From assembly GCA_047611865.1 (NCBI GenBank), contig JBLFWS010000002.1, positions 1 through 62,412 on the forward strand: a stretch of DNA of 62,412 nt, written 5' to 3'. This document shows positions 1 through 62,412 of the stretch, piece after piece. A program made the translations under genes and the position numbers. Below the pieces are notes generated by a model. The model worked only from the letters and a program-made list of their open reading frames with translations, was not told where the DNA came from and did not search any database. This stretch comes from Chlamydiales bacterium. GTDB taxonomy: Bacteria; Chlamydiota; Chlamydiia; Chlamydiales; JBDQID01. How positions within the stretch are numbered: the stretch's first letter is position 1; each line of letters starts with the position of its first letter.

Positions 1-75
1 CAATTTGTTAGTTTTGGAGGTTTTAAAGCTGATTTTTCAGATAAGATTGCCAGTTCGATGTTTATAAAAAACAGA

Positions 76-1158
76 TTATCTAGTGGGTGGGGGCCAAATT
101 AAGGATTTGCTGGTTTCTACCCAGACCTCGTCATATTCCTTAGGTATTATTAGGAATCGATAATACTCATGCTTTGCTAGCTTACTTTCTAATTCTTCAA
201 AGCTTGTAAAAACTGCTGCCGAGGAGTTCCTTTTCTCTCTTATAGTTTCGCATTTTAAAGGGATAGGATGCTTATATAGATTTTTGTCTGGCAAAGCGAG
301 CAGGATAAATTCCTTATAATATGCCGGAGACTTAAAGGTAATTCGTAATCCTTCGTCTGTATATTCGCCATGATTCAATATTTCAGGTGGCCTACGAGGC
401 AGCGCTTTCATGGGCGATTTTAGATTGTTTCCTGAATCAACGACTCGTACTTTTGCTATTCCAAGGGTATCTTGTACTTGAAGCCAATAGGGATAGTAGC
501 TGGGATAAATATTACTTTCTTCGGGAAGGTAAATTTGAATGAGCTTACCAGCTAAGTCACTACCGTCTTTAGGCCACCGTGTCTTCCAGGCATTAAAGAG
601 TACGTTGTCTATCTTGCCGCCATTGACAATCATTCGAGGGTTCCATATGGAACGTCGATCTAAGTCTCCTGGAGCTGGTGGAGGACCTTGCTTTCGGCGA
701 TTCTTTTTTTCTACAAGTTCAAAAGGTAAAGAGAGAAGTGTCGAAAAGATACTGTCCGTGTCATTAAGTTCCAACCAGCCTTTGCGAGAAAAAGAATAAT
801 ACTCGCGGATTTTTGCACTGGAAAGGTCCACATCGTACATAACCCAAGATGTGTGATGCTCAGCTCCTTCTTTGTACCAATGGTTCCAAGAAGAGGGTCT
901 GCCCTTAGGGAATTTATGAACAGGAACGGTAACTTCTTCAATGATTAAAGAGTCATCTTCCTTAGAGAAAATGTGTAATACTGTAAAAGACTTGTTAAAC
1001 ATTGTGACGATATAATCGCCAGGCCTTGCTTTGCTGAAATTATTTTTTAAAAACATTTCCTGGGATGCACAGAGAAAAGTGGGAGAAAGAAGATGGAGCA
1101 AGGTAATAAGTAAAGTAATGATACACCGCATTATTTGAATACTCCCAAGTAAACTCAC
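76..1158 (-). CDS. Hypothetical secreted protein
   Basis: 360-aa ORF. The hydrophobic N-terminus (IITLLITLLHLLSPTFLCAS) looks like a Sec signal. I recognise no catalytic motif. Confidence 0.55.
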   Translation of the reverse strand: MSLLGSIQIMRCIITLLITLLHLLSPTFLCASQEMFLKNNFSKARPGDYIVTMFNKSFTVLHIFSKEDDSLIIEEVTVPVHKFPKGRPSSWNHWYKEGAEHHTSWVMYDVDLSSAKIREYYSFSRKGWLELNDTDSIFSTLLSLPFELVEKKNRRKQGPPPAPGDLDRRSIWNPRMIVNGGKIDNVLFNAWKTRWPKDGSDLAGKLIQIYLPEESNIYPSYYPYWLQVQDTLGIAKVRVVDSGNNLKSPMKALPRRPPEILNHGEYTDEGLRITFKSPAYYKEFILLALPDKNLYKHPIPLKCETIREKRNSSAAVFTSFEELESKLAKHEYYRFLIIPKEYDEVWVETSKSLIWPPPTR

Positions 1159-1341
1159 ATCATATCTGTTCGCTCAGGTTTTGCGAAACTGAGCTTAAAG
1201 AATAATAAGTTCTGCAGTGAAATTAACCAAGGACTATTCACGGGTAATTGCTAAAAAACTTATTGTGATTCGATTAAATTTCTTTTATCCATGTATACCT
1301 GATTCGGCAGCAAATTTAAAATGAGATGAAGATTATGTTTT

Positions 1342-1716
1342 TTGGAAAAACTGAAATGTCCCTCAGGGGAGGCCGTTATAACTACAGCTGGGGAGATGCG
1401 GGCAAAGAATGTTGTTCACACTGTTGGGCCTGTTTGGCAAGGAGGTCAAAGGGGGGAGGCTGAAATATTGCGCAGGGCGTATGTGAATAGTTTGAGGCTG
1501 GCAGATCAGCATGGAGCTAAGTCTATTGCGTTTCCTTCGATTAGTACTGGGGTCTATGCTTACCCTATGGAGCAGGCTGTACTTGTGGCAATTGAGGCAA
1601 TTCGAGAGTTTGTACAGAGCAATTTTAATATTAAAGAAGTACGTTTCATAGTATTTTCTGATCATGACTTTAGGTTTTTTGAACAGGCCCTTACAGAAAT
1701 AAAGAGTAATGGATGA
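1342..1716 (+). CDS. Macro (ADP-ribose-binding) domain protein, C-terminal two-thirds only; possible gene remnant
   Basis: CPSGEAVITTAG...VVHTVGPVWQGG...SIAFPSISTGVYAYP aligns with YmdB-type macro domains from about residue 58 onward. The frame is closed by TGA at 1327-1329. The only available start is TTG at 1342. The stop overlaps the next gene's start (ATGA at 1713-1716). Confidence 0.6.
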   Translation: MEKLKCPSGEAVITTAGEMRAKNVVHTVGPVWQGGQRGEAEILRRAYVNSLRLADQHGAKSIAFPSISTGVYAYPMEQAVLVAIEAIREFVQSNFNIKEVRFIVFSDHDFRFFEQALTEIKSNG

Positions 1717-2837
1717 AAATAGTAATAGCTCCTCAAAGTTTTAAAGAAACCCTATCGGCGTTGGAAGTAGCACACGCAATTGAAGCAGGAGTGCGCTTAT
1801 CTATTCCCAAAGCAGAGATTATTATCTCTCCTGTTGCTGATGGAGGGGATGGTACCTTGGAGGTCTTACTAAACAGCCTTGGAGGCGAAAGAAAAAATCT
1901 TTTCGTAAGTGGACCAAGAGGAGGTAAACTTTCTTCTTCCTGGGGGCTTAGTGAAGGCGGTAAGTTGGCAATTATTGAATCTGCGAACTCTATCGGAATA
2001 GCCCTTGTACCAGTAAAGACAAGAAATCCAATGCTGACAAGTTCTTTTGCTTTGGGAGAGATGATTCAAGCTGCCTTGGATGAAGGGTGTCGAAAATTTA
2101 TCATTGGAATAGGGGGGACCTCTACTAATGATGGGGGGGGAGGGATGGCTCAAGCGTTGGGGGCTCGTTTTTTAGATGGCATGGGAAAAGATTTGTCCTT
2201 AGGTGGAGAGGCTCTTTTGGATCTCGCCACCATTGATATGTCTAACTTTGATCCACGAGTTGAAGAATCGGAATTTCTTATAGCTTGTGATGTACAGATC
2301 CCTCTCACAGGAAAGGAAGGAGCAACAGCAATTTTTGGAGCTCAAAAGGGTGCAACGAAGGAAATGATTAAAAAATTAGAGACCTCTTTGATTCATTACT
2401 CAGAAGTCATTAAAAGAGATTTAGGGGTGCTCATTGATGGGAAGCCTTGGACTGGAGCTGGTGGGGGTCTTGGAGGGGGTTGCCATGCTTTTCTCAAAGG
2501 GGAATTAAAATCTGGTATAGAGGTGGTCTTGAATAGTATTGGATTTAACAGCAAGCTGGATAATGCAGATTTAGTCATTACTGGAGAGGGGTGTATTGAT
2601 AATCAAACGGCATATTTTAAAGCTCCTATGGGTGTTGCAAAAAGATCAGAGGAGAGAGGTATTCCTGTGGTAGCTATTGTAGGGACCATAGGAGAGGGGT
2701 ATGAAGAGGTTTTTAATCATGGAATTAAAGCTCTGGCTTCTACACCATCTTCCTACATTAACGATGCTTTTGGATCTGTTGTTATGGCAACAAAAGAAGC
2801 TCTTAGGTGGACTACACTATCATTGGATATTACATAA
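1713..2837 (+). CDS. glxK: Glycerate kinase family protein
   Basis: 374 aa. The N-terminus MKIVIAPQSFKETLSA and glycine-rich segments (GIGGTSTNDGGGG, GAGGGLGGG) are typical of the glycerate kinase family. Confidence 0.8.
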   Translation: MKIVIAPQSFKETLSALEVAHAIEAGVRLSIPKAEIIISPVADGGDGTLEVLLNSLGGERKNLFVSGPRGGKLSSSWGLSEGGKLAIIESANSIGIALVPVKTRNPMLTSSFALGEMIQAALDEGCRKFIIGIGGTSTNDGGGGMAQALGARFLDGMGKDLSLGGEALLDLATIDMSNFDPRVEESEFLIACDVQIPLTGKEGATAIFGAQKGATKEMIKKLETSLIHYSEVIKRDLGVLIDGKPWTGAGGGLGGGCHAFLKGELKSGIEVVLNSIGFNSKLDNADLVITGEGCIDNQTAYFKAPMGVAKRSEERGIPVVAIVGTIGEGYEEVFNHGIKALASTPSSYINDAFGSVVMATKEALRWTTLSLDIT

Positions 2838-2871
2838 ATTATTGAAAAACTCAAATTTCGACAGGAGAAAA

Positions 2872-3285
2872 ATGAATAATCAGATCATGAAACTTGTATT
2901 TCTATCCATTTTCTTTGGACTATTCTCACCGATTCACGCTCATATGCTGACTGATGGTTCTAAACATATGGAAAATGAAACCATTAATATAAACGATCAA
3001 GTCCCAATTGAAGAGATGATGAAGCAAATTAATGAAGAAATTGAAAATTTGGAAAAAGAGATAGAAAGAAAATTACTTTGGATAAAGCGAACACACCGTG
3101 AGTCTGATCGTTTGGAGTATACGGATTTTAGTTCTTCACGCCGAAAGAGATCTCAGGCACATCGTGAAGAAGAAGTTGTAGCGAATCTCAAGCGAAAAGT
3201 AGAGAATCTGAAAGCAAAAAAGATGTCACTTGTAAAACAAGAAGTCCCGGAAAGTAATGAAAATGTGGGAGAAGGCAAAAAGTGA
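2872..3285 (+). CDS. Small secreted coiled-coil protein, function unknown
   Basis: ATG at 2872 is preceded by AGGAG at 2863-2867. It has a signal-like N-terminus (MKLVFLSIFFGLFSPIHA) followed by charged heptad-like sequence. Its stop overlaps the pncB start (GTGA). Confidence 0.55.
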   Translation: MNNQIMKLVFLSIFFGLFSPIHAHMLTDGSKHMENETININDQVPIEEMMKQINEEIENLEKEIERKLLWIKRTHRESDRLEYTDFSSSRRKRSQAHREEEVVANLKRKVENLKAKKMSLVKQEVPESNENVGEGKK

Positions 3286-4781
3286 AGTCTTTTTTAAAAA
3301 CCTCTTCTCTAGCTCTCTTGACAGACTTATATGAATTAACAATGTCATATGGTTATTGGAAAGAAGGACTACAGGATAAAGAAACAGTTTTCCATCTATT
3401 TTTTAGAAGGCCCCCCTTTGGTGGCGGTTTTACCATTGCTGCAGGTCTTGAAGAGTTAGTACATTACCTCGAGAACTTTCATTTCGACTCCTCGGATATT
3501 TCCTACCTTGAAACACTAGTAGGTAGTGATGGAACTCCTCTTTTTGAAAGAAAATTTCTAGAGTATCTGTTGCAGATGACTTTTACTTGCGATGTGGATG
3601 CTGTTCCCGAAGGGACGGTTGTATTTCCTCATGAACCATTGCTGCGTATACAGGGGTCTATTATTCAGTGTCAGATTCTGGAAAGCGCTATTTTGAATCA
3701 TATTAATTTTGCCTCTCTGATAGCGACAAAATCTGCGCGGATATGTCTGGCAGCAAAGGGGGATGAGGTTTTGGAGTTTGGTCTCCGGCGGGCTCAAGGA
3801 ATGGACGGAGCAATGACTGCTAGTAGGTCGGCCTTTATCGGAGGTTGTTCAGGTACATCGAATGCTTTGGCTGGAAAAATCTATGGAATCCCCGTGAAGG
3901 GGACTCATGCTCATAGCTGGGTGATGATCTTTGATGATGAGCTCGAATCTTTTGAGGCATATGCCAGAAGTCTGCCTAACAATTGTGTTTTTTTGGTGGA
4001 TACTTACAACACTCTTGAAGCTGTAAAAAAAGTAATCAAAGTTGGCAAAAAACTTAAAGAATCAGGCAAAAAACTTTTGGGAATACGCCTTGATTCAGGT
4101 GATCTTGCCTACCTTAGTGTAGAGTGTAGAAAGCTGCTTGACGAAGCTGGTTTCCATGATACTGCAATTGTAGCTAGTAATGAACTTGATGAAACAATCA
4201 TTAGTGATTTGAAAAGCCAAGGGGCCCAAATTTCTATTTGGGGGGTGGGAACAAATTTAGTTACTGCTCGGGATAATCCTGCTTTAGACGGTGTGTATAA
4301 GCTTTCTGCAGTAAGAGATCCAGGAGGTGAGTGGAAATATAAATTAAAACTCTCAGAACAAATGGTAAAAGTATCTAACCCGGGAATTTTACAGGTAAGA
4401 CGCTATTCTATGGATGGAGAAAATCGAGCCGACGTCCTTTACGATGTGCCCACAGGCCTATCAAAAACCCGTACAATTATTGATCCTCTTGATGCTACAA
4501 GGATGAAAAATCTACCTCATGAAATGGAATATGAAGATTTACTTTGTCCTATTTTTAGGGAAGGTAAACGAGTATATAAATTGCCCGAATTAGGAGAGAT
4601 AAGAGAAAAAGTTCAGGACGAGTTAGCTAGGTTTCATTCTGGTGTTAAGCGTTTTATTAACCCTCACCAATATGTTGTTGGCTTTGACGAGGCGTTCTAT
4701 GAAATGAAAATAGACCTTATTAAAAAAGTACGTAGCTTGAATCACAATTCGAAAAATGAAGAACCGGGAAAGATAATATGA
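3282..4781 (+). CDS. pncB: Nicotinate phosphoribosyltransferase
   Basis: 499 aa. LLTDLYELTMSYGYW, GTHAHSW and GIRLDSGDL are characteristic NAPRTase motifs. Confidence 0.85.
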   Translation: MKSFLKTSSLALLTDLYELTMSYGYWKEGLQDKETVFHLFFRRPPFGGGFTIAAGLEELVHYLENFHFDSSDISYLETLVGSDGTPLFERKFLEYLLQMTFTCDVDAVPEGTVVFPHEPLLRIQGSIIQCQILESAILNHINFASLIATKSARICLAAKGDEVLEFGLRRAQGMDGAMTASRSAFIGGCSGTSNALAGKIYGIPVKGTHAHSWVMIFDDELESFEAYARSLPNNCVFLVDTYNTLEAVKKVIKVGKKLKESGKKLLGIRLDSGDLAYLSVECRKLLDEAGFHDTAIVASNELDETIISDLKSQGAQISIWGVGTNLVTARDNPALDGVYKLSAVRDPGGEWKYKLKLSEQMVKVSNPGILQVRRYSMDGENRADVLYDVPTGLSKTRTIIDPLDATRMKNLPHEMEYEDLLCPIFREGKRVYKLPELGEIREKVQDELARFHSGVKRFINPHQYVVGFDEAFYEMKIDLIKKVRSLNHNSKNEEPGKII

Positions 4782-5398
4782 CAGCGCTTCTTATAATTGA
4801 TGTGCAGAATGATTTTACCCCCGGAGGAGCACTTGCTGTTGCAGAAGGAGATGAAGTTATATCATTGATTAACGAACTTCAGAAAAAGTTTGATTTCGTT
4901 GTGGCAACTCAGGACTGGCACCCCTCAAATCATGGAAGCTTCGCAGCCACTCATAAGAAAAAAAATGGAGAGGTGATAGAGCTCGAAGGACTCGATCAAA
5001 TATTGTGGCCTACACACTGTGTTCAAGGTAGTAAAGGTGCGGAATTTCACCCGGATTTGGAAATATCGAAAATTCGCAAAGTATTTCAAAAGGGGCAAGA
5101 TGTCAAGTCAGACAGCTACAGTGGATTTTTTGATAATGCTAAGAAAAAAGATACGGGACTTGGTGACTATCTTAAAGAGCAAGGTATTACAGAAGTAGTT
5201 GTAGTTGGGTTGGCAACAGACTATTGCGTAAAATTTACTGTCCTTGATGCACTGGATCTTGGGTTTAAAACAACACTTGTCTTAGATGCTTGTCGGGGTG
5301 TAGACCTTAATCAGGGTGATGTACAGAAAGCTCTGGAGATTATGGAGCGAAAGGGGGCAAAGATTATTAATTCAGACAACTTGGTATTTCTTTCCTAA
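4778..5398 (+). CDS. pncA: Nicotinamidase / pyrazinamidase
   Basis: 206 aa. It has LLIIDVQNDF, QDWHPSNH (metal site) and GLATDYCV (catalytic Cys). The start overlaps the pncB stop (ATGA). Confidence 0.85.
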   Translation: MTALLIIDVQNDFTPGGALAVAEGDEVISLINELQKKFDFVVATQDWHPSNHGSFAATHKKKNGEVIELEGLDQILWPTHCVQGSKGAEFHPDLEISKIRKVFQKGQDVKSDSYSGFFDNAKKKDTGLGDYLKEQGITEVVVVGLATDYCVKFTVLDALDLGFKTTLVLDACRGVDLNQGDVQKALEIMERKGAKIINSDNLVFLS

Positions 5399-5473
5399 TT
5401 TAATTATGGGAGTAAGCACACTCCTTGGAGTGTGGGGCGGATCTCCTCCCAACAGCAAATTTCTGATGTTCTA

Positions 5474-7030
5474 CTACAGCAGCAAAAATGCTGCTGCCAT
5501 AATTAAAGTGGGAATGAGAGCACCTAGTAGCAATCCTCCTGGTGAAATACTTCCTCCAAAACTTCCTCTCAGAACAAGCTGTCCAACTGGATTGGGAGCA
5601 TTCGCAATGACTGTAAGACCTCCACCGGTTACTGCTCCCGCAACGACAGCATATTTCAGGGTATCTGAAAAATCAGGTACTAAAGTGGCCAGATAGGTAA
5701 TAATGGCGTTGTCATTAACGGCTGTCAGTACTATCGCTGCACCCATCAAAGATTCTTCACCTAACATGGATAAGGTTGGTGAGATCCACCACTTCTGTAA
5801 ACCTCCATGGATCATTAGACCGGCAAGGAAAAACCCAACGAGAAGAGGGTTTTTTAATTGTATGTTTGCTTGATGAGGGCGGGTGGCTTGGTGGAAACCG
5901 ATAAACAAGAAAAAGGATCCAATAAATATTACTGGATGGTGAGCGTTTATAACTACCCATAAGAGTAAAAGAACGTGGATTATGGTAATTCCAATAGGAA
6001 TAGGAGTTTTTCTCTCTATATCTTTTTCTTCTTCTATTTCTATTTTTACTTTTTCTAAGCCTGCGAACTCTTTATGGAATATCCAGAAATACAGTAGGGT
6101 GGAAGTAAAAATTCCAATGACGGACTTCCATCCAAAGTTTGTGAGCATGAACATACTGCCCCAGCCCCAGGCTCTAGCAACCATTAGGACCGGAGGAGCC
6201 GCAAAATTTGTCAAAACACCACCAACCGAAATATTAACAAATAAAAGGCCTAGAGTAGCATAGGCAAAGGTAGTACTTGGCTTATATTTGTAAAATTGCT
6301 TAAGCAAAAGAAACGATGCGATGGTCATTGCTGCGGGTTCTGTAATTAATGAGCCTAGAAGTGGGGTGATAGTAAGGAGTGTAAACCACCAGGCGGCTGC
6401 AGTGTTTTTTCCTAATCGTGCAACAATTCTAAGAGAACTTTCAACTAATTGAAGGATGGGCCTGGTTTCTGCTAAAGTCATAATTACAATGACAAACATG
6501 GGTTCTGTAAAGCTTGTGTTGTTAAGATAGGAAACAGCTGTATCCCAGTCAAAAAAAGTGAAAATAGCCACAGTTAGGGGAATGACCCAGATGCCGAATA
6601 TAACTTCAACTTCACCGAGAAAGTAGGTGATCTCTGCACTAAAGCTTATTAAAGGAGCATCGTGCTCAAGGTTTTCTTCTCCGTTAATAAATTTCTCAGC
6701 AAGTTTTTCATTATGTCTTTCTTCCATCCGCTTAGACAATTTTTTGATCATATTCGCACAGAGAGTGTGAGTAATTGCGAGGACGAAGATAATGGCCGAT
6801 ACTAGATTGAAAGGTTCTTTCTCTACTCGATTCTTAAGGATTTTTGTAATGTCGGTGAAGTGCGCATCGTTGTATTCTTCTACAGGTCGAGGAAAATTCT
6901 CAGGGCTTACGTCAGAAGGGGAGGCCTCTAATGAACCACTGGTTGTACAAAACAGGAGGAATACAAGGGCCAGTGTGCCTTTATATTTTGACAGATAGAG
7001 AGCTAAGCTAAATAAAGTAGGGTTTCTCAT
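5474..7030 (-). CDS. Polytopic membrane protein, possibly a DUF1504 / putative Na+/H+ antiporter-like transporter
   Basis: 518 aa with at least 10 hydrophobic segments and an N-terminal signal or anchor. The family assignment is from memory only and is weak. Confidence 0.6.
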   Translation of the reverse strand: MRNPTLFSLALYLSKYKGTLALVFLLFCTTSGSLEASPSDVSPENFPRPVEEYNDAHFTDITKILKNRVEKEPFNLVSAIIFVLAITHTLCANMIKKLSKRMEERHNEKLAEKFINGEENLEHDAPLISFSAEITYFLGEVEVIFGIWVIPLTVAIFTFFDWDTAVSYLNNTSFTEPMFVIVIMTLAETRPILQLVESSLRIVARLGKNTAAAWWFTLLTITPLLGSLITEPAAMTIASFLLLKQFYKYKPSTTFAYATLGLLFVNISVGGVLTNFAAPPVLMVARAWGWGSMFMLTNFGWKSVIGIFTSTLLYFWIFHKEFAGLEKVKIEIEEEKDIERKTPIPIGITIIHVLLLLWVVINAHHPVIFIGSFFLFIGFHQATRPHQANIQLKNPLLVGFFLAGLMIHGGLQKWWISPTLSMLGEESLMGAAIVLTAVNDNAIITYLATLVPDFSDTLKYAVVAGAVTGGGLTVIANAPNPVGQLVLRGSFGGSISPGGLLLGALIPTLIMAAAFLLL

Positions 7031-7115
7031 TTTAAAATAATTTGACTTAGTATGGGTTTGAATATCGCCTCCAACTTAGGCAATCAAGATTTTTTTGTAT
7101 AGGATCTTCCGTGCT

Positions 7116-7394
7116 CTATGGAAGGGATTTTTCTATTTCTTTTTTCGTTGATCCTTCCAGTAAAATTTGTTTGTGGCGGCTAGTATCTCCTCGAAGTAAG
7201 ATAATCCTGGATTTTGGCAATTTGAAAGTTTTGGAAAGAAACTTAATAAGTTCCGCATTTGCAGCTCCTTTTTCAGGGACTGCGTTGAGGCGAACCTTTA
7301 GTTCATCATTTTCCCATCCGGTAATGAGATTTTTTCCAGACTTGGGAGTTACTTTTACTAAAATAATTACGCCTTTTGGATGTTCCTTAAGCAT
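7116..7394 (-). CDS. DUF167 (YggU/UPF0235) family protein
   Basis: 92 aa. VKVTPKSGKN...LKVRLNAVPEKGAANAELIKFLSK...I..G.TSR.K matches the YggU-type pattern. Confidence 0.75.
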   Translation of the reverse strand: MLKEHPKGVIILVKVTPKSGKNLITGWENDELKVRLNAVPEKGAANAELIKFLSKTFKLPKSRIILLRGDTSRHKQILLEGSTKKEIEKSLP

Positions 7395-7639
7395 AAAGAA
7401 GCTCCTTCTTTTGGCTGGGACGTAATGAGAAATTTAGATGAAAGAGGGAAAAAAGTGTATTTCTAGATGATTTAAGTGGAATTTAGCTGTTTGCTTGTGC
7501 ATTAGCCTGTTACAAACATATATTAAAATTAAATTTTAAAGCACATAGGATCAGCGGCCTTTTCATAGAACTGGCTTTACAATTAAGCTACTTTACGACA
7601 CAATCTTGAGGTAAAATCTTAGGATATTTTTTGAAAGAG

Positions 7640-7713
7640 TGGGGCAAGAGGGACTTGAACCCCCGACCAACGGATTATGAGTCCGTTGCTCTAACCAACT
7701 GAGCTATTGCCCC
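7640..7713 (-). tRNA. tRNA with CAU anticodon (elongator Met, or Ile2 if lysidinylated)
   Basis: The reverse complement folds as a 74-nt cloverleaf: GGGGCAA/TTGCCCC acceptor, GCTC/GAGC D stem, ACGGA-CTCATAA-TCCGT anticodon arm and TTCAAGT T loop. No CCA is encoded. Confidence 0.9.
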
Positions 7714-7805
7714 GAAAAAGAATGTGTGAAGATAGCAGCTATCTTCTGAGAAATCAAGGGTTTTCCTTCATCTAAACGATAGTTTATTTCCGTAAGGTGT
7801 AAAAA

Positions 7806-9047
7806 GTGCATAACGCTGACCACGCATCAAAGACAACACGGGCCGCAGTAATTTGGACAGGTGTCCTATCTGAACCCCTCATGACAGTGTATACTTTGCT
7901 ACCTTTTGTCCTTCGTAAAGAATTGGGAGCTACCACCGAGCAGCTGGCCATTTTGATGATGTTGAAGCCTGTGGTTTCGATCATTTCTCTTTATTGGAGC
8001 TATGCGATTAACGAAAGAAGAGACAAACTTCTCTCAAATGTAGTTTGGGCTGGTATTTTGAGTCGCCTCCCCTTTCTTCTTTTCCCTTTTCTTACAAATA
8101 TCTGGGCTTTTATAGGGTGTGCGGCTTTCCATACTATGATGGTAAGGGGAGGGGTTCCTGCGTGGCTTGAAATATTGAAGTTAAACCTTGCTTCTAGAGA
8201 ACGAGGAAAAGTGTTCTCTTTAGGAGCAAGTATTGGCTATCTCGAAGGAGTGGTTTTAGCCATAGCTTTTGGGGTAATTCTGGATAATGAGAGCCAAATT
8301 TGGCGGTGGCTATTTCCTATTTCATCTGCCATCGGCATTATTGGAGTACTTCTACAGTCTCGTATTCCTATCAAATTGGAAAAGATTCCTATGCGTTACC
8401 AGGTTAAAGGAGGGTCTTTTTGGCAAAAAATTCTTGATCCATGGAAAAGTGCCTGGTCATTAATGGAAAAACGTCCCGATTTTTACCGCTTTCAGTTAGG
8501 CTTCATGATCTGTGGTTTTGGCCTCATGCTTATACAACCGGTTTTGCCCGTCTTGTTTGTAGATATTCTAAATCTTTCCTATTCTGAAATGCTTATTGTC
8601 CTTTCTATTTGCAGAGGAATAGGATATGCTAGTACAGCTTCTTTCTGGGCGCGACTAATCAATAAAATGAATATTTATAAGTTTACTAGCGTGATTTTTT
8701 TTGTAGTTAGTGCTTACGGAGGCTTGCTTATTCTTGCTCCTGTGAACATATTTTTTTTATATGTGGCATTTTTTATTTATGGTATAGCATTGGCGGGTAA
8801 TCACTTATCGTGGAATCTCTCAGGGCCTATATTTGCCACGAGAGAAGACAGTTCTTTGTACACGAGTGTTAATGTAGCGACTGTAGGTCTTAGAGGTTGC
8901 ATAGCCCCATATTTAGGCGGAACTTTGTGCTTAATGATTGGTCCTGTGGCAGTCATTGGAATCGGAATGATTCTTTGTGCCTTTGCAGGTGTGAAAATGT
9001 ATTCGTGGAGCAAACCCTCTATTGTCTCACAAGAGCATATCGCCTAA
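7806..9047 (+). CDS. MFS-type transporter
   Basis: 413 aa with about 12 hydrophobic helices in a 6+6 layout around a central loop. The start (GTG at 7806) is uncertain. Confidence 0.65.
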   Translation: MHNADHASKTTRAAVIWTGVLSEPLMTVYTLLPFVLRKELGATTEQLAILMMLKPVVSIISLYWSYAINERRDKLLSNVVWAGILSRLPFLLFPFLTNIWAFIGCAAFHTMMVRGGVPAWLEILKLNLASRERGKVFSLGASIGYLEGVVLAIAFGVILDNESQIWRWLFPISSAIGIIGVLLQSRIPIKLEKIPMRYQVKGGSFWQKILDPWKSAWSLMEKRPDFYRFQLGFMICGFGLMLIQPVLPVLFVDILNLSYSEMLIVLSICRGIGYASTASFWARLINKMNIYKFTSVIFFVVSAYGGLLILAPVNIFFLYVAFFIYGIALAGNHLSWNLSGPIFATREDSSLYTSVNVATVGLRGCIAPYLGGTLCLMIGPVAVIGIGMILCAFAGVKMYSWSKPSIVSQEHIA

Positions 9048-9246
9048 TTATTATAGTGAATTAAAATTTTCTTCTTCGGATTTATCGATCGGCATCGTTC
9101 TTGCATAACTTTTTCTGAAATAAACATATGCTTGCAATAAACGGAGTTCGGCAAGAGATTTCAAATTTATTAGGGGCAAAGTATAGAAAAGTCCTTAAGG
9201 AATTCGTTAGACCTCTGTTGCATAAACAAATAAAGACATTGATGTA

Positions 9247-10257
9247 ATGAAAAAAATTAAAATAAGTCTTACGTTTCTGTTCATATTTGGAGGCTCGGCG
9301 ATCTTGTCATCTCATGAGGTGCTGGAGCCAGCCGAAGAAGTCAATGAAGTAGTTTCATTGACTGTAAAGGAGAAAAATTTTGACGTTTCTTCTCAAGTAG
9401 CAGAGTCTTTCAAAGAGGAAGAAAGTGGTAGCGAGGACGTTGTAGCGGATTATACATATGGAGAATGGCTACCAGAGAAAGCGTCTTTGTATAGACCCAT
9501 GATCGCTGACCCTAGAAAATTAGGGTATTCCGCGGGATATAGGTTCTATGATGATGCTATTAGCTCTAATTCAGTGGGAGTATCTCTTGGCGAAGTTCTC
9601 CCACTATATCGTTGGGAAGACTTAACTATTCTTGAACAAAAGGGTGATTTACAATTGGGATTAATGGCAGCAACGTGGGTAGTTTTTGACTTTTCTTCCT
9701 TTGATGACTTTGGGCAAATTATTAACGCTGATTATGAAACAGGGGTTCATGTTTCTTTCCTGGCAGACAATAAGTGGTCATATAGGTTTAGGCTTTATCA
9801 TTTGTCTTCTCATTTGGGTGATGAATTTATTAAGGCTCATCCTCAGGTCGAACGCTTAAATCCCAGTTTTGAGGCCACAGACATATTTGCTTCTTATGAC
9901 TTGACTAAAGAAATCCGATTCTACGGTGGAGCAGGGTATATTTTGCGAAGCGATAGCTCTTTTTCCCTCCATCCCCTATATGGAGATGCAGGGGTAGAGC
10001 TCAGACTATTTGGAAAAGAAGACAAGAAACATGGACTATACAGGCAGCCCTTTTTTGCTATGCACTTTCGGCACTGGGAAGATAAGGGTTGGGAGTCTGA
10101 TTCGACCTATTTACTGGGGGTAGAATGGGCAAAAATTAAGGGCTACGAACGCAGAACAAGATTATACCTTGAGTATCATGACGGATTTTCCTTGGAGGGA
10201 CAGTTCTCCAAAGACCCGACTACTTACTTAAGTATAAATATTGGAATTGGCTATTAG
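9247..10257 (+). CDS. Secreted outer-membrane-like protein, DUF1207-like
   Basis: It has a signal peptide and the motif ADPRK...LYHLSSHLGDEF, which I remember from DUF1207. The C-terminal INIGIGY has an aromatic end typical of beta-barrel outer membrane proteins. Confidence 0.6.
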   Translation: MKKIKISLTFLFIFGGSAILSSHEVLEPAEEVNEVVSLTVKEKNFDVSSQVAESFKEEESGSEDVVADYTYGEWLPEKASLYRPMIADPRKLGYSAGYRFYDDAISSNSVGVSLGEVLPLYRWEDLTILEQKGDLQLGLMAATWVVFDFSSFDDFGQIINADYETGVHVSFLADNKWSYRFRLYHLSSHLGDEFIKAHPQVERLNPSFEATDIFASYDLTKEIRFYGGAGYILRSDSSFSLHPLYGDAGVELRLFGKEDKKHGLYRQPFFAMHFRHWEDKGWESDSTYLLGVEWAKIKGYERRTRLYLEYHDGFSLEGQFSKDPTTYLSINIGIGY

Positions 10258-10278
10258 AACTATCTGGTTTTTCAGTAC

Positions 10279-10476
10279 ATACCGAAACAAATTATTGAAC
10301 CTGTTTCGGTATATACACAAACAACTTCAAGAATCGGTTTTTTGCCCAATCTTTTTCCACCTAACGAAGCCTGAAAATTCCACCTACTTGTCCAAGTATA
10401 ACTGGAATTTTCAGGCTCCTTTAGTTGAAAAAATCTCAGGCCCAAAATTCCGATTCTTGAAGTTGCTTGTGTATAT
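10279..10476. repeat. Family-A nested palindromic (MITE-like) element, long form
   Basis: Short hairpin: ATACCGAAACA (10279-10289) pairs with TGTTTCGGTAT (10302-10312). A 27-bp inverted repeat (10311-10337 vs 10450-10476) matches at 26 of 27 positions. An inner inverted repeat is GCCTGAAAATTCCA (10369-10382) vs TGGAATTTTCAGGC (10403-10416). The element is homologous to 47617-47779 in the opposite orientation. Confidence 0.85.
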
Positions 10477-10508
10477 CTTTGTGGTGAAAATCCAGTAAGA
10501 ATTTCGGC

Positions 10509-12659
10509 TTAAACAGTAGCTTCCTCTGGATTTCCTACAATTACAAAACCATCTTCACAAATGGGTCCACTTTTCCCGATTGGTAAAGAACCTTCGAAAA
10601 ACTTTTGGTAAATATTTAGACCTTGTTTTGCCGTCTGTATACAGAAGAAGCAGTTACTTATCCACTCAGAACCCTTAATGGTTTCATTTTCCAAGTTACA
10701 ACGAAAGCGGCTCGTAATTTTCTGCTTCCAGTAGTCCACTTCTCCAAAAAGAAGAATTGGGTTTGGAGGTGAAGTTCCCACCTTACGACGTACTTCTTCC
10801 AAGCTATATTCAAAATCCGTTCCGATTCCTCCCTTTAGAAAAATAGGGAAGTCGAGATGGAATTCAGCTTGTCTCTCAACAAGTTTGTCAAGTCGGTAAG
10901 TCATTTTCGCTTCGACGTAGGGATTTTGATTCTGTTCATTGACAGAAGAGCCATCTTTACTACGAAAGTCAACAACGTTAGCACAGGATAAGATGTTTAG
11001 TGACTTTGCAACTCTGTTGCCTACCTCCATAGCACCTGGACCGCCACCTGTGACTAAGGCTAGAGGGGTGTTATTATTAAGAAGAGGGTGAGCGAGGTCT
11101 TTTTTAATTTCAAGTATCCCCTGAAAGAGACTTCGCAGTTCTTCTTCAAACAGGTCACTCAATAAGTTAGATCCGTAAATTCCGAATACTGTGGACTTTA
11201 AGAATGTTTCGATAGAGTCATTTGGTACAAACATACCAGAGTCTTTTCCAGGTTTGTGAACGTATTGGAGGATTTTTCCGCTACTTTCGTCTACCCAGTA
11301 GGTAGGGATCGCAAATTTTGCAAGGTCGAGAAGCATGGCCCTGTCCTCAGCAGAGAAAAAATCATCGTAGGAAGTAGATGGATGTTGGAAATAAATTCCC
11401 TTAAGGCAGCGGTGAACCTGGTCTGAAAGGAGCATACGTTTCATGAGAGGGCTGGGAAAGTATCTTGATAAAAGAATTCCCTGACTTGTGACTAAGCCTT
11501 CTTCGATGTTTTTTAAAAAGGGATAAGAGGGCTGCTGTTGTATATAGCGTTCTACCATTAATGCCTGGCGTCCGCCATGGGTGACACCTGGAAAATCTTG
11601 AAGTCGTGGTTCTCTAGTTATCCAGTCTTTCGTTTTTAGGTTTAATAACTGTTCCCCTTTAACAACAAAAACAGAGGTTCGTAGATTTTTGGGTAAAGGT
11701 GCTGTATCAAAGGCTTTGAAAATGGGATCACTAGTTTCGATACAGGCCTGAAGCTGGTCACGGTCTTGAAAAAAAACGTGCTCTCGATGAGGCTCTAAAG
11801 TATAAAACTCCAGAGGAATATCTGTAAGCTCGCTTTGGCTGTCTCCAAACAATTCGTAGATATCTCCAGAGGCGCTAGTGTCAGGCTGTAATACTTTTGC
11901 AGTGGTATGTTCAACACCTTTGGCAAGTAAGTCATTTACAACCAATCCAAAAACTGTACGGATATGCAAAGGTTGAGTTTGCACAAGGAGGATTTTGTCT
12001 TTTTCGACACACTTGGCAGCATCAGGTTGCCAAACTTGGTGGAGTTGGAGAAGATCTCTTGTGCGCAGATCTTTTTCAAGAGCTTTGGTCAGGGTTGGAA
12101 GAAGCCCATAAATAGAAGAGTCGTAAGTGACATTGCCATTTTGTAAGGTCAGATAAGCAACCGTGCGGCCATCAATCTTTTCGAGGACAAGATCACTGCT
12201 ACCTTGCATCCCCCCTAATGACAAAAGGGGCTTTCCCCAACGGTCGGAGCGGCCAAACATCCTTCCTAGATAATCGGGGTCGCGAACTCGCCGGCGTTCG
12301 TCCGCAGCAAAGAGTTTACCGATGATAGCGCCTTCTTTGAGGTGGCGGAGAACTTCTTGTGCGAGTTTACCAATAGCTGTGAGAAGGACTCTTACTTGGG
12401 CGCAGTTATTTTGTGGAGATAGCTCATATTCAATACCTTTCCCATTAAGACCAAGTTGCGCCAAGGTGCTCTTAATGTTGAAAAATACACTTTCGATATC
12501 AATTCTATAGCCTACAAAAGCTGGAGAAATTTGTTCGATGATAACAACTGCTTCTGCCGTAGTATCAGAGAGTTTTGTTAATTTTGTGATTTTTCCATCT
12601 GGTGTAACCAAATCGTAATGACCAGGAAACAGGTAACTTTCCATTTGCATAATTTTCAT
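10509..12659 (-). CDS. Large protein with a C-terminal LOG / PpnN-like (TIGR00730-type Rossmann) domain; N-terminal ~520 aa unassigned
   Basis: 716 aa. The C-terminus carries LALVTGGGPGAMEVGN and FLKGGIGTDFEYSLEE, which resemble the GGGxxGxM and PGGxGTxxE LOG motifs. Confidence 0.6.
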   Translation of the reverse strand: MKIMQMESYLFPGHYDLVTPDGKITKLTKLSDTTAEAVVIIEQISPAFVGYRIDIESVFFNIKSTLAQLGLNGKGIEYELSPQNNCAQVRVLLTAIGKLAQEVLRHLKEGAIIGKLFAADERRRVRDPDYLGRMFGRSDRWGKPLLSLGGMQGSSDLVLEKIDGRTVAYLTLQNGNVTYDSSIYGLLPTLTKALEKDLRTRDLLQLHQVWQPDAAKCVEKDKILLVQTQPLHIRTVFGLVVNDLLAKGVEHTTAKVLQPDTSASGDIYELFGDSQSELTDIPLEFYTLEPHREHVFFQDRDQLQACIETSDPIFKAFDTAPLPKNLRTSVFVVKGEQLLNLKTKDWITREPRLQDFPGVTHGGRQALMVERYIQQQPSYPFLKNIEEGLVTSQGILLSRYFPSPLMKRMLLSDQVHRCLKGIYFQHPSTSYDDFFSAEDRAMLLDLAKFAIPTYWVDESSGKILQYVHKPGKDSGMFVPNDSIETFLKSTVFGIYGSNLLSDLFEEELRSLFQGILEIKKDLAHPLLNNNTPLALVTGGGPGAMEVGNRVAKSLNILSCANVVDFRSKDGSSVNEQNQNPYVEAKMTYRLDKLVERQAEFHLDFPIFLKGGIGTDFEYSLEEVRRKVGTSPPNPILLFGEVDYWKQKITSRFRCNLENETIKGSEWISNCFFCIQTAKQGLNIYQKFFEGSLPIGKSGPICEDGFVIVGNPEEATV

Positions 12660-13166
12660 CTCGATTATCGCTTTAATTGAACTGTCATGGATAGGCTTGA
12701 GAAGAGTTTGTTGTCAAGATATTGGTGAGTATTCTGGTGGTAGAAAAGGCAATACAATTTATTTGTTCGCCTTATATTCGCTATTTTCGAAGAAATTTAC
12801 ATATTCAGAGGGAGGAATTTGTGGGAGGAATGTTTGCAGCTTGTAAATAACCTATATTTGGCAGTAGTTTTATAAGTCAAAATTATCAGGTTTTTGGTTT
12901 AGAAGTCTGGATAGTGAATATAGTATATTTCATTTATTATAAGTTCTTTAGATTGGTTTTAACTGTCACTTACAGGGATGGAAAAAGGGGGGAAGGAAGA
13001 ACGTGAACATTTGGCAAGTAAAATGTTCACAAAGAGTCCTTCAGAGCCTCAAAATAGAACATAGAAATTTCTAATTTGGGTTGTGTTGAATTCCTTTGGG
13101 CTTTATTGTCCACTGTTTTAGTAAAATGGTTTGATTACAAAACCTGAAAGAAAAGACTCTCAAATT

Positions 13167-14075
13167 ATGAGCGATAGCAAGATACCTCGCAGTGTTGGAA
13201 CACATGATGGTACATTTCATGCGGATGAGGTGACAGCCTGTGCCCTACTGCTTTTGTACGATTTAATTGATCGCGATAAAATCTGTCGGACTAGAGATAA
13301 GAATAAACTTGATATTTCGGATTTTGTATGTGACGTTGGTGGGTTCTATGAGCCGGAAAAGCGACTGTTTGATCATCATCAGGCTGATTATCAAGGTGGC
13401 CTCAGTAGTGCTGGTATGATCCTTAAGTATCTTCGGGAAGAGGAAATCATCACACAAAAAGAGTATGACTTCTTCAATAACACTCTTATCACGGGTATAG
13501 ATGCCATTGATAACGGAAGGGTGTCTCCTGTTAAAGGGTTTTGTACTTTCTCAAATGTGATCTCAAATTTCGTCCCTGTTGAGTATACTTGCACTCCAAG
13601 TATGCAGGACGAGGCATTTTTTGAAGCTCTTGATTTCGTTGTAGTTTACCTGACAAGATTAAAAAGTCGCTTTCACTACCATCAAAAGTGTGAAGAAATC
13701 GTTTCCGAGGTAATGGAGAAGTATAAAAATGAAGAATGCCTGATTTTTGATGAAAGCCTGGCATGGTTGGAAAGCTTTTTCGAACTAGATGGTGAGCATC
13801 ACAAAGCCCTTTTCGTTGTAATGCCTTCAGGAGACCATTGGAAACTTCGGGGTATTCCACCAAATTTCGATGACAGAATGAGTGTTCGCCTACCCCTCCC
13901 GCAGGAGTGGGCTGGACTTCTTGAGGGTGATTTGAAGGAGAAATCAAAAATAGCCGGGGCTATCTTTTGTCATAAAGGGCGCTTTATTTCGGTATGGGAA
14001 ACAAGAGAGGATGCCTTGAGAGCTCTGGAATATACTTTAGCACAGGCGAAAAATATAAATCTGGAGACTACATGA
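13167..14075 (+). CDS. MYG1 / UPF0160 family metal-dependent hydrolase
   Basis: VGTHDGTFHADEV and LFDHHQ are hallmarks of the family. ATG at 13167 is preferred over the upstream in-frame TTG at 13131. Confidence 0.8.
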   Translation: MSDSKIPRSVGTHDGTFHADEVTACALLLLYDLIDRDKICRTRDKNKLDISDFVCDVGGFYEPEKRLFDHHQADYQGGLSSAGMILKYLREEEIITQKEYDFFNNTLITGIDAIDNGRVSPVKGFCTFSNVISNFVPVEYTCTPSMQDEAFFEALDFVVVYLTRLKSRFHYHQKCEEIVSEVMEKYKNEECLIFDESLAWLESFFELDGEHHKALFVVMPSGDHWKLRGIPPNFDDRMSVRLPLPQEWAGLLEGDLKEKSKIAGAIFCHKGRFISVWETREDALRALEYTLAQAKNINLETT

Positions 14076-14407
14076 CTACAGTTTTTGGAAAAATCATAGC
14101 AGGGGAAATACCTGCTGAAAAGGTTTTTGAAAATGAAAACATTCTCGCTATTAAAGACATTAACCCAGTAGCTCCGATCCACTTGTTGATCATGCCTAAA
14201 AAGGAAATTAAGTGTTTCCAGGAAATTGATGAAGAAGACCTCTCCCTTGTACAGGAAATAGTTCAGGTAGCACAAGATCTTGCCGTGAAATTTGATGTTG
14301 CAGACAATTACCGTCTTCTAACAAACAACGGTAGCGAAGCAGGACAAACGGTTTTTCATTTGCATTTCCACCTAATTGGTGGCAAGCATTTGGGACCAAT
14401 GGCGTAA
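14072..14407 (+). CDS. HIT family (HinT-like) nucleotide hydrolase
   Basis: 111 aa with the histidine triad HLHFHLIGG. The start overlaps the MYG1 stop (ATGA). Confidence 0.85.
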   Translation: MTTVFGKIIAGEIPAEKVFENENILAIKDINPVAPIHLLIMPKKEIKCFQEIDEEDLSLVQEIVQVAQDLAVKFDVADNYRLLTNNGSEAGQTVFHLHFHLIGGKHLGPMA

Positions 14408-14410
14408 TTA

Positions 14411-14439
14411 TATACTCAAACTAACCCGCATTGAGTATA
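14411..14439. repeat. Family-B palindromic repeat (compact form)
   Basis: TATACTCAA-ACTAACCCGCA-TTGAGTATA has a perfect 9-bp stem and an 11-nt loop. It lies 3 nt after the HIT stop and 27 nt before the next ATG. Confidence 0.9.
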
Positions 14440-14466
14440 AAATGGTAATTTTGGAGTAGGTGTTTT

Positions 14467-15054
14467 ATGAAAGTTGGAACTAAGTTTTTAGATAAAAAAG
14501 AAACCGGTTTACTCGTCATTGATGTTCAGGAAAAGCTATTGCCTGGTGTAGAAAGTCAGCAGGAGATTTGTAATACTCTTGTAAAAGCTATAAAAGGTTT
14601 CCAAATTTTTCAATTGCCAATAGTTGTTACAGAACAGTACCCAAAAGGGCTTGGAGAGACGGTTTCGATGATTAAAAACTGTTTGGGTGATAAGCAAAAA
14701 TATTATGAGAAAACAAGTTTTTCGTGTGTTCGGAATCCTAAAATAAAAGATGTATTAGTCAATTCTTCTGTCTCACAGTGGGTTTTGGTTGGCATAGAAG
14801 CGCATGTGTGTATTTTACAAACAGCAAAAGACCTTCTTGAGATAGGGAAAGATGTAACTATTCTCAATGATGCCGTTGGTTCCAGGTCTATTTATGACTT
14901 CTCTACTGCTATAGGAGAGTTTCGTGATGCTGGTGTTCGTGTTACAAGCTTAGAGACAGCCTTATTTGAATTACTTGGTGACTCCAAAGCTCCAGAGTTT
15001 AAAGCTATCAGTGCATTGATACAAGAAATGTCTTGTGTAGGTTGCGATTGCTGA
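14467..15054 (+). CDS. Isochorismatase / cysteine hydrolase family protein
   Basis: 195 aa with LLVIDVQEKLL and GIEAHVCILQT (catalytic Cys context). It has an unusual C-terminal CVGCDC followed by a double stop. Confidence 0.75.
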   Translation: MKVGTKFLDKKETGLLVIDVQEKLLPGVESQQEICNTLVKAIKGFQIFQLPIVVTEQYPKGLGETVSMIKNCLGDKQKYYEKTSFSCVRNPKIKDVLVNSSVSQWVLVGIEAHVCILQTAKDLLEIGKDVTILNDAVGSRSIYDFSTAIGEFRDAGVRVTSLETALFELLGDSKAPEFKAISALIQEMSCVGCDC

Positions 15055-15074
15055 TAGCTGCTGGTTTTGAGATT

Positions 15075-15103
15075 TATACTCAAACTAACCTGTATTGAGT
15101 ATA
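15075..15103. repeat. Family-B palindromic repeat (compact form)
   Basis: TATACTCAA-ACTAACCTGTA-TTGAGTATA has the same stem as the copy at 14411, with two loop substitutions. Confidence 0.9.
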
Positions 15104-15149
15104 CAGTTAAATCCCGATCTTTCGATTGTTTAAATTATGTGTTTACACA

Positions 15150-16871
15150 ATGCCGATAATTTTCTTATTTTTTTTATTTATCCTAACGCCATCTCTGAAC
15201 TATTCTGCAGATGAAGAAGCAAGTATTTCAAGGCGTATTGCTCTACACTTACTTTTGGAAGATTCAAGTGAGGCTTTAGCTATAGCCCGTAAATCACTTG
15301 AAAAGTATCCAGAATCACGTTTAATTCAGAATTTTTTGATAAAATCTTATGTTGCATCGGGAAATGGGAAAGCAGCTTTATCGGCTTGGAACTCCTATGT
15401 AAAGTTGTTTCCTGAATGTTTGGATGACCATGACTTGCTAGAACAAATTTGTTGGGCAGTAATTCGAAATGGAGCAGGGCAATCATCTCTGAATGTTCGT
15501 TTACATTCTCTAATAGGAGCTGTACTAGGACGCGATGCTTATTCAGTTCCTATAGTTAGAAGTAATTTGCGCTCTTCAAACTCCTTACTTCGGGGTATAG
15601 CAGTCAGGCTTACGTGTAGTTTAGGGGACACAGAATTACAAAAAGAAGTCTTAAATATTCTCCGTAATGATAACTCTTGGAATGTTCGTCTTGAAGCAAT
15701 CAAAGCTGTTGGGAAGATGCAGATGCATGAGGCTCAAGATGATTTAGAAGAGATACTATCAAGTTCTACAAGTTCAGCGGAAGAAAAAGCAGCTGCTATT
15801 GGTTCTACTCTGGAGCTGTTTCGAACAGTAGGAGAAGATGAAATTCTTAGACTTTCAAAAAGTGATCGTGTTGGCCTGCGGACCCTAGCTTGTGAGCTTG
15901 TCGCTTATTTTGATTTACAGGCCAGTTTTGTTTTTATAGAACCTCTTATTCAAGATTCACATCCTATGGTTCGTTCTGCGGCGATGAAAGTTTTTGGCTT
16001 TTCTCGGACGGAATATCCTCTTGCTCTTGTGCAGCAAGCTCTTTTGGATAAAGATAAATCCGTAGCCGTTATGAGTGCTTGGTTGTTAGTTATTAGTGAG
16101 AAAATGAAGCCAGAAGATGCGTATGCTCAACTTTTATCTCATGAACTTAGTGAGGTGAGGGCTCTGGCTGCTTCTTCTTTGGCTGCTACAGGGAAGTATG
16201 GGCTTGATTATTCCTTAAGGGTTTTTGAGGTAAATGAGGACCCTTTTGTACGAGCAAACCTTGCAATGGGACTCATTGGGCAACGTACTGAGGTTGAACG
16301 TTCTTGCGACGCGCTCCTATCATTGTTGGAAAGAGGTGAGCAAGTAATGTGGAAAGTTCAGGGGAGTGGGATGTTCAGAGCCCTTCAGCAAGGAAAACTC
16401 CGTCATCTTGATGGAGATTTTAATTATCCAGAGGTCATGAATCAAGTTTGTCGATTGGAAGTGCTGAATACCTTGGCGGTTATGAACTATAAGCTTGCAC
16501 TTGATGGGGTTCGAAGGTTTCTTCATGAAAAAAACTGGGGGATCACAGCCTTTGCGGCTGAAGTGCTTTTGCAAGAAGGGGATGAGTCTGTATTTGGAAT
16601 ACTTAGAGAACTACTCTCTGACTCTGATAAGCATGTTCGGGTTCAGGCTGCTCTGGCATTAGCTATCTGGGGAAAGGATCAAGATGTTGTGGACGTTCTT
16701 CAGGAAGCTTATCCCGAAGCGGATAGAGAACTAAAGGCGACGATTCTTGAAGCCATCGGATTTATAGGTGGTGCGGAGGCTTTTCCCTTTTTAGTTGATA
16801 GGCTGGGAGAGCCATTTCAGACTTTAAGAATAATTGCTGCAGCTTCTCTTATTCAAGGGATTAACAAATAG
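15150..16871 (+). CDS. HEAT-repeat protein with N-terminal signal/anchor
   Basis: It has repeated units of about 30 aa of the type VR..A..ALG (for example VRLEAIKAVGKM, VRSAAMKVFG, VRALAASSLA, VRVQAALALAIWG). The N-terminus is hydrophobic (MPIIFLFFLFILTPS). Confidence 0.7.
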   Translation: MPIIFLFFLFILTPSLNYSADEEASISRRIALHLLLEDSSEALAIARKSLEKYPESRLIQNFLIKSYVASGNGKAALSAWNSYVKLFPECLDDHDLLEQICWAVIRNGAGQSSLNVRLHSLIGAVLGRDAYSVPIVRSNLRSSNSLLRGIAVRLTCSLGDTELQKEVLNILRNDNSWNVRLEAIKAVGKMQMHEAQDDLEEILSSSTSSAEEKAAAIGSTLELFRTVGEDEILRLSKSDRVGLRTLACELVAYFDLQASFVFIEPLIQDSHPMVRSAAMKVFGFSRTEYPLALVQQALLDKDKSVAVMSAWLLVISEKMKPEDAYAQLLSHELSEVRALAASSLAATGKYGLDYSLRVFEVNEDPFVRANLAMGLIGQRTEVERSCDALLSLLERGEQVMWKVQGSGMFRALQQGKLRHLDGDFNYPEVMNQVCRLEVLNTLAVMNYKLALDGVRRFLHEKNWGITAFAAEVLLQEGDESVFGILRELLSDSDKHVRVQAALALAIWGKDQDVVDVLQEAYPEADRELKATILEAIGFIGGAEAFPFLVDRLGEPFQTLRIIAAASLIQGINK

Positions 16872-16873
16872 AA

Positions 16874-16913
16874 GATATACTGAAACCAATTCTTGAAGTA
16901 TTTTCGGCATATC
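16874..16913. repeat. Family-A short hairpin form
   Basis: GATATACTGAAA..CCAATTCTTGAAG..TTTTCGGCATATC starts 3 nt after the HEAT-protein stop. It shares the CCAATTCTTGAA core with the long family-A copies. Confidence 0.7.
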
Positions 16914-16979
16914 CCTTTTTTTACGAATACTCCTAGTTTCTCTATATATTATTGTAATTAATAAAATCGATTAAAATCT

Positions 16980-17195
16980 TATATAATGGCGTTGTTGCAT
17001 AACTTAATACGTTTACAATCATTTATTTAACCACAGAGAGCACCGAGAACACAGAGAGATAGAAAAATGCATAAAGTCTCTCAGAATATGCTATCAACTG
17101 ATCTGTGATTTTTTATTCTCTCTGTGATCTCGGTGGTAAAATGTTAATCATAAGGCTCTTGTAGACGCATGTTTTATGCAACAACGCCTTATATA
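16980..17195. repeat. Family-C MITE-like element with terminal inverted repeats
   Basis: The terminal inverted repeats are TATATAATGGCGTTGTTGCATAA (16980-17002) and TTATGCAACAACGCCTTATATA (17174-17195), with one indel. The inner inverted repeat is CACCGAGAACACAGAGAG vs CTCTCTGTGATCTCGGTG. No ORF is present. Confidence 0.8.
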
Positions 17196-17376
17196 ATTAT
17201 ATTTTTCTTTCTCTCTAATTAAAGATCTTACTTCGGTCTATTTTTGAATATTTCAGTGAAGTAAATCAATCTTTTGTGCTACATTTGGGCGACATTTCAT
17301 TTTTAAAAAAGGCCTTATCTTTATGTATTATACTGAGAGTTAGGCCTTCATTTGCGAAATAAAGGGGGAGGCAGAA

Positions 17377-18597
17377 GTGAAAATTGAAGACAAGTTGCGA
17401 GATGTACAGAAAAAACTTGAAGAGGAGGGCTTAGATGGATGGCTACTCTATGATTTTCGCTGCAGTAACGATTTAGCTTTTGAATTTTTGGAGATACCTG
17501 CTGAAAAGTTTTTTACCAGGCGATTTTTCTATTGGATTCCCAGCAGAGGAAAACCTATAAAAATAGTTCACCGCATAGAATCCGAAAATTTAGATCACCT
17601 TCCTGGAGATAAATGGAGATATCTTGCATGGCAAGAATTGGAAAGTCATGTAGAGAAGGTCCTTAGCGGAGCAAAACGAATTGCGATGGAATACTCTCCA
17701 AGAAACGCCATTCCCTACGTTTCCAAAGTTGATGCTGGCACTATGGATATGGTTCGAGATTGTGGCGTCGAAGTAGTTAGTTCTGCTGATTTTTTACAAA
17801 TATATACCTCTGTGTGGGATAAGCATAAGTTGAAAACTCACCTTGAAGCAGCTGATGTTCTAGATCAAGTCGTAGCCAAATCCTGGGAACTTATTGCAAA
17901 AAAATTGAAAGGCGGACAAGAACTCACAGAATATGATGTTCAACAGTTTATTCTTTCGGAATTCGAGAAGCACAATTGTATAACGGAGGGGCCTCCTATT
18001 TGTGCTACCAACGAACACGCTGCAGATCCGCATTATATTCCTGCTTCAAATGGGTCAAGCTTGATAAAAGAAGGGGATTTTATCCTCATTGACCTTTGGT
18101 GTAAAAAGAATGTTCCTTACGCAACATATGGTGATATTACTCGTGTTGGTGTTGCTGCAAAATCGCCAACGGCAAGACAGCAGGAAATTTTTAGTATTGT
18201 AAAAGATGCAAGAGACTTTGGAACACAGCTTGTAAAAGAAAGGTTTGAGAGGCAAGAGCCTTTGATGGGTTGGGAAATAGATGCGGCCTGTCGTAAAGTT
18301 ATTGAAGATGCAGGCTATGGGGAGTATTTTATACATAGAACGGGGCACAATATTGATGTAAATGACCATGGGAATGGTGCTCATATTGATAATTTAGAAA
18401 CGCAAGATAAAAGGCGCATTCTTCTTGGCACATGCTTTTCGATCGAACCTGGTATCTATATTCCTGGAGAATTAGGAGTAAGACTTGAGTATGATGTTGT
18501 TGTTCATCATGATGGGACTGTACAGGTTACAGGAGGCATTCAAGAGTCTATAACCTGCATCATGACCTCAGAAGCTTACACAAGTGGAATTTCTTAA
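17377..18597 (+). CDS. M24 family Xaa-Pro aminopeptidase/dipeptidase
   Basis: 406 aa. The pita-bread-fold metal ligands lie in ILIDLW...GDITR...HRTGHNI...EPGIY...RLEYDV. GTG start with a GGGGGAGG Shine-Dalgarno sequence. Confidence 0.8.
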   Translation: MKIEDKLRDVQKKLEEEGLDGWLLYDFRCSNDLAFEFLEIPAEKFFTRRFFYWIPSRGKPIKIVHRIESENLDHLPGDKWRYLAWQELESHVEKVLSGAKRIAMEYSPRNAIPYVSKVDAGTMDMVRDCGVEVVSSADFLQIYTSVWDKHKLKTHLEAADVLDQVVAKSWELIAKKLKGGQELTEYDVQQFILSEFEKHNCITEGPPICATNEHAADPHYIPASNGSSLIKEGDFILIDLWCKKNVPYATYGDITRVGVAAKSPTARQQEIFSIVKDARDFGTQLVKERFERQEPLMGWEIDAACRKVIEDAGYGEYFIHRTGHNIDVNDHGNGAHIDNLETQDKRRILLGTCFSIEPGIYIPGELGVRLEYDVVVHHDGTVQVTGGIQESITCIMTSEAYTSGIS

Positions 18598-19835
18598 TGG
18601 CGAATGATCAGAGCGTTTCAAAACTTGACATAATTACGACATCTTTCCTGGTAGGAGGTACATGTATTGGTGGGGGGATGCTTGGACTTCCAGTAGGTTC
18701 CAGCTTGAGCGGATTCTTCCCATCAACATTGATGTTACTGGTTTGTTGGGTGTTCATGACGATTTCTGGTCTTCTCATTCTTGAGGTTAACCTCTGGATG
18801 GACAAGGGGGCTCATATCATCACGATGGCTTCAAAAATGCTTGGCCCATGGGGTAAAGGGTTCGCCTGGGTTCTCTATCTTTTTATTGGTTATGCTTCCC
18901 TAGTTGCTTATATGGCTGGCGGTGGGGGACAAATTAATCAATTGATGGAACTGGCTCTCGGCGCTCGGCCAGAGAAATGGATTGGTTGTCTTGTATTTGC
19001 AGTTGGGGCGGGATCAGTAATTTTTTTTGGTGGAAAGCTCGTTGGCCGGGTAAATACCATTTTATTTACCGCGATGATTGCTTCTTACGGTATATTAGTC
19101 TTTCTGGGAAGTTCTGAAATTAAGTTTGACCTTTTGGCAAGGAAAGACTGGGGCAGGTCCATGTTTTCTATCCCAATTCTTCTGACTGCATTCAGCTTTC
19201 AAACAATCGTACCCAGCCTTACTCCCGTTTTGAATGGGAATGCCAAATGGTTACGTTTTTCAATTGTTTTTGGTACGACCATATCTCTATGTGTCTATCT
19301 ATTATGGCAAGCTATTGTTCTGGGAACTGTCCCTATGGATGGGCCTCATGGTTTAGCAGAAGCTTATGTAGAAGGAAATCCGGCGACATGCTGCTTGGTA
19401 TATACGGCTGAAAGTGCCTGGTTATCGAGTATAGCGGGATTTTTTGCTTTCTTTGCTCTCGTTACGTCTTTTCTTGGGATTGCACTCGGACTCTTTGATT
19501 TTCTTGCTGATGGCTTGAAGATTGAAAAAAAAGGTTTGGGGAATGTAGCTCTAGGCTTATTGGTCGCGGTACCCTCCCTATATTTTGCCATCAGTTATTC
19601 TCGGGCATTTTTGGTAGCAATGGAAATTTCCGGAGGCTTTGGTGACGCAATCCTTAACGGCATAATGCCAGTTATGATGATATGGGTTGGTCGCTATCGG
19701 AAGGGATTACAATCTGAGTACCGATGTCCAGGAGGGAAACCTCTATTAGTACTTGTCTTCTTGTTCTATCTTTTTGTTTGTGGTTTGGAATTTTGGGAGC
19801 AGATTGGGGGGCTCCATTTCTATAGTGCAGACTAG
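18597..19835 (+). CDS. Aromatic amino acid (Tyr/Trp) permease, HAAAP family
   Basis: 412 aa with about 11 TM helices. The N-terminus GGTCIGGGMLGLP is typical of TyrP/Mtr/TnaB-type permeases. The start overlaps the previous stop (TAATG). Confidence 0.75.
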   Translation: MANDQSVSKLDIITTSFLVGGTCIGGGMLGLPVGSSLSGFFPSTLMLLVCWVFMTISGLLILEVNLWMDKGAHIITMASKMLGPWGKGFAWVLYLFIGYASLVAYMAGGGGQINQLMELALGARPEKWIGCLVFAVGAGSVIFFGGKLVGRVNTILFTAMIASYGILVFLGSSEIKFDLLARKDWGRSMFSIPILLTAFSFQTIVPSLTPVLNGNAKWLRFSIVFGTTISLCVYLLWQAIVLGTVPMDGPHGLAEAYVEGNPATCCLVYTAESAWLSSIAGFFAFFALVTSFLGIALGLFDFLADGLKIEKKGLGNVALGLLVAVPSLYFAISYSRAFLVAMEISGGFGDAILNGIMPVMMIWVGRYRKGLQSEYRCPGGKPLLVLVFLFYLFVCGLEFWEQIGGLHFYSAD

Positions 19836-19997
19836 AGATCAATCTTAAACTTGACAGAGTACTAGTTCTACGATCAAATTGAATCGCAGTACTAGGCCTG
19901 TTGCCAAGTCCGGCATATAATTACAACCTTTATATAATAAGCAATTTGTATTATAACAACTTACTACCTATTTAGAATCATTAAAATCAGGTGTATC

Positions 19998-20498
19998 ATG
20001 GGATTAGGATTAGCGATTAAGTGCTTTTTTAAGGCTTTTAAAGACTCTGAAGCAGCGAGAAGGTTTGTCTCTGGAGAAACAGAGAAAATATCTAAGAAAA
20101 ACGATGCCAAAGAAAAAGGGGATTACTCTCATTTACGACTCTTATATCTTCTACAGAATAGCGGCCGTTTTATCGATTTTCTGAAGGAGGATATCTCCCC
20201 ATTCTCTGATGTTCAAGTAGGCACGGTTGTAAGAAAAATTCATGAAGAATGCAGTAAGAGTCTAGAAGATTATATAACGATTAGACCGGTTTTTGAAGGG
20301 CAAGAAGGCAGCTCTGTTACTATCCCAAGCGGTTACGATCCTTCTGAAATTAAAATTGTAGGAAATGTTACTGGGAATACTCCCCTTAAGGGAATTCTCC
20401 GTCACAAAGGCTGGAAAGCTCACAAACTCTCTTTGCCACAGCAATTAGGAGAGAGCAAGCAAGAAGTCTTGGCACCTGCAGAAGTTGAAGTCCAGTAA
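19998..20498 (+). CDS. DUF2760-like protein
   Basis: 166 aa. LRLLYLLQNSGRFIDFLKEDISPFSD, GYDPSEIKIVGNV and the C-terminal LAPAEVEV match my recollection of the DUF2760 consensus. Confidence 0.65.
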   Translation: MGLGLAIKCFFKAFKDSEAARRFVSGETEKISKKNDAKEKGDYSHLRLLYLLQNSGRFIDFLKEDISPFSDVQVGTVVRKIHEECSKSLEDYITIRPVFEGQEGSSVTIPSGYDPSEIKIVGNVTGNTPLKGILRHKGWKAHKLSLPQQLGESKQEVLAPAEVEVQ

Positions 20499-20510
20499 AG
20501 AGGTAAAGTT

Positions 20511-22349
20511 ATGACAAAAGAAAAATATATTATTGGGATTGACCTGGGAACAACGAATTGTACTCTGGCTTATACCAAGCATGAAGAAGCTGCGCAGACA
20601 CAAGGTATGCCAGCCCCTGAAATTCATCAATTTTCTATACCGCAAGTAACTGCTTCCGGAGTTCAGGATGAAAATCTTACTCTCCCTTCCTTTGTCTACT
20701 TTCCTTTGGAAGAAGAGCTTTCCAAAAAGAATGCAGTAATAGCCTGGGGTCCCGAAAGACAGTTTTGTGTAGGGGGCTATGCTCGTGATAGAGGATCTGA
20801 GATGCATGGCAGAATGATTTCCTCTGCGAAATCGTGGCTTTGCCATGACGGGATTGACAGGCGGGAGAAAAACCTTCCTGTAGATGGTGAATCAGAAAAA
20901 ATGAGCGCAGTGGAAGCTTCTGCTGAATACCTTAGGCATCTCAGAGAAGCTTGGGATCAGGAAAAAGTTGAGGCTCCTTTTAAGGAACAGAGCATTTTAA
21001 TTACAGTCCCAGCCTCGTTTGATCCAGCTGCAAGACAGTTGGTACTCGAAGCTGCTACATTGGCAGAATACCCAGAGGTTATCCTCTTAGAGGAGCCGCA
21101 AGCGGCATTTTACTCTTGGTTACACAAGAATAGTGAGACTTGGCGTAAGCAACTTTCTGTGGGCGATCACATATTAGTGGTAGATATTGGAGGGGGAACA
21201 ACGGACTTTAGTCTTATCGCTGCAAAAGACAAAGACGGTGACTTACAACTTGAAAGGGTTTCTGTGGGTTCTCATCTCCTACTTGGAGGAGATAATATGG
21301 ATTTGGCCATGGCTCACATGGTCAAGCAAAAATTGGAAAAAGAAGGGCATTCTATTGATGACTGGCAACTAAGAGAGCTTGTTCATGCCTCCAGGAAAGC
21401 GAAAGAAGTATTAATGGGGGGAGATTCGCTTGAAAGTATAGAGATGACAATACAAGGAAGAGGGAGTAGCTTAATTGGTGGGGCAATAGCTTGCCACATT
21501 ACCAGTACAGAAGTGAAAAAGCTTCTTGTTGATGGATTTTTCCCTTTAGTAGACCCAGAGGAGCAGTCTCAGTCACAGAGAAGGTCAGGCATCCGAGGTT
21601 TAGGCCTGCCATATGCTCAAGATCCTCGGGTATCTTGTCAGTTGGCCAAGTTTTTATCTATGACTGGTGAAAAGGATGGGCAATCAATGGATTCCTTTGT
21701 GATGCCGACCGCTGTTTTGTTCAATGGTGGGGTAATGAAGGCTGAGGCCTTGCAAGAAAGGATTGTAACTTTGCTGAATAGTTGGGCCAAAAAGCTCAAA
21801 AAGGAAGCAGTAAAGGTCTTGGAAGGCCCTGATTTTGACTATTCTGTTGGTAGAGGAGCGGCCAGTTACGGATTGGCCCGTAAGGGAAGTGCTGTCCGTA
21901 TTAAAAGTGGTTCTAGTCGCAATTACTATATAGGTATAGAAGAGGCAATTCCCGCCATTCCCGGACTGGCAGCTCCTCTTAAGGCTTTATGTGTAGTACC
22001 TTTCGGTATGGAGGAGGGTACGGAGCTTGAAATTGAAGGTCAGGAGTTTGCTTTGGTACTTGGGGAGCCGGCAACTTTCCGTTTTTTCTCAAAGTCACCT
22101 GATTTTTCAAAGGGAGAGGAAAGGAGCGTTCCTGGGTCAATAGTTAGAAATTGGGAAAGTGATCTCGAAGAGCTTCATCCAATTGAAACAGTGCTTGACC
22201 AAGGAGCTGATGAGGGGAAAACAGTTAGAATAAAGCTAAAAGCTAAGGTTACAGAATTGGGAGTTCTAGAACTTTGGTGCTTTTCTGAACAGGGAAGAGA
22301 GTGGAAGTTAGAATTCGATATACGTAAAGAAGAAGTCGCTTTACAATAG
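20511..22349 (+). CDS. Atypical Hsp70-family (actin-fold ATPase) protein, not DnaK
   Basis: 612 aa with IGIDLGTTNCTLAY (phosphate-1) and VVDIGGGTTDFSLI (phosphate-2). The C-terminal half does not resemble the DnaK substrate-binding domain or lid. It starts 12 nt after the DUF2760-like ORF. Confidence 0.75.
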   Translation: MTKEKYIIGIDLGTTNCTLAYTKHEEAAQTQGMPAPEIHQFSIPQVTASGVQDENLTLPSFVYFPLEEELSKKNAVIAWGPERQFCVGGYARDRGSEMHGRMISSAKSWLCHDGIDRREKNLPVDGESEKMSAVEASAEYLRHLREAWDQEKVEAPFKEQSILITVPASFDPAARQLVLEAATLAEYPEVILLEEPQAAFYSWLHKNSETWRKQLSVGDHILVVDIGGGTTDFSLIAAKDKDGDLQLERVSVGSHLLLGGDNMDLAMAHMVKQKLEKEGHSIDDWQLRELVHASRKAKEVLMGGDSLESIEMTIQGRGSSLIGGAIACHITSTEVKKLLVDGFFPLVDPEEQSQSQRRSGIRGLGLPYAQDPRVSCQLAKFLSMTGEKDGQSMDSFVMPTAVLFNGGVMKAEALQERIVTLLNSWAKKLKKEAVKVLEGPDFDYSVGRGAASYGLARKGSAVRIKSGSSRNYYIGIEEAIPAIPGLAAPLKALCVVPFGMEEGTELEIEGQEFALVLGEPATFRFFSKSPDFSKGEERSVPGSIVRNWESDLEELHPIETVLDQGADEGKTVRIKLKAKVTELGVLELWCFSEQGREWKLEFDIRKEEVALQ

Positions 22350-22457
22350 TTTAAATTTTAATAGCTTAAGTGAAAAAGTAAACTTTTTTTGGCAGATATA
22401 CCAATCTCTAAATCAAAATTCACAAATTTGATAGGAGGTTGGTATATATCATTTAGT

Positions 22458-22919
22458 TTAACTTGCAGAAAGAAAAGATTTTATCGCATCCTGTTTCATA
22501 CGAAGATGAAGGCTAGAGAGGCCGTTAGATCGGCTTGGACTTAAGCTCGTGTGAATAGAAAGGTCATTTAAGTAGTCTGGGGGGGATTTTAAAACGGTTT
22601 CGGGCTTTTCTCCACTGTAGACCTTGGTTAAGAGCACAGCAAGTCCTGAGGAGATTAAAGCGTCAGAGTAGGATTCAAAATATATCCGGCCATCCTTAAG
22701 GTAGGAATGTAAATACATTAAGCTCTGGCATCCTTTGACAAGATTTTCTTCTATTTTATGTTCCGCGGTAAAAGAAACTTGTTCTTTACCAAGTTCAATT
22801 ATTTTCTTATAGCGTGACTCGGAATTCTCACAGGAAGAAAAAAAACTCATGATTTCAGTAATTTTCAAATTATAACTTCTATTTTCTGTATGTTTAGTCA
22901 ACACTAGTCGAAACTCCAT
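22458..22919 (-). CDS. sufE: SufE/CsdE-like sulfur acceptor protein
   Basis: RYKKIIELGK...VKGCQSLMYLH shows the conserved Cys context. The true start may be the internal ATG at 22850, which would give 130 aa. Confidence 0.7.
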   Translation of the reverse strand: MEFRLVLTKHTENRSYNLKITEIMSFFSSCENSESRYKKIIELGKEQVSFTAEHKIEENLVKGCQSLMYLHSYLKDGRIYFESYSDALISSGLAVLLTKVYSGEKPETVLKSPPDYLNDLSIHTSLSPSRSNGLSSLHLRMKQDAIKSFLSAS

Positions 22920-23198
22920 TCAGGTTATAAAAAACAGTAAGTAAACATATTCTAACAGAATTAGAAAAAAAATGGAAGAAGAGGTGGGAAAACGTTGACA
23001 ATAATTTGCTTATTTGTGTTTTATTAGAGCGCTAACTTTAGTATTTCTTATCGAAATTAACACAAGAGTAGAAGAAAAAGTAAGCCTGCAAGAACAAAAT
23101 TTCAACTTTTGTATGCAGAAAACAGCGTTGAGTCAAGATTTATGACCAATACGAGCTGTCAGCAAGGGAAATGGAACCCGTAAATGATATAAGGAATT

Positions 23199-23417
23199 AT
23201 GGCCAAAGAAGACACGTTAAAAATAGACGGGACTGTAGAAGAGTTACTACCTAACATGACTTTTAGAGTACTCCTGGAAAACGGAATGAGCGTTCATGCA
23301 CACCTTTGCGGAAAAATGCGCATGCGTAACATACGGGTTCTTGTAGGTGATGTTGTAACGGTTGAAATGTCACCATACGACTTATCAAAGGCTCGAATTG
23401 TATATCGGCAAAGATAA
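23199..23417 (+). CDS. infA: Translation initiation factor IF-1
   Basis: 72 aa. [24 protein letters not shown]...[23 protein letters not shown] is a canonical IF-1 sequence. Confidence 0.95.
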
Positions 23418-23518
23418 TTTCTCCGCAAAAGTTATATTTTCCGTTGATTTTTTTGGAGAGTCCAGCTAAAATTGGCTCCTCTTCCATTAGAAGTGAATGA
23501 TTTACAAGAAGTGTATTC

Positions 23519-23590
23519 GCCCAGATAGCTCAGGGGTAGAGCAATTGCATGGTAAGCAATAGGTCGTAGGTTCGATTCCTATTCTGGGCA
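23519..23590 (+). tRNA. tRNA-Thr (GGU)
   Basis: 72-nt cloverleaf: GCCCAGA/TCTGGGC acceptor, anticodon arm ATTGC-ATGGTAA-GCAAT, T loop TTCGATT. It sits immediately upstream of tuf, as in other chlamydiae. Confidence 0.9.
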
Positions 23591-23650
23591 AATCATTAAA
23601 AAGAAAACCTATATTAAACTACTTGTTCGGCGCCCACGGAGGTTGCGAAA

Positions 23651-24835
23651 ATGGCTAAAGAAAAATTTCAGAGGAACAAACCTCACGTAAACATCGGTAC
23701 TATTGGTCACGTTGACCATGGTAAGACGACATTGACAGCAGCGATTACTAAAGTTTTGTGTGAAGCTGGCGGTGGTAGTTTTCGTGATTATGCATCTATC
23801 GATAATACCCCAGAAGAAAAAGCTCGTGGGATCACCATCAACTCATCGCATGTTGAGTATGAAACAGAAACTCGTCATTACGCACACGTTGACTGTCCTG
23901 GACACGCCGATTACGTTAAAAACATGATCACTGGTGCTGCTCAAATGGATGGAGCTATCCTCGTTGTAGCTGCTACTGATGGTGCTATGCCTCAGACAAG
24001 AGAACACGTTCTTCTTGCTCACCAGGTCAACGTTCCTTCTATCGTTGTATTCCTTAACAAGTGTGACCAGCTCTCAGAAGATGATGAAGAGCTTCTTGAG
24101 CTAGTTGAGATGGAACTGGGTGAACTTCTAGAGTCTAAAGAGTATATGGATACACCAGTTATCCGTGGATCAGCACTTAAAGCTCTTGAAGGCGACGAGA
24201 AATACATTGCTGCAATCAAAGAATTGATGAAAACAGTTGATGAGCATGTGAAAGAGCCTACACGTGAAGTTGACAAGCCTTTCCTAATGCCTATCGAAGA
24301 CGTATTCTCTATTTCCGGTCGCGGTACTGTTGTAACAGGTCGTGTGGAAAGAGGAATCGTTAGAATTAACGATAAAATTCAGATTGTTGGTCTTAAAGAT
24401 ACTCAAGAATCTGTTGCGACAGGTCTTGAAATGTTCAACAAGCTTCTTGACGAAGCACGCGCTGGTGAGAACGTTGGTGTTCTTCTTCGTGGTGTTGGTA
24501 AAGATGACGTACAACGTGGAATGGTTTTAGCTGCTCCTGGTGCCGTTAAGCCACACACGAAGTTTATGGGAACTACATACATCCTGACAAAAGACGAAGG
24601 TGGCCGTCATAAGCCTTTCTTCACAGGTTATAGACCTCAGTTCTACTTCCGTACAACGGACGTGACTGGAACTGTAACGCTTCCTGAAGGTACAGAAATG
24701 GTTATGCCTGGTGATAACATTGAGCTTACAGGTGAGCTATTAGTACCTATCGCTATGGAAGAAGGTATGCAGTTTGCGATTCGTGAAGGTGGACATACCA
24801 TCGGTGCGGGAACGGTAACAAAAATTATCGCGTAA
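23651..24835 (+). CDS. tuf: Elongation factor Tu
   Basis: 394 aa with [18 protein letters not shown] and NKCD GTPase motifs. Confidence 0.98.
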
Positions 24836-24852
24836 ATCTGAATATGCGTTGC

Positions 24853-24887
24853 AAGAACGCAGGCACACTAAGTGTACCTGCGTTCTT
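24853..24887 (+). terminator. Stem-loop between tuf and tRNA-Trp (partial terminator or processing site)
   Basis: AAGAACGCAGG (24853-24863) pairs with CCTGCGTTCTT (24877-24887), with an inner ACACT/AGTGT extension. Only a short T run follows. Confidence 0.45.
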
Positions 24888-24892
24888 TAGTG

Positions 24893-24965
24893 GGGAGTAT
24901 AGCTCAGCTGGTAGAGCAACGGTCTCCAAAGCCGTAGGTCGGGGGTTCAAATCCCTCTGCTCTCG
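24893..24965 (+). tRNA. tRNA-Trp (CCA)
   Basis: 73-nt cloverleaf: anticodon arm ACGGT-CTCCAAA-GCCGT, T loop TTCAAAT. The acceptor stem has two G-U pairs. Confidence 0.85.
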
Positions 24966-25013
24966 TTTTGGAATAGAAAGTAACCTGATTAGGCTGGGGA
25001 GCTCGGCAAAAAG

Positions 25014-25274
25014 GTGACAGCAAAAGTGCACGGCAAGAAAGAACAAGCGAACCTGAATACAGGATCCATCGGAAAAAAGTCTTTTAACTTCGTTGGCGAA
25101 GTTAAGACTGAATTTAAAAAGATAAGTTGGACCGGGAAAGAAGAACTACAAGTTTACACGAAAGTAGTTGTCTTGGCGACGATAGCATTTGGAATGTTAG
25201 TCTTTTTTGCTGATTTAGCAATAAAGAATTCTCTTGAAGCAATCAATATTATTTTGAGGGTTTTTAGTGGCTGA
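25014..25274 (+). CDS. secE: Preprotein translocase subunit SecE
   Basis: 86 aa. VGEVKTEFKKISW...E followed by a single TM helix (VVVLATIAFGMLVFFADLAI). It occupies the conserved position upstream of nusG. The start codon is uncertain. Confidence 0.85.
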   Translation: MTAKVHGKKEQANLNTGSIGKKSFNFVGEVKTEFKKISWTGKEELQVYTKVVVLATIAFGMLVFFADLAIKNSLEAINIILRVFSG

Positions 25275-25848
25275 TGAAATGAAAACTGATCGAGGAAGCA
25301 TGCATAAGTGGTATGTGGTACATGTTCTATCTACTCACGAGAAGAAGGTAAAAAGAGCCCTCGATGAGTTTAGGGAGTCTACAGGTATGAATGACTTCAT
25401 CGGTGAAGTTCTCGTTCCTATCGAGAATGTCCTTGAGGTCAAACGTGGTGAACAGAAGGTTACAGAAAAACGTCTGTGGCCTGGTTATATAATGGTACAA
25501 ATGACCCTGACAGATGAATCCTGGATGTTTGTAAAGAACACCAGTGGAGTCATCGATTTTCTAGGTGGAGATAAGCCAGCACCACTTTCCAATGAGGAAG
25601 TAGAGGCTCTTATGGAGGACCTAGCGAGTAAGAAAGATAAGGTTACACAAAAGCATTTGTTCCAGGTTGGAGATACAATTAAAATTGTTGACGGCGTGTT
25701 TGTTAATTTCGTTGGAGATGTCATTGAAGTATTCAGCGATAAGGGTCAATTGAGTGCGATGATATCGATTTTCGGTCGCGAAACACGAGTCGATGACTTG
25801 GAGTTCTGGCAGGTAGAAGCAGTACAGCCGGACACAGAAGAAGTCTGA
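25267..25848 (+). CDS. nusG: Transcription termination/antitermination factor NusG
   Basis: KWYVVHVLSTHEKKV is the NGN domain and the C-terminal FQVGDTIKIVDGVF is the KOW motif. An alternative start is ATG at 25279. Confidence 0.92.
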   Translation: MADEMKTDRGSMHKWYVVHVLSTHEKKVKRALDEFRESTGMNDFIGEVLVPIENVLEVKRGEQKVTEKRLWPGYIMVQMTLTDESWMFVKNTSGVIDFLGGDKPAPLSNEEVEALMEDLASKKDKVTQKHLFQVGDTIKIVDGVFVNFVGDVIEVFSDKGQLSAMISIFGRETRVDDLEFWQVEAVQPDTEEV

Positions 25849-25875
25849 AAAGAATGAAGTAAGGAAGCAGAAATT

Positions 25876-26310
25876 ATGGCAAAGAAAAAAGTAATCCAAA
25901 AGATCATTAAGCTGCAAATTTCAGCTGGAAAGGCAAACCCTGCTCCTCCAATTGGTCCTGCATTGGGTGCTGCTGGCGTAAACATCATGGGATTCTGTAA
26001 AGAATTCAATGCCAGAACCCAGGATAAAGCAGGTGACATCCTACCAGTTGTCATAACAGTTTATAAAGACAAATCGTTTACCTTTATCACTAAGCAACCA
26101 CCTGTTCCAGAGCTTATCAAAAAAGCTGTTGGAATTAAATCAGGTTCAGGTGTGCCAAACCGTGATAAAGTAGGTAAGCTTACTCTTTCTCAAGCTAAAG
26201 ATATTGCTGAAAGAAAAGCTACAGATATGAATTCGCGTACAGTAGAAGCTGGCGTTGAAATGGTTAAAGGAACTGCCCGCTCAATGGGTGTAGATATCGT
26301 AGAAGGTTAA
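25876..26310 (+). CDS. rplK: 50S ribosomal protein L11
   Basis: 144 aa with [20 protein letters not shown], canonical for L11. Confidence 0.97.
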
Positions 26311-26317
26311 AATCATT

Positions 26318-27025
26318 ATGGGTCGTAATAGTAAAAGATTTCGGGAGATTGCGGATCTTTGCGTAGAGGGAAAGCTCTACACAATTGAGGAAGCAGTCGA
26401 AGTATTAAAGAAATGTCCCCCAGTTAAGTTTGATCAAACTGTGGATCTTTCTTTAAGGTTAGGTGTCGACCCTCGTAAAGCTGATCAGCAGGTGAGAGGT
26501 ACTGTGTCATTACCGAATGGTACAGGTAAAACAATATCAGTCCTCGTTCTCTCAAAAGGAGAAAAAGCCGAAGAAGCGCTAAAAGCTGGTGCTGATTACG
26601 TAGGTAACGAAGAGTTAATCGCTAAGATTAAAGGTGGATGGACAGACTTTGACTGTGTCATCGCTACACCTGATATGATGCGCGAAGTAGGAAAACTGGG
26701 TAAGATCCTAGGACCTCGTGGACTCATGCCGACACCAAAAGCTGGAACTGTAACAACGGATGTTGTGAAAGCTGTCACTGAGATTAAGGCTGGTAAAGTC
26801 GAATTCAAAGTTGATAAAAATTCAGGTATCCACAATGCAGTTGGAAAACTTTCCTTTGAATCAGGAAAAGTAGTTGAAAACATCCAGACGCTTTTGCAGG
26901 CCATCGTTCGAGCAAAACCCTCCGGAGCGAAAGGAATATTCATTAAAAGCTTGGCACTCTCATCAACAATGGGACCAGGTCTTAGGCTTGAATTGTCTGA
27001 AGCAGCGGGAAGCAAGGAGCGATAA
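26318..27025 (+). CDS. rplA: 50S ribosomal protein L1
   Basis: 235 aa with [24 protein letters not shown] and [15 protein letters not shown]. Confidence 0.97.
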
Positions 27026-27550
27026 ATGAGAGCAGAGAAACAACTTCTTCTTGATGAAATTCAGGAAAAAATTGAGGGCTTCGGTTCCTTCATCATCACT
27101 CGTTATGAGGGACTCAACGCTGGCATAGATAGTCAGTTTAGAGGACTGGTAGCAAAGTCTGGCGGTGACTATGAAGTAGTAAGGAAGAGAATATTTCTTA
27201 AAGCATTATCTGCTAAAGGAGTAAACCTCGATCCAAAAACTCTGCAAGGACACATCGGAGTAGTCTTCACTGGTGAAGATGCGATAGAAACTACTCAGGT
27301 TGTTTTTAAATTCGGAAAAGATAATCCGGGTGTTTTTTCAGTAGTCGGTGGACAAATTGATGGTACCTTGTATGACGCTGATCAAGTTGAGCGGCTATCA
27401 CAATTGCCAGGAAAAGATGAAATGCGTGCACAATTCCTCGGATTGCTTGAGGCTCCAATGTCTCAAACTCTGGCAGTTATGGAAGCTCTATTGACGAGCC
27501 TCCCGCACCTTTTGGAAAACAAAGTCCAAAAAGAACAAGGTAACGAGTAA
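27026..27550 (+). CDS. rplJ: 50S ribosomal protein L10
   Basis: 174 aa. The call rests on its position between rplA and rplL and an L10-like sequence. Confidence 0.9.
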
Positions 27551-27594
27551 AAAAAATTAATTGATTTAGATGTTGAATACAGTGAGGTAAAGCC

Positions 27595-27975
27595 GTGAAT
27601 AAAGAAGCGCTTGTAGAAGAATTGAGTAAATTGACTGTCCTAGAGATGTCTGAACTCAAAGTCGCATTAGAAGATAAGTGGGGCGTAAAAGCTGCTGCTG
27701 CTGCTGTAGCTTTTGCTGCACCAGTTGCTGAAGCTGCAGAAGCAGTTGAAGAGTCTACTGAATTTGAAGTAACTCTTGCTGAATATCCTGCTCCTAAAAA
27801 AATCGCCGTGATTAAGATCGTGAGAGAAGTTACTGGCCTTGGACTTAAAGAAGCTAAAGAACTTGTGGAAAGTGCTCCAAAAGTGATTAAAGAAAGCGTT
27901 TCTAAGACCGAAGCTGACGAACTTCAGAAGAAGCTCGAAGATACGGGTGCTAAAGTAACCGTTAAGGGTCTGTAA
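27595..27975 (+). CDS. rplL: 50S ribosomal protein L7/L12
   Basis: 126 aa with [19 protein letters not shown], an Ala-rich hinge and the C-terminal domain [20 protein letters not shown]. Confidence 0.97.
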
Positions 27976-28000
27976 TCGCGAAGGTTTGCGCGAGATAGTA

Positions 28001-28035
28001 ACAGCCAGAGGATGTTTTTATCATTCTCTGGCTGT
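28001..28035 (+). promoter_or_regulatory. rplL-rpoB intergenic stem-loop (attenuator-like)
   Basis: ACAGCCAGAGGATG pairs with CATTCTCTGGCTGT at 13 of 14 positions, with loop TTTTTAT. No strong T tract follows. Its position is analogous to the E. coli rplL-rpoB attenuator. Confidence 0.45.
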
Positions 28036-28183
28036 CTTGATAGTATTCACTTGTTAGCAAATTAGTTTAAGAGTACTATCTGTAGAAATTGAAATGGAAT
28101 AATGCACAAACTTATTAGCATTATTCCCCTTGTTCAACAACTTTCATCATATCTTTTACAAGACACATTAGGAGTCTTTCCTC

Positions 28184-31100
28184 ATGCTGAAAAGGGCGCC
28201 AAAAAGGGTAAGTTTTGTAGATAAGGAAGAAATCATTGACCTTCCAAATCTCATCGAAGTCCAAATTAAATCCTATAACCAGTTTTTGCAAACAGGTAAA
28301 TTACCACACGAGCGGGACCACATAGGATTACAGGAAGTATTTAATGAGATTTTTCCCATCAAGTCGTATGATGAAAAAGTTTCTCTAGAGTATTTATCCT
28401 ATATTCTTGGGGTACCAAAATACCGACCAGAGGAGTGTATACGACGGGGTATTACATACAACGTCACACTAAAAGTGAAATTCCGCCTCACCGACGAAAC
28501 TGGTATCAAAGAGGAAGATGTCTACATGGGGACTATCCCCCTGATGACGGATAAAGGGACTTTCATTATTAATGGAGCAGAACGAGTTATCGTTTCTCAA
28601 CTTCACCGGTCACCAGGTATCTGCTTTGAACAAGAGCGGCATGCCAAAGGAATGATGATTTATTCATTCCGTATTATTCCTTATAGAGGAAGTTGGTTAG
28701 AAGCGTCTTTCGATCCTAACGATCTTATTTACATCTACATAGACAGAAAGAAAAGACGTAGAAAAGTTCTGGCGACATCCTTTATTCGCACGCTGGGTTA
28801 CTCCACAGATGCTGATATCATAGAAGAATTCTTTAGTACAAGAAAAGTTAAGCTTCGTACTGAAAAAGATTTCGGAAAGTTCGTTGGAAAAATCCTCGCA
28901 GAAGATGTTATCGACGAAGAAAGTGGGCTGGTATTCGGTAAATCTGCTGAAAAGCTTACTACAGCAATGTTGAAACGTATTATGGATGCCGGTATCGGTG
29001 TTCTTCGACTTGCGGAAGATGCTGACGAGACAAACCCAATCATTAAGATGCTTGCTAAAGATCCTACGGATTCTTACGAATCAGCACTTAAGGATTTTTA
29101 TAGAAAAATACGTCCAGGTGAGCCTGCGACACTTTCCAATGCTCGCTCTGCGATGATGCGCCTTTTCTTCGATCCAAAGCGTTACAACCTTGGAAGAGTA
29201 GGACGTTACAAGCTAAGTCGTAAATTAGGTATGGAAGTGACCGATGAGTCACTTGGAAACGTTACTTTGATGAAAGAAGACGTTGTCGAATCTATTAAGT
29301 ACCTTATTATGTTAAAGAAAGGCGATGAAGACGCAAACGTTGATGACATCGACCATCTAGGTAATAGACGTGTTCGTTCTGTTGGTGAATTGATTCAGAA
29401 TCAGTGCCGTGTTGGCTTGGCTCGTATGGAGAAGATCATCAAGGAAAGAATGAATCTTTTCGATTTTTCATCCGATACATTGACTCCAGGTAAAGTGGTT
29501 TCTGCAAAAGGTCTTGCCGGAGTTCTCAAGGATTTCTTTGGCCGGTCACAGTTATCACAGTTTATGGATCAAACTAACCCTGTAGCTGAACTTACTCACA
29601 AACGTCGTCTTTCATCACTAGGACCTGGTGGTCTTAATCGTGACAGAGCTGGTTTTGAAGTTCGTGACGTACACCCAAGTCACTACGGAAGAGTTTGTCC
29701 CATTGAGACTCCTGAAGGACCAAACATCGGTTTGATTACTTCGCTGTCGTCTTTCGCAAAGATCAATGAATTTGGTTTTATTGAAACTCCTTACAGAATT
29801 GTTCGTGAAGGTGTTGTTACTGAAGAAATTGAATATCATACAGCTGATCAGGAAGAGAAATGCGTAATTGCTCAGGCATCTGCTCCTTTGAATGAGTTCA
29901 ACATGTTCGCAAACGAACGATGCCTCGCTAGATATAAAGGGGAATCGATTGAAACGGATGTGGATCGTGTAACACACATGGACGTTTCATCTAAACAGCT
30001 GGTATCTATTGTAACAGGGCTAATTCCATTCCTTGAGCACGATGATGCTAACAGAGCTCTCATGGGATCAAACATGATGAGGCAAGCAGTACCTCTACTC
30101 AAAACCGAATCTCCACTTGTGGGAACAGGTCTTGAATTAAGAGCGGCTCGTGACTCTGGTGCTGTAGTTGTTGCTGAAGAAGACGGAGTTATCGATTACG
30201 TTGACGGTTTTACTATTGTAATAGCCCCGCATGACAATAAGCTAGATAAGAAAACTTATGAGCTGAAGAAGTTCATGCGTTCTAATGCGGGTACATGTAT
30301 TAACCAACAGCCACTTTGTGATGTTGGAGATGAAATAGTAGCTGGGGATATTATCGCTGATGGTCCCGCAACGGATAAAGGCGAAGTAGCTCTTGGTAAA
30401 AACGTACTTGTGGCCTTTATGCCATGGTGTGGATACAACTACGAGGATGCTATTATCATCTCCGAAAAGTTGTTGAGAGAAGACTATTACACATCTGTTT
30501 ATATTGAAGAATTTGAGTTGACAGCACGTGATACTAAGTTAGGTCGTGAAGAAATTACTCGGGACATACCTAATGTCTCAGAGGAAGCTCTCGCAAACCT
30601 TGGTGAAGATGGTATTATCCGTGTTGGAGCTGAAGTTAGTTCTGGAGATATCTTAGTTGGTAAAATTACTCCGAAGTCAGAAACAGAACTGGCACCGGAA
30701 GAAAGATTACTACGTGCAATTTTTGGTGAAAAAGCAGCTGATGTTAAAGACGCCTCACTGACAGTTCCTCCGGGAACCGAAGGTGTTGTTATGGATGTCA
30801 AGGTGTTTAGTCGACGTGATAGATTGTCCAAAACTGATGACGAATTGGTAGAGGAAGCTTATCGTATACGTGACATTCAACGTGAATACAAAAGCAAACA
30901 GATTGAACTCATCAGAAATCGTCATGATAGACTCGGAGCTCTGCTTCTTGATGAAATTGCACCTGCTGAAATTGTTCACCGTAGAACAGCAGATATTATC
31001 ATTGAAAAAGAGTCTAAAATCTCTCAGGAGATGATTCAGGTTATCGAGCAAGAAAATCTTGAAGACCTTCTAATGGCTGAAGATCCTTTATTCGATACTC

Positions 31101-31948
31101 TTAAGGAAATACTTAGAGACTATGAACAGTCTCGTACTCTCCTTGAGATGGAGCATAAAACTGCTATCGAACATATGCGTAAAGGAGATACCGATCTTGA
31201 ATCAGGTGTCATACGTCAGGTGAAAGTTTATATCGCAACCAAGCGAAAGCTACAGGTTGGTGATAAGATGGCTGGACGACACGGTAACAAGGGTGTTGTT
31301 TCTACGATCGTTCCAGAAGCTGATATGCCCTATCTTCCAAATGGTCAGCCAATTGAAATTATATTGAATCCATTAGGTGTACCTTCCCGTATGAACATGG
31401 GACAGGTATTGGAAACTCACCTGGGTTATGCTGCGAAATTGGAAGGTATACACTGTAAGAGTCCGGTTTTTGAAGGATTTCCTGAAGCCCGAATTTGGGA
31501 GATGTATAAGGTTCAAAATCTTCCTGTTGATGGTAAATCTCATCTATATGATGGGCGAACGGGAGCACGTTTCGATAGCCGAGTTGTTGTAGGATATATC
31601 TATATCTTGAAACTTAGTCACTTGGTTGCAGATAAAATTCACGCTCGTGCCATCGGTCCTTATTCACTTGTTACTCAACAGCCATTGGGTGGTAAAGCCC
31701 AGATGGGTGGACAGAGATTCGGGGAGATGGAAGTGTGGGCCTTGGAAGCTTATGGTGCAGCTCACTTGCTGCAAGAAATTCTGACCGTAAAATCTGATGA
31801 TGTAACGGGACGTACGCGCATTTATGAGTCGATTGTCAAGGGAGAGAATATCCTGAAGTGTGGCACACCCGAGTCATTTAATGTATTGGTAAAAGAAATG
31901 CAAGGTCTGGGTCTTGATGTAAGAACTCAGAAAATATCCGAAAATTAA
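28184..31948 (+). CDS. rpoB: DNA-directed RNA polymerase beta subunit
   Basis: 1254 aa with [15 protein letters not shown] and [10 protein letters not shown]; AGGAG Shine-Dalgarno sequence upstream. Confidence 0.98.
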
Positions 31949-31997
31949 TCGCCAAAGCCCTGCTGAAGGTATCAAGCTTCTTTTAACGGAGACATGA

Positions 31998-34900
31998 ATG
32001 TTGTATGATCCAAAAAAGGATAAAGAGTCCGAATTTGATAAGTTAACCATTTGCATAGCTTCTGATGAGGTGATTCGAAATAAATGGTCACGTGGTGAGA
32101 TTAAAAAACCCGAAACTATTAATTATCGCACATTTAAGCCTGAAAAAGGTGGACTGTTTTGCGAGAAGATTTTCGGCCCTACTAAAGATTGGGAATGTGC
32201 TTGTGGTAAATATAAGAAAATCAAGCATAAAGGTATTATTTGTGACCGTTGTGGTGTGGAAGTAACTCTTTCAAAAGTGCGTCGTGAAAACATGGCTCAC
32301 ATTGAATTAGCTGTTCCTGTTGTTCACATATGGTACTTTAAGACAATGCCTTCTCGTATCGGAAATGTACTGGGAATGTCCACAACTGACCTCGAAAGAA
32401 TAATCTATTACGAGGAATACGTTGTTATCGACCCAGGTATAACGCAATTAGAGAAAAAGCAACTTCTTAGTGATAGCGAATATCGTGAAGCTCAGGAAAA
32501 GTGGGGGAAAAACGCATTTGTAGCCAAAATGGGTGGAGCTGCGCTTTATGATCTTTTACAAAATGAAGATCTACCTGCACTTGGTATAGAACTGAAAGAT
32601 AAGCTTCGTAAAACTAAATCGATGCAAGCGCGGATGAAAATCGCAAAACGCTTGAAAATCATAGAAAGCTTTCTGTCATCAGGGAATAAAAGAGAATGGA
32701 TGGTGTTGTCATCCGTACCCGTTATTCCACCGGATCTACGACCGCTAGTACCTCTTGATGGAGGACGTTTTGCTACATCAGACTTAAACGATCTGTACCG
32801 ACGTGTTATTAATCGTAACAACAGACTTAAGGCTATCCTGAAGCTAAAAACGCCTGAAGTTATCGTACGTAACGAAAAGCGAATGTTGCAGGAAGCTGTA
32901 GATGCATTGTTTGACAACGGTAGACATGGCCATCCAGTAATGGGTGCAGGAAATCGCCCTTTGAAATCACTCTCAGAGATGCTCAAAGGTAAACAAGGTC
33001 GTTTCCGTCAAAACCTACTTGGTAAACGTGTTGATTATTCTGGCCGATCTGTAATTATGGTTGGACCGGATCTACGCTTTAACCAGTGTGGTTTACCTAA
33101 GCAAATGGCGCTTGAACTTTTTGAGCCGTTTATTGTGAAAAGGTTGAAAGAGCTAGGATACGTTTATACAATTCGTTCCGCTAAGAAAATGATTCAAAGA
33201 CAAGCTCCTGAAGTTTGGGATGTTCTTGAAGAAATCATTAAAAAGCATCCTGTTCTTCTAAACCGTGCACCAACATTGCACAGATTAGGTATCCAGGCTT
33301 TTGAGCCTGTCCTAATTGAGGGTAAAGCGATTAGGATTCACCCTCTAGTTTGTGCTGCGTTTAACGCCGACTTTGACGGTGACCAGATGGCTGTACACAT
33401 TCCTTTATCTTTGGAAGCTCAGCTTGAAGCAAAAGTCTTGATGATGGCACCTGATAATATATTCTTGCCTTCATCCGGTAAACCTGTTGCTGTACCATCC
33501 CAAGATATGACACTTGGATTGTACTACCTTATGCTTGATCCTCTTTATATTCCTGAGAATTATGATAGGAAGACAAAGGTTTTTAGTGATGTCCAGGAGG
33601 TCCTTTTGGCCCTTTATGCATCAGGTACCTACAACATGGAAGATTTGCTTAGAAAAGAAAGAACCGAAGTCTTTTATGATGATTACGGTCGCGGATTGCA
33701 CATTCATGAGCGGATTAGAGTTCGTTTAAAAGATGGTATTATTGTAACTACGCCTGGTCGTGTACTCTTTAACGGGATCGTACCACCTGAGCTTGGTTTT
33801 CAGAACTATAGTATGACCAAGAAGAAGATGAGTACCTTGGTTCTGGATTGTTACAAGAGAGTTGGTTTGGAAGTCACAGTTGGATTCCTTGATAATTTAA
33901 AGGATATTGGTTTTGCTGAAGCCACCAAAGCTGCGATCTCTATGGGAATTACGGATATAAAAATTCCCCCGAACAAATTTGAAGCTCTTGATTTAGGTCA
34001 CGAAAGAGTAGCTGTTGTTAACAAACAGTACGAAGATGGTGTAATTACTGATGGAGAGCGTCATTCTAAGACAATTAGTATATGGACTGAAATTTCAGAT
34101 ACGTTGTCAGAAGACCTCTTTGAACGGATTACTAAAATTGAAGATTGCCAGATGAACCCTCTCTTTATGATGATGGATTCAGGTGCTCGTGGTAACAAAT
34201 CACAGATTAAACAGCTTGGAGCCCTTCGTGGTTTGATGGCTAAGCCGTCTGGTGAGATTATTGAGTCCCCAATTACATCGAACTTTAGAGAAGGTCTGAC
34301 TGTTCTTGAGTACTTTATTTCTTCTCACGGTGCTCGTAAAGGTCTTGCGGATACAGCGTTGAAAACAGCTGACTCAGGTTATCTGACACGACGACTTGTT
34401 GATGTATCACAAGATGTTATCGTAACAGAAGATGATTGTGGAACACTTAACGGTATTGAAGTGTGTGCAATTAAGCAGGGTCAGGAAGAACTCCTTCCTC
34501 TTTGTGATAGAATCTTTGGACGAACAGTCTGTGATGACATTTATCAGCCGGGTGATAGCACTAAATTACTTGCTTCTTCTGGCGAAACTCTTAACTTGGA
34601 ACAGTCCGAGGCAATTGATGATTCGGGTATTGAAAACATCAAAATTCGTTCAGTTCTAACTTGTGAAAGCAAGCGTGGAATTTGCTCCATGTGTTATGGC
34701 CTAAACTTGGCAAATGGACAAAAAGTTTCCCTTGGAGAAGCTGTTGGTATTATTGCCGCACAGTCCATTGGTGAACCTGGAACGCAGCTGACAATGCGTA
34801 CGTTCCACTTGGGTGGTATTGCTTCTGCCTCTCTTAGTCCTGAACTCGTTACTGAGCACGATGGTGTCCTTGTTTATCAAGAACTCCGTACTGTTCAGAA

Positions 34901-36197
34901 TGATGATGGCGATTGGCTCGTCCTTAACAAGAATGGAATCCTTCATGTTGTTACTGACGAAAAGCGTACTATGGAAGAATATAAAAAACTTCTGAGTACC
35001 AAGTCCATTGAACCGTTACAGTCGTTTACTCTTGAGCTGGGTACCAAAATCTTGGCACAAGACGGAGCTAATGTTACAGCTGGTCAAAAAGTAGGTGAAT
35101 GGGAACAGCACAACATTCCGATTATTTGTGACCGCCCTGGTTATGTAAAGTACGAAGACCTTGTTGAGGGTATCTCTACTGAAAAAGATGTAAATAAGCA
35201 AACTGGTCAAACTGAGCTCGTTGTGAAACAACACCGAGGTGAGCTTCACCCACAGATTGCCATTTACTCTGATAAAGAGTGCTTAGACTTGGTTGGTACT
35301 TATGCCATTCCATCCGGTGCTATTATATCTGTTAAAGAAACCCAGTATGTTACTGCTGGTTCTCTTCTTGCGAGATTGCCACGTGGCGCTCTTAAGACAA
35401 AGGATATTACTGGTGGTCTTCCTCGTGTTGCCGAACTCTTTGAAGCTAGAAAGCCAAAGGATTCAGCTGAGATTGCGAAGATCGATGGTATCGTAGACTT
35501 CAAGGGTGTTCAGAAAAACAAACGTATTGTTTGTGTTCGCGATCCTGAAACAGGTATGGAAGAAGAGCATTTGATTCCACACACGAAGCACTTGATTGTT
35601 CAAAGGGAAGATCATGTTATTAAGGGGCAACAGCTTACTGATGGCTTGGTTATACCTCATGAAATTCTTGAAATCTGTGGTGTTCGTGAACTTCAAAAGT
35701 ACCTCGTAAATCAGGTTCAAGAAGTTTACCGACTTCAGGGTGTGGATATTAACGATAAACACGTTGAGATTATCGTAAGACAGATGCTGAAAAAAGTTCG
35801 CATTACTGATCCAGGCGATACTACATTCCTTTACGGTGAAGATCTGGATAAGAAGATATTCCATAATGAAAACTACAAAGTGATATCTGAGGGTGGTAAG
35901 CCAGCACAGGCTGCTCCAGTACTTTTGGGTATAACTAAAGCTTCGTTGGGAACAGAGTCCTTTATCTCTGCAGCATCATTCCAGGACACAACTCGTGTAC
36001 TTACGGATGCAGCTTGCGCTGGTAAAACGGATTACCTGATGGGCTTTAAGGAAAACGTCATTATGGGCCATATCATACCAGGTGGTACTGGTTTTGAAAT
36101 GCACAGACAGGTTAAGAGCCATATGGATAGTGATAGAGAAGACGATCTCCTCTTTAACTTTTTCGATGAGCCTGCTACCGCCGGTGCAGCATCATAA
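31998..36197 (+). CDS. rpoC: DNA-directed RNA polymerase beta-prime subunit
   Basis: 1399 aa with the NADFDGDQMAVH catalytic motif and a zinc-binding CACGKYKKIKHKGIICDRCG. Confidence 0.98.
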   Translation: MLYDPKKDKESEFDKLTICIASDEVIRNKWSRGEIKKPETINYRTFKPEKGGLFCEKIFGPTKDWECACGKYKKIKHKGIICDRCGVEVTLSKVRRENMAHIELAVPVVHIWYFKTMPSRIGNVLGMSTTDLERIIYYEEYVVIDPGITQLEKKQLLSDSEYREAQEKWGKNAFVAKMGGAALYDLLQNEDLPALGIELKDKLRKTKSMQARMKIAKRLKIIESFLSSGNKREWMVLSSVPVIPPDLRPLVPLDGGRFATSDLNDLYRRVINRNNRLKAILKLKTPEVIVRNEKRMLQEAVDALFDNGRHGHPVMGAGNRPLKSLSEMLKGKQGRFRQNLLGKRVDYSGRSVIMVGPDLRFNQCGLPKQMALELFEPFIVKRLKELGYVYTIRSAKKMIQRQAPEVWDVLEEIIKKHPVLLNRAPTLHRLGIQAFEPVLIEGKAIRIHPLVCAAFNADFDGDQMAVHIPLSLEAQLEAKVLMMAPDNIFLPSSGKPVAVPSQDMTLGLYYLMLDPLYIPENYDRKTKVFSDVQEVLLALYASGTYNMEDLLRKERTEVFYDDYGRGLHIHERIRVRLKDGIIVTTPGRVLFNGIVPPELGFQNYSMTKKKMSTLVLDCYKRVGLEVTVGFLDNLKDIGFAEATKAAISMGITDIKIPPNKFEALDLGHERVAVVNKQYEDGVITDGERHSKTISIWTEISDTLSEDLFERITKIEDCQMNPLFMMMDSGARGNKSQIKQLGALRGLMAKPSGEIIESPITSNFREGLTVLEYFISSHGARKGLADTALKTADSGYLTRRLVDVSQDVIVTEDDCGTLNGIEVCAIKQGQEELLPLCDRIFGRTVCDDIYQPGDSTKLLASSGETLNLEQSEAIDDSGIENIKIRSVLTCESKRGICSMCYGLNLANGQKVSLGEAVGIIAAQSIGEPGTQLTMRTFHLGGIASASLSPELVTEHDGVLVYQELRTVQNDDGDWLVLNKNGILHVVTDEKRTMEEYKKLLSTKSIEPLQSFTLELGTKILAQDGANVTAGQKVGEWEQHNIPIICDRPGYVKYEDLVEGISTEKDVNKQTGQTELVVKQHRGELHPQIAIYSDKECLDLVGTYAIPSGAIISVKETQYVTAGSLLARLPRGALKTKDITGGLPRVAELFEARKPKDSAEIAKIDGIVDFKGVQKNKRIVCVRDPETGMEEEHLIPHTKHLIVQREDHVIKGQQLTDGLVIPHEILEICGVRELQKYLVNQVQEVYRLQGVDINDKHVEIIVRQMLKKVRITDPGDTTFLYGEDLDKKIFHNENYKVISEGGKPAQAAPVLLGITKASLGTESFISAASFQDTTRVLTDAACAGKTDYLMGFKENVIMGHIIPGGTGFEMHRQVKSHMDSDREDDLLFNFFDEPATAGAAS

Positions 36198-36204
36198 AGT
36201 CTAT

Positions 36205-36236
36205 AAAAGGCGGGTTGCAAAACCCGCCTTTTTTTT
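36205..36236 (+). terminator. Rho-independent terminator of the rpoBC operon
   Basis: GGCGGGTT-GCAA-AACCCGCC stem-loop followed by T8. Confidence 0.85.
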
Positions 36237-36503
36237 GGCCGTTAAAAATCTATAGATGCGCTTTTTCAGCATAGAAGCCTATTAAAACTGGCAATTTTAT
36301 TTTTTAAAAAAATACTCTTGTGCGGCATTAAGTTGATTTTCTCTCTTTGATCTGGATCTCGGTTGTTTTCCAATTCATGAAGTCGTTTCGGTATAAGTAT
36401 ACTTGCAATATTTTGACAAAAAAGCTTGAAAAGCATAGACAAAAGACAATGTAATGATAAATAGCCTGAATTTTTAATTTAAAATTATTATATTTGAGGT
36501 GAA

Positions 36504-37102
36504 ATGACTCGCTTAAAGTACCTATATGCTAATGGGTTTGTCTATGTTTTCTGCTTAACTTGTACCTTCCTAATGCCCCTATATTCCTCAGAAAAAGGCA
36601 ATGTCCTTGCAGATGGGGTACAGTACCTATCTACTCCAGAGACCTATGTCAGTAGGTCAGATAAGCAAATAGCCGTGTTTTTGGCTGGATCAGCGGCATT
36701 TCCATGGCGCATGGAATTTGAAAAAAAATAGAAGTACAAAACCTAGCGTTGTTAGATCCAACATATAGCAATAATGATCCTTGGAAGCGTATTGATCACA
36801 TCAAATGGGAACACGAACATATCGAGAAGGCAGATGTCTTATTGGTTTGGTTACCTGCAAATGAGGGTACGAAACTACATACCCTTTCCTTTACGACCCT
36901 ATTTGAATTGGGACGCTTTGCACAGATGAAAAATAAAAATCTGGTGATGGGTATTCATCCTGACTACTATAAACGGAATGAAGTAGTACTCCAGCTTAGT
37001 ATACTGCGTCCTGAGGTGGAAATAGTTTCTTCTTTGGATGAACTTGCAGGAAAATTAAATAGTGTTGTCGAAAACTATTCCGTTATACTCAATACGGGTT
37101 AG
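36504..37102 (+). pseudogene. Nucleoside 2-deoxyribosyltransferase-like gene split by a frameshift at an A8 tract
   Basis: ORFs 36504-36731 and 36749-37102 are in different frames. Adding one A to the A8 run (36721-36728) fuses them into ...IAVFLAGSAAFPWRMEFEKKIEVQNLALLDPTY...WEHEHIEKADVLLVWLP...TLFELGRF..., which resembles Nuc_deoxyri_tr2-type proteins. Confidence 0.6.
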
Positions 37103-37107
37103 TTTGA
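37084..37107. repeat. Family-B repeat, half copy in inverse orientation
   Basis: TATACTCAATACGGGTTAGTTTGA lacks its distal arm, which is replaced by the heptamer array. It supplies the last codons and the stop (TAG at 37100-37102) of the preceding ORF. Confidence 0.8.
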
Positions 37108-37141
37108 TGTTTGATGTTTGATGTTTGATGTTTGATGTTTG
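37102..37141. repeat. Heptanucleotide tandem repeat (GTTTGAT)x5 plus a partial unit
   Basis: There are five perfect GTTTGAT units at 37102-37136, followed by GTTTG. The unit is the terminal motif of the family-B repeat. Confidence 0.95.
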
Positions 37142-37277
37142 GATGTGTCAGGATTTTTTTGTCTGTGGGAGTGTGGGGATCTCCAGCATACTTAGAAAGT
37201 GGCAGAGCTCTCTACTTCCATAGATGGGTTAGATTGGTGCAGACGAGCGTCAAACTAGCCTATTTTGGGTATAAATC

Positions 37278-37712
37278 TTAGTTTTGAATTTCAGTTAGTT
37301 CTAGGATGCTCTGAATATCTTTGATGGGTTCAACCCGAAACTTGATGTCTAGCTTTGTATCCCCAATTTTGAGTTCCATTATAGAGCTCAAACGAGTCAA
37401 TAAAATTTTGTAGGGAATTTTTACTTCATGATTTCCGACACTGACTGCTACACTGGTATTTCCTAGTATATCTTTGGAGTCATGGATCTGTTGGCAGAGA
37501 GCTTCAAATTGTTGTAAGTGTTGCAGAATGGTTTTATCTTCAAAAACATATTGCTTACGACAATTTATACAAGAAAGAATTTCACCACAGCTTTTAGGGG
37601 ATAACAAAGAAAATGTGACAGGTTCTTCACATTCAAGACAGTTGAATTCAAGTTTGTTTCCTACTTGCATGAGATATCCCTTTTTAGACACTTTTATACA
37701 ATATTCATACAT
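37278..37712 (-). CDS. Hypothetical zinc-ribbon protein
   Basis: 144 aa with a CLEC...(21 aa)...CINC pair of CxxC motifs. The start may be the internal Met (MQVGNK...). Confidence 0.5.
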   Translation of the reverse strand: MYEYCIKVSKKGYLMQVGNKLEFNCLECEEPVTFSLLSPKSCGEILSCINCRKQYVFEDKTILQHLQQFEALCQQIHDSKDILGNTSVAVSVGNHEVKIPYKILLTRLSSIMELKIGDTKLDIKFRVEPIKDIQSILELTEIQN

Positions 37713-37770
37713 GGCTTAGGCTTTAAATTAAAGATAAAAACCAGAATATTGGGTGTATAGAACTATAATT

Positions 37771-37806
37771 TATACCGAAACTAATTCTTAAATTTGTATT
37801 GGTATA
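37771..37806. repeat. Family-A short hairpin form
   Basis: TATACCGAAAC-TAATTCTTAAATT-TGTATTGGTATA looks like the collapsed termini of the family-A element. Confidence 0.65.
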
Positions 37807-37842
37807 ACTCAGAATTGAATTGATATTCTTGCTATCAGGAGG

Positions 37843-38331
37843 TTAGTCACTTGGGAATTTTGAGAAAAGAGTTGTGAAGTCTTTTGTATCAATATTTTCC
37901 TCGTATCCTTCCAGATAGATATTTACTTCTTTGTAAGTTTCTAAAGATGCCAGCAGAAATTGGGTTTCATCTTTACCTAAGAATATCCGTTGCCCACCTT
38001 CTAACCTGTGAACAAGCATATTTCGACTTTCTTTCTCGTTAGAAATAGTGATGAGTGCTTTTTTGAGATCTCCTAAATATGCAGGTATCTGTCTGGAAAA
38101 GACATTGATATGCACATGATGTTCAGAAAGGATATGCCCGATTTCCAAATCAAATCCAGTATTTTTATTACTGGCAATATGGAGTAATCTTTTTGATTGA
38201 TACGCAGGATTGTGGGATACAATCTCATCCAATTGCCAAGGGGCTTGTACTGAAGAACAAGAACTTAGAAATAAAAAAATAAGAGCGCTCAAAAAATGGA
38301 GCGCTCTTATTTTTGAAGAGTCAATACTCAT
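37843..38331 (-). CDS. Hypothetical lipoprotein
   Basis: 162 aa with the signal and lipobox FLSALIFLFLSSC. Confidence 0.6.
   Translation of the reverse strand: MSIDSSKIRALHFLSALIFLFLSSCSSVQAPWQLDEIVSHNPAYQSKRLLHIASNKNTGFDLEIGHILSEHHVHINVFSRQIPAYLGDLKKALITISNEKESRNMLVHRLEGGQRIFLGKDETQFLLASLETYKEVNIYLEGYEENIDTKDFTTLFSKFPSD
38265..38308 (-). terminator. Intrinsic-terminator-like hairpin plus T tract embedded in the lipoprotein signal-peptide codons
   Basis: The minus strand reads AAGAGCGCTC-CATTTTTT-GAGCGCTCTT followed by ATTTTTTTATTT. It begins 31 nt downstream of the Gly/Ala-rich gene's stop. Confidence 0.45.
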
Positions 38332-38339
38332 ACACTATA

Positions 38340-38648
38340 TTAGTGAGAGTGAGTATGAACGACATCATTAGTCGCATTGGCTTGCGCAACAGCAGCAGCA
38401 ATACCAGCAGCAGCAGCAACACCTGCTGTAACAGCAGCTGTACTAACCCCTGCACCAGCTCCAGCAGCAGCAGCGCTTCCACCAGCACCAGCACCGCCAG
38501 CACTACCACTAGCACCACCAGCACCGCTTGATTGAGCAATTTCAGTATTAACGGCTTGTTCGGCAACAGCTGATGCTTCTTCGAGTGAGAATGCACTACT
38601 TGAAGTCGCCATGACAAGAGCGGTGAATAATGTAAGCATTTTTTTCAT
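38340..38648 (-). CDS. Small secreted Gly/Ala-rich low-complexity protein
   Basis: 102 aa with an AAGGAG Shine-Dalgarno sequence 8 nt upstream and signal peptide MKKMLTLFTALVMATSSSAFS. The mature part is a G/A/S run, then a glycine-zipper-like hydrophobic stretch, then C-terminal HTHSH. Confidence 0.65.
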   Translation of the reverse strand: MKKMLTLFTALVMATSSSAFSLEEASAVAEQAVNTEIAQSSGAGGASGSAGGAGAGGSAAAAGAGAGVSTAAVTAGVAAAAGIAAAVAQANATNDVVHTHSH

Positions 38649-38760
38649 AACGAGCTCCTTTATGAATTTTTGTGTGCTATTTATATAGCTTTGATTAATT
38701 GATAAGTTATTTTATGAATTTACTGCAATCGTTTCTGATTTTTTTGCTGTGTTTTTTTAC

Positions 38761-39615
38761 TCATCGTACCCACAGAAGCTCACCTTTCAGTGTACTGATG
38801 ACATTATCGTGCCACTCAGGATTCATATCGGATAAATCTTCAGTAAGTATCGAGGTAAAAGGAACCCAGAACTTATTTTGGAAGATATGGGTATCGAAAG
38901 TCTTTTCAGCAAGGTAATGTCTCGAAAGACCGCTGTTTTCAACTTCCGTAGAAGAAAAGGTAGTATGCCACCCATCTTTCATATCCATGTATGCAAGTTC
39001 AATTTTGTTGCGCAAGGTGGGGTCATTAATACTCGTAAAAAGACCATCATCGATTTTTAAGGATTGGATGGCTTCGAAAAACTCTTTGTAGTATTGAGGG
39101 AAATCCTCTTGAAGAGCCGTACCCGTAATCACATATACGGAACCTTTATGCTGAACAAAGGACTGGAGCAGTCTTACATTACCCCATCCAGTTAGTCTAT
39201 CTATTTGCATGAGAGACGCTGGTCCTGAAGCTGTCTGAATGCTTCCAAGTTTCTTGCAGGTGCTATCTACATGAGACTCATGTTCCATCATAGATTCTTG
39301 CATATAACTTCTTAGGTCTAGATCGGTTGCTTGGATCGCAAGATTAATAGATGGAGGGAAATGTCCCCCTTCTCCTTTTACGTGAATCTTAATGTAATCC
39401 GATTGAGCTTCAGTTGGCAATGTGTTGCGAGGAACAATTTTCCAGTCCCTGGGAGGGGTAAAAGAACATGTCGTAGATTTTTGTGTTACTTTGGCTACGC
39501 CTCCTTCAAAAAACTCACTGGATTGAGATGATAGATTTTCTGAGGCTTTAAGGTCTTGATTACTTAGCATAAACATTGCAGATGCTAGAACTAAGACGAA
39601 AATTCTCTTAGTCAT
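38761..39615 (-). CDS. Hypothetical secreted protein
   Basis: 284 aa with signal peptide MTKRIFVLVLASAMFMLSNQDLKA. I cannot firmly assign a domain. Confidence 0.55.
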   Translation of the reverse strand: MTKRIFVLVLASAMFMLSNQDLKASENLSSQSSEFFEGGVAKVTQKSTTCSFTPPRDWKIVPRNTLPTEAQSDYIKIHVKGEGGHFPPSINLAIQATDLDLRSYMQESMMEHESHVDSTCKKLGSIQTASGPASLMQIDRLTGWGNVRLLQSFVQHKGSVYVITGTALQEDFPQYYKEFFEAIQSLKIDDGLFTSINDPTLRNKIELAYMDMKDGWHTTFSSTEVENSGLSRHYLAEKTFDTHIFQNKFWVPFTSILTEDLSDMNPEWHDNVISTLKGELLWVR

Positions 39616-40012
39616 TTTGGCTTACCCCTCTTGTTTTGGCAAAATGATTGGATTGTTAGCAAAGAAACCAAGGTTTGCTCTACCTGTTCGATAAAAATGG
39701 GAATATTAAGGGTTGAGGTTTTTTTTGCTATGATTTTTGACTATAATTGGATGTTTTTTGTTTCAGGACCTTATGAGAAGACACAATTGATTCGAAGATT
39801 TAAGATTCTGAAAATAATTGCGGATGAATACAGATAAAAAATGTGAACTGAAATTCCAAGTACTATTTAAGTTATTGTAGATCAGTAGTGTAAATTAGTA
39901 AAATTAAGGTGGGAAATCTCGGAAAAACTGCTTGAAAATAATCGTATCGGTGTAGTTAAGTGTTTTTCTAACGAAAGTATTTGAAGTAACTAGTTTATCG
40001 GGTGGGAATAGC

Positions 40013-40639
40013 ATGAAATCACTGGAAAGTGGAAAAGATAAAATCCAGTATATTTGCGATGCTTTGAGAAAAGAGACTCTAGAGCCAGCTCAGAGGGAGT
40101 GTCAGGAAATCATTGCAAAGGCAAGGGATGAGGCTGAAGATATTCTCAAAGCTGCGGGACAAAATGCAGAAAAAATTGTCGCTGCAGGTCGTGAGTGTAT
40201 AGAAAGGGAACGCAGTGTCTTTAATTCGGCATTGGCACAAGCATGCAAGCAGAGTTTGGAAGGTTTGAAACAGGATATAGAACATTCCCTTTTTAATACC
40301 GAACTCGCTAAGACAATTGAAAATAATAGCGTTGATGAATCCCTCATTGCTAAGCTGATTTCAGCAATGGTGACTGCTATTGAAAAAGATGGCATGAATG
40401 TTGACTTGAGTGCAGTGATACCAGCAAGTGTATCTGTTGATTCAGTTAACAAGTTATTAGCGACGAATATCCTTCAAAAATTGAAAGAAGGATCCGTTAC
40501 TGTAGGTCGTTTTTCTGGTGGCGCTCAATTGAAAGTTCATGACAAGAAAATTACGATCGATATTACCGACGAAGCCCTAAAAGAACTCCTTGGAACCTAT
40601 CTCCGAAAAGACTTTAGGCGAACTTTATTTCAGAATTAA
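40013..40639 (+). CDS. atpE: V-type ATPase subunit E
   Basis: 208 aa. It has a long charged N-terminal helix and a globular C-terminus, and is first in the V-ATPase operon as in Chlamydia. Confidence 0.8.
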   Translation: MKSLESGKDKIQYICDALRKETLEPAQRECQEIIAKARDEAEDILKAAGQNAEKIVAAGRECIERERSVFNSALAQACKQSLEGLKQDIEHSLFNTELAKTIENNSVDESLIAKLISAMVTAIEKDGMNVDLSAVIPASVSVDSVNKLLATNILQKLKEGSVTVGRFSGGAQLKVHDKKITIDITDEALKELLGTYLRKDFRRTLFQN

Positions 40640-40661
40640 TTGAATCGCTACGGCAGCTTAC

Positions 40662-41441
40662 ATGGCCAATTACTATTTTCTGACAAGCATGCTCCCACCA
40701 CTTGAGGTGGGGCATACCCCAGGATTACATTTTGAAGAGCTTAACGCTATTCTGCAAGAAAGACTCTCAGTAGAGGATTACGAGCAGTTTCGGGTAATGC
40801 GGCGTTTTGTTGATCTCGAGAATTTGAGGTTCTTTTTGAAAAGTGAGCCACTGGATCCTAGAGGAAATCTTTCCAAAGAGGATATTGAGGAAGCTCTTTC
40901 TTTAAAGTTCGGATTTCCTGAATATGTTTTTGAGTTTATGGAAAGGTACGAATCCCTTAGTGATCGTCTTCATCACTTTACCTCCCTGTTGGTGCAGTTT
41001 TTTTCTGAAGAAACACCTCTATTTGAGGGCTTTCTTTTAGACTACCTCACTTTTGAAAGGGAATGGAATCTGGTGATGGTAGCTTTTAGAGCTAAAAATC
41101 TGGGTAGGGATATTTCTCGGGAATTACAGTACGAAGATCCTTCTGACCAAATTGTAGCCCAAATTTTAGCTCAAAAAGATGCTATGGGTTTCGAGCCACC
41201 ATTTGGCTACGAAGATTTGAAAGTAATCTTTGAAAATAAGAGAAGTGATCCTATGGCCTTTCACAAAGCTCTTTGTGAGTATCGCTTTAATAGAATTCGT
41301 GAGCTGGAAGCTGGAGAGTTATTTTCTCTAGACCGTATCTTAGGCTATGTTGCAAGACTGATGATTGTCGAAAGATGGCTGGAAATGGACCAGAAGTTGG
41401 GAAATTCAATAGTTGAAAATATGATAAACGAAGCAGGATGA
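40662..41441 (+). CDS. V-ATPase-associated protein (subunit C/d-like, DUF2764-like)
   Basis: 259 aa. It sits between atpE and atpA like the conserved chlamydial hypothetical gene at that position. Its stop overlaps the atpA start. Confidence 0.6.
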   Translation: MANYYFLTSMLPPLEVGHTPGLHFEELNAILQERLSVEDYEQFRVMRRFVDLENLRFFLKSEPLDPRGNLSKEDIEEALSLKFGFPEYVFEFMERYESLSDRLHHFTSLLVQFFSEETPLFEGFLLDYLTFEREWNLVMVAFRAKNLGRDISRELQYEDPSDQIVAQILAQKDAMGFEPPFGYEDLKVIFENKRSDPMAFHKALCEYRFNRIRELEAGELFSLDRILGYVARLMIVERWLEMDQKLGNSIVENMINEAG

Positions 41442-43240
41442 AGCAAATGACACAGACTGTAAACCAAACAATCTCCGAATTAGAAGTGGCCCCTAAAGGT
41501 AGGGTAGTACAGGCTTTCGGTAACTTACTCCAAGTAAAATTCGAGGGCAATATTCGCCAGGGAGAGGTTGCGATGGTTCAGGTCGGTGAGACCAGCCTAA
41601 AGGGTGAAGTCATTGAAATTGCTGGTGATGAAGCTAAAATTCAAGTTTACGAAGATACTAAAGGGGTAAAACTAAACACTAAGGTAAGTTTTGAAGGAAA
41701 CCTTCTTGAAGCAGAGTTAGGGCCTGGTTTACTTACTTCAATTTTCGATGGCTTGCAGAATCCCCTTGAGGGAGTCGCAGATGCATCGGGTTTATTTTTA
41801 CCAAGAGGCATTTATTTGCCACCTATTGACAGAAGCAAGCATTGGAATTACGAACCTCTTGCAAGAGTTGGCGATGTCCTTGAAAGAGGGGATACCTTGG
41901 GAACTACTTTAGAAGGACGTTTTCATCACAAAGTTATGTTGCCTTTCAGTTGCTATCAACAAATTACGATTAAGTGGGTGATTGGTTCAGGGTCACATAC
42001 TGCTGATACTGTTGTGGCTAAAGGGACTGATGAGAATGGTAAAGAGCATGAGTTTACCATGATTCAGAAGTGGTCAGTGAAAAAGCCTTTGATTGTAGGA
42101 GAAAAAATCAAAGCATCGAAAATGATGGATACAGGTTGTCGTTCTATTGATACTCAATTTCCTATCATGAAAGGTGGTACATTTTGCTCCCCTGGTCCTT
42201 TTGGAGCAGGAAAAACAGTTTTACAGCATCATCTTTCTAAATTCTCCTCCGTAGATATTGTAGTTGTTGTGGCTTGTGGAGAAAGAGCAGGGGAAGTAGT
42301 GGAGCTTCTTCGAGAATTTCCTCACCTTATTGATCCACATACAGGCGAATCTCTGATTAATCGTACAGTGATTATCTGTAACACATCGTCTATGCCCGTT
42401 GCAGCGCGCGAATCATCCATTTATATGGGAGTTACGATAGCTGAATATTATCGCCAAATGGGACTTGATGTTCTTTGTCTCGCAGATTCCACATCCCGTT
42501 GGGCGCAAGCACTTCGTGAAATGTCCGGGCGTTTGGAAGAAATTCCAGGAGAAGAAGCCTTCCCAGCATATTTGGCATCAAGAATCGCAGCTTTTTATGA
42601 AAGATCTGGAGTTCTTTCTTTGAAAGATGGTAGCCAAGGTTCGATTACTATCGGTGGAGCTGTTTCTCCTGCAGGTGGTAATTTCGAAGAACCTGTTACT
42701 CAAGCTACTCTATCAGTGGTTGGAGCTTTTCTGGGTTTATCACGGACTCGTTCAGATGCTAGGCGCTATCCAGCGATTGACCCATTAATTTCCTGGTCGA
42801 AGTATGTTGGGGGAGTAGGAATTGAGCTGAACGCTAAAGTTGAAGGTTGGGATAAGAAAGTAAAGCTAGCTTCAAAATTCCTTCGTGATGGCGATGAGAT
42901 TGGGAAACGTATGGAAGTTGTGGGAGAAGAGGGTACTGCTATTGCTGATATGCTTGTGTACCTGAAAAGCGAACTTTACGATTTCAGTTACTTACAGCAG
43001 AATGCGTTTGATAAAGAGGATGCTTACTGCCCATTAAACAGGCAGCTTCCACTTTTTGGCATTATCAGCAAGGTTTTCGACACTGAATTTGATTTTAAAA
43101 CTCATGATGATGCTCGTGAGTTCTTTTTAGATCTTCAGAATAAGATAAAGAATATGAACTTCATGTCTTTTGACTCTGAAGAGTATAAAAAAACTTTCCA
43201 TTCTCTCGAAGAGACGATCGAAGGGGCCAGAAAACATTAA
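41438..43240 (+). CDS. atpA: V-type ATPase catalytic subunit A
   Basis: 600 aa with Walker A GPFGAGKTV and the A-subunit non-homologous insert. Confidence 0.93.
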   Translation: MKQMTQTVNQTISELEVAPKGRVVQAFGNLLQVKFEGNIRQGEVAMVQVGETSLKGEVIEIAGDEAKIQVYEDTKGVKLNTKVSFEGNLLEAELGPGLLTSIFDGLQNPLEGVADASGLFLPRGIYLPPIDRSKHWNYEPLARVGDVLERGDTLGTTLEGRFHHKVMLPFSCYQQITIKWVIGSGSHTADTVVAKGTDENGKEHEFTMIQKWSVKKPLIVGEKIKASKMMDTGCRSIDTQFPIMKGGTFCSPGPFGAGKTVLQHHLSKFSSVDIVVVVACGERAGEVVELLREFPHLIDPHTGESLINRTVIICNTSSMPVAARESSIYMGVTIAEYYRQMGLDVLCLADSTSRWAQALREMSGRLEEIPGEEAFPAYLASRIAAFYERSGVLSLKDGSQGSITIGGAVSPAGGNFEEPVTQATLSVVGAFLGLSRTRSDARRYPAIDPLISWSKYVGGVGIELNAKVEGWDKKVKLASKFLRDGDEIGKRMEVVGEEGTAIADMLVYLKSELYDFSYLQQNAFDKEDAYCPLNRQLPLFGIISKVFDTEFDFKTHDDAREFFLDLQNKIKNMNFMSFDSEEYKKTFHSLEETIEGARKH

Positions 43241-43261
43241 AGTAGAGCTAAGAGGATAAAG

Positions 43262-44569
43262 ATGAAGAAAGTTCACGATCGCATTAATGACATGCGCGGT
43301 AGCTTGATTTCTGTGACTGCAGAAGATGTTGCCCTGGGAGAACTGGCGCGGATCGATAAACAAGATGGTACAAGCACATATGGTTCGACTCTGCGTTTCG
43401 AGGGAGATCAGGTTACTTTGCAGGTTTTTGAAAGTACAAGCGGTATTTCGACTGGAGACAAGGTAACATTTCTCAATAGGGAGATGACAGCTACATTTGG
43501 TGACGACCTTTTGGGTAGACGTCTAAATGGAACGGGACAACCAATCGACGGTGGACCTGAGCTTAGAGGGGAAAGTATTAAAATTGGTACTCCCTCTTTT
43601 AATCCCGTTAAGCGGATTATTCCACATGATCTGGTTCGTACCAATATTCCGATGATTGATGTCTTTAACTGCTTGGTTAAGTCACAAAAGATTCCGATAT
43701 TTTCTGTGGCAGGGGAACCATATAATGAGCTCCTCATGCGTATTGCTAACCAAACAAACGCTGATGTAGTTGTGATTGCAGGAATGGGACTTACATTTGA
43801 TGCTTATCAAGCCTTTGTAGATAATGCGGAAGAAGCTGGCTCAATAGATAAGACGGTTATGTTTATACACCGTGCCACAGACCCAACCGTGGAATGCTTG
43901 CTTGTTCCGGATATGGCCTTGGCATGTGCTGAAAAATTTGCCATTAAAGATAAAGACGTGCTCGTTCTAATGACTGATATGACGTCTTTTGCGGATGCTG
44001 TCAAAGAAATCTCGATTACTATGGATCAGGTACCTTCAAATAGAGGTTACCCAGGCTCCCTATATTCCGATTTAGCTTCTCGTTACGAAAAGGCTGTGGA
44101 TATTGACGGTAGCGGATCTATAACATTGATTTCCGTAACCACTATGCCAGGCGGTGATGTAACACATCCGATTCCTGATAATACGGGTTATATCACCGAA
44201 GGGCAGTTTTACCTTCATGGAGGACGTATCGATCCGTTTGGTTCGCTCTCTCGTTTGAAGCAGCTTGTCATCGGAAAAGTGACTCGTGATGACCATGGTG
44301 ATGTGGCAAATGGTATGATACGTCTTTACGCAGAATCAAAAAAGGCTAGAGAAAGACAGAGTATGGGCTTTAAGTTATCCCGTTGGGATGAAAAGCTTCT
44401 TAGATATTCTGTCCTGTTCGAAGATAGTATGATGAACTTGCAGGTAAACTATACCTTAGAAGAGACGTTGGATCTTGGATGGAAAACCCTAGCTGAATGC
44501 TTTGAATCAAATGAAGTGGGCATTAAGCAGGTTCACGTTGATAGGTACTGGCCAAAAGATACGCGTTAA
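43262..44569 (+). CDS. atpB: V-type ATPase subunit B
   Basis: 435 aa with a B-subunit-like sequence ([15 protein letters not shown]-type motif: [17 protein letters not shown]). Confidence 0.93.
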
Positions 44570-44583
44570 GTGAGGAGGGTGAG

Positions 44584-45219
44584 GTGGCTGAAGTAAAGCT
44601 GACAAAAAATGAACTAAGATCCCAGCAAGTTCGACTTGGGCAGTTAAACAAATATTTGCCTACTCTACAGTTGAAAAAAGCTATGCTGCAATCTGAAGTA
44701 AATGAAGCTCGTCTGGAGATTCGTAAGCTACATGAGTTATTTTTAGAAGCTCGTAAAGTTGTGGACTCTTTTAGTACTCTTCTTACGGAAAAAATAGCTA
44801 TTAACATGAGTGACGTTGCACGTGTCGATAAAGTAGAAAAAAAATATGAGAACATCGCTGGTGTGGAAATCCCGATCTTTATCGGAGTAAGTTTTCATGA
44901 GGTGGAATACGGGCTTTTTGAAACCCCACCTTGGGTTGATTCAGCCATTGACCGTATGAGGGATATGAGTGAATGCCGAGAAAAAATGCGCGTTTCTGAA
45001 GAAAAGAAAGCGGCTCTGGAAAAGGAATTGAGAGAAGTTTCCATTCGTGTGAATCTTTTTGAAAAGATTCTCATACCAAGAGCGATCAATAACATTAAGA
45101 AGATCAAGGTATTTTTGGGAGATCAGCAGTTAGCATCAGTGTCCCAGGCTAAGGTTGCTAAAACAAAAATAGTGGAACGGAAAGCTTTGCAGCGCAAGGA
45201 GATTTCCTATGCGCATTGA
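44584..45219 (+). CDS. atpD: V-type ATPase subunit D
   Basis: 211 aa. Coiled-coil central-stalk protein. GTG start after a GAGGAGGGTGAG Shine-Dalgarno sequence. Confidence 0.85.
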   Translation: MAEVKLTKNELRSQQVRLGQLNKYLPTLQLKKAMLQSEVNEARLEIRKLHELFLEARKVVDSFSTLLTEKIAINMSDVARVDKVEKKYENIAGVEIPIFIGVSFHEVEYGLFETPPWVDSAIDRMRDMSECREKMRVSEEKKAALEKELREVSIRVNLFEKILIPRAINNIKKIKVFLGDQQLASVSQAKVAKTKIVERKALQRKEISYAH

Positions 45220-47131
45220 TGTAAAAAAAATGCTTTTTGTTGGAGTGAAAAAAGACAAAGATATCTTTTTTCAAAAGGCACAAAAGGCTGGCATTGTTGA
45301 ATTTATAGATTTTGAATCAAAGATTCCCTATCGGGAGCTACCAGACAGTATTCAGGAGCTAAAAGCGGCTATTAAAATACTGCGCGGTCTCCCTACTAAA
45401 GAGCAGGAAGAGATTGATGACTTGAGCATTGCCGGCTCTACTGCAAGATGTATTATAAAATTGAATTATTCTCAAGAATCTCTTCATGAGGAGCAGCGGC
45501 TTCTTGTCCAGGAAATTAGTCGTATTGAAGTATTTGGCGATTTCTGGAAAGAAGATATCGAATTTCTGCAAAAAGAGGGTAAGCGTGTAATTCAGTTCTT
45601 TTTTACCAAAGAAGATGCTGAAGTAGAAGCTAAAGAACTCCCTGAAGTTATATACGTAGGCTCTAATCACGGACTTGATTATTTTTCCACAATAAATAAA
45701 GAGCCTACAAATTATCAGGGAATGACTGAGATGGTGGTTAATCGCACCATTGGAGAATTGGAACAAAGACTTGATACGGTTAAAGAAGAACTTGTTTGTG
45801 TGGAGCGTGAGTTAAAGATCCTTGTTGTTCGCAATGATTTTCTTCATGAGGCTTTTATTGATAAGCTTAACGGTCATAACCTCAGTATTGCGAAAGGCTA
45901 TGTAGAGACAGTTATGGGAGACAGCCTTTTTGCTGTGGAGGGTTGGGTGGCCGATTGTGATCTACAGAAGGTGCAGGCCCTATTAGATGAGACGAATATT
46001 CATGGTGAAGAAGTTGTCATCGAAGAGGAAGATAAAGTTCCCACGCACCTTCGTAACAAAGGTTTATCTCTTATAGGAGAAGATCTTGTACATATTTATG
46101 ATACCCCTTCAGTAGAAGATAAAGATCCCTCGTTGTGGGTGTTGGGAGGGTTTGCTCTCTTCTTCGCAATCATAATAGGTGATGGGGGCTATGGATTGAT
46201 TTTTCTTGCCTTGTCGCTGTTTTTAAGAATGAAGTTTCCTAGTCTGGAAGGCGTTGGAAAGCGTGCTCTGAATCTATTTACCATTCTCTCTGTTTCATGC
46301 ATTATGTGGGGCGTTTTATCTAACTCTTTCTTCGGTATCAAATTTGAGCCCGACAGTGCTTTTCGCAAGGTTTCTGTAGTGCAGTGGTTGGTTGAGAAGA
46401 AAACAGCTTATCATATAAATCAGCAAGACGATACTTTTGGAGGTATTATTGCTGATTTTCCATCTCTTGCATCAGTGAATGATCCTCTCGAATTCCTAAA
46501 AGGAGGCGTCAGGATTGTTGATGGAAAAGCTTCTTATGTTGTGCTTGATAAATTCTCTACCAACGTAATGCTTGAGTTAGCTTTGGTCATTGGGATTATC
46601 CACATAGGCTTGTCTTTCCTGAGAGGTTTTTCTGGCAGCTGGGCAGGTATTGGATGGATCATTGTCATGATTGGTGGATACCTGAATTTTCCTTCGGTAT
46701 TACAGGCGACTTCTATGCTTCACTATTTGTTTTATGTGGATCCGGTAGAAGGAGCAAAGATTGGTCAGGAACTTATGTACAGCGGTGTGGGTTTAGCCGT
46801 AGTGCTAGCTTTGATACAGCATAAGCTGATGGGTACATTGGAAATTATTAATGTCATTCAGGTTTTTGCCGACGTACTTTCATATCTTCGTCTTTATGCT
46901 TTAGGCATGGCTGGAGCAATGATGAGTGCTACTTTTAACGATATAGCTGGCTCTTTAAGCATTACATTTGGGGTGATAGTCCTGATTATCGGGCACATCG
47001 TTAATATTGCTTTGAGTGCAATTGGTGGCCTTATTCATGGCCTGCGTTTGCATTTCATTGAGTGGTATCACTATTCCTTTGAAGGGGGCGGTCGAGTGCA
47101 TCAACCATTGAAATTATTGAATATCAAATAG
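45209..47131 (+). CDS. atpI: V-type ATPase subunit I (a-subunit)
   Basis: 640 aa with a soluble N-terminal half and a polytopic C-terminal half. It contains SYLRLYALG, the conserved Arg helix. Confidence 0.88.
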   Translation: MRIDVKKMLFVGVKKDKDIFFQKAQKAGIVEFIDFESKIPYRELPDSIQELKAAIKILRGLPTKEQEEIDDLSIAGSTARCIIKLNYSQESLHEEQRLLVQEISRIEVFGDFWKEDIEFLQKEGKRVIQFFFTKEDAEVEAKELPEVIYVGSNHGLDYFSTINKEPTNYQGMTEMVVNRTIGELEQRLDTVKEELVCVERELKILVVRNDFLHEAFIDKLNGHNLSIAKGYVETVMGDSLFAVEGWVADCDLQKVQALLDETNIHGEEVVIEEEDKVPTHLRNKGLSLIGEDLVHIYDTPSVEDKDPSLWVLGGFALFFAIIIGDGGYGLIFLALSLFLRMKFPSLEGVGKRALNLFTILSVSCIMWGVLSNSFFGIKFEPDSAFRKVSVVQWLVEKKTAYHINQQDDTFGGIIADFPSLASVNDPLEFLKGGVRIVDGKASYVVLDKFSTNVMLELALVIGIIHIGLSFLRGFSGSWAGIGWIIVMIGGYLNFPSVLQATSMLHYLFYVDPVEGAKIGQELMYSGVGLAVVLALIQHKLMGTLEIINVIQVFADVLSYLRLYALGMAGAMMSATFNDIAGSLSITFGVIVLIIGHIVNIALSAIGGLIHGLRLHFIEWYHYSFEGGGRVHQPLKLLNIK

Positions 47132-47153
47132 TTAAACGAACAGGAGAAAGAAC

Positions 47154-47576
47154 ATGGATTTCGCAATGGTCGGACCAGCACTTGCCCTTGGCTTAAGTTG
47201 TCTGGGTAGTGCTATTGGATGCGGTATTGCTGGTATGGCATCTCACGGAGTTATGAGCAGAGTGGAAGAAGGACACGGTAAGTTTATCGGTATGTCTGCA
47301 GCACCTTCTTCTCAGTCAATTTATGGATTTATTTTAATGTTGCTGATGAGCAATAGCATTAAAGCTGGCACTCTTTCGTCAATGTCAGGTGTGGGTATTG
47401 GCTTGTCTTGTGGGCTTGCTATTATGACCTCAGCAATTTACCAAGGCCGTTGCGCTGCGTCTGGTATACAGGCCTCTGCAAAACAGCCGGCAATTTTTGG
47501 TAAGTGCTTTGCAGCAATTGCTATTGTAGAATCGTTTGCTCTGTTTGCTTTTGTTTTTGCATTGCTCATCATGTAA
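47154..47576 (+). CDS. atpK: V-type ATPase proteolipid subunit K
   Basis: 140 aa with four predicted TM helices, that is, two hairpins. There is a single membrane Glu (IAIVESFALF) in the last helix. Confidence 0.88.
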   Translation: MDFAMVGPALALGLSCLGSAIGCGIAGMASHGVMSRVEEGHGKFIGMSAAPSSQSIYGFILMLLMSNSIKAGTLSSMSGVGIGLSCGLAIMTSAIYQGRCAASGIQASAKQPAIFGKCFAAIAIVESFALFAFVFALLIM

Positions 47577-47616
47577 ATTTGATACACAGTGGCAATTGAA
47601 ATAATACGCCAAAACA

Positions 47617-47779
47617 TATACCGAAACAAGTTCAAGAATTGGAATTTTGGTCCAGAGATTCTTTCGGCAGTTGAAGCGCATAAATCTCAGCATGTTTAGG
47701 TAAGTAGGTGGGATTTATGTATTTTAACAGACTGAAAAAGATCGGAACAAAAACCAATTCTTGAATTTGTTTTGGTATA
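47617..47779. repeat. Family-A MITE-like element, long form (inverse orientation relative to 10279-10476)
   Basis: The terminal inverted repeats are TATACCGAAACAAGTTCAAGAATTGG (47617-47642) and CCAATTCTTGAATTTGTTTTGGTATA (47754-47779), matching at 24 of 26 positions. Internal blocks (CCCACCTACTTAC, GGACCAAAATT) match the copy at 10.3 kb. Confidence 0.85.
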
Positions 47780-47902
47780 ATGACAGATGAATTTGTTTAT
47801 ACAATTTCTTTTCTGTTTTATTTTTTTTGCGTATTGCTTTGTTTTATCTGCGAATTATTATCTATCCGTTCGCAGAAGTTGAGCTATTTGCCTAGTCTAA
47901 TT

Positions 47903-47931
47903 TATACTCAAACTACCCCGCATTGAGTATA
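47903..47931. repeat. Family-B palindromic repeat (compact form)
   Basis: TATACTCAA-ACTACCCCGCA-TTGAGTATA lies 61 nt upstream of the fumC ATG. Confidence 0.9.
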
Positions 47932-47992
47932 AGCCTGAGGATGAGATAGGCCATACATCGAACTAAGTTAGATCATTTTGCTGGAGAAGAAT

Positions 47993-49378
47993 ATGGATCA
48001 TCGCATTGAAACAGACAGCCTGGGAGAGATTCAGGTAGCTTCTGACAAATACTACGGAGCTCAAACTCAACGTTCAAAAATGAATTTTGTAATCGGAAAT
48101 GAACTTATGCCGATTGAAGTCATCCATGCTTTTGGAGTATTGAAAAAGGCTGCGGCAATAGTAAATAATGAGCTTGGACTGCTTCCAGAAGAGAAAAAGG
48201 ATGTGATTTGCGAAGTTTGTGACGAGATAATTGCTGGAGATCTTGACGATCACTTTCCACTACTTGTTTGGCAGACTGGGTCTGGGACACAATCTAACAT
48301 GAATGTTAACGAAGTGATTAGTAACAGGGCAATAGAGAAATTGGGTGGGAAGATGGGGTCCAAAGTACCTGTACATCCTAATGATGATGTGAATAAATCT
48401 CAGTCATCTAATGACACATTTCCTACTGCTATGCATATCGCAGCGACATTAATGATTAGGGACAGATTACTCCCAAGTTTGGATATCTTCTATAAGGCTT
48501 TGCATACGAAGTCTACTGATTTCATGAATTTGGTGAAAATTGGGCGCACGCATTTAATGGATGCTACGCCACTCACGTTGGGTCAGGAGTTTTCAGGATA
48601 TGCTTCGCAATTGGAGCACGGAAGGAAAGCTGTAGAAAACACTCTAGCGCACCTCTCTGAAATAGCATTGGGTGGTACGGCTGTTGGAACAGGAATAAAC
48701 GCTCCGATTGGCTATTCAAAAAGAGTTGCCGAAGTGATTTCAGAATTGACGGGTCACAGTTTTGTTTCGGCCCCAAACAAATTTGAAGCCTTAGCGGCTA
48801 ATGATGCTGTGGTCGAGGTAAGTGGGGCATTGAAAAGAGTGGCTTGCTCATTAATGAAAATTGCTAATGACATACGTTGGCTTGCTTCTGGACCTCGTTG
48901 TGGAATAGGGGAAATTCTGATTCCAGCAAATGAGCCAGGTTCTTCAATTATGCCTGGCAAGGTGAATCCTACGCAATGTGAGGCTTTAACGATGGTCGTT
49001 GCTCAAGTGTATGGAAATGATGTTGCTATTTCTTTTGCGGGCTCTCAGGGTAACTTTGAGTTAAATGTTTTTAAACCAGTGATGATTTATAATTTGATTC
49101 AATCCATACGCTTAATTGCTGATGCTTCTGTAAATTTCACATATAAGTGTGTAACTGGCATAAAACCAAATTTGGAAAATATATCGATAAATCTGAATCG
49201 TTCCTTAATGTTGGCAACAGCTTTAAATTCTGAAATAGGGTACGACGGGGCAAGTGAAATTGTTAAGAAGGCCTATAACGAAGGTTCCACTCTTAAAGAA
49301 GCTGCCATGTCCCTAGGAATTCTGAGTGAAGAGAGATTTGATGAAATTGTAGATCCAAATAAGATGGTAAATATATAG
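47993..49378 (+). CDS. fumC: Class II fumarate hydratase
   Basis: It has the [11 protein letters not shown] signature and an N-terminus ([23 protein letters not shown]) like FumC. ATG at 47993 with a GGAGAAG Shine-Dalgarno sequence is preferred over TTG at 47978. Confidence 0.93.
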
Positions 49379-49736
49379 GTCATATATTTAAAATTACACC
49401 CCTTAATTTTAATACACGACTTAGACACAACTCTCTTGATCAGAGAAGTGTATTCCTTTTATACTAAGGTGTTTAATCCAATAAAAAATCTTGCCTTCAT
49501 TTTAATGTCAATTTTTCTATTATAATTCTATAAGATGATAATTCTTTTAAGTTTGCAGTTATGTAATTATAATTATTTAAAATTTAATTTATTAAACAGC
49601 TAGACTTGATGTTTAATATCGCCTTATTTGAGATGCCGCAATTGTATAGACTTTTTTTACATCTAGTAGGTATTATATAGTATAAGAGGGAAGGGATTAT
49701 CCGGTTATAAAAACACTAAATTTGGTTTTTAATTCG

Positions 49737-50903
49737 ATGGTTTCTGAAGATTATAAAAAAATAGAGAGTCTTCTTGATGCAGTTGTTCAAAGTGTTAGGG
49801 ATGATAATATAGAAGGGCCTGAAGGTGCACTAGTCACTTTTGGTGTGTACCTCGAAACTCTTTTGAATTCCGGGAAAACAACTGTAGAAGACTGGCCTCT
49901 TTCATTCAAAAGCAAAAATACTTATCTATGTTCTTTATTCAAAGGGAAGAAGGAGCTCTCAGAATCCTTTATTCAACTCATTTCCCGTAAGATTCAGCAA
50001 ATACAGGAGCTACATAATCAGGAAGGCTTTCATTTCATTTCCATGGGATTTTGCTATCACAGCTACGATGATAATGGAAAAACAGCTTACGAGTACTTAC
50101 AGCCTCTTTTGAAAACCTTTCCGAGAAATGCAGGTTTTCACATGTACAATTGTCTTATTTTGGCAGAAAGAAAGGAATATAGTGAATCGATAAAACAGAT
50201 CAATAATGTAATGAAATGGGCAAAATTCCCTGAAATATATGTAAACGATATCTTAAAGATAGAAACAAGATACTTAGATGACTTGATTGATAACAAAAGT
50301 TTTAAAACTGCGGATGAGTTTTTAGTTTCCATGCAGAGTTATTATCAAACATACTTTAGCGGTTCGGAATGGATTCTTCTTCAAAGACAGTTAATGTTGT
50401 TTAGGCACAGGCTTGAAGATCACAAAAGAGTGTTTGAAACATTGGAAAAGGTTGGAGAGGTGATTTACGAAAAAACAGAGAATGAGCGTAGAAGGCTTGT
50501 TGAAGTCCTTGGTGTTTTTTCAGCGATTATAGCTTTTATTATATTGAATGTGCAGATAGCTCTTAGCTTTACGGTTTCTGAAGCCTATTGGTTGATGCTT
50601 GCTATGGGGAATATTCTTCTTATTTTTTCCATATCTATGTCATATATATTTACTAAGCCCTCAGAGGTTCCTTTTTACCATAGGGGTCGGTTTTGGACTC
50701 TGGTGGCTTTAATGTTTCCGTTGATTATTATTGGTATTGGAATCCAATTGACTAAGGAATCAGTAAAAGAAAAAATTGTTGAGAAAATAATTGTTAGGCC
50801 GGCACCTCATTATGAGGGAAAAACCACGGATATCAAAACTGAACAGAGAGAAACTAAGCCCTCTCTGCAATTTCAGAAGTTATTTATCCCTCGAAATAAA
50901 TAA
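49737..50903 (+). CDS. Hypothetical membrane-anchored protein (helical-repeat N-domain, three C-terminal TM helices)
   Basis: About 388 aa. The soluble alpha-helical N-terminal ~250 aa is possibly TPR-like. The hydrophobic segments are VFSAIIAFIILNVQIAL, WLMLAMGNILLIFSISMSYIF and WTLVALMFPLIIIGIGI. Confidence 0.5.
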   Translation: MVSEDYKKIESLLDAVVQSVRDDNIEGPEGALVTFGVYLETLLNSGKTTVEDWPLSFKSKNTYLCSLFKGKKELSESFIQLISRKIQQIQELHNQEGFHFISMGFCYHSYDDNGKTAYEYLQPLLKTFPRNAGFHMYNCLILAERKEYSESIKQINNVMKWAKFPEIYVNDILKIETRYLDDLIDNKSFKTADEFLVSMQSYYQTYFSGSEWILLQRQLMLFRHRLEDHKRVFETLEKVGEVIYEKTENERRRLVEVLGVFSAIIAFIILNVQIALSFTVSEAYWLMLAMGNILLIFSISMSYIFTKPSEVPFYHRGRFWTLVALMFPLIIIGIGIQLTKESVKEKIVEKIIVRPAPHYEGKTTDIKTEQRETKPSLQFQKLFIPRNK

Positions 50904-50926
50904 GCAAGTAACAGCGGAGTCTTAAA

Positions 50927-51856
50927 TTGAGAATTTTGCTTAGTGGATCACATGGTTTAATTGGCTCTGCTCTTACATCTTTCTTAGCAGACCATGGGCA
51001 TCGTGTCGTTCGCTTGCTAAGAGAAAAGCAAGTTACTGATGACGAAGTAGTTATATGGGATCCTTTAGAGAGAAAAGTTAAGATAGAAGAGCTAGAGGGT
51101 TTTGAGGCTGTTATCCATCTTGCTGGAGAAAATGTAGCTTCTGGGAGATGGACTACAAAGAAAAAACAGGCTATTTATGATAGTCGCATTCAGAGTACTC
51201 AATTTTTGTGTGAGTGTTTTAAAAAGTTAAGCTCTCCTCCAAAAGATTTTATATGTGCCTCTGCTATAGGCTTCTATGGTCATCGTAAAGAGGAAGAGCT
51301 GGATGAGAAGCAGGGTTCGGGGAATGGTTTTTTGAGTAATGTCTGCAAAGACTGGGAAGCCGTTAGCGAAGTATTAAATGATTATCCAATAAGAGTAGCC
51401 CATTTACGTTTTGGGGTTGTTCTAAGCTCAGATGGTGGTGCTCTGGCGCAGATGTTAAGACCTTTTCGAATGGGCTTTGGTGGAAGAGTTGGATCTGGAG
51501 AACAGTATATGAGTTGGATTGCTATTGATGACGCTATTTCAGCTTTATATTTTGTTTTGAGGCATAATGAGATGACAGGTCCAGTAAACATAGTCTCTCC
51601 AAATCCGGTCACAAACCTCGAATTTACCAAGATCTTAGGTCAAACCCTCGGTAAGTGGGCTATTGTTCCCTTGCCAGCTTTTTTAGCACGTATTGCGATG
51701 GGAGAACTCGCAAATGAACTTCTACTGGCAAGCACGCGAGCTATTCCTGCAAAGCTTATGGAGTCTGAATTTTCTTTCCAATTTCCTAATTTGGCAGATG
51801 CTTTGGAACACGTTATTGAAGAAGAAGAAATCCTCGAAGAAACACCTGTAGCTTAA
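50927..51856 (+). CDS. YfcH-like (TIGR01777-type) NAD-dependent epimerase/dehydratase family protein
   Basis: 309 aa. MRILLSGSHGLIGSAL is a Rossmann GxxGxxG motif. SWIAIDD and a C-terminal DUF1731-like tail are also present. TTG start. Confidence 0.7.
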   Translation: MRILLSGSHGLIGSALTSFLADHGHRVVRLLREKQVTDDEVVIWDPLERKVKIEELEGFEAVIHLAGENVASGRWTTKKKQAIYDSRIQSTQFLCECFKKLSSPPKDFICASAIGFYGHRKEEELDEKQGSGNGFLSNVCKDWEAVSEVLNDYPIRVAHLRFGVVLSSDGGALAQMLRPFRMGFGGRVGSGEQYMSWIAIDDAISALYFVLRHNEMTGPVNIVSPNPVTNLEFTKILGQTLGKWAIVPLPAFLARIAMGELANELLLASTRAIPAKLMESEFSFQFPNLADALEHVIEEEEILEETPVA

Positions 51857-51859
51857 ACG

Positions 51860-52813
51860 ATGCCTAATATTATCAATCTTGAACATCAGTCAGTTAGAGA
51901 TCTAGCATGGGTGATGGACAGTCCAGGTCTCTTGTCCAAAAACAATACAGAGGCGCTAGCTCCCGTTGAAGATCAATGGTGTAAGAAAGTAAGCCTCAGC
52001 GCATGGAAGTGGCTACAAAGTCTCGATAAAAACCCTAAGGAACTCGATGATTGGCTGTTAAGCAAAAAGTGTAGTCGATTGGGTGACTATTTTGCTTTCT
52101 TGGTAGAATTTTGGCTTATGAAATGGTTCAAAGTTGAAAAGCTAGTTTCTTCACAGCAAATTTTCGATGAGAATAGAACCGTTGGTGAGTTTGATTTTCT
52201 TTTTTACAGTGAGGAAATTAAACGGGACAGTCACTGGGAAGTCTCTGTAAAATTCTATCTTCAAAGTAAGAATGAAGGTTCACTAAATGTATTCATCGGG
52301 CCAAATGCCTGGGATTCGCTTTATAAAAAGTTCGACAAAGTACTGAATCAACAGATCAAGCTAAAAGAAAATTCATCAGCCAGAACATGGCTAGATGAAA
52401 ACGATTACGCTTCTTTGCATTCTCAATTTTTCTTTAAAGGCTATTTGTTTTATCCTGTAAATAATTCTTGCTGCCAGCAAAATGATCTTCCTGAGGAAGT
52501 TGCTCCAAATCACTTGAAGGGGTGGTGGTGTCATTATCCCTTGACCAGTGAAAGCCGCAGCTTTCTTTTAAGGAATAGAGTGAAAGCTAAGTGGTATGTG
52601 CTGCCGAAAGAGGAATGGCTTTCTCCAGTAGTAAAGAGTATAGATGACCCACATATTCTTGATGGTGAAAAACAACTCTTTAATGCTCTTGAAGAATATT
52701 TCTTCGAAAAGGAAAGACCTCTGATGATTGTGGAGATGGCATCGATGAACAAAATTAAACTCTGCGAGAGAACTCGTGGTTTTATTGTTCCTGAAATTTG
52801 GCCTGGAGTATAG
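51860..52813 (+). CDS. DUF1853-like protein (PD-(D/E)XK nuclease-fold candidate)
   Basis: 317 aa. RLGDYFAFLVEFWL...VGEFDFLFY...HWEVSVKFYL fits a D...E.K-type nuclease-fold motif and my memory of DUF1853. It starts 3 nt after the preceding stop. Confidence 0.55.
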   Translation: MPNIINLEHQSVRDLAWVMDSPGLLSKNNTEALAPVEDQWCKKVSLSAWKWLQSLDKNPKELDDWLLSKKCSRLGDYFAFLVEFWLMKWFKVEKLVSSQQIFDENRTVGEFDFLFYSEEIKRDSHWEVSVKFYLQSKNEGSLNVFIGPNAWDSLYKKFDKVLNQQIKLKENSSARTWLDENDYASLHSQFFFKGYLFYPVNNSCCQQNDLPEEVAPNHLKGWWCHYPLTSESRSFLLRNRVKAKWYVLPKEEWLSPVVKSIDDPHILDGEKQLFNALEEYFFEKERPLMIVEMASMNKIKLCERTRGFIVPEIWPGV

Positions 52814-52814
52814 C

Positions 52815-53270
52815 GTGAAGCGTTTTGGAATATATTTATTGTTACTAATAAGTTTGGTGGGATGTTCAAGGGAAAATCTTTATGTTCAAAGTGACTACTT
52901 GACACATGACGATCTAGCAAGCACACACGTGGGTTCTCCTGATCCACGAAAAGAAGAGCCATGGGCAGGACAGCGCCTGATAGTAGGGTGGTCTGTACCT
53001 GAAAGATTTTTAAATGAGCCCGATGTTCGATTAGTTTTGACATTACGCTTTCGTAATAGGGAACAGGCGATCAAATCTTTTCCCTTGGAAAGCTCTAGTG
53101 GAAAGTACATTTACCGTCTGATGAATGATGAGTTTTTTGAAAAACGAGGCGTTTTGACCTATCAGGCAAAAATTATGTCTGGAGAAGATAAGGTGCTTTA
53201 TACATGGACGCATCAACTTTGGACAGATTTACTTGAAATTGAAATGACAGAACTTAGTACAAGCGAGTAG
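52815..53270 (+). CDS. Hypothetical lipoprotein
   Basis: GTG at 52815 follows GGAG. The lipobox is LLLLISLVGC. About 151 aa. Confidence 0.55.
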   Translation: MKRFGIYLLLLISLVGCSRENLYVQSDYLTHDDLASTHVGSPDPRKEEPWAGQRLIVGWSVPERFLNEPDVRLVLTLRFRNREQAIKSFPLESSSGKYIYRLMNDEFFEKRGVLTYQAKIMSGEDKVLYTWTHQLWTDLLEIEMTELSTSE

Positions 53271-53479
53271 ATTTCTTGAACAGAGGCTTATTGCGTAAGG
53301 TAATCTGAAGTGATTTTCTTGAAAACAATAAGCTTTGTGAGGGATCTGCCCTGCAAGGGTAAGGAACTGATACCGATAAAGTTCATTTTCTGGGTGATAG
53401 AAAATGGTAAGTGGATATTCATCCCATACTATTTATCCTATTATCTGTTTTTTTCAGTGTAGTGGCTGAGAAGAGTTGT

Positions 53480-53546
53480 TATACTCAATGCGGGTTAATT
53501 TGATGCTTGGTACATCCAAGCATCAAATTAACCCGCATTGAGTATA
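53480..53546. repeat. Family-B repeat, extended form: perfect 31-bp inverted repeat with a 5-nt spacer
   Basis: TATACTCAATGCGGGTTAATTTGATGCTTGG-TACAT-CCAAGCATCAAATTAACCCGCATTGAGTATA is two full family-B units arranged head to head. Confidence 0.95.
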
Positions 53547-53595
53547 TACTGTCATTGGTCATAAACAGGAAACTTTTGATCAATGACAGTATATA
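53543..53595. repeat. Second perfect hairpin (15-bp stem, 23-nt loop) abutting the family-B extended copy
   Basis: TATATACTGTCATTG (53543-53557) pairs with CAATGACAGTATATA (53581-53595). Confidence 0.9.
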
Positions 53596-53626
53596 CGGTC
53601 TCAAAACATAATAAAGATTGTCGGGT

Positions 53627-55351
53627 ATGGAAGCACTGAAAACAATAGTTCATGACATTTGGAAAGAATATTCGATAAAGAAAGATAGGAATATCCCAAA
53701 GCTTTCCTGTTATTATCGAAAAGGTAGTGGAAAGGAGGGTTATTATGCTGAAAGGGAAAGCGGTAAAATAACGCTGGAAGTAGAAACTGTTCAGGCTGCA
53801 GTTTCAGCTGCTCATCAATTGGGAATGGCTTCGATGAGTGGTCATTTGGCTGAATATTTAGGAAAGAGAAGTCCTCATTTTTCCTTACGACCTTTATGGA
53901 TTGCTTGTACTTACCCAGTTATGATATCTTCAAGGATTTTTGTCAGGATTCCGAGTTGGGCCCACGAAGCTTTACAGGAGAGTACACTTGATAATGCCCT
54001 TGATCTCTTTTGCTCACGGCTCTCACAAATGGGGTATAATGCGCTCGTTATAGGAACTTGGGATAGATCCCCTTTAGCTGAAATTGAGCCAGAGGAGCTA
54101 AGTATCCACCCTTTTTTTACGGGAATTCGCCAAAGAGGATTCAAGGTACTGTTAAAACCAGAAGTTCCCTGTTCTGGAGAGCTCGAAAGTACCTCTATAA
54201 AAGAATTTACACATTTAGGAGAAGCTTTTGAGGACTTGAGGGAATACGGTGAGAACTATGATTTTATTTTCTGGGAAAGCCATGCGACAAAACGAGATCA
54301 AAACAGTGAGAAATTCTACAGAGAGTATACTTTTTCAGAAAGGATCAGTCTTGAAGTAAAAGAATTGGAAGGCAGGCTGCCTGATGACAAAGGGCTTGTT
54401 TATTTCTTGCACGCAGCAAATCCAGTGATTGCAATGGAGCAAGCTTACAGCTTTGAAGAAATTTCAGATGATGTGGGTAAGAAAACAATCCTGTCATTCT
54501 CTGTTGTCGCGGGAGAACCCTATAACGATAACCTTTCTTATCATCCTATTTGGGAACAGCTGAGAACTGTATCTGACGAGTCTTATACCCCACTTCTTCC
54601 AATAATTGATGTGGGTGCCGTAGGGAATGGACAAGGCTTGTGGCCAGTTCTTCCTCTGGATACTATAAGTGCTTGTTTTTCCAGGATGTATCGTCATCAT
54701 TTTGCAGGAGCTATTGCAATGGCAAGTTATCTTCCTGCAAAAGGAACCTTTGTAGATTGCGCATTATGGGTGACAGGACAAATGCTATGGAAGCCTCATT
54801 GTCCGTATCTCCTGGCAAAAACATGGTTTTTAGCTAATAGACTTAGTCCCAGCGAATCTTGGGATGAGCAAGCCCTTCGAAATATTCGAGATATCAGTTT
54901 AAGGTTAAAGAGGTTTAGTAATATTCGCGAATGTACCAAACAAAATAGTCTCGTAGAGGAATCTTATCGATTGGAAGCAGAAGGCCTGTTGAATGCTTTA
55001 AATCATCTTAAAGTGAAATATTCTTGCGAAGAAGAACAAGTAAATGAAGAAATGGGGTCACCAAATCTAGCTAATTATTTGCGTTATTTCATTCGAGATG
55101 CGAAGCGAATAATTTTGAATTCTTTACAAAGAGAGAGTGTTTCTCTTCCAAGTGTTCTTGATGGAGAAGATTTGTACGAGGGATTTTGGACAAACATGGC
55201 ACAAGGACGGAAGAAGGGTATAGGCGGACAAGTAAAAATATTTTTTCTTAAGGAACCTAATGTGGCAGAGAATGACCCTGTAATGAATGCCATCTATTCT
55301 GAAAATCACCTGTTTATGAATCACAGGAATGCCTTCATTATCAAATATTGA
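53627..55351 (+). CDS. Hypothetical protein (574 aa), possibly a glycoside-hydrolase-like TIM barrel
   Basis: This is a long uninterrupted ORF. ATG at 53627 lies in frame with the upstream TTG at 53618. The only hints are weak (GYNALVIGTWD, DFIFWES). Confidence 0.5.
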   Translation: MEALKTIVHDIWKEYSIKKDRNIPKLSCYYRKGSGKEGYYAERESGKITLEVETVQAAVSAAHQLGMASMSGHLAEYLGKRSPHFSLRPLWIACTYPVMISSRIFVRIPSWAHEALQESTLDNALDLFCSRLSQMGYNALVIGTWDRSPLAEIEPEELSIHPFFTGIRQRGFKVLLKPEVPCSGELESTSIKEFTHLGEAFEDLREYGENYDFIFWESHATKRDQNSEKFYREYTFSERISLEVKELEGRLPDDKGLVYFLHAANPVIAMEQAYSFEEISDDVGKKTILSFSVVAGEPYNDNLSYHPIWEQLRTVSDESYTPLLPIIDVGAVGNGQGLWPVLPLDTISACFSRMYRHHFAGAIAMASYLPAKGTFVDCALWVTGQMLWKPHCPYLLAKTWFLANRLSPSESWDEQALRNIRDISLRLKRFSNIRECTKQNSLVEESYRLEAEGLLNALNHLKVKYSCEEEQVNEEMGSPNLANYLRYFIRDAKRIILNSLQRESVSLPSVLDGEDLYEGFWTNMAQGRKKGIGGQVKIFFLKEPNVAENDPVMNAIYSENHLFMNHRNAFIIKY

Positions 55352-55410
55352 ATTTAATCATACTGCTTGTAATAATATTCTTAGGAATTGTCTAAGCAAG
55401 GAGTGGTTTA

Positions 55411-56799
55411 ATGGACTGGGTTCTGAATTGGGTGGAGCTTATTGGAGAGAAAATTTGGGGTCTCCCATTGATGCTCTTATTGCTAGGAACGGGCATTTTC
55501 TTGACCATACGTTTGATGGGCTTGCAGTTTCGATATCTTGGCTATGCATTACGTTTGGCTTTTTTTCATCGAGATCCAGTTTCTGAAGGAGATATTAGTC
55601 ATTTCCAAGCTTTGATGACGGCTCTTGCTGCAACAATTGGAATAGGAAATATCGTGGGCGTTGCTACAGCTGTTTCTGTAGGAGGTCTAGGAGCGATTTT
55701 TTGGATGTGGGTGACAGCTCTTTTTGGAATGGCTACCAAGTATTCCGAGGCCATACTGGCAGTAAAGTATCGTCAAAAGGACGAAAATGGCCAGATGTCT
55801 GGTGGCCCGATGTATTACATTGAGAAGGGAATTTCATCCAAAAGAGCGGCAAAGTTTCTGGCTATTTCCTTTGCGCTATTCGGTACGATTGCGTCTTTCG
55901 GAATAGGGAATATGGTCCAAGCTCATTCAGTTGCAGAAGCTGTTCATAAGGTTACAGGTTTTACTACATGGTCTTCAGGGATTGTCCTGACATTCCTAAC
56001 AGCGATTGTACTTTTGGGCGGTATTAAATCTATCAGTAGAGTGGCTTGCTTTCTCGTACCCTTTATGGCTATTGCCTATAGTTCATTTGGAATAATGATT
56101 CTTCTCATAAATTTTGAAAAAATCCCAGATGCTTTCGGAAGTATTTTCTACTCCGCATTTAATGGACAAGCAGCTGTTGGGGGTTTTGCGGGCTCCACTG
56201 TGCTGATGGCTATGCGTTATGGGGTAGCAAGAGGGATTTTTTCTAATGAAGCAGGGCTTGGTAGCGCTCCAATTGTTGCGGCTGCAGCAAGAACGGATAT
56301 GCCAGGACGTCAGGCAATGGTTTCAATGACAGGAACCTTCTTAGATACGTTAATTGTTTGTTCTATAACGGGGTTGGTTATTGCCGTTACTGGAGTACTT
56401 GGACAAACAGATAGTGAGGGGGTTTTACTTGACGGTGCACGTATGACTGTTTCAGCTTTTTCAGTAATACCGGGTGGTGAATACGTTGTAACATGCGGAA
56501 TTATACTGTTTGCGTATACCACGATATTAGGGTGGGCGTATTATGGGGAAAAGTGTTGTCAATATCTCTTTGGTCTTGAGTCCATTATAGCTTATCGCAT
56601 GATTTTTATCGGTCTGATTTTGCCGGGTTCGGCCATGAGTTTGAAGTTAGTCTGGGGTATCGCTGACATTACTAACGGACTGATGGCAATACCCAATTTA
56701 GTAGCTTTGTTGGCTATGTCTGGAGTGATTAGCTCTGAAACAAAAAGCTTTCTCGAAACTCTTAAAAATGAAAGACAGCAGCAGCTCAATAAAAAATAA
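55411..56799 (+). CDS. Alanine/glycine:cation symporter (AGCS) family transporter
   Basis: 462 aa. ISHFQALMTALAATIGIGNIVGVATA, GGPMYYI and SNEAGLGSAP are typical sodium:alanine symporter motifs. Confidence 0.85.
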   Translation: MDWVLNWVELIGEKIWGLPLMLLLLGTGIFLTIRLMGLQFRYLGYALRLAFFHRDPVSEGDISHFQALMTALAATIGIGNIVGVATAVSVGGLGAIFWMWVTALFGMATKYSEAILAVKYRQKDENGQMSGGPMYYIEKGISSKRAAKFLAISFALFGTIASFGIGNMVQAHSVAEAVHKVTGFTTWSSGIVLTFLTAIVLLGGIKSISRVACFLVPFMAIAYSSFGIMILLINFEKIPDAFGSIFYSAFNGQAAVGGFAGSTVLMAMRYGVARGIFSNEAGLGSAPIVAAAARTDMPGRQAMVSMTGTFLDTLIVCSITGLVIAVTGVLGQTDSEGVLLDGARMTVSAFSVIPGGEYVVTCGIILFAYTTILGWAYYGEKCCQYLFGLESIIAYRMIFIGLILPGSAMSLKLVWGIADITNGLMAIPNLVALLAMSGVISSETKSFLETLKNERQQQLNKK

Positions 56800-56868
56800 A
56801 AGAAGAGCTTAGTGTTGTTGAGAAAATCCCAGAGAAAATAAAGAGTACAGGTCTGAACTTCTTTATGA

Positions 56869-56900
56869 AGCACACACAAGGATAGTTCCCTGTGTGTGCT
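56869..56900. terminator. Hairpin between the convergent AGCS and valS genes
   Basis: AGCACACACA (56869-56878) pairs with TGTGTGTGCT (56891-56900). Short T runs flank it on both strands. Confidence 0.5.
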
Positions 56901-56910
56901 TTGAAATTCT

Positions 56911-59769
56911 TTAGGAGGAAAAACTTGCAAGTTTGTTTTGTACTTGACTTAGCTCAGACTCAGTTTGTTCCAGATGTTCCTGTTGTTTTTGTACCAGAAA
57001 CTTAGGAGCTCTATTTATAAAATCCTGGTTTGACAATTGCAGTCTTACTCTTTCCAAGTTTTTATTTAAGCGTTCATGTTCTTTTTCAAGACGAGCTTTT
57101 TCCTTTCCTTGCAGTTCCTCTGGGAGAGGGATAACAATTCTCAGATCTCCGACTACTCCAGCAGAATGGAATGAGACACTAGGATCCTCGTGGGTAACTT
57201 CTAGGCTGTTTACTTTCACTAGGGCTGAGATGATATCCTGATTTTCATCTACAATTTTTAGTGACTCAGCATTTTCGACACCGACAATGAAAATATCTGT
57301 CTTCAGGGAATTAGGGAGCTTCATCTCACCCCGAATATTTCTTATCGTATAGATGATTTCTTCCATCAAATTAAATGTGCGATTGACGGAAAGATTGATG
57401 TCGCTTTGCCGTATAACAGTAGGAAAAGCTGCTGTGACACAGGCATCATTCTGAAGTGCAGAAACGCATTCAGCAGTGTAAGGGTCCACATCGCTCTTTA
57501 CAGTAAGTGATCCAAGGCGTGTTTTCAGAAGCTGAAAAATTTCTTCCGAAATGAAGGGGGCCATAGGATGCAAGAGCCGCATGGTGTTACACAACACTAT
57601 AACAAGAAGTTTTTGTTTGTTTTCCCGTAATTCCGGAGAGCCTTTTTTGCCAAAAAGAAAAGGTTTGTTAATTTCAACATAGTATGCACAAAATTCTTTC
57701 CAGAAAAAGTCATAGGCTGCCATCGCAGCTTGATCGAAATCGTAAGAAGAAAGTTTATTGTCAACATCTTGATTGATACTGTTGAGAGCTGACAGGATCC
57801 ATTTGTCCTCCAGTGTAAACAGTGATTCATCAAGTCCTGAGCAGAAAGAATCTGTAGACAAAGCCGCTGTACCCGCCTTTTCATCACCCTCAAGATTCAT
57901 GAAGACAAAGCGAGCTCCATTCCAGACTTTATTGGCAAAGTTCTTGAATTCTTCAAACCGTCTGCGGTCTAAGTCTATTTGAGAAGACTGTGGAGAGCTA
58001 GCACAGAGAGCCATACGCATAGCGTCAGAGCCGTATTGGTCGATAATTTCAAGGGGATCTATGATGTTGCCTTTGGATTTAGACATTTTTTCCCACTTGC
58101 TATGCACATCGTGAGGGGGAGGTGTGCCTTTGTCGAATTCCGCTTGCTCTTGACTGTTAACGTATTGTACTCCATTTCCATCAGGATCTGTTCTCCAGTA
58201 TGACTTACCGTAAATCAAGCCGTGAAGGAAAACGTCTGGAAATGGAAGCTCTTTCATCACATATTCACCCATAAGAAGCATCCTTGCTACCCAAAAGAAA
58301 AGTATGTCATGACCGGTGACTAAAACGGAATTAGGATAGAATTTTTCTAATTCAGCCGTTTTGTCTGGCCAGCCGAGTGAGCTGAAGGGCCATAGCGCAG
58401 AGGAAAACCATGTGTCAAGAACGTCTTCGTCTTGATGCCAGTCGTCTGGTGCAGCCTCAACCTCAGGAGGGACACCCTCTCCATCGTGGCAAATCATTCT
58501 GTCAGGGTTGTCATTGTGGTACCAGATGGGTATACGGTGACCCCACCAGAGCTGACGGCTGATACACCAGTCTCTAAGATTGTCTATCCAGTGGAAATAC
58601 GTGTTGTTCCAAGTCTTGGGTGTAATGCTTACATTCTTATCGTTTACCGCAGCCTTGAGTTTCTCTCGGAAAGGGGCCATATTAATGAACCATTGTTTCG
58701 AGAGGCAAGGTTCAATTACCGCTTTGGAGCGGTAGGATATGCCTACGCGGTGGGTATGGGGCTCTACTTTTTCAAGGAAGCCTTGATCTTTCATCATTGA
58801 TACGACGGCGTGGCGGGCATTTTCCATCGTCATCCCTTGGAACTTAGCACCGTTTTGGTTGATCTTTCCGTCAGGAGTCATGATGTTGATTAAGGGAAGC
58901 TCGTGCCTGAGGCCTATCTGGTAATCGTTAGGGTCGTGGCCAGGGGTTACCTTGATAATTCCCGTACCAAGCTCAGGGTCAACGTGATTATCAGCGATTA
59001 TAGGGATTTCTCTATGAACGAGAGGCAAGAGAACGGTTTTTCCAATTAGATGTGCGTTACGCTTGTCTTTTGGAGAAATCGCTACAGCGGTATCACCAAG
59101 CATTGTTTCAGGTCTTGTAGTGGCAATAACGATGTGGCCAGATTTGTCTTTAAGGGGATATCGAAGATGCCATAGATATGATTTTCTTTCTTCGTATTCT
59201 ACCTCATCGTCAGCAAGGGCCGTTTGAGTAACAGGATCCCAGTTGACAAGGTAGTCACCGCGGTAAATAAGTTTATCATCGAACATCTTTTTGAATATGC
59301 TACGAACAGCTTTGTTACAACCTTCATCCATGGTGAAACGTTGGCGGTCCCAGTCACAAGAGCATCCCAAGCGCTTTAGCTGGTCAATTATGACAGACTC
59401 TCGCTCTTTCTTCCATTGCCAGATATGAGAAAGGAATTCACCTCTGTCAAAATCAGTTCTTCTTTTCCCAGTAGTAGCGATCAAGTGGCGTTCAACAACG
59501 GTTTGTGTTGCAATACCAGCGTGATCAGTTCCAGGAACCCATAGTGTGGCGTGACCTTTCATCCGCTTCCACCGAATGAGAATGTCTTGGAGTATGTTTA
59601 CGAGGGCATGTCCCATATGAAGGATGCCTGTAACATTAGGTGGGGGTATTACGATACAGTAGGGAGTAGCCTCTGATTTTGGGTCAGCAGAGAAATATTT
59701 GCCTTTTTCCCAAAAGTCGTACCATTTCGACTCTATATCTTTTGCTTCGAAAGTTTTTGGAAGATCCAT
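56911..59769 (-). CDS. valS: Valyl-tRNA synthetase
   Basis: It has PPPNVTGILHMGHAL (HIGH motif), KMSKSKGN and a C-terminal coiled coil. ATG at 59769 is preferred over the upstream TTG at 59787. Confidence 0.97.
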   Translation of the reverse strand: MDLPKTFEAKDIESKWYDFWEKGKYFSADPKSEATPYCIVIPPPNVTGILHMGHALVNILQDILIRWKRMKGHATLWVPGTDHAGIATQTVVERHLIATTGKRRTDFDRGEFLSHIWQWKKERESVIIDQLKRLGCSCDWDRQRFTMDEGCNKAVRSIFKKMFDDKLIYRGDYLVNWDPVTQTALADDEVEYEERKSYLWHLRYPLKDKSGHIVIATTRPETMLGDTAVAISPKDKRNAHLIGKTVLLPLVHREIPIIADNHVDPELGTGIIKVTPGHDPNDYQIGLRHELPLINIMTPDGKINQNGAKFQGMTMENARHAVVSMMKDQGFLEKVEPHTHRVGISYRSKAVIEPCLSKQWFINMAPFREKLKAAVNDKNVSITPKTWNNTYFHWIDNLRDWCISRQLWWGHRIPIWYHNDNPDRMICHDGEGVPPEVEAAPDDWHQDEDVLDTWFSSALWPFSSLGWPDKTAELEKFYPNSVLVTGHDILFFWVARMLLMGEYVMKELPFPDVFLHGLIYGKSYWRTDPDGNGVQYVNSQEQAEFDKGTPPPHDVHSKWEKMSKSKGNIIDPLEIIDQYGSDAMRMALCASSPQSSQIDLDRRRFEEFKNFANKVWNGARFVFMNLEGDEKAGTAALSTDSFCSGLDESLFTLEDKWILSALNSINQDVDNKLSSYDFDQAAMAAYDFFWKEFCAYYVEINKPFLFGKKGSPELRENKQKLLVIVLCNTMRLLHPMAPFISEEIFQLLKTRLGSLTVKSDVDPYTAECVSALQNDACVTAAFPTVIRQSDINLSVNRTFNLMEEIIYTIRNIRGEMKLPNSLKTDIFIVGVENAESLKIVDENQDIISALVKVNSLEVTHEDPSVSFHSAGVVGDLRIVIPLPEELQGKEKARLEKEHERLNKNLERVRLQLSNQDFINRAPKFLVQKQQEHLEQTESELSQVQNKLASFSS

Positions 59770-60075
59770 ATTTGATAGTCCCTTCAAGTGGTGTTGATGT
59801 GGAAGAGAAGTTCTTTACATTTAAGCTATCAAGTTAGCAAAAGGCAGATAAAAAGTCAGTTTCTTTTCCGTTTTCATTCCTGTTGGAGAAAAAGAGGGGT
59901 TATTCGAGCATTTCTCAGTGATCTCGAATAAATCTCTTAATACAATCTTAGCAGATTCTTTACACACTAGTAACAGTTTGTTTAAAATACATTAACAAAG
60001 TTCATGTATAATAAGTAATATAAAGGTATAGATCCTGATTTTATTTACTAAAAGGTATTAAAAAGAGAGCGTAAG

Positions 60076-61833
60076 ATGATAGGGAAAGTTGGAGATAAGA
60101 CATTACACTTAGGTTTTAGTGACGAACTATGTCAAAAACCAAAGAGTAATAGTTCTATTATCTCAAAATATAAAGGGAATCTTTGGAAGCAAGTTTCTGA
60201 TAAGAGTAAACTTAAACCAGAGGCTAGTCCCGAAAAGTGTGCAGTAAGCTTTTATGATAAGCTAGAGTTTACAGCGGCTTCCACTTCTTTAGTTAGAAGG
60301 GTCTATGATTATGCCAAAACACTTTTTTCTTCTAAAACACCCGATTCTGAGACGACTCTTTTGGACAGGGGAATCGAGGCGACACGTCTTCTTTCTGTAC
60401 TATCTTTACCCAATCAGATCAAACAATTTGTTATAAACACACAGGATGAATATCAAGAGGTCCGAGCTTACGGAGTGGAGAAGTTACCTGATGCAACTCT
60501 TAAGACTGTAGTAGGTGCTTCCGGAATTATATTTTCTGCTGCTAACGGTATAACGGGCATTAAAAAAGGCGTAGGGCTGGATGTCCCCGTTGACACAAGT
60601 TATGTAGGACCAGTCTTCATGCTTTACCAAGCCATTTCAGTTTATGAAACAGCAAAGATTGTCCAAAAATATTACAGGTCTAGAAAAGTTTTAAACGTGA
60701 TTGATAATTCCAGTGAGCTATATCAAAAGGTTCTTTCAGGAAGGATCAAAAAATTGGAAAAGAGGATAACAGATGATCCAGATAAGCTTGAAAGAAGTTG
60801 TGCTTTTGCGAAATCAAGTTTAATGGAATCTGCTAGTAAAGTTGTTTTAAGAAATTTAGTTGATGAAATGAAAACTTATCGAAGTATGAAGATCAATCAG
60901 TCTATTGACAAACTCATAAAATTGGATAACATTAGCTTGAAAAAAAGACAGCAGATTGCCGTTTTAGATACAAAGCTTATGGAAGTTAAGGGTTTACAGA
61001 TTAAGCTGAAAAAAGATACAGCCCAGGTAGATAAAGAGCTAAATAAGCTGATAGAGGAAATTCCTTTTGATGATCGTACCCGTATTATGCGAAATTTAAT
61101 GGCAAAAGATAGTGAAGTTCCATCGGCTGAGGTTTCCGCAAACGATTTGAAAAAAATATTAAAAAAGTTTTTAAAGACAAGACACGATGCGAGAAGTAAA
61201 GTTTTGAAAACTGAAAAGAAAGCATTGTTACAGGCGATTCGATGCGTTAGGAAGCATAGAGTAGAGGCGGCAAAAGAGAAGGTTTTTATTTTTAATTCAA
61301 AAGAACATCCAAAATTTAAATCTGCGTGGGATAGAGCGATTAGTGAAAATGTATCTCATCGGGATATTGCTGAAGCGATGAAAAGTGCAAGGAAAGGAAA
61401 AAATCTTAATAAGAATGAGAAGCTCTTAGGAAAGTACGGCTTTAAAGTGAAAAATCTTGGAGTTATACTGGAAGATGAAAACCTTAGTGAATTGGAATTA
61501 GAAGAAGCTTTGGAGAAATTCGACTCTCCTGGCGGAGCAAAGAAGGCTAGTACTTTGGTTTCAAAATTACACGAAACTGCTGCTAAAAAAACTTGGAAGC
61601 ATAAGTTTTCAGTTATTTGTCGTGGCTTGGGGCTAGCAGCATTCGGCGCTGTTTTGACTTTTTCCTCTTGGGTAGGTGGTATTATATCCGGAGGCCTATG
61701 GATGATCAAAGAGAGCATTCAATATTATGCCCGTTATGGAAAATCTGAGGTGGGCAAAGGTTTAAATGCTGGTGAGCCCGAACGGGCTGTAGAGCAGGAA
61801 GATGTAGCAGCAATTAGGGACATGTTGACCTAG
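60076..61833 (+). CDS. Hypothetical coiled-coil protein with a C-terminal bilobed hydrophobic hairpin (Inc-like candidate)
   Basis: 585 aa, Lys/Glu-rich and helical. VICRGLGLAAFGAVLTF-SS-WVGGIISGGLWMI forms two adjacent TM segments, like chlamydial inclusion membrane proteins. Confidence 0.5.
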   Translation: MIGKVGDKTLHLGFSDELCQKPKSNSSIISKYKGNLWKQVSDKSKLKPEASPEKCAVSFYDKLEFTAASTSLVRRVYDYAKTLFSSKTPDSETTLLDRGIEATRLLSVLSLPNQIKQFVINTQDEYQEVRAYGVEKLPDATLKTVVGASGIIFSAANGITGIKKGVGLDVPVDTSYVGPVFMLYQAISVYETAKIVQKYYRSRKVLNVIDNSSELYQKVLSGRIKKLEKRITDDPDKLERSCAFAKSSLMESASKVVLRNLVDEMKTYRSMKINQSIDKLIKLDNISLKKRQQIAVLDTKLMEVKGLQIKLKKDTAQVDKELNKLIEEIPFDDRTRIMRNLMAKDSEVPSAEVSANDLKKILKKFLKTRHDARSKVLKTEKKALLQAIRCVRKHRVEAAKEKVFIFNSKEHPKFKSAWDRAISENVSHRDIAEAMKSARKGKNLNKNEKLLGKYGFKVKNLGVILEDENLSELELEEALEKFDSPGGAKKASTLVSKLHETAAKKTWKHKFSVICRGLGLAAFGAVLTFSSWVGGIISGGLWMIKESIQYYARYGKSEVGKGLNAGEPERAVEQEDVAAIRDMLT

Positions 61834-61998
61834 TACACCATAAAGTTTTTATTATTGGGTATCTTCACCAAGCTTTTTCCGTCTGGCGTCGCATTCGATC
61901 TCGTTAATATGCCCACATTTACTTCGATCTCCACACATAGCCAGCCAAAGAAATCTCGGCAAATCTACCCATCAATTAAAACTTTATGGTGTACTAGG
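61829..61998. repeat. Perfect 21-bp inverted repeat flanking 128 bp
   Basis: CCTAGTACACCATAAAGTTTT (61829-61849) is the exact reverse complement of AAAACTTTATGGTGTACTAGG (61978-61998). Confidence 0.95.
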
Positions 61999-62202
61999 GC
62001 CTGTTTTCAAAAACATTGTTCTAATAACTTTTTCTAGAATTTGTCCGTAAACTGGTCTCAATTTTTTATTTTTCAACTTAGAAAAACTTAAATATAATTC
62101 TACGGTAGTCTCATCTGAGGAGAGGCAACTTATTTTTTTAACCGTGAAGAGAAGGTCTTTTGTTGTCAGTTTGCTTTCAGAAATGGAGGGGAACTCAGGC
62201 AT
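61984..62202 (-). other. Short ORF or possible gene fragment at the window edge
   Basis: 72-aa ORF whose frame stays open upstream without a Met. Neighbouring frames at 62203-62412 carry short HTH-like fragments. Identity unknown. Confidence 0.25.
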
Positions 62203-62412
62203 TAATCTTTTGATTTTACCTTCACGATCTGAAACAAATGTAAGAACAGCAGCAAAGTATTTATGATTAGGAATTGATTGGATATTTTGGCATGGTTCAA
62301 TTCAAGGTAACACTTTTTCCTAAGCCTATAGGCTGTCTGACCAAAATCTCGGATGACTTAAGAGAAGCGAAGGAATTTGTGATTATGTAACTGAGTCATG
62401 CCCGATCTTCTA

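Follow-up and report, generated by a model that had tools for sequence, protein, structure and literature searches.

A conserved gene pair of Chlamydiota encoding a divergent Hsp70-family ATPase and a DUF2760 protein points to an uncharacterised chaperone system that is probably membrane-associated

Two adjacent open reading frames (ORFs) in the studied window, that is, the whole 62,412-nt stretch of chlamydial DNA that was analysed, constitute a conserved, tightly coupled pair encoding a divergent Hsp70-type ATPase and a DUF2760 protein. The pair suggests an uncharacterised chaperone system, probably membrane-associated. The explanation that we favour, with a probability of about 0.45, is one dedicated machine, in which a membrane-proximal, J-protein-independent Hsp70-like ATPase devoid of a lid would work with DUF2760 as its dedicated GrpE-like cofactor.

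Both ORFs were found exactly where a sequence-only reading of this DNA had placed them, on the plus strand, in one frame and 12 nt apart, and all peptide motifs quoted in that reading are present in them (Table 1). They are real genes rather than chance ORFs, given hundreds of homologues with about 60% identity and the dN/dS values calculated against the nearest relative, L081 (0.07 for the DUF2760 gene and 0.04 for the Hsp70-like gene). By this codon-level measure both genes are under strong purifying selection. The spacer between the genes in L081, AGAGGAAATGTT, has spacing identical to that of AGAGGTAAAGTT in the window. The genome scan relied on exact matches to two peptide patterns, and at least one cultured species that carries the genes escaped it. 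The DUF2760 and Hsp70-like genes are adjacent in 55 of the 56 chlamydial loci; the gap between them in these 55 loci has a median of 5 nt and does not exceed 20 nt in 49, the genes overlapping in 14. The pair is hence co-conserved across related genomes, as had been proposed. One chlamydial MAG (L042) contains DUF2760 at this locus but lacks an adjoining Hsp70-like gene, and therefore the cofactor may not strictly depend on the ATPase. The position of the module beside the infA-tuf-rpl-rpoBC cluster is fixed in the core genome across Chlamydiota. Retention of the genes in a lineage that sheds dispensable ones had been taken as a sign of a dedicated function; this argument is weak, since related chlamydial MAGs have contigs of 3.1–3.9 Mb.

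Table 1. Features of the gene pair and its upstream region (coordinates in the window).
Feature	Coordinates	Strand	Description
Trp/Tyr permease family gene	18597..19835	+	PF03222, E 9.7e-92; upstream neighbour, module membership uncertain
Conserved non-coding segment	19916..19997	+	Upstream of DUF2760; 77/82 nt identical between the window and L081
DUF2760 gene	19998..20498	+	166 aa; small partner of the module; PF10816 match
N-terminal amphipathic helix, codons 1–16	19998..20045	+	MGLGLAIKCFFKAFKD; predicted in-plane membrane-binding element, conserved
DUF2760 core, codons 44–166	20127..20495	+	Two helices, then a beta domain of 7 strands; predicted GrpE-like architecture
12-nt spacer	20499..20510	+	AGAGGTAAAGTT; Shine-Dalgarno AGAGG; fits co-transcription and translational coupling
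Hsp70-like ORF	20511..22349	+	612 aa; 12 nt after the DUF2760 ORF, same frame
Nucleotide-binding domain, codons 1–460	20511..21890	+	Actin fold with insertions; PF00012, E 2.4e-19
Interdomain linker AVRIKSGSSR, codons 461–470	21891..21920	+	Placed from the model and motif lookup
Beta-rich C-terminal domain, codons 471–612 and stop	21921..22349	+	At the position of Hsp70 SBD-beta, no helical lid

Judged by its sequence, the 612-aa protein is a divergent member of the Hsp70 family of ATPases. It scores 69.5 bits against the Pfam Hsp70 profile PF00012 (cut-off 20.6), with only profile positions 32–269 of 599 covered, and its hhalign comparison with E. coli DnaK yielded a probability of 99.2 (residues 129–343). 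Equivalences to DnaK residues were set by direct motif lookup. D11, K107, E195, D225, T230, D232, G259-G260 and G406-G407 correspond to DnaK D8, K70, E171, D194, T199, D201, G228-G229 and G341-G342, respectively, and are invariant in 54 sequences; thus not only the phosphate-binding motifs previously described as intact but all nucleotide-binding and catalytic residues are present. The protein had been supposed not to be an ordinary DnaK or HscA orthologue, and its NCBIfam scores agree with this. They equal 59.4 and 62.6 bits for the DnaK models TIGR02350 and NF001413 (cut-offs 822.55 and 648) and 81.0 and 82.7 bits for the HscA models TIGR01991 and NF003520 (cut-offs 708.55 and 620). No HscC model was among the NCBIfam matches of the protein, the library possibly holding none.

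Since the best, though weak, NCBIfam matches are the HscA models, the protein might be an HscA-type chaperone of Fe-S clusters working with the neighbouring SufE-like gene. The SufE-domain gene is next downstream in the window and lies just downstream of the pair in 36 of the 56 chlamydial loci. However, it is convergent on the opposite strand and is missing at all non-chlamydial loci, no HscB-type J-protein is present, and the HscA scores of 81–83 bits compare with cut-offs of 620–708. We consider this explanation highly improbable.

The AlphaFold model of the 612-aa protein is Hsp70-like (pLDDT 84.5, pTM 0.82). In the model the ATPase domain runs to about residue 460 and is followed by the linker and a beta-sandwich. 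The linker, in which R and G vary little or not at all across phyla, would be positionally equivalent to the VLLLD linker of DnaK. The sequence-only reading had treated the C-terminal ~230 aa as one unit unlike either the substrate-binding domain (SBD) of DnaK or its lid. It is not one unit in the model, where some 75 of these residues belong to the ATPase domain and the separate beta-rich domain comprises residues 471–603 only. The unlikeness does hold at the sequence level, and the lid is indeed absent, but the model has a beta-sandwich at the place of SBD-beta, after the conserved linker. Ten strands are predicted in residues 471–603 with no lid-type helices; no helix follows residue 551, and the protein ends 9 residues past the last strand.

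All of the best 50 Foldseek matches of the 612-aa model are two-domain Hsp70 constructs, each 493 residues or longer, aligned over about 615–650 columns, and the very best are structures of full-length DnaK in a docked state of the ATP type. At the level of fold, the modelled beta-sandwich appears to sit where the Hsp70 substrate-binding domain does, with no lid. Sequence gives no support for this: neither a profile search of PDB sequences nor hhalign against two DnaK SBDs detected similarity of the C-terminal domain to Hsp70 SBDs, and an attempt to establish the identity of the domain at the sequence level was dropped upon these two negative results. The domain is common to both Hsp70-like paralogues of other phyla.

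The smaller ORF, assigned to DUF2760 in the earlier reading, does match the Pfam profile PF10816 (158.9 bits, E 6.2e-47, cut-off 25), with residues 44–164 aligned to profile positions 4–124 of 124, and so do all 59 aligned relatives. Homologues of this protein number 276 at E≤1e-3; the best 120 of the 276 were listed. Residues 2–15 are helical in its AlphaFold model (pLDDT 74.8, pTM 0.44). Within this N-terminal helix M1, A6 and F10 do not vary, and K8 and A13 hardly do; its hydrophobic moment, 0.56, is moderate, with higher values for other helices of the same protein. TM-like segments are present at this place in 100 of 116 long-form DUF2760 representatives, two of them in 90, and short forms have an amphipathic helix there. 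Most non-chlamydial DUF2760 proteins are predicted to start with two transmembrane segments, which an amphipathic helix replaces in the chlamydial proteins. We infer a membrane role for the chlamydial helix as well. Both the membrane-anchoring N-termini of the DUF2760 family and the linkage to an upstream Trp/Tyr permease, described below, had gone without mention in the sequence-only reading.

When the DUF2760 model was compared with PDB structures using Foldseek, the five best matches were all GrpE, the nucleotide-exchange factor of Hsp70. They come from three organisms, extend across the whole chain and include 3a6m_A (E 4.4e-3, prob 0.99, TM 0.39), 9blt, 9bls and 1dkg_A; the TM-scores are low (0.29–0.39). 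The fold of DUF2760 is accordingly predicted to resemble GrpE. No J-domain protein or exchange partner had been thought to be encoded nearby. The part concerning the J-domain stands, whereas the role of exchange factor may be filled by DUF2760, because the five best fold matches are all GrpE; this revision concerns the fold only.

Sequence-level homology of DUF2760 to GrpE was sought as well and was dropped, the four tests being negative or non-significant. None of the 59 DUF2760 members matched PF01025 (GrpE) at E≤10, and a profile search of PDB sequences with DUF2760 recovered no GrpE. The hhalign tests used a profile of chlamydial and E. coli GrpE and were then rerun with a more diverse DUF2760 profile. 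They yielded non-significant P of 0.086–0.096, a level that shuffled controls reached in 6 of 40 and 12 of 60 cases. In favour of the link to GrpE, the top local alignment pairs the C-terminal beta-domain motifs YDPS/FDPH, KGWKA/RGYKM and PAEVEV/RPARVKV, which we take to be a GrpE signature. In the same comparison the R of the GrpE IRAAM motif, presumably the arginine that contacts DnaK in E. coli GrpE, pairs with Ala or Cys in DUF2760, which counts against the link.

These results bear on a second explanation, in which DUF2760 serves the ATPase as an adaptor or regulator at the membrane rather than as an exchange factor, acting as a recruitment platform, in client delivery or as a stand-in for a J-protein, and its likeness to GrpE is convergent or an artefact of the model. 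The lack of significant sequence similarity to GrpE, the pTM of 0.44 with TM-scores of 0.39 or lower, and the membrane-anchoring N-termini all fit an adaptor. Moreover, the module contains no J-domain protein, and therefore something else must trigger ATP hydrolysis. Yet five GrpE structures out of five best matches are unlikely to be a coincidence when the partner gene is an Hsp70 homologue. The function of a J-protein stand-in is further opposed by the absence of the HPD motif: it occurs in neither protein of the pair, and no DnaJ Pfam match was found for the pair or among the 59 DUF2760 members. On balance, an adaptor is a realistic possibility, less probable than the exchange factor of the favoured explanation.

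According to the favoured explanation, the 612-aa protein would be a catalytically competent Hsp70-family ATPase composed of the nucleotide-binding domain, the conserved linker and a lidless beta-sandwich domain binding clients, and the 166-aa protein would be its obligate cofactor. As the DUF2760 core is predicted to be GrpE-like, it would most likely bind the ATPase domain and control nucleotide exchange. Its N-terminus might tether the complex to the inner membrane on the cytoplasmic side, by an amphipathic helix in chlamydiae and by a pair of transmembrane helices in most other phyla. Lacking a lid, the ATPase would bind clients in a fast-on, fast-off manner, which would suit short-lived handling of proteins in or near the membrane rather than bulk refolding. 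The co-encoded Trp/Tyr permease is possibly among the clients, and the cycle would proceed with no J-domain protein within the module. Of this scheme, the identity, adjacency and conservation of the genes, the intact ATPase motifs, the N-terminal membrane segments of the family and the predicted folds were observed; binding between the two proteins, exchange activity, a membrane location in chlamydiae and the nature of the clients are inferred.

In 45 of the 56 chlamydial loci the permease gene directly precedes DUF2760, the gap having a median of 8 nt; the gene is absent from all 24 non-chlamydial loci. The linkage, confined to Chlamydiota, may be mere synteny. It could also be read as a sign that the Hsp70-like protein serves regulation or signalling and is no chaperone, in analogy to StkA of Myxococcus and Ssz1 of yeast, its nucleotide state switching a membrane process such as transport by the adjoining permease. 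Apart from the tight linkage, the missing lid argues against classical trapping of clients, and regulatory atypical bacterial Hsp70s are known: StkA of Myxococcus xanthus (540 aa) negatively regulates exopolysaccharide (PMC4319316). Like the protein studied here, StkA is an Hsp70 paralogue of non-heat-shock, non-essential type whose small operon also codes for small partner proteins (PMC4319316). On the other hand, the permease is missing outside Chlamydiota, the catalytic residues and the linker are all conserved as in working chaperone Hsp70s, and the partners of StkA are different, being SCP2-like and PhaE-like proteins (PMC4319316). We find a signalling role unlikely. The stk locus was rejected as a counterpart of the pair given the length of StkA, the nature of its partners and the absence of DUF2760.

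In Planctomycetota, Desulfobacterota, Fibrobacterota, Acidobacteriota and other phyla, an uncharacterised three-gene cluster is observed, in which DUF2760 and an Hsp70-like gene are accompanied by a second Hsp70-like paralogue of ~950 aa with C-terminal DUF3731. Many non-chlamydial loci contain this addition (seen at about 10), so the earlier statement that DUF2760 usually occurs beside non-canonical Hsp70 paralogues, often two, is true of many of them. The DUF2760 genes are homologous, the gene order is identical, and the ~600-aa paralogue directly downstream appears orthologous to the chlamydial protein: at non-chlamydial loci it scores 660–740 bits with the chlamydial profile vs 450–590 for the long paralogue. 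The ~950-aa DUF3731 paralogue is absent from the window and from at least 55 of the 56 chlamydial loci; hence the chlamydial pair may rightly be called, as it was, a minimal version of the module. It differs further in having the amphipathic helix of DUF2760 instead of two TM segments and in adjoining the permease gene. Clustering of neighbours at 24 non-chlamydial loci revealed no J-domain gene and no other recurrent neighbour or fourth gene.

Of the characterised systems, DnaK/GrpE shares with the pair identical catalytic residues of the ATPase, a linker and beta-sandwich that the model puts at the SBD-beta place, a small partner (the predicted fold of DUF2760 best matches GrpE), and adjacency of the genes, which is frequent for grpE and dnaK (the canonical pair is adjacent in L015). 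The differences are that the pair has no helical lid, insertions that expand the ATPase domain to about 460 aa, scores of 59–63 bits against DnaK cut-offs of 648–822, and the lack of a DnaJ partner; for DUF2760, they are no detectable GrpE sequence similarity and the predicted membrane-targeting N-terminus. E. coli HscC, a specialised paralogue of Hsp70, has a reduced lid and is recruited by the membrane-anchored J-protein DjlC. The chlamydial protein resembles it in specialisation, in lid reduction and in its proposed recruitment by a membrane-tethered cofactor; however, that cofactor is a J-domain protein and not GrpE-like, and HscC retains a shortened lid. HscC is also covered in a 2026 review, where bacterial Hsp70 derivatives beyond DnaK and HscA are described as unexplored 'dark matter' (PMC13580251).

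Hsp70-like proteins also occur in anti-phage and conflict systems, such as CoCoNuT with its CnuD protein and the GTPase-Hsp70-GrpE conflict systems (PMC11090510; PMC7159879), and the pair might belong to a system of this kind. A search of PADLOC-DB 2.0 yielded only a weak partial match of the 612-aa protein to the candidate PDC-M61B and none for DUF2760. The scores are 17–23 bits and cover only the generic phosphate-2 region, though, and neither McrBC nor a GTPase, nuclease or other effector gene is a recurrent neighbour. The fixed core-genome position and strong purifying selection, as in housekeeping neighbours, also speak against defence, which we hold to be scarcely credible. Membership in known defence systems was rejected given the weak partial PADLOC matches and the different gene context of CoCoNuT and the GTPase-Hsp70 conflict systems.

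A literature search by family names and accessions retrieved no paper mentioning DUF2760 or DUF3731 (PF10816, PF12531). One widespread Hsp70 derivative now has a testable model, that of a lidless Hsp70 with a membrane anchor and a dedicated partner of predicted GrpE-like fold. If true, the model would provide a function for DUF2760 and, by extension, for DUF3731; it would define a new class of Hsp70 cofactors and imply that membranes can be the site of an Hsp70 cycle in which no J-protein takes part. Tentatively, and with less confidence than for the favoured explanation, we propose that DUF2760 may be an unrecognised, membrane-anchored branch of GrpE-like exchange factors that would form with lidless Hsp70s a J-protein-independent, membrane-proximal system of ~2,000 protein clusters in many bacterial phyla. 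In Chlamydiota this system would comprise two genes and be coupled to the aromatic amino-acid permease, the assembly, gating or turnover of which may be controlled by it. For chlamydial biology, the module is of interest as a strongly conserved part of the core genome that is under purifying selection and in tight linkage with a Trp/Tyr transporter gene; chlamydiae and their hosts are well known to interact through the supply of aromatic amino acids.

The non-coding segment upstream of DUF2760 is conserved between the window and L081, unlike the synonymous sites of the flanking genes, which differ at 56–70%. It has no Rfam match, and its RNA stability is unremarkable (z = +0.86). The scan for promoters and terminators gave counts no higher than the shuffled expectation. 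The segment contains TATAAT-like hexamers and is probably the promoter and 5' leader.

Both open reading frames lie at the coordinates, on the strand and in the frame proposed in the sequence-only reading, and the gap between them was confirmed. The smaller one is a DUF2760 gene, as had been assigned, with full domain coverage in the Pfam search (158.9 bits, E = 6.2e-47). The 612-aa product matches the Hsp70 Pfam model with 69.5 bits, only at profile positions 32–269 of 599, and scores 59–83 bits against the NCBIfam models of DnaK and HscA (cut-offs 620–822 bits). Hence, it belongs to the Hsp70 superfamily and is not an ordinary DnaK or HscA orthologue, in agreement with the earlier opinion. 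Homologues of both are found in hundreds at about 60% identity; the named ones belong to Parachlamydiaceae, Protochlamydia and other Chlamydiota. The nearest relative, locus L081, retains the same gene lengths and spacer. Amino acid identity to it is 87–88%, and dN/dS, approximate given that dS is near saturation, equals 0.07 for the DUF2760 gene and 0.04 for the Hsp70-like gene, the same as for housekeeping neighbours. Both are real genes under constraint. The features are listed in the table.

Table. Features of the window, of long Hsp70-like paralogues in non-chlamydial loci (L handles) and of the DUF2760 model
Feature	Position	Strand	Remark
tRNA-Met(CAT)	7639–7713	−	
716-aa ORF	10509–12659	−	no Pfam match at E ≤ 1e-3
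HEAT/TPR-repeat gene	15126–16871	+	581 aa
M24 peptidase gene	17377–18597		upstream of module
Trp/Tyr-family permease gene (PF03222)	18597–19835	+	directly upstream of DUF2760
DUF2760 gene	19998–20498	+	166 aa; PF10816
Spacer, DUF2760 to Hsp70-like	12 nt	+	contains Shine-Dalgarno AGAGG
Hsp70-like gene	20511–22349	+	612 aa; same frame as DUF2760 gene
SufE-domain gene		opposite	downstream of module, convergent
tRNA-Thr(GGT)	23519–23590		flanks tuf
tRNA-Trp(CCA)	24893–24965		flanks tuf
73-aa ORF	24825–25046	−	spurious; overlaps tRNA-Trp
Long paralogue with DUF3731	L056:10546-13590		
Long paralogue with DUF3731	L061:10518-13415		
Long paralogue with DUF3731	L078:10458-13292		
Long paralogue with DUF3731	L057:3418-6189		
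Long paralogue with DUF3731	L072:8372-11203		
DUF2760 model, N-terminal helices	residues 2–35		
DUF2760 model, helix pair	residues 44–63 and 71–92		
DUF2760 model, seven-strand beta domain	residues 93–165		

The DUF2760 alignment was scanned against one genome per species, yielding 80 loci, 56 chlamydial and 24 non-chlamydial. In 55 of the 56 chlamydial loci, DUF2760 is immediately followed by a same-strand Hsp70-like gene (530–640 aa), so that the co-conservation in related genomes on which the sequence-only reading had depended is observed. After start-codon refinement, the median gap in these 55 loci is 5 nt; it does not exceed 20 nt in 49, and 14 pairs overlap. Such spacing is typical of subunits that are co-transcribed and translationally coupled. 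The sole exception, L042 (a chlamydial metagenome-assembled genome), shares the synteny, with M24 peptidase, permease, an intact DUF2760 gene (7054–7512), SufE, infA and tuf, and has no Hsp70-like gene; only 162 nt lie between DUF2760 and the SufE-like gene. The argument that the pair was retained despite genome reduction is weakened, as relatives have contigs of 3.1–3.9 Mb.

The module keeps its place in the chromosome: of the 56 chlamydial loci, 36 have SufE downstream and 26–27 have infA and tuf there, most loci without the expected neighbours (permease, SufE, infA, tuf) being explained by short contigs. In the window, the SufE gene is followed by infA, tRNA-Thr, tuf, tRNA-Trp, secE, nusG, rplKAJL and rpoBC, and the G+C content is about 40% and even, with no island signature. 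Such a fixed core-genome position disfavors a defence system, a minor alternative; moreover, no effector genes recur nearby, and PADLOC matches are only partial (17–23 bits). The adjoining SufE gene could suggest an HscA-like Fe-S role, but it is on the opposite strand, its phyletic range is restricted and the HscA scores are far under the cut-off, so this minor reading is disfavored too.

In 45 of the 56 chlamydial loci, the gene immediately before DUF2760 encodes the Trp/Tyr permease, at a median distance of 8 nt; the permease gene is beside the module in none of the 24 non-chlamydial loci. Given this tight spacing, the conserved chlamydial unit is effectively permease, DUF2760 and Hsp70-like gene. 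The gap is larger in the clade of the window (162 nt in the window, 97 nt in L081). The 82 nt preceding the DUF2760 start (19916–19997) are 94% identical to L081, with flanking synonymous sites near saturation, and contain TATAAT-like hexamers; this segment has no Rfam match and its folding energy is not unusual. It is probably a dedicated promoter and leader, specific to the clade, that was inserted between the permease gene and DUF2760.

The module is also present in Planctomycetota, Lentisphaerota, Desulfobacterota, Acidobacteriota, Fibrobacterota, Riflebacteria, Margulisiibacteriota and other phyla. About ten non-chlamydial loci contain DUF2760, a short (~600-aa) and a long (~950-aa) Hsp70-like paralogue; three contain DUF2760 and the long paralogue only, and four or five, the short one only. 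This matches the earlier statement that DUF2760 adjoins non-canonical Hsp70s, often two, and supports the description of the chlamydial pair as a minimal version. The long paralogue covers the chlamydial profile from end to end and carries in addition a C-terminal DUF3731 (PF12531, E from 1e-80 to 1e-90), a domain labelled ‘DnaK-related protein’ and also uncharacterised. The chlamydial profile scores 660–740 bits against the short paralogue and 450–590 bits against the long one; hence, the chlamydial protein is the counterpart of the former. Clustering of neighbours in the 24 non-chlamydial loci revealed no further recurrent gene, J-domain proteins included. The DUF2760 family is sizeable: 1,945 clusters were obtained at E ≤ 1e-3 when 1.84 billion representative proteins were searched with a profile.

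By direct motif lookup, DnaK residues D8, K70, E171, D194, T199, D201, G228-G229 and G341-G342 correspond to D11, K107, E195, D225, T230, D232, G259-G260 and G406-G407 of the 612-aa protein, respectively. All these nucleotide-binding and catalytic residues are invariant among 54 family members, and an active ATPase is the natural prediction from them. In the AlphaFold model (pLDDT 84.5, pTM 0.82) the nucleotide-binding domain (NBD), enlarged by insertions, reaches approximately residue 460 and is followed by a short linker (AVRIKSG...) and a ten-strand beta domain (residues 471–603), after which the chain ends with no helical lid. In the alignment, conservation of the linker and the beta domain extends over phyla and to both paralogues. 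The top 50 matches of a Foldseek search of the PDB are exclusively Hsp70 constructs that contain two domains and at least 493 residues, with approximately 615–650 aligned columns, and docked, ATP-type DnaK states have the lowest rmsd. None of the many NBD-only entries is among these 50, which indicates that the match depends in part on the C-terminal domain. When PDB sequences were searched with a profile of this domain, no sequence similarity to Hsp70 substrate-binding domains (SBDs) was seen, and an hhalign comparison with two DnaK SBDs was negative. It is probably a lidless SBD-beta, the support coming from the fold. Thus the earlier claim that the C-terminus resembles neither a DnaK SBD nor its lid holds for the lid and for the sequence, but probably not for the nature of the domain, whose modelled extent is about 140 aa rather than ~230 aa. 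According to a 2026 review (PMC13580251), DnaK derivatives whose lids are shortened or missing are common in bacteria and have hardly been studied. A minor alternative is a signalling Hsp70 of the StkA or Ssz1 kind; the Myxococcus stk locus (PMC4319316) is a different system from the DUF2760 module.

The N-termini of DUF2760 proteins were compared in 150 diverse representatives. TM-like segments are present in 100 of the 116 long forms (over 185 aa), two or more of them in 90, and the bordering basic residues are consistent with a cytoplasmic C-terminal domain. The short chlamydial-type forms have no such segments; their N-terminus is a conserved helix, M-G-L-x-L-A-x-K-A-F-F-K-A-x-K, with M1, A6 and F10 invariant and a hydrophobic moment of 0.56. 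In a third type, this helix is joined to a long Ala/Glu-rich coiled-coil-like stretch. Since one core carries either the helix or the TM pair as its N-terminal module, both appear to target the cofactor to the membrane, and we infer a membrane-targeting function for the chlamydial helix. A pseudo-substrate role of the helix explains this alternation less well.

The DUF2760 model (pLDDT 74.8, pTM 0.44) has a disordered stretch between the N-terminal helices and the helix pair. Its five best PDB fold matches are all GrpE, aligned over essentially the whole chain, among them Thermus 3a6m_A (E = 4.4e-3, probability 0.99), human GrpEL1 (9blt, 9bls) and E. coli 1dkg_A; lower-ranking matches are unrelated and much weaker. 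Together with an Hsp70 neighbour in essentially every locus with flanking sequence, this is a striking coincidence that supplies a mechanism. None of 59 DUF2760 members has a GrpE Pfam match, and the profile search of PDB sequences with DUF2760 did not retrieve GrpE. The GrpE profile was built from a genuine chlamydial grpE (L015, a Parachlamydiaceae locus) and its homologues. In hhalign comparisons with it, DUF2760 gave P = 0.096, equalled by 6 of 40 block-shuffled controls, and a more diverse DUF2760 profile gave P = 0.086, reached by 12 of 60. The best local alignment falls on the GrpE C-terminal signature region (YDPS/FDPH, KGWKA/RGYKM and PAEVEV/RPARVKV in DUF2760/GrpE), its 12-residue insert being a low-confidence loop of the model; this similarity is suggestive and was not counted as evidence. 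The E. coli reference sequences performed as they should: DnaK gave a match with a probability of 99.2, and GrpE retrieved a genuine grpE. As the sequence tests gave no confirmation, we do not claim membership in the GrpE family; we propose that DUF2760 probably works like GrpE. The main rival explanation, which retains the complex and its membrane site and denies DUF2760 the role of exchange factor, is somewhat less likely than the preferred reading.

The preferred reading, a GrpE-like exchange controller at the membrane serving a lidless Hsp70-like ATPase, is given a probability of about 0.45. DUF2760 would be located at the cytoplasmic face of the inner membrane and would bind the ATPase domain as GrpE does, controlling nucleotide exchange; the lidless beta-sandwich would provide fast, transient binding of membrane-proximal clients, and the ATPase would have no dedicated J-protein. 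Given the tight linkage, the permease is a candidate client or regulatory target, a speculative proposal that applies to Chlamydiota and not to other phyla. The module is thus read as a variant of an Hsp70 with its exchange factor. The literature search found no paper naming DUF2760, DUF3731, their Pfam accessions or either of two InterPro accessions; in CoCoNuT (PMC11090510) and in GTPase-centred conflict systems (PMC7159879), the Hsp70 homologues occur in other contexts. The copy in the window is an ordinary representative of its family, which is recognised but uncharacterised; apparently new are the predicted GrpE-like fold of DUF2760, the pattern of membrane anchors and the linkage to the permease in Chlamydiota.

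Several individual loci deserve mention. In L015, a metagenome-assembled genome, a canonical grpE-dnaK pair (12774–15183, minus strand) is approximately 4–6 kb downstream of the module, so this organism has the standard system plus the extra module. At L013:2806-4510 and L070:8431-10204, the Hsp70-like gene is broken into two ORFs by a frameshift, pseudogenization or assembly error. At L003:3536-3748, about 500 nt upstream of DUF2760, a 70-aa ORF matches the Hsp70-like family solely over its final ~65 residues (profile positions 543–608, 100 bits) and may be a remnant of duplication or rearrangement. The shorter Hsp70-like proteins (530–555 aa) of L014, L028, L033, L036, L049 and L052 still span the whole family profile and hence have internal deletions, probably in the ATPase-domain insertions. 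Upstream of the module, the window encodes a DUF1207 protein and a MYG1/UPF0160-family protein (9247–10257 and 13131–14075), and the syntenic region of L042 also starts with a MYG1-like ORF. Homologues of the HEAT/TPR-repeat gene, upstream of the module in 18 of the 56 chlamydial loci, belong to the extended conserved synteny. The window's order from tRNA-Thr to rpoBC is the classical arrangement.
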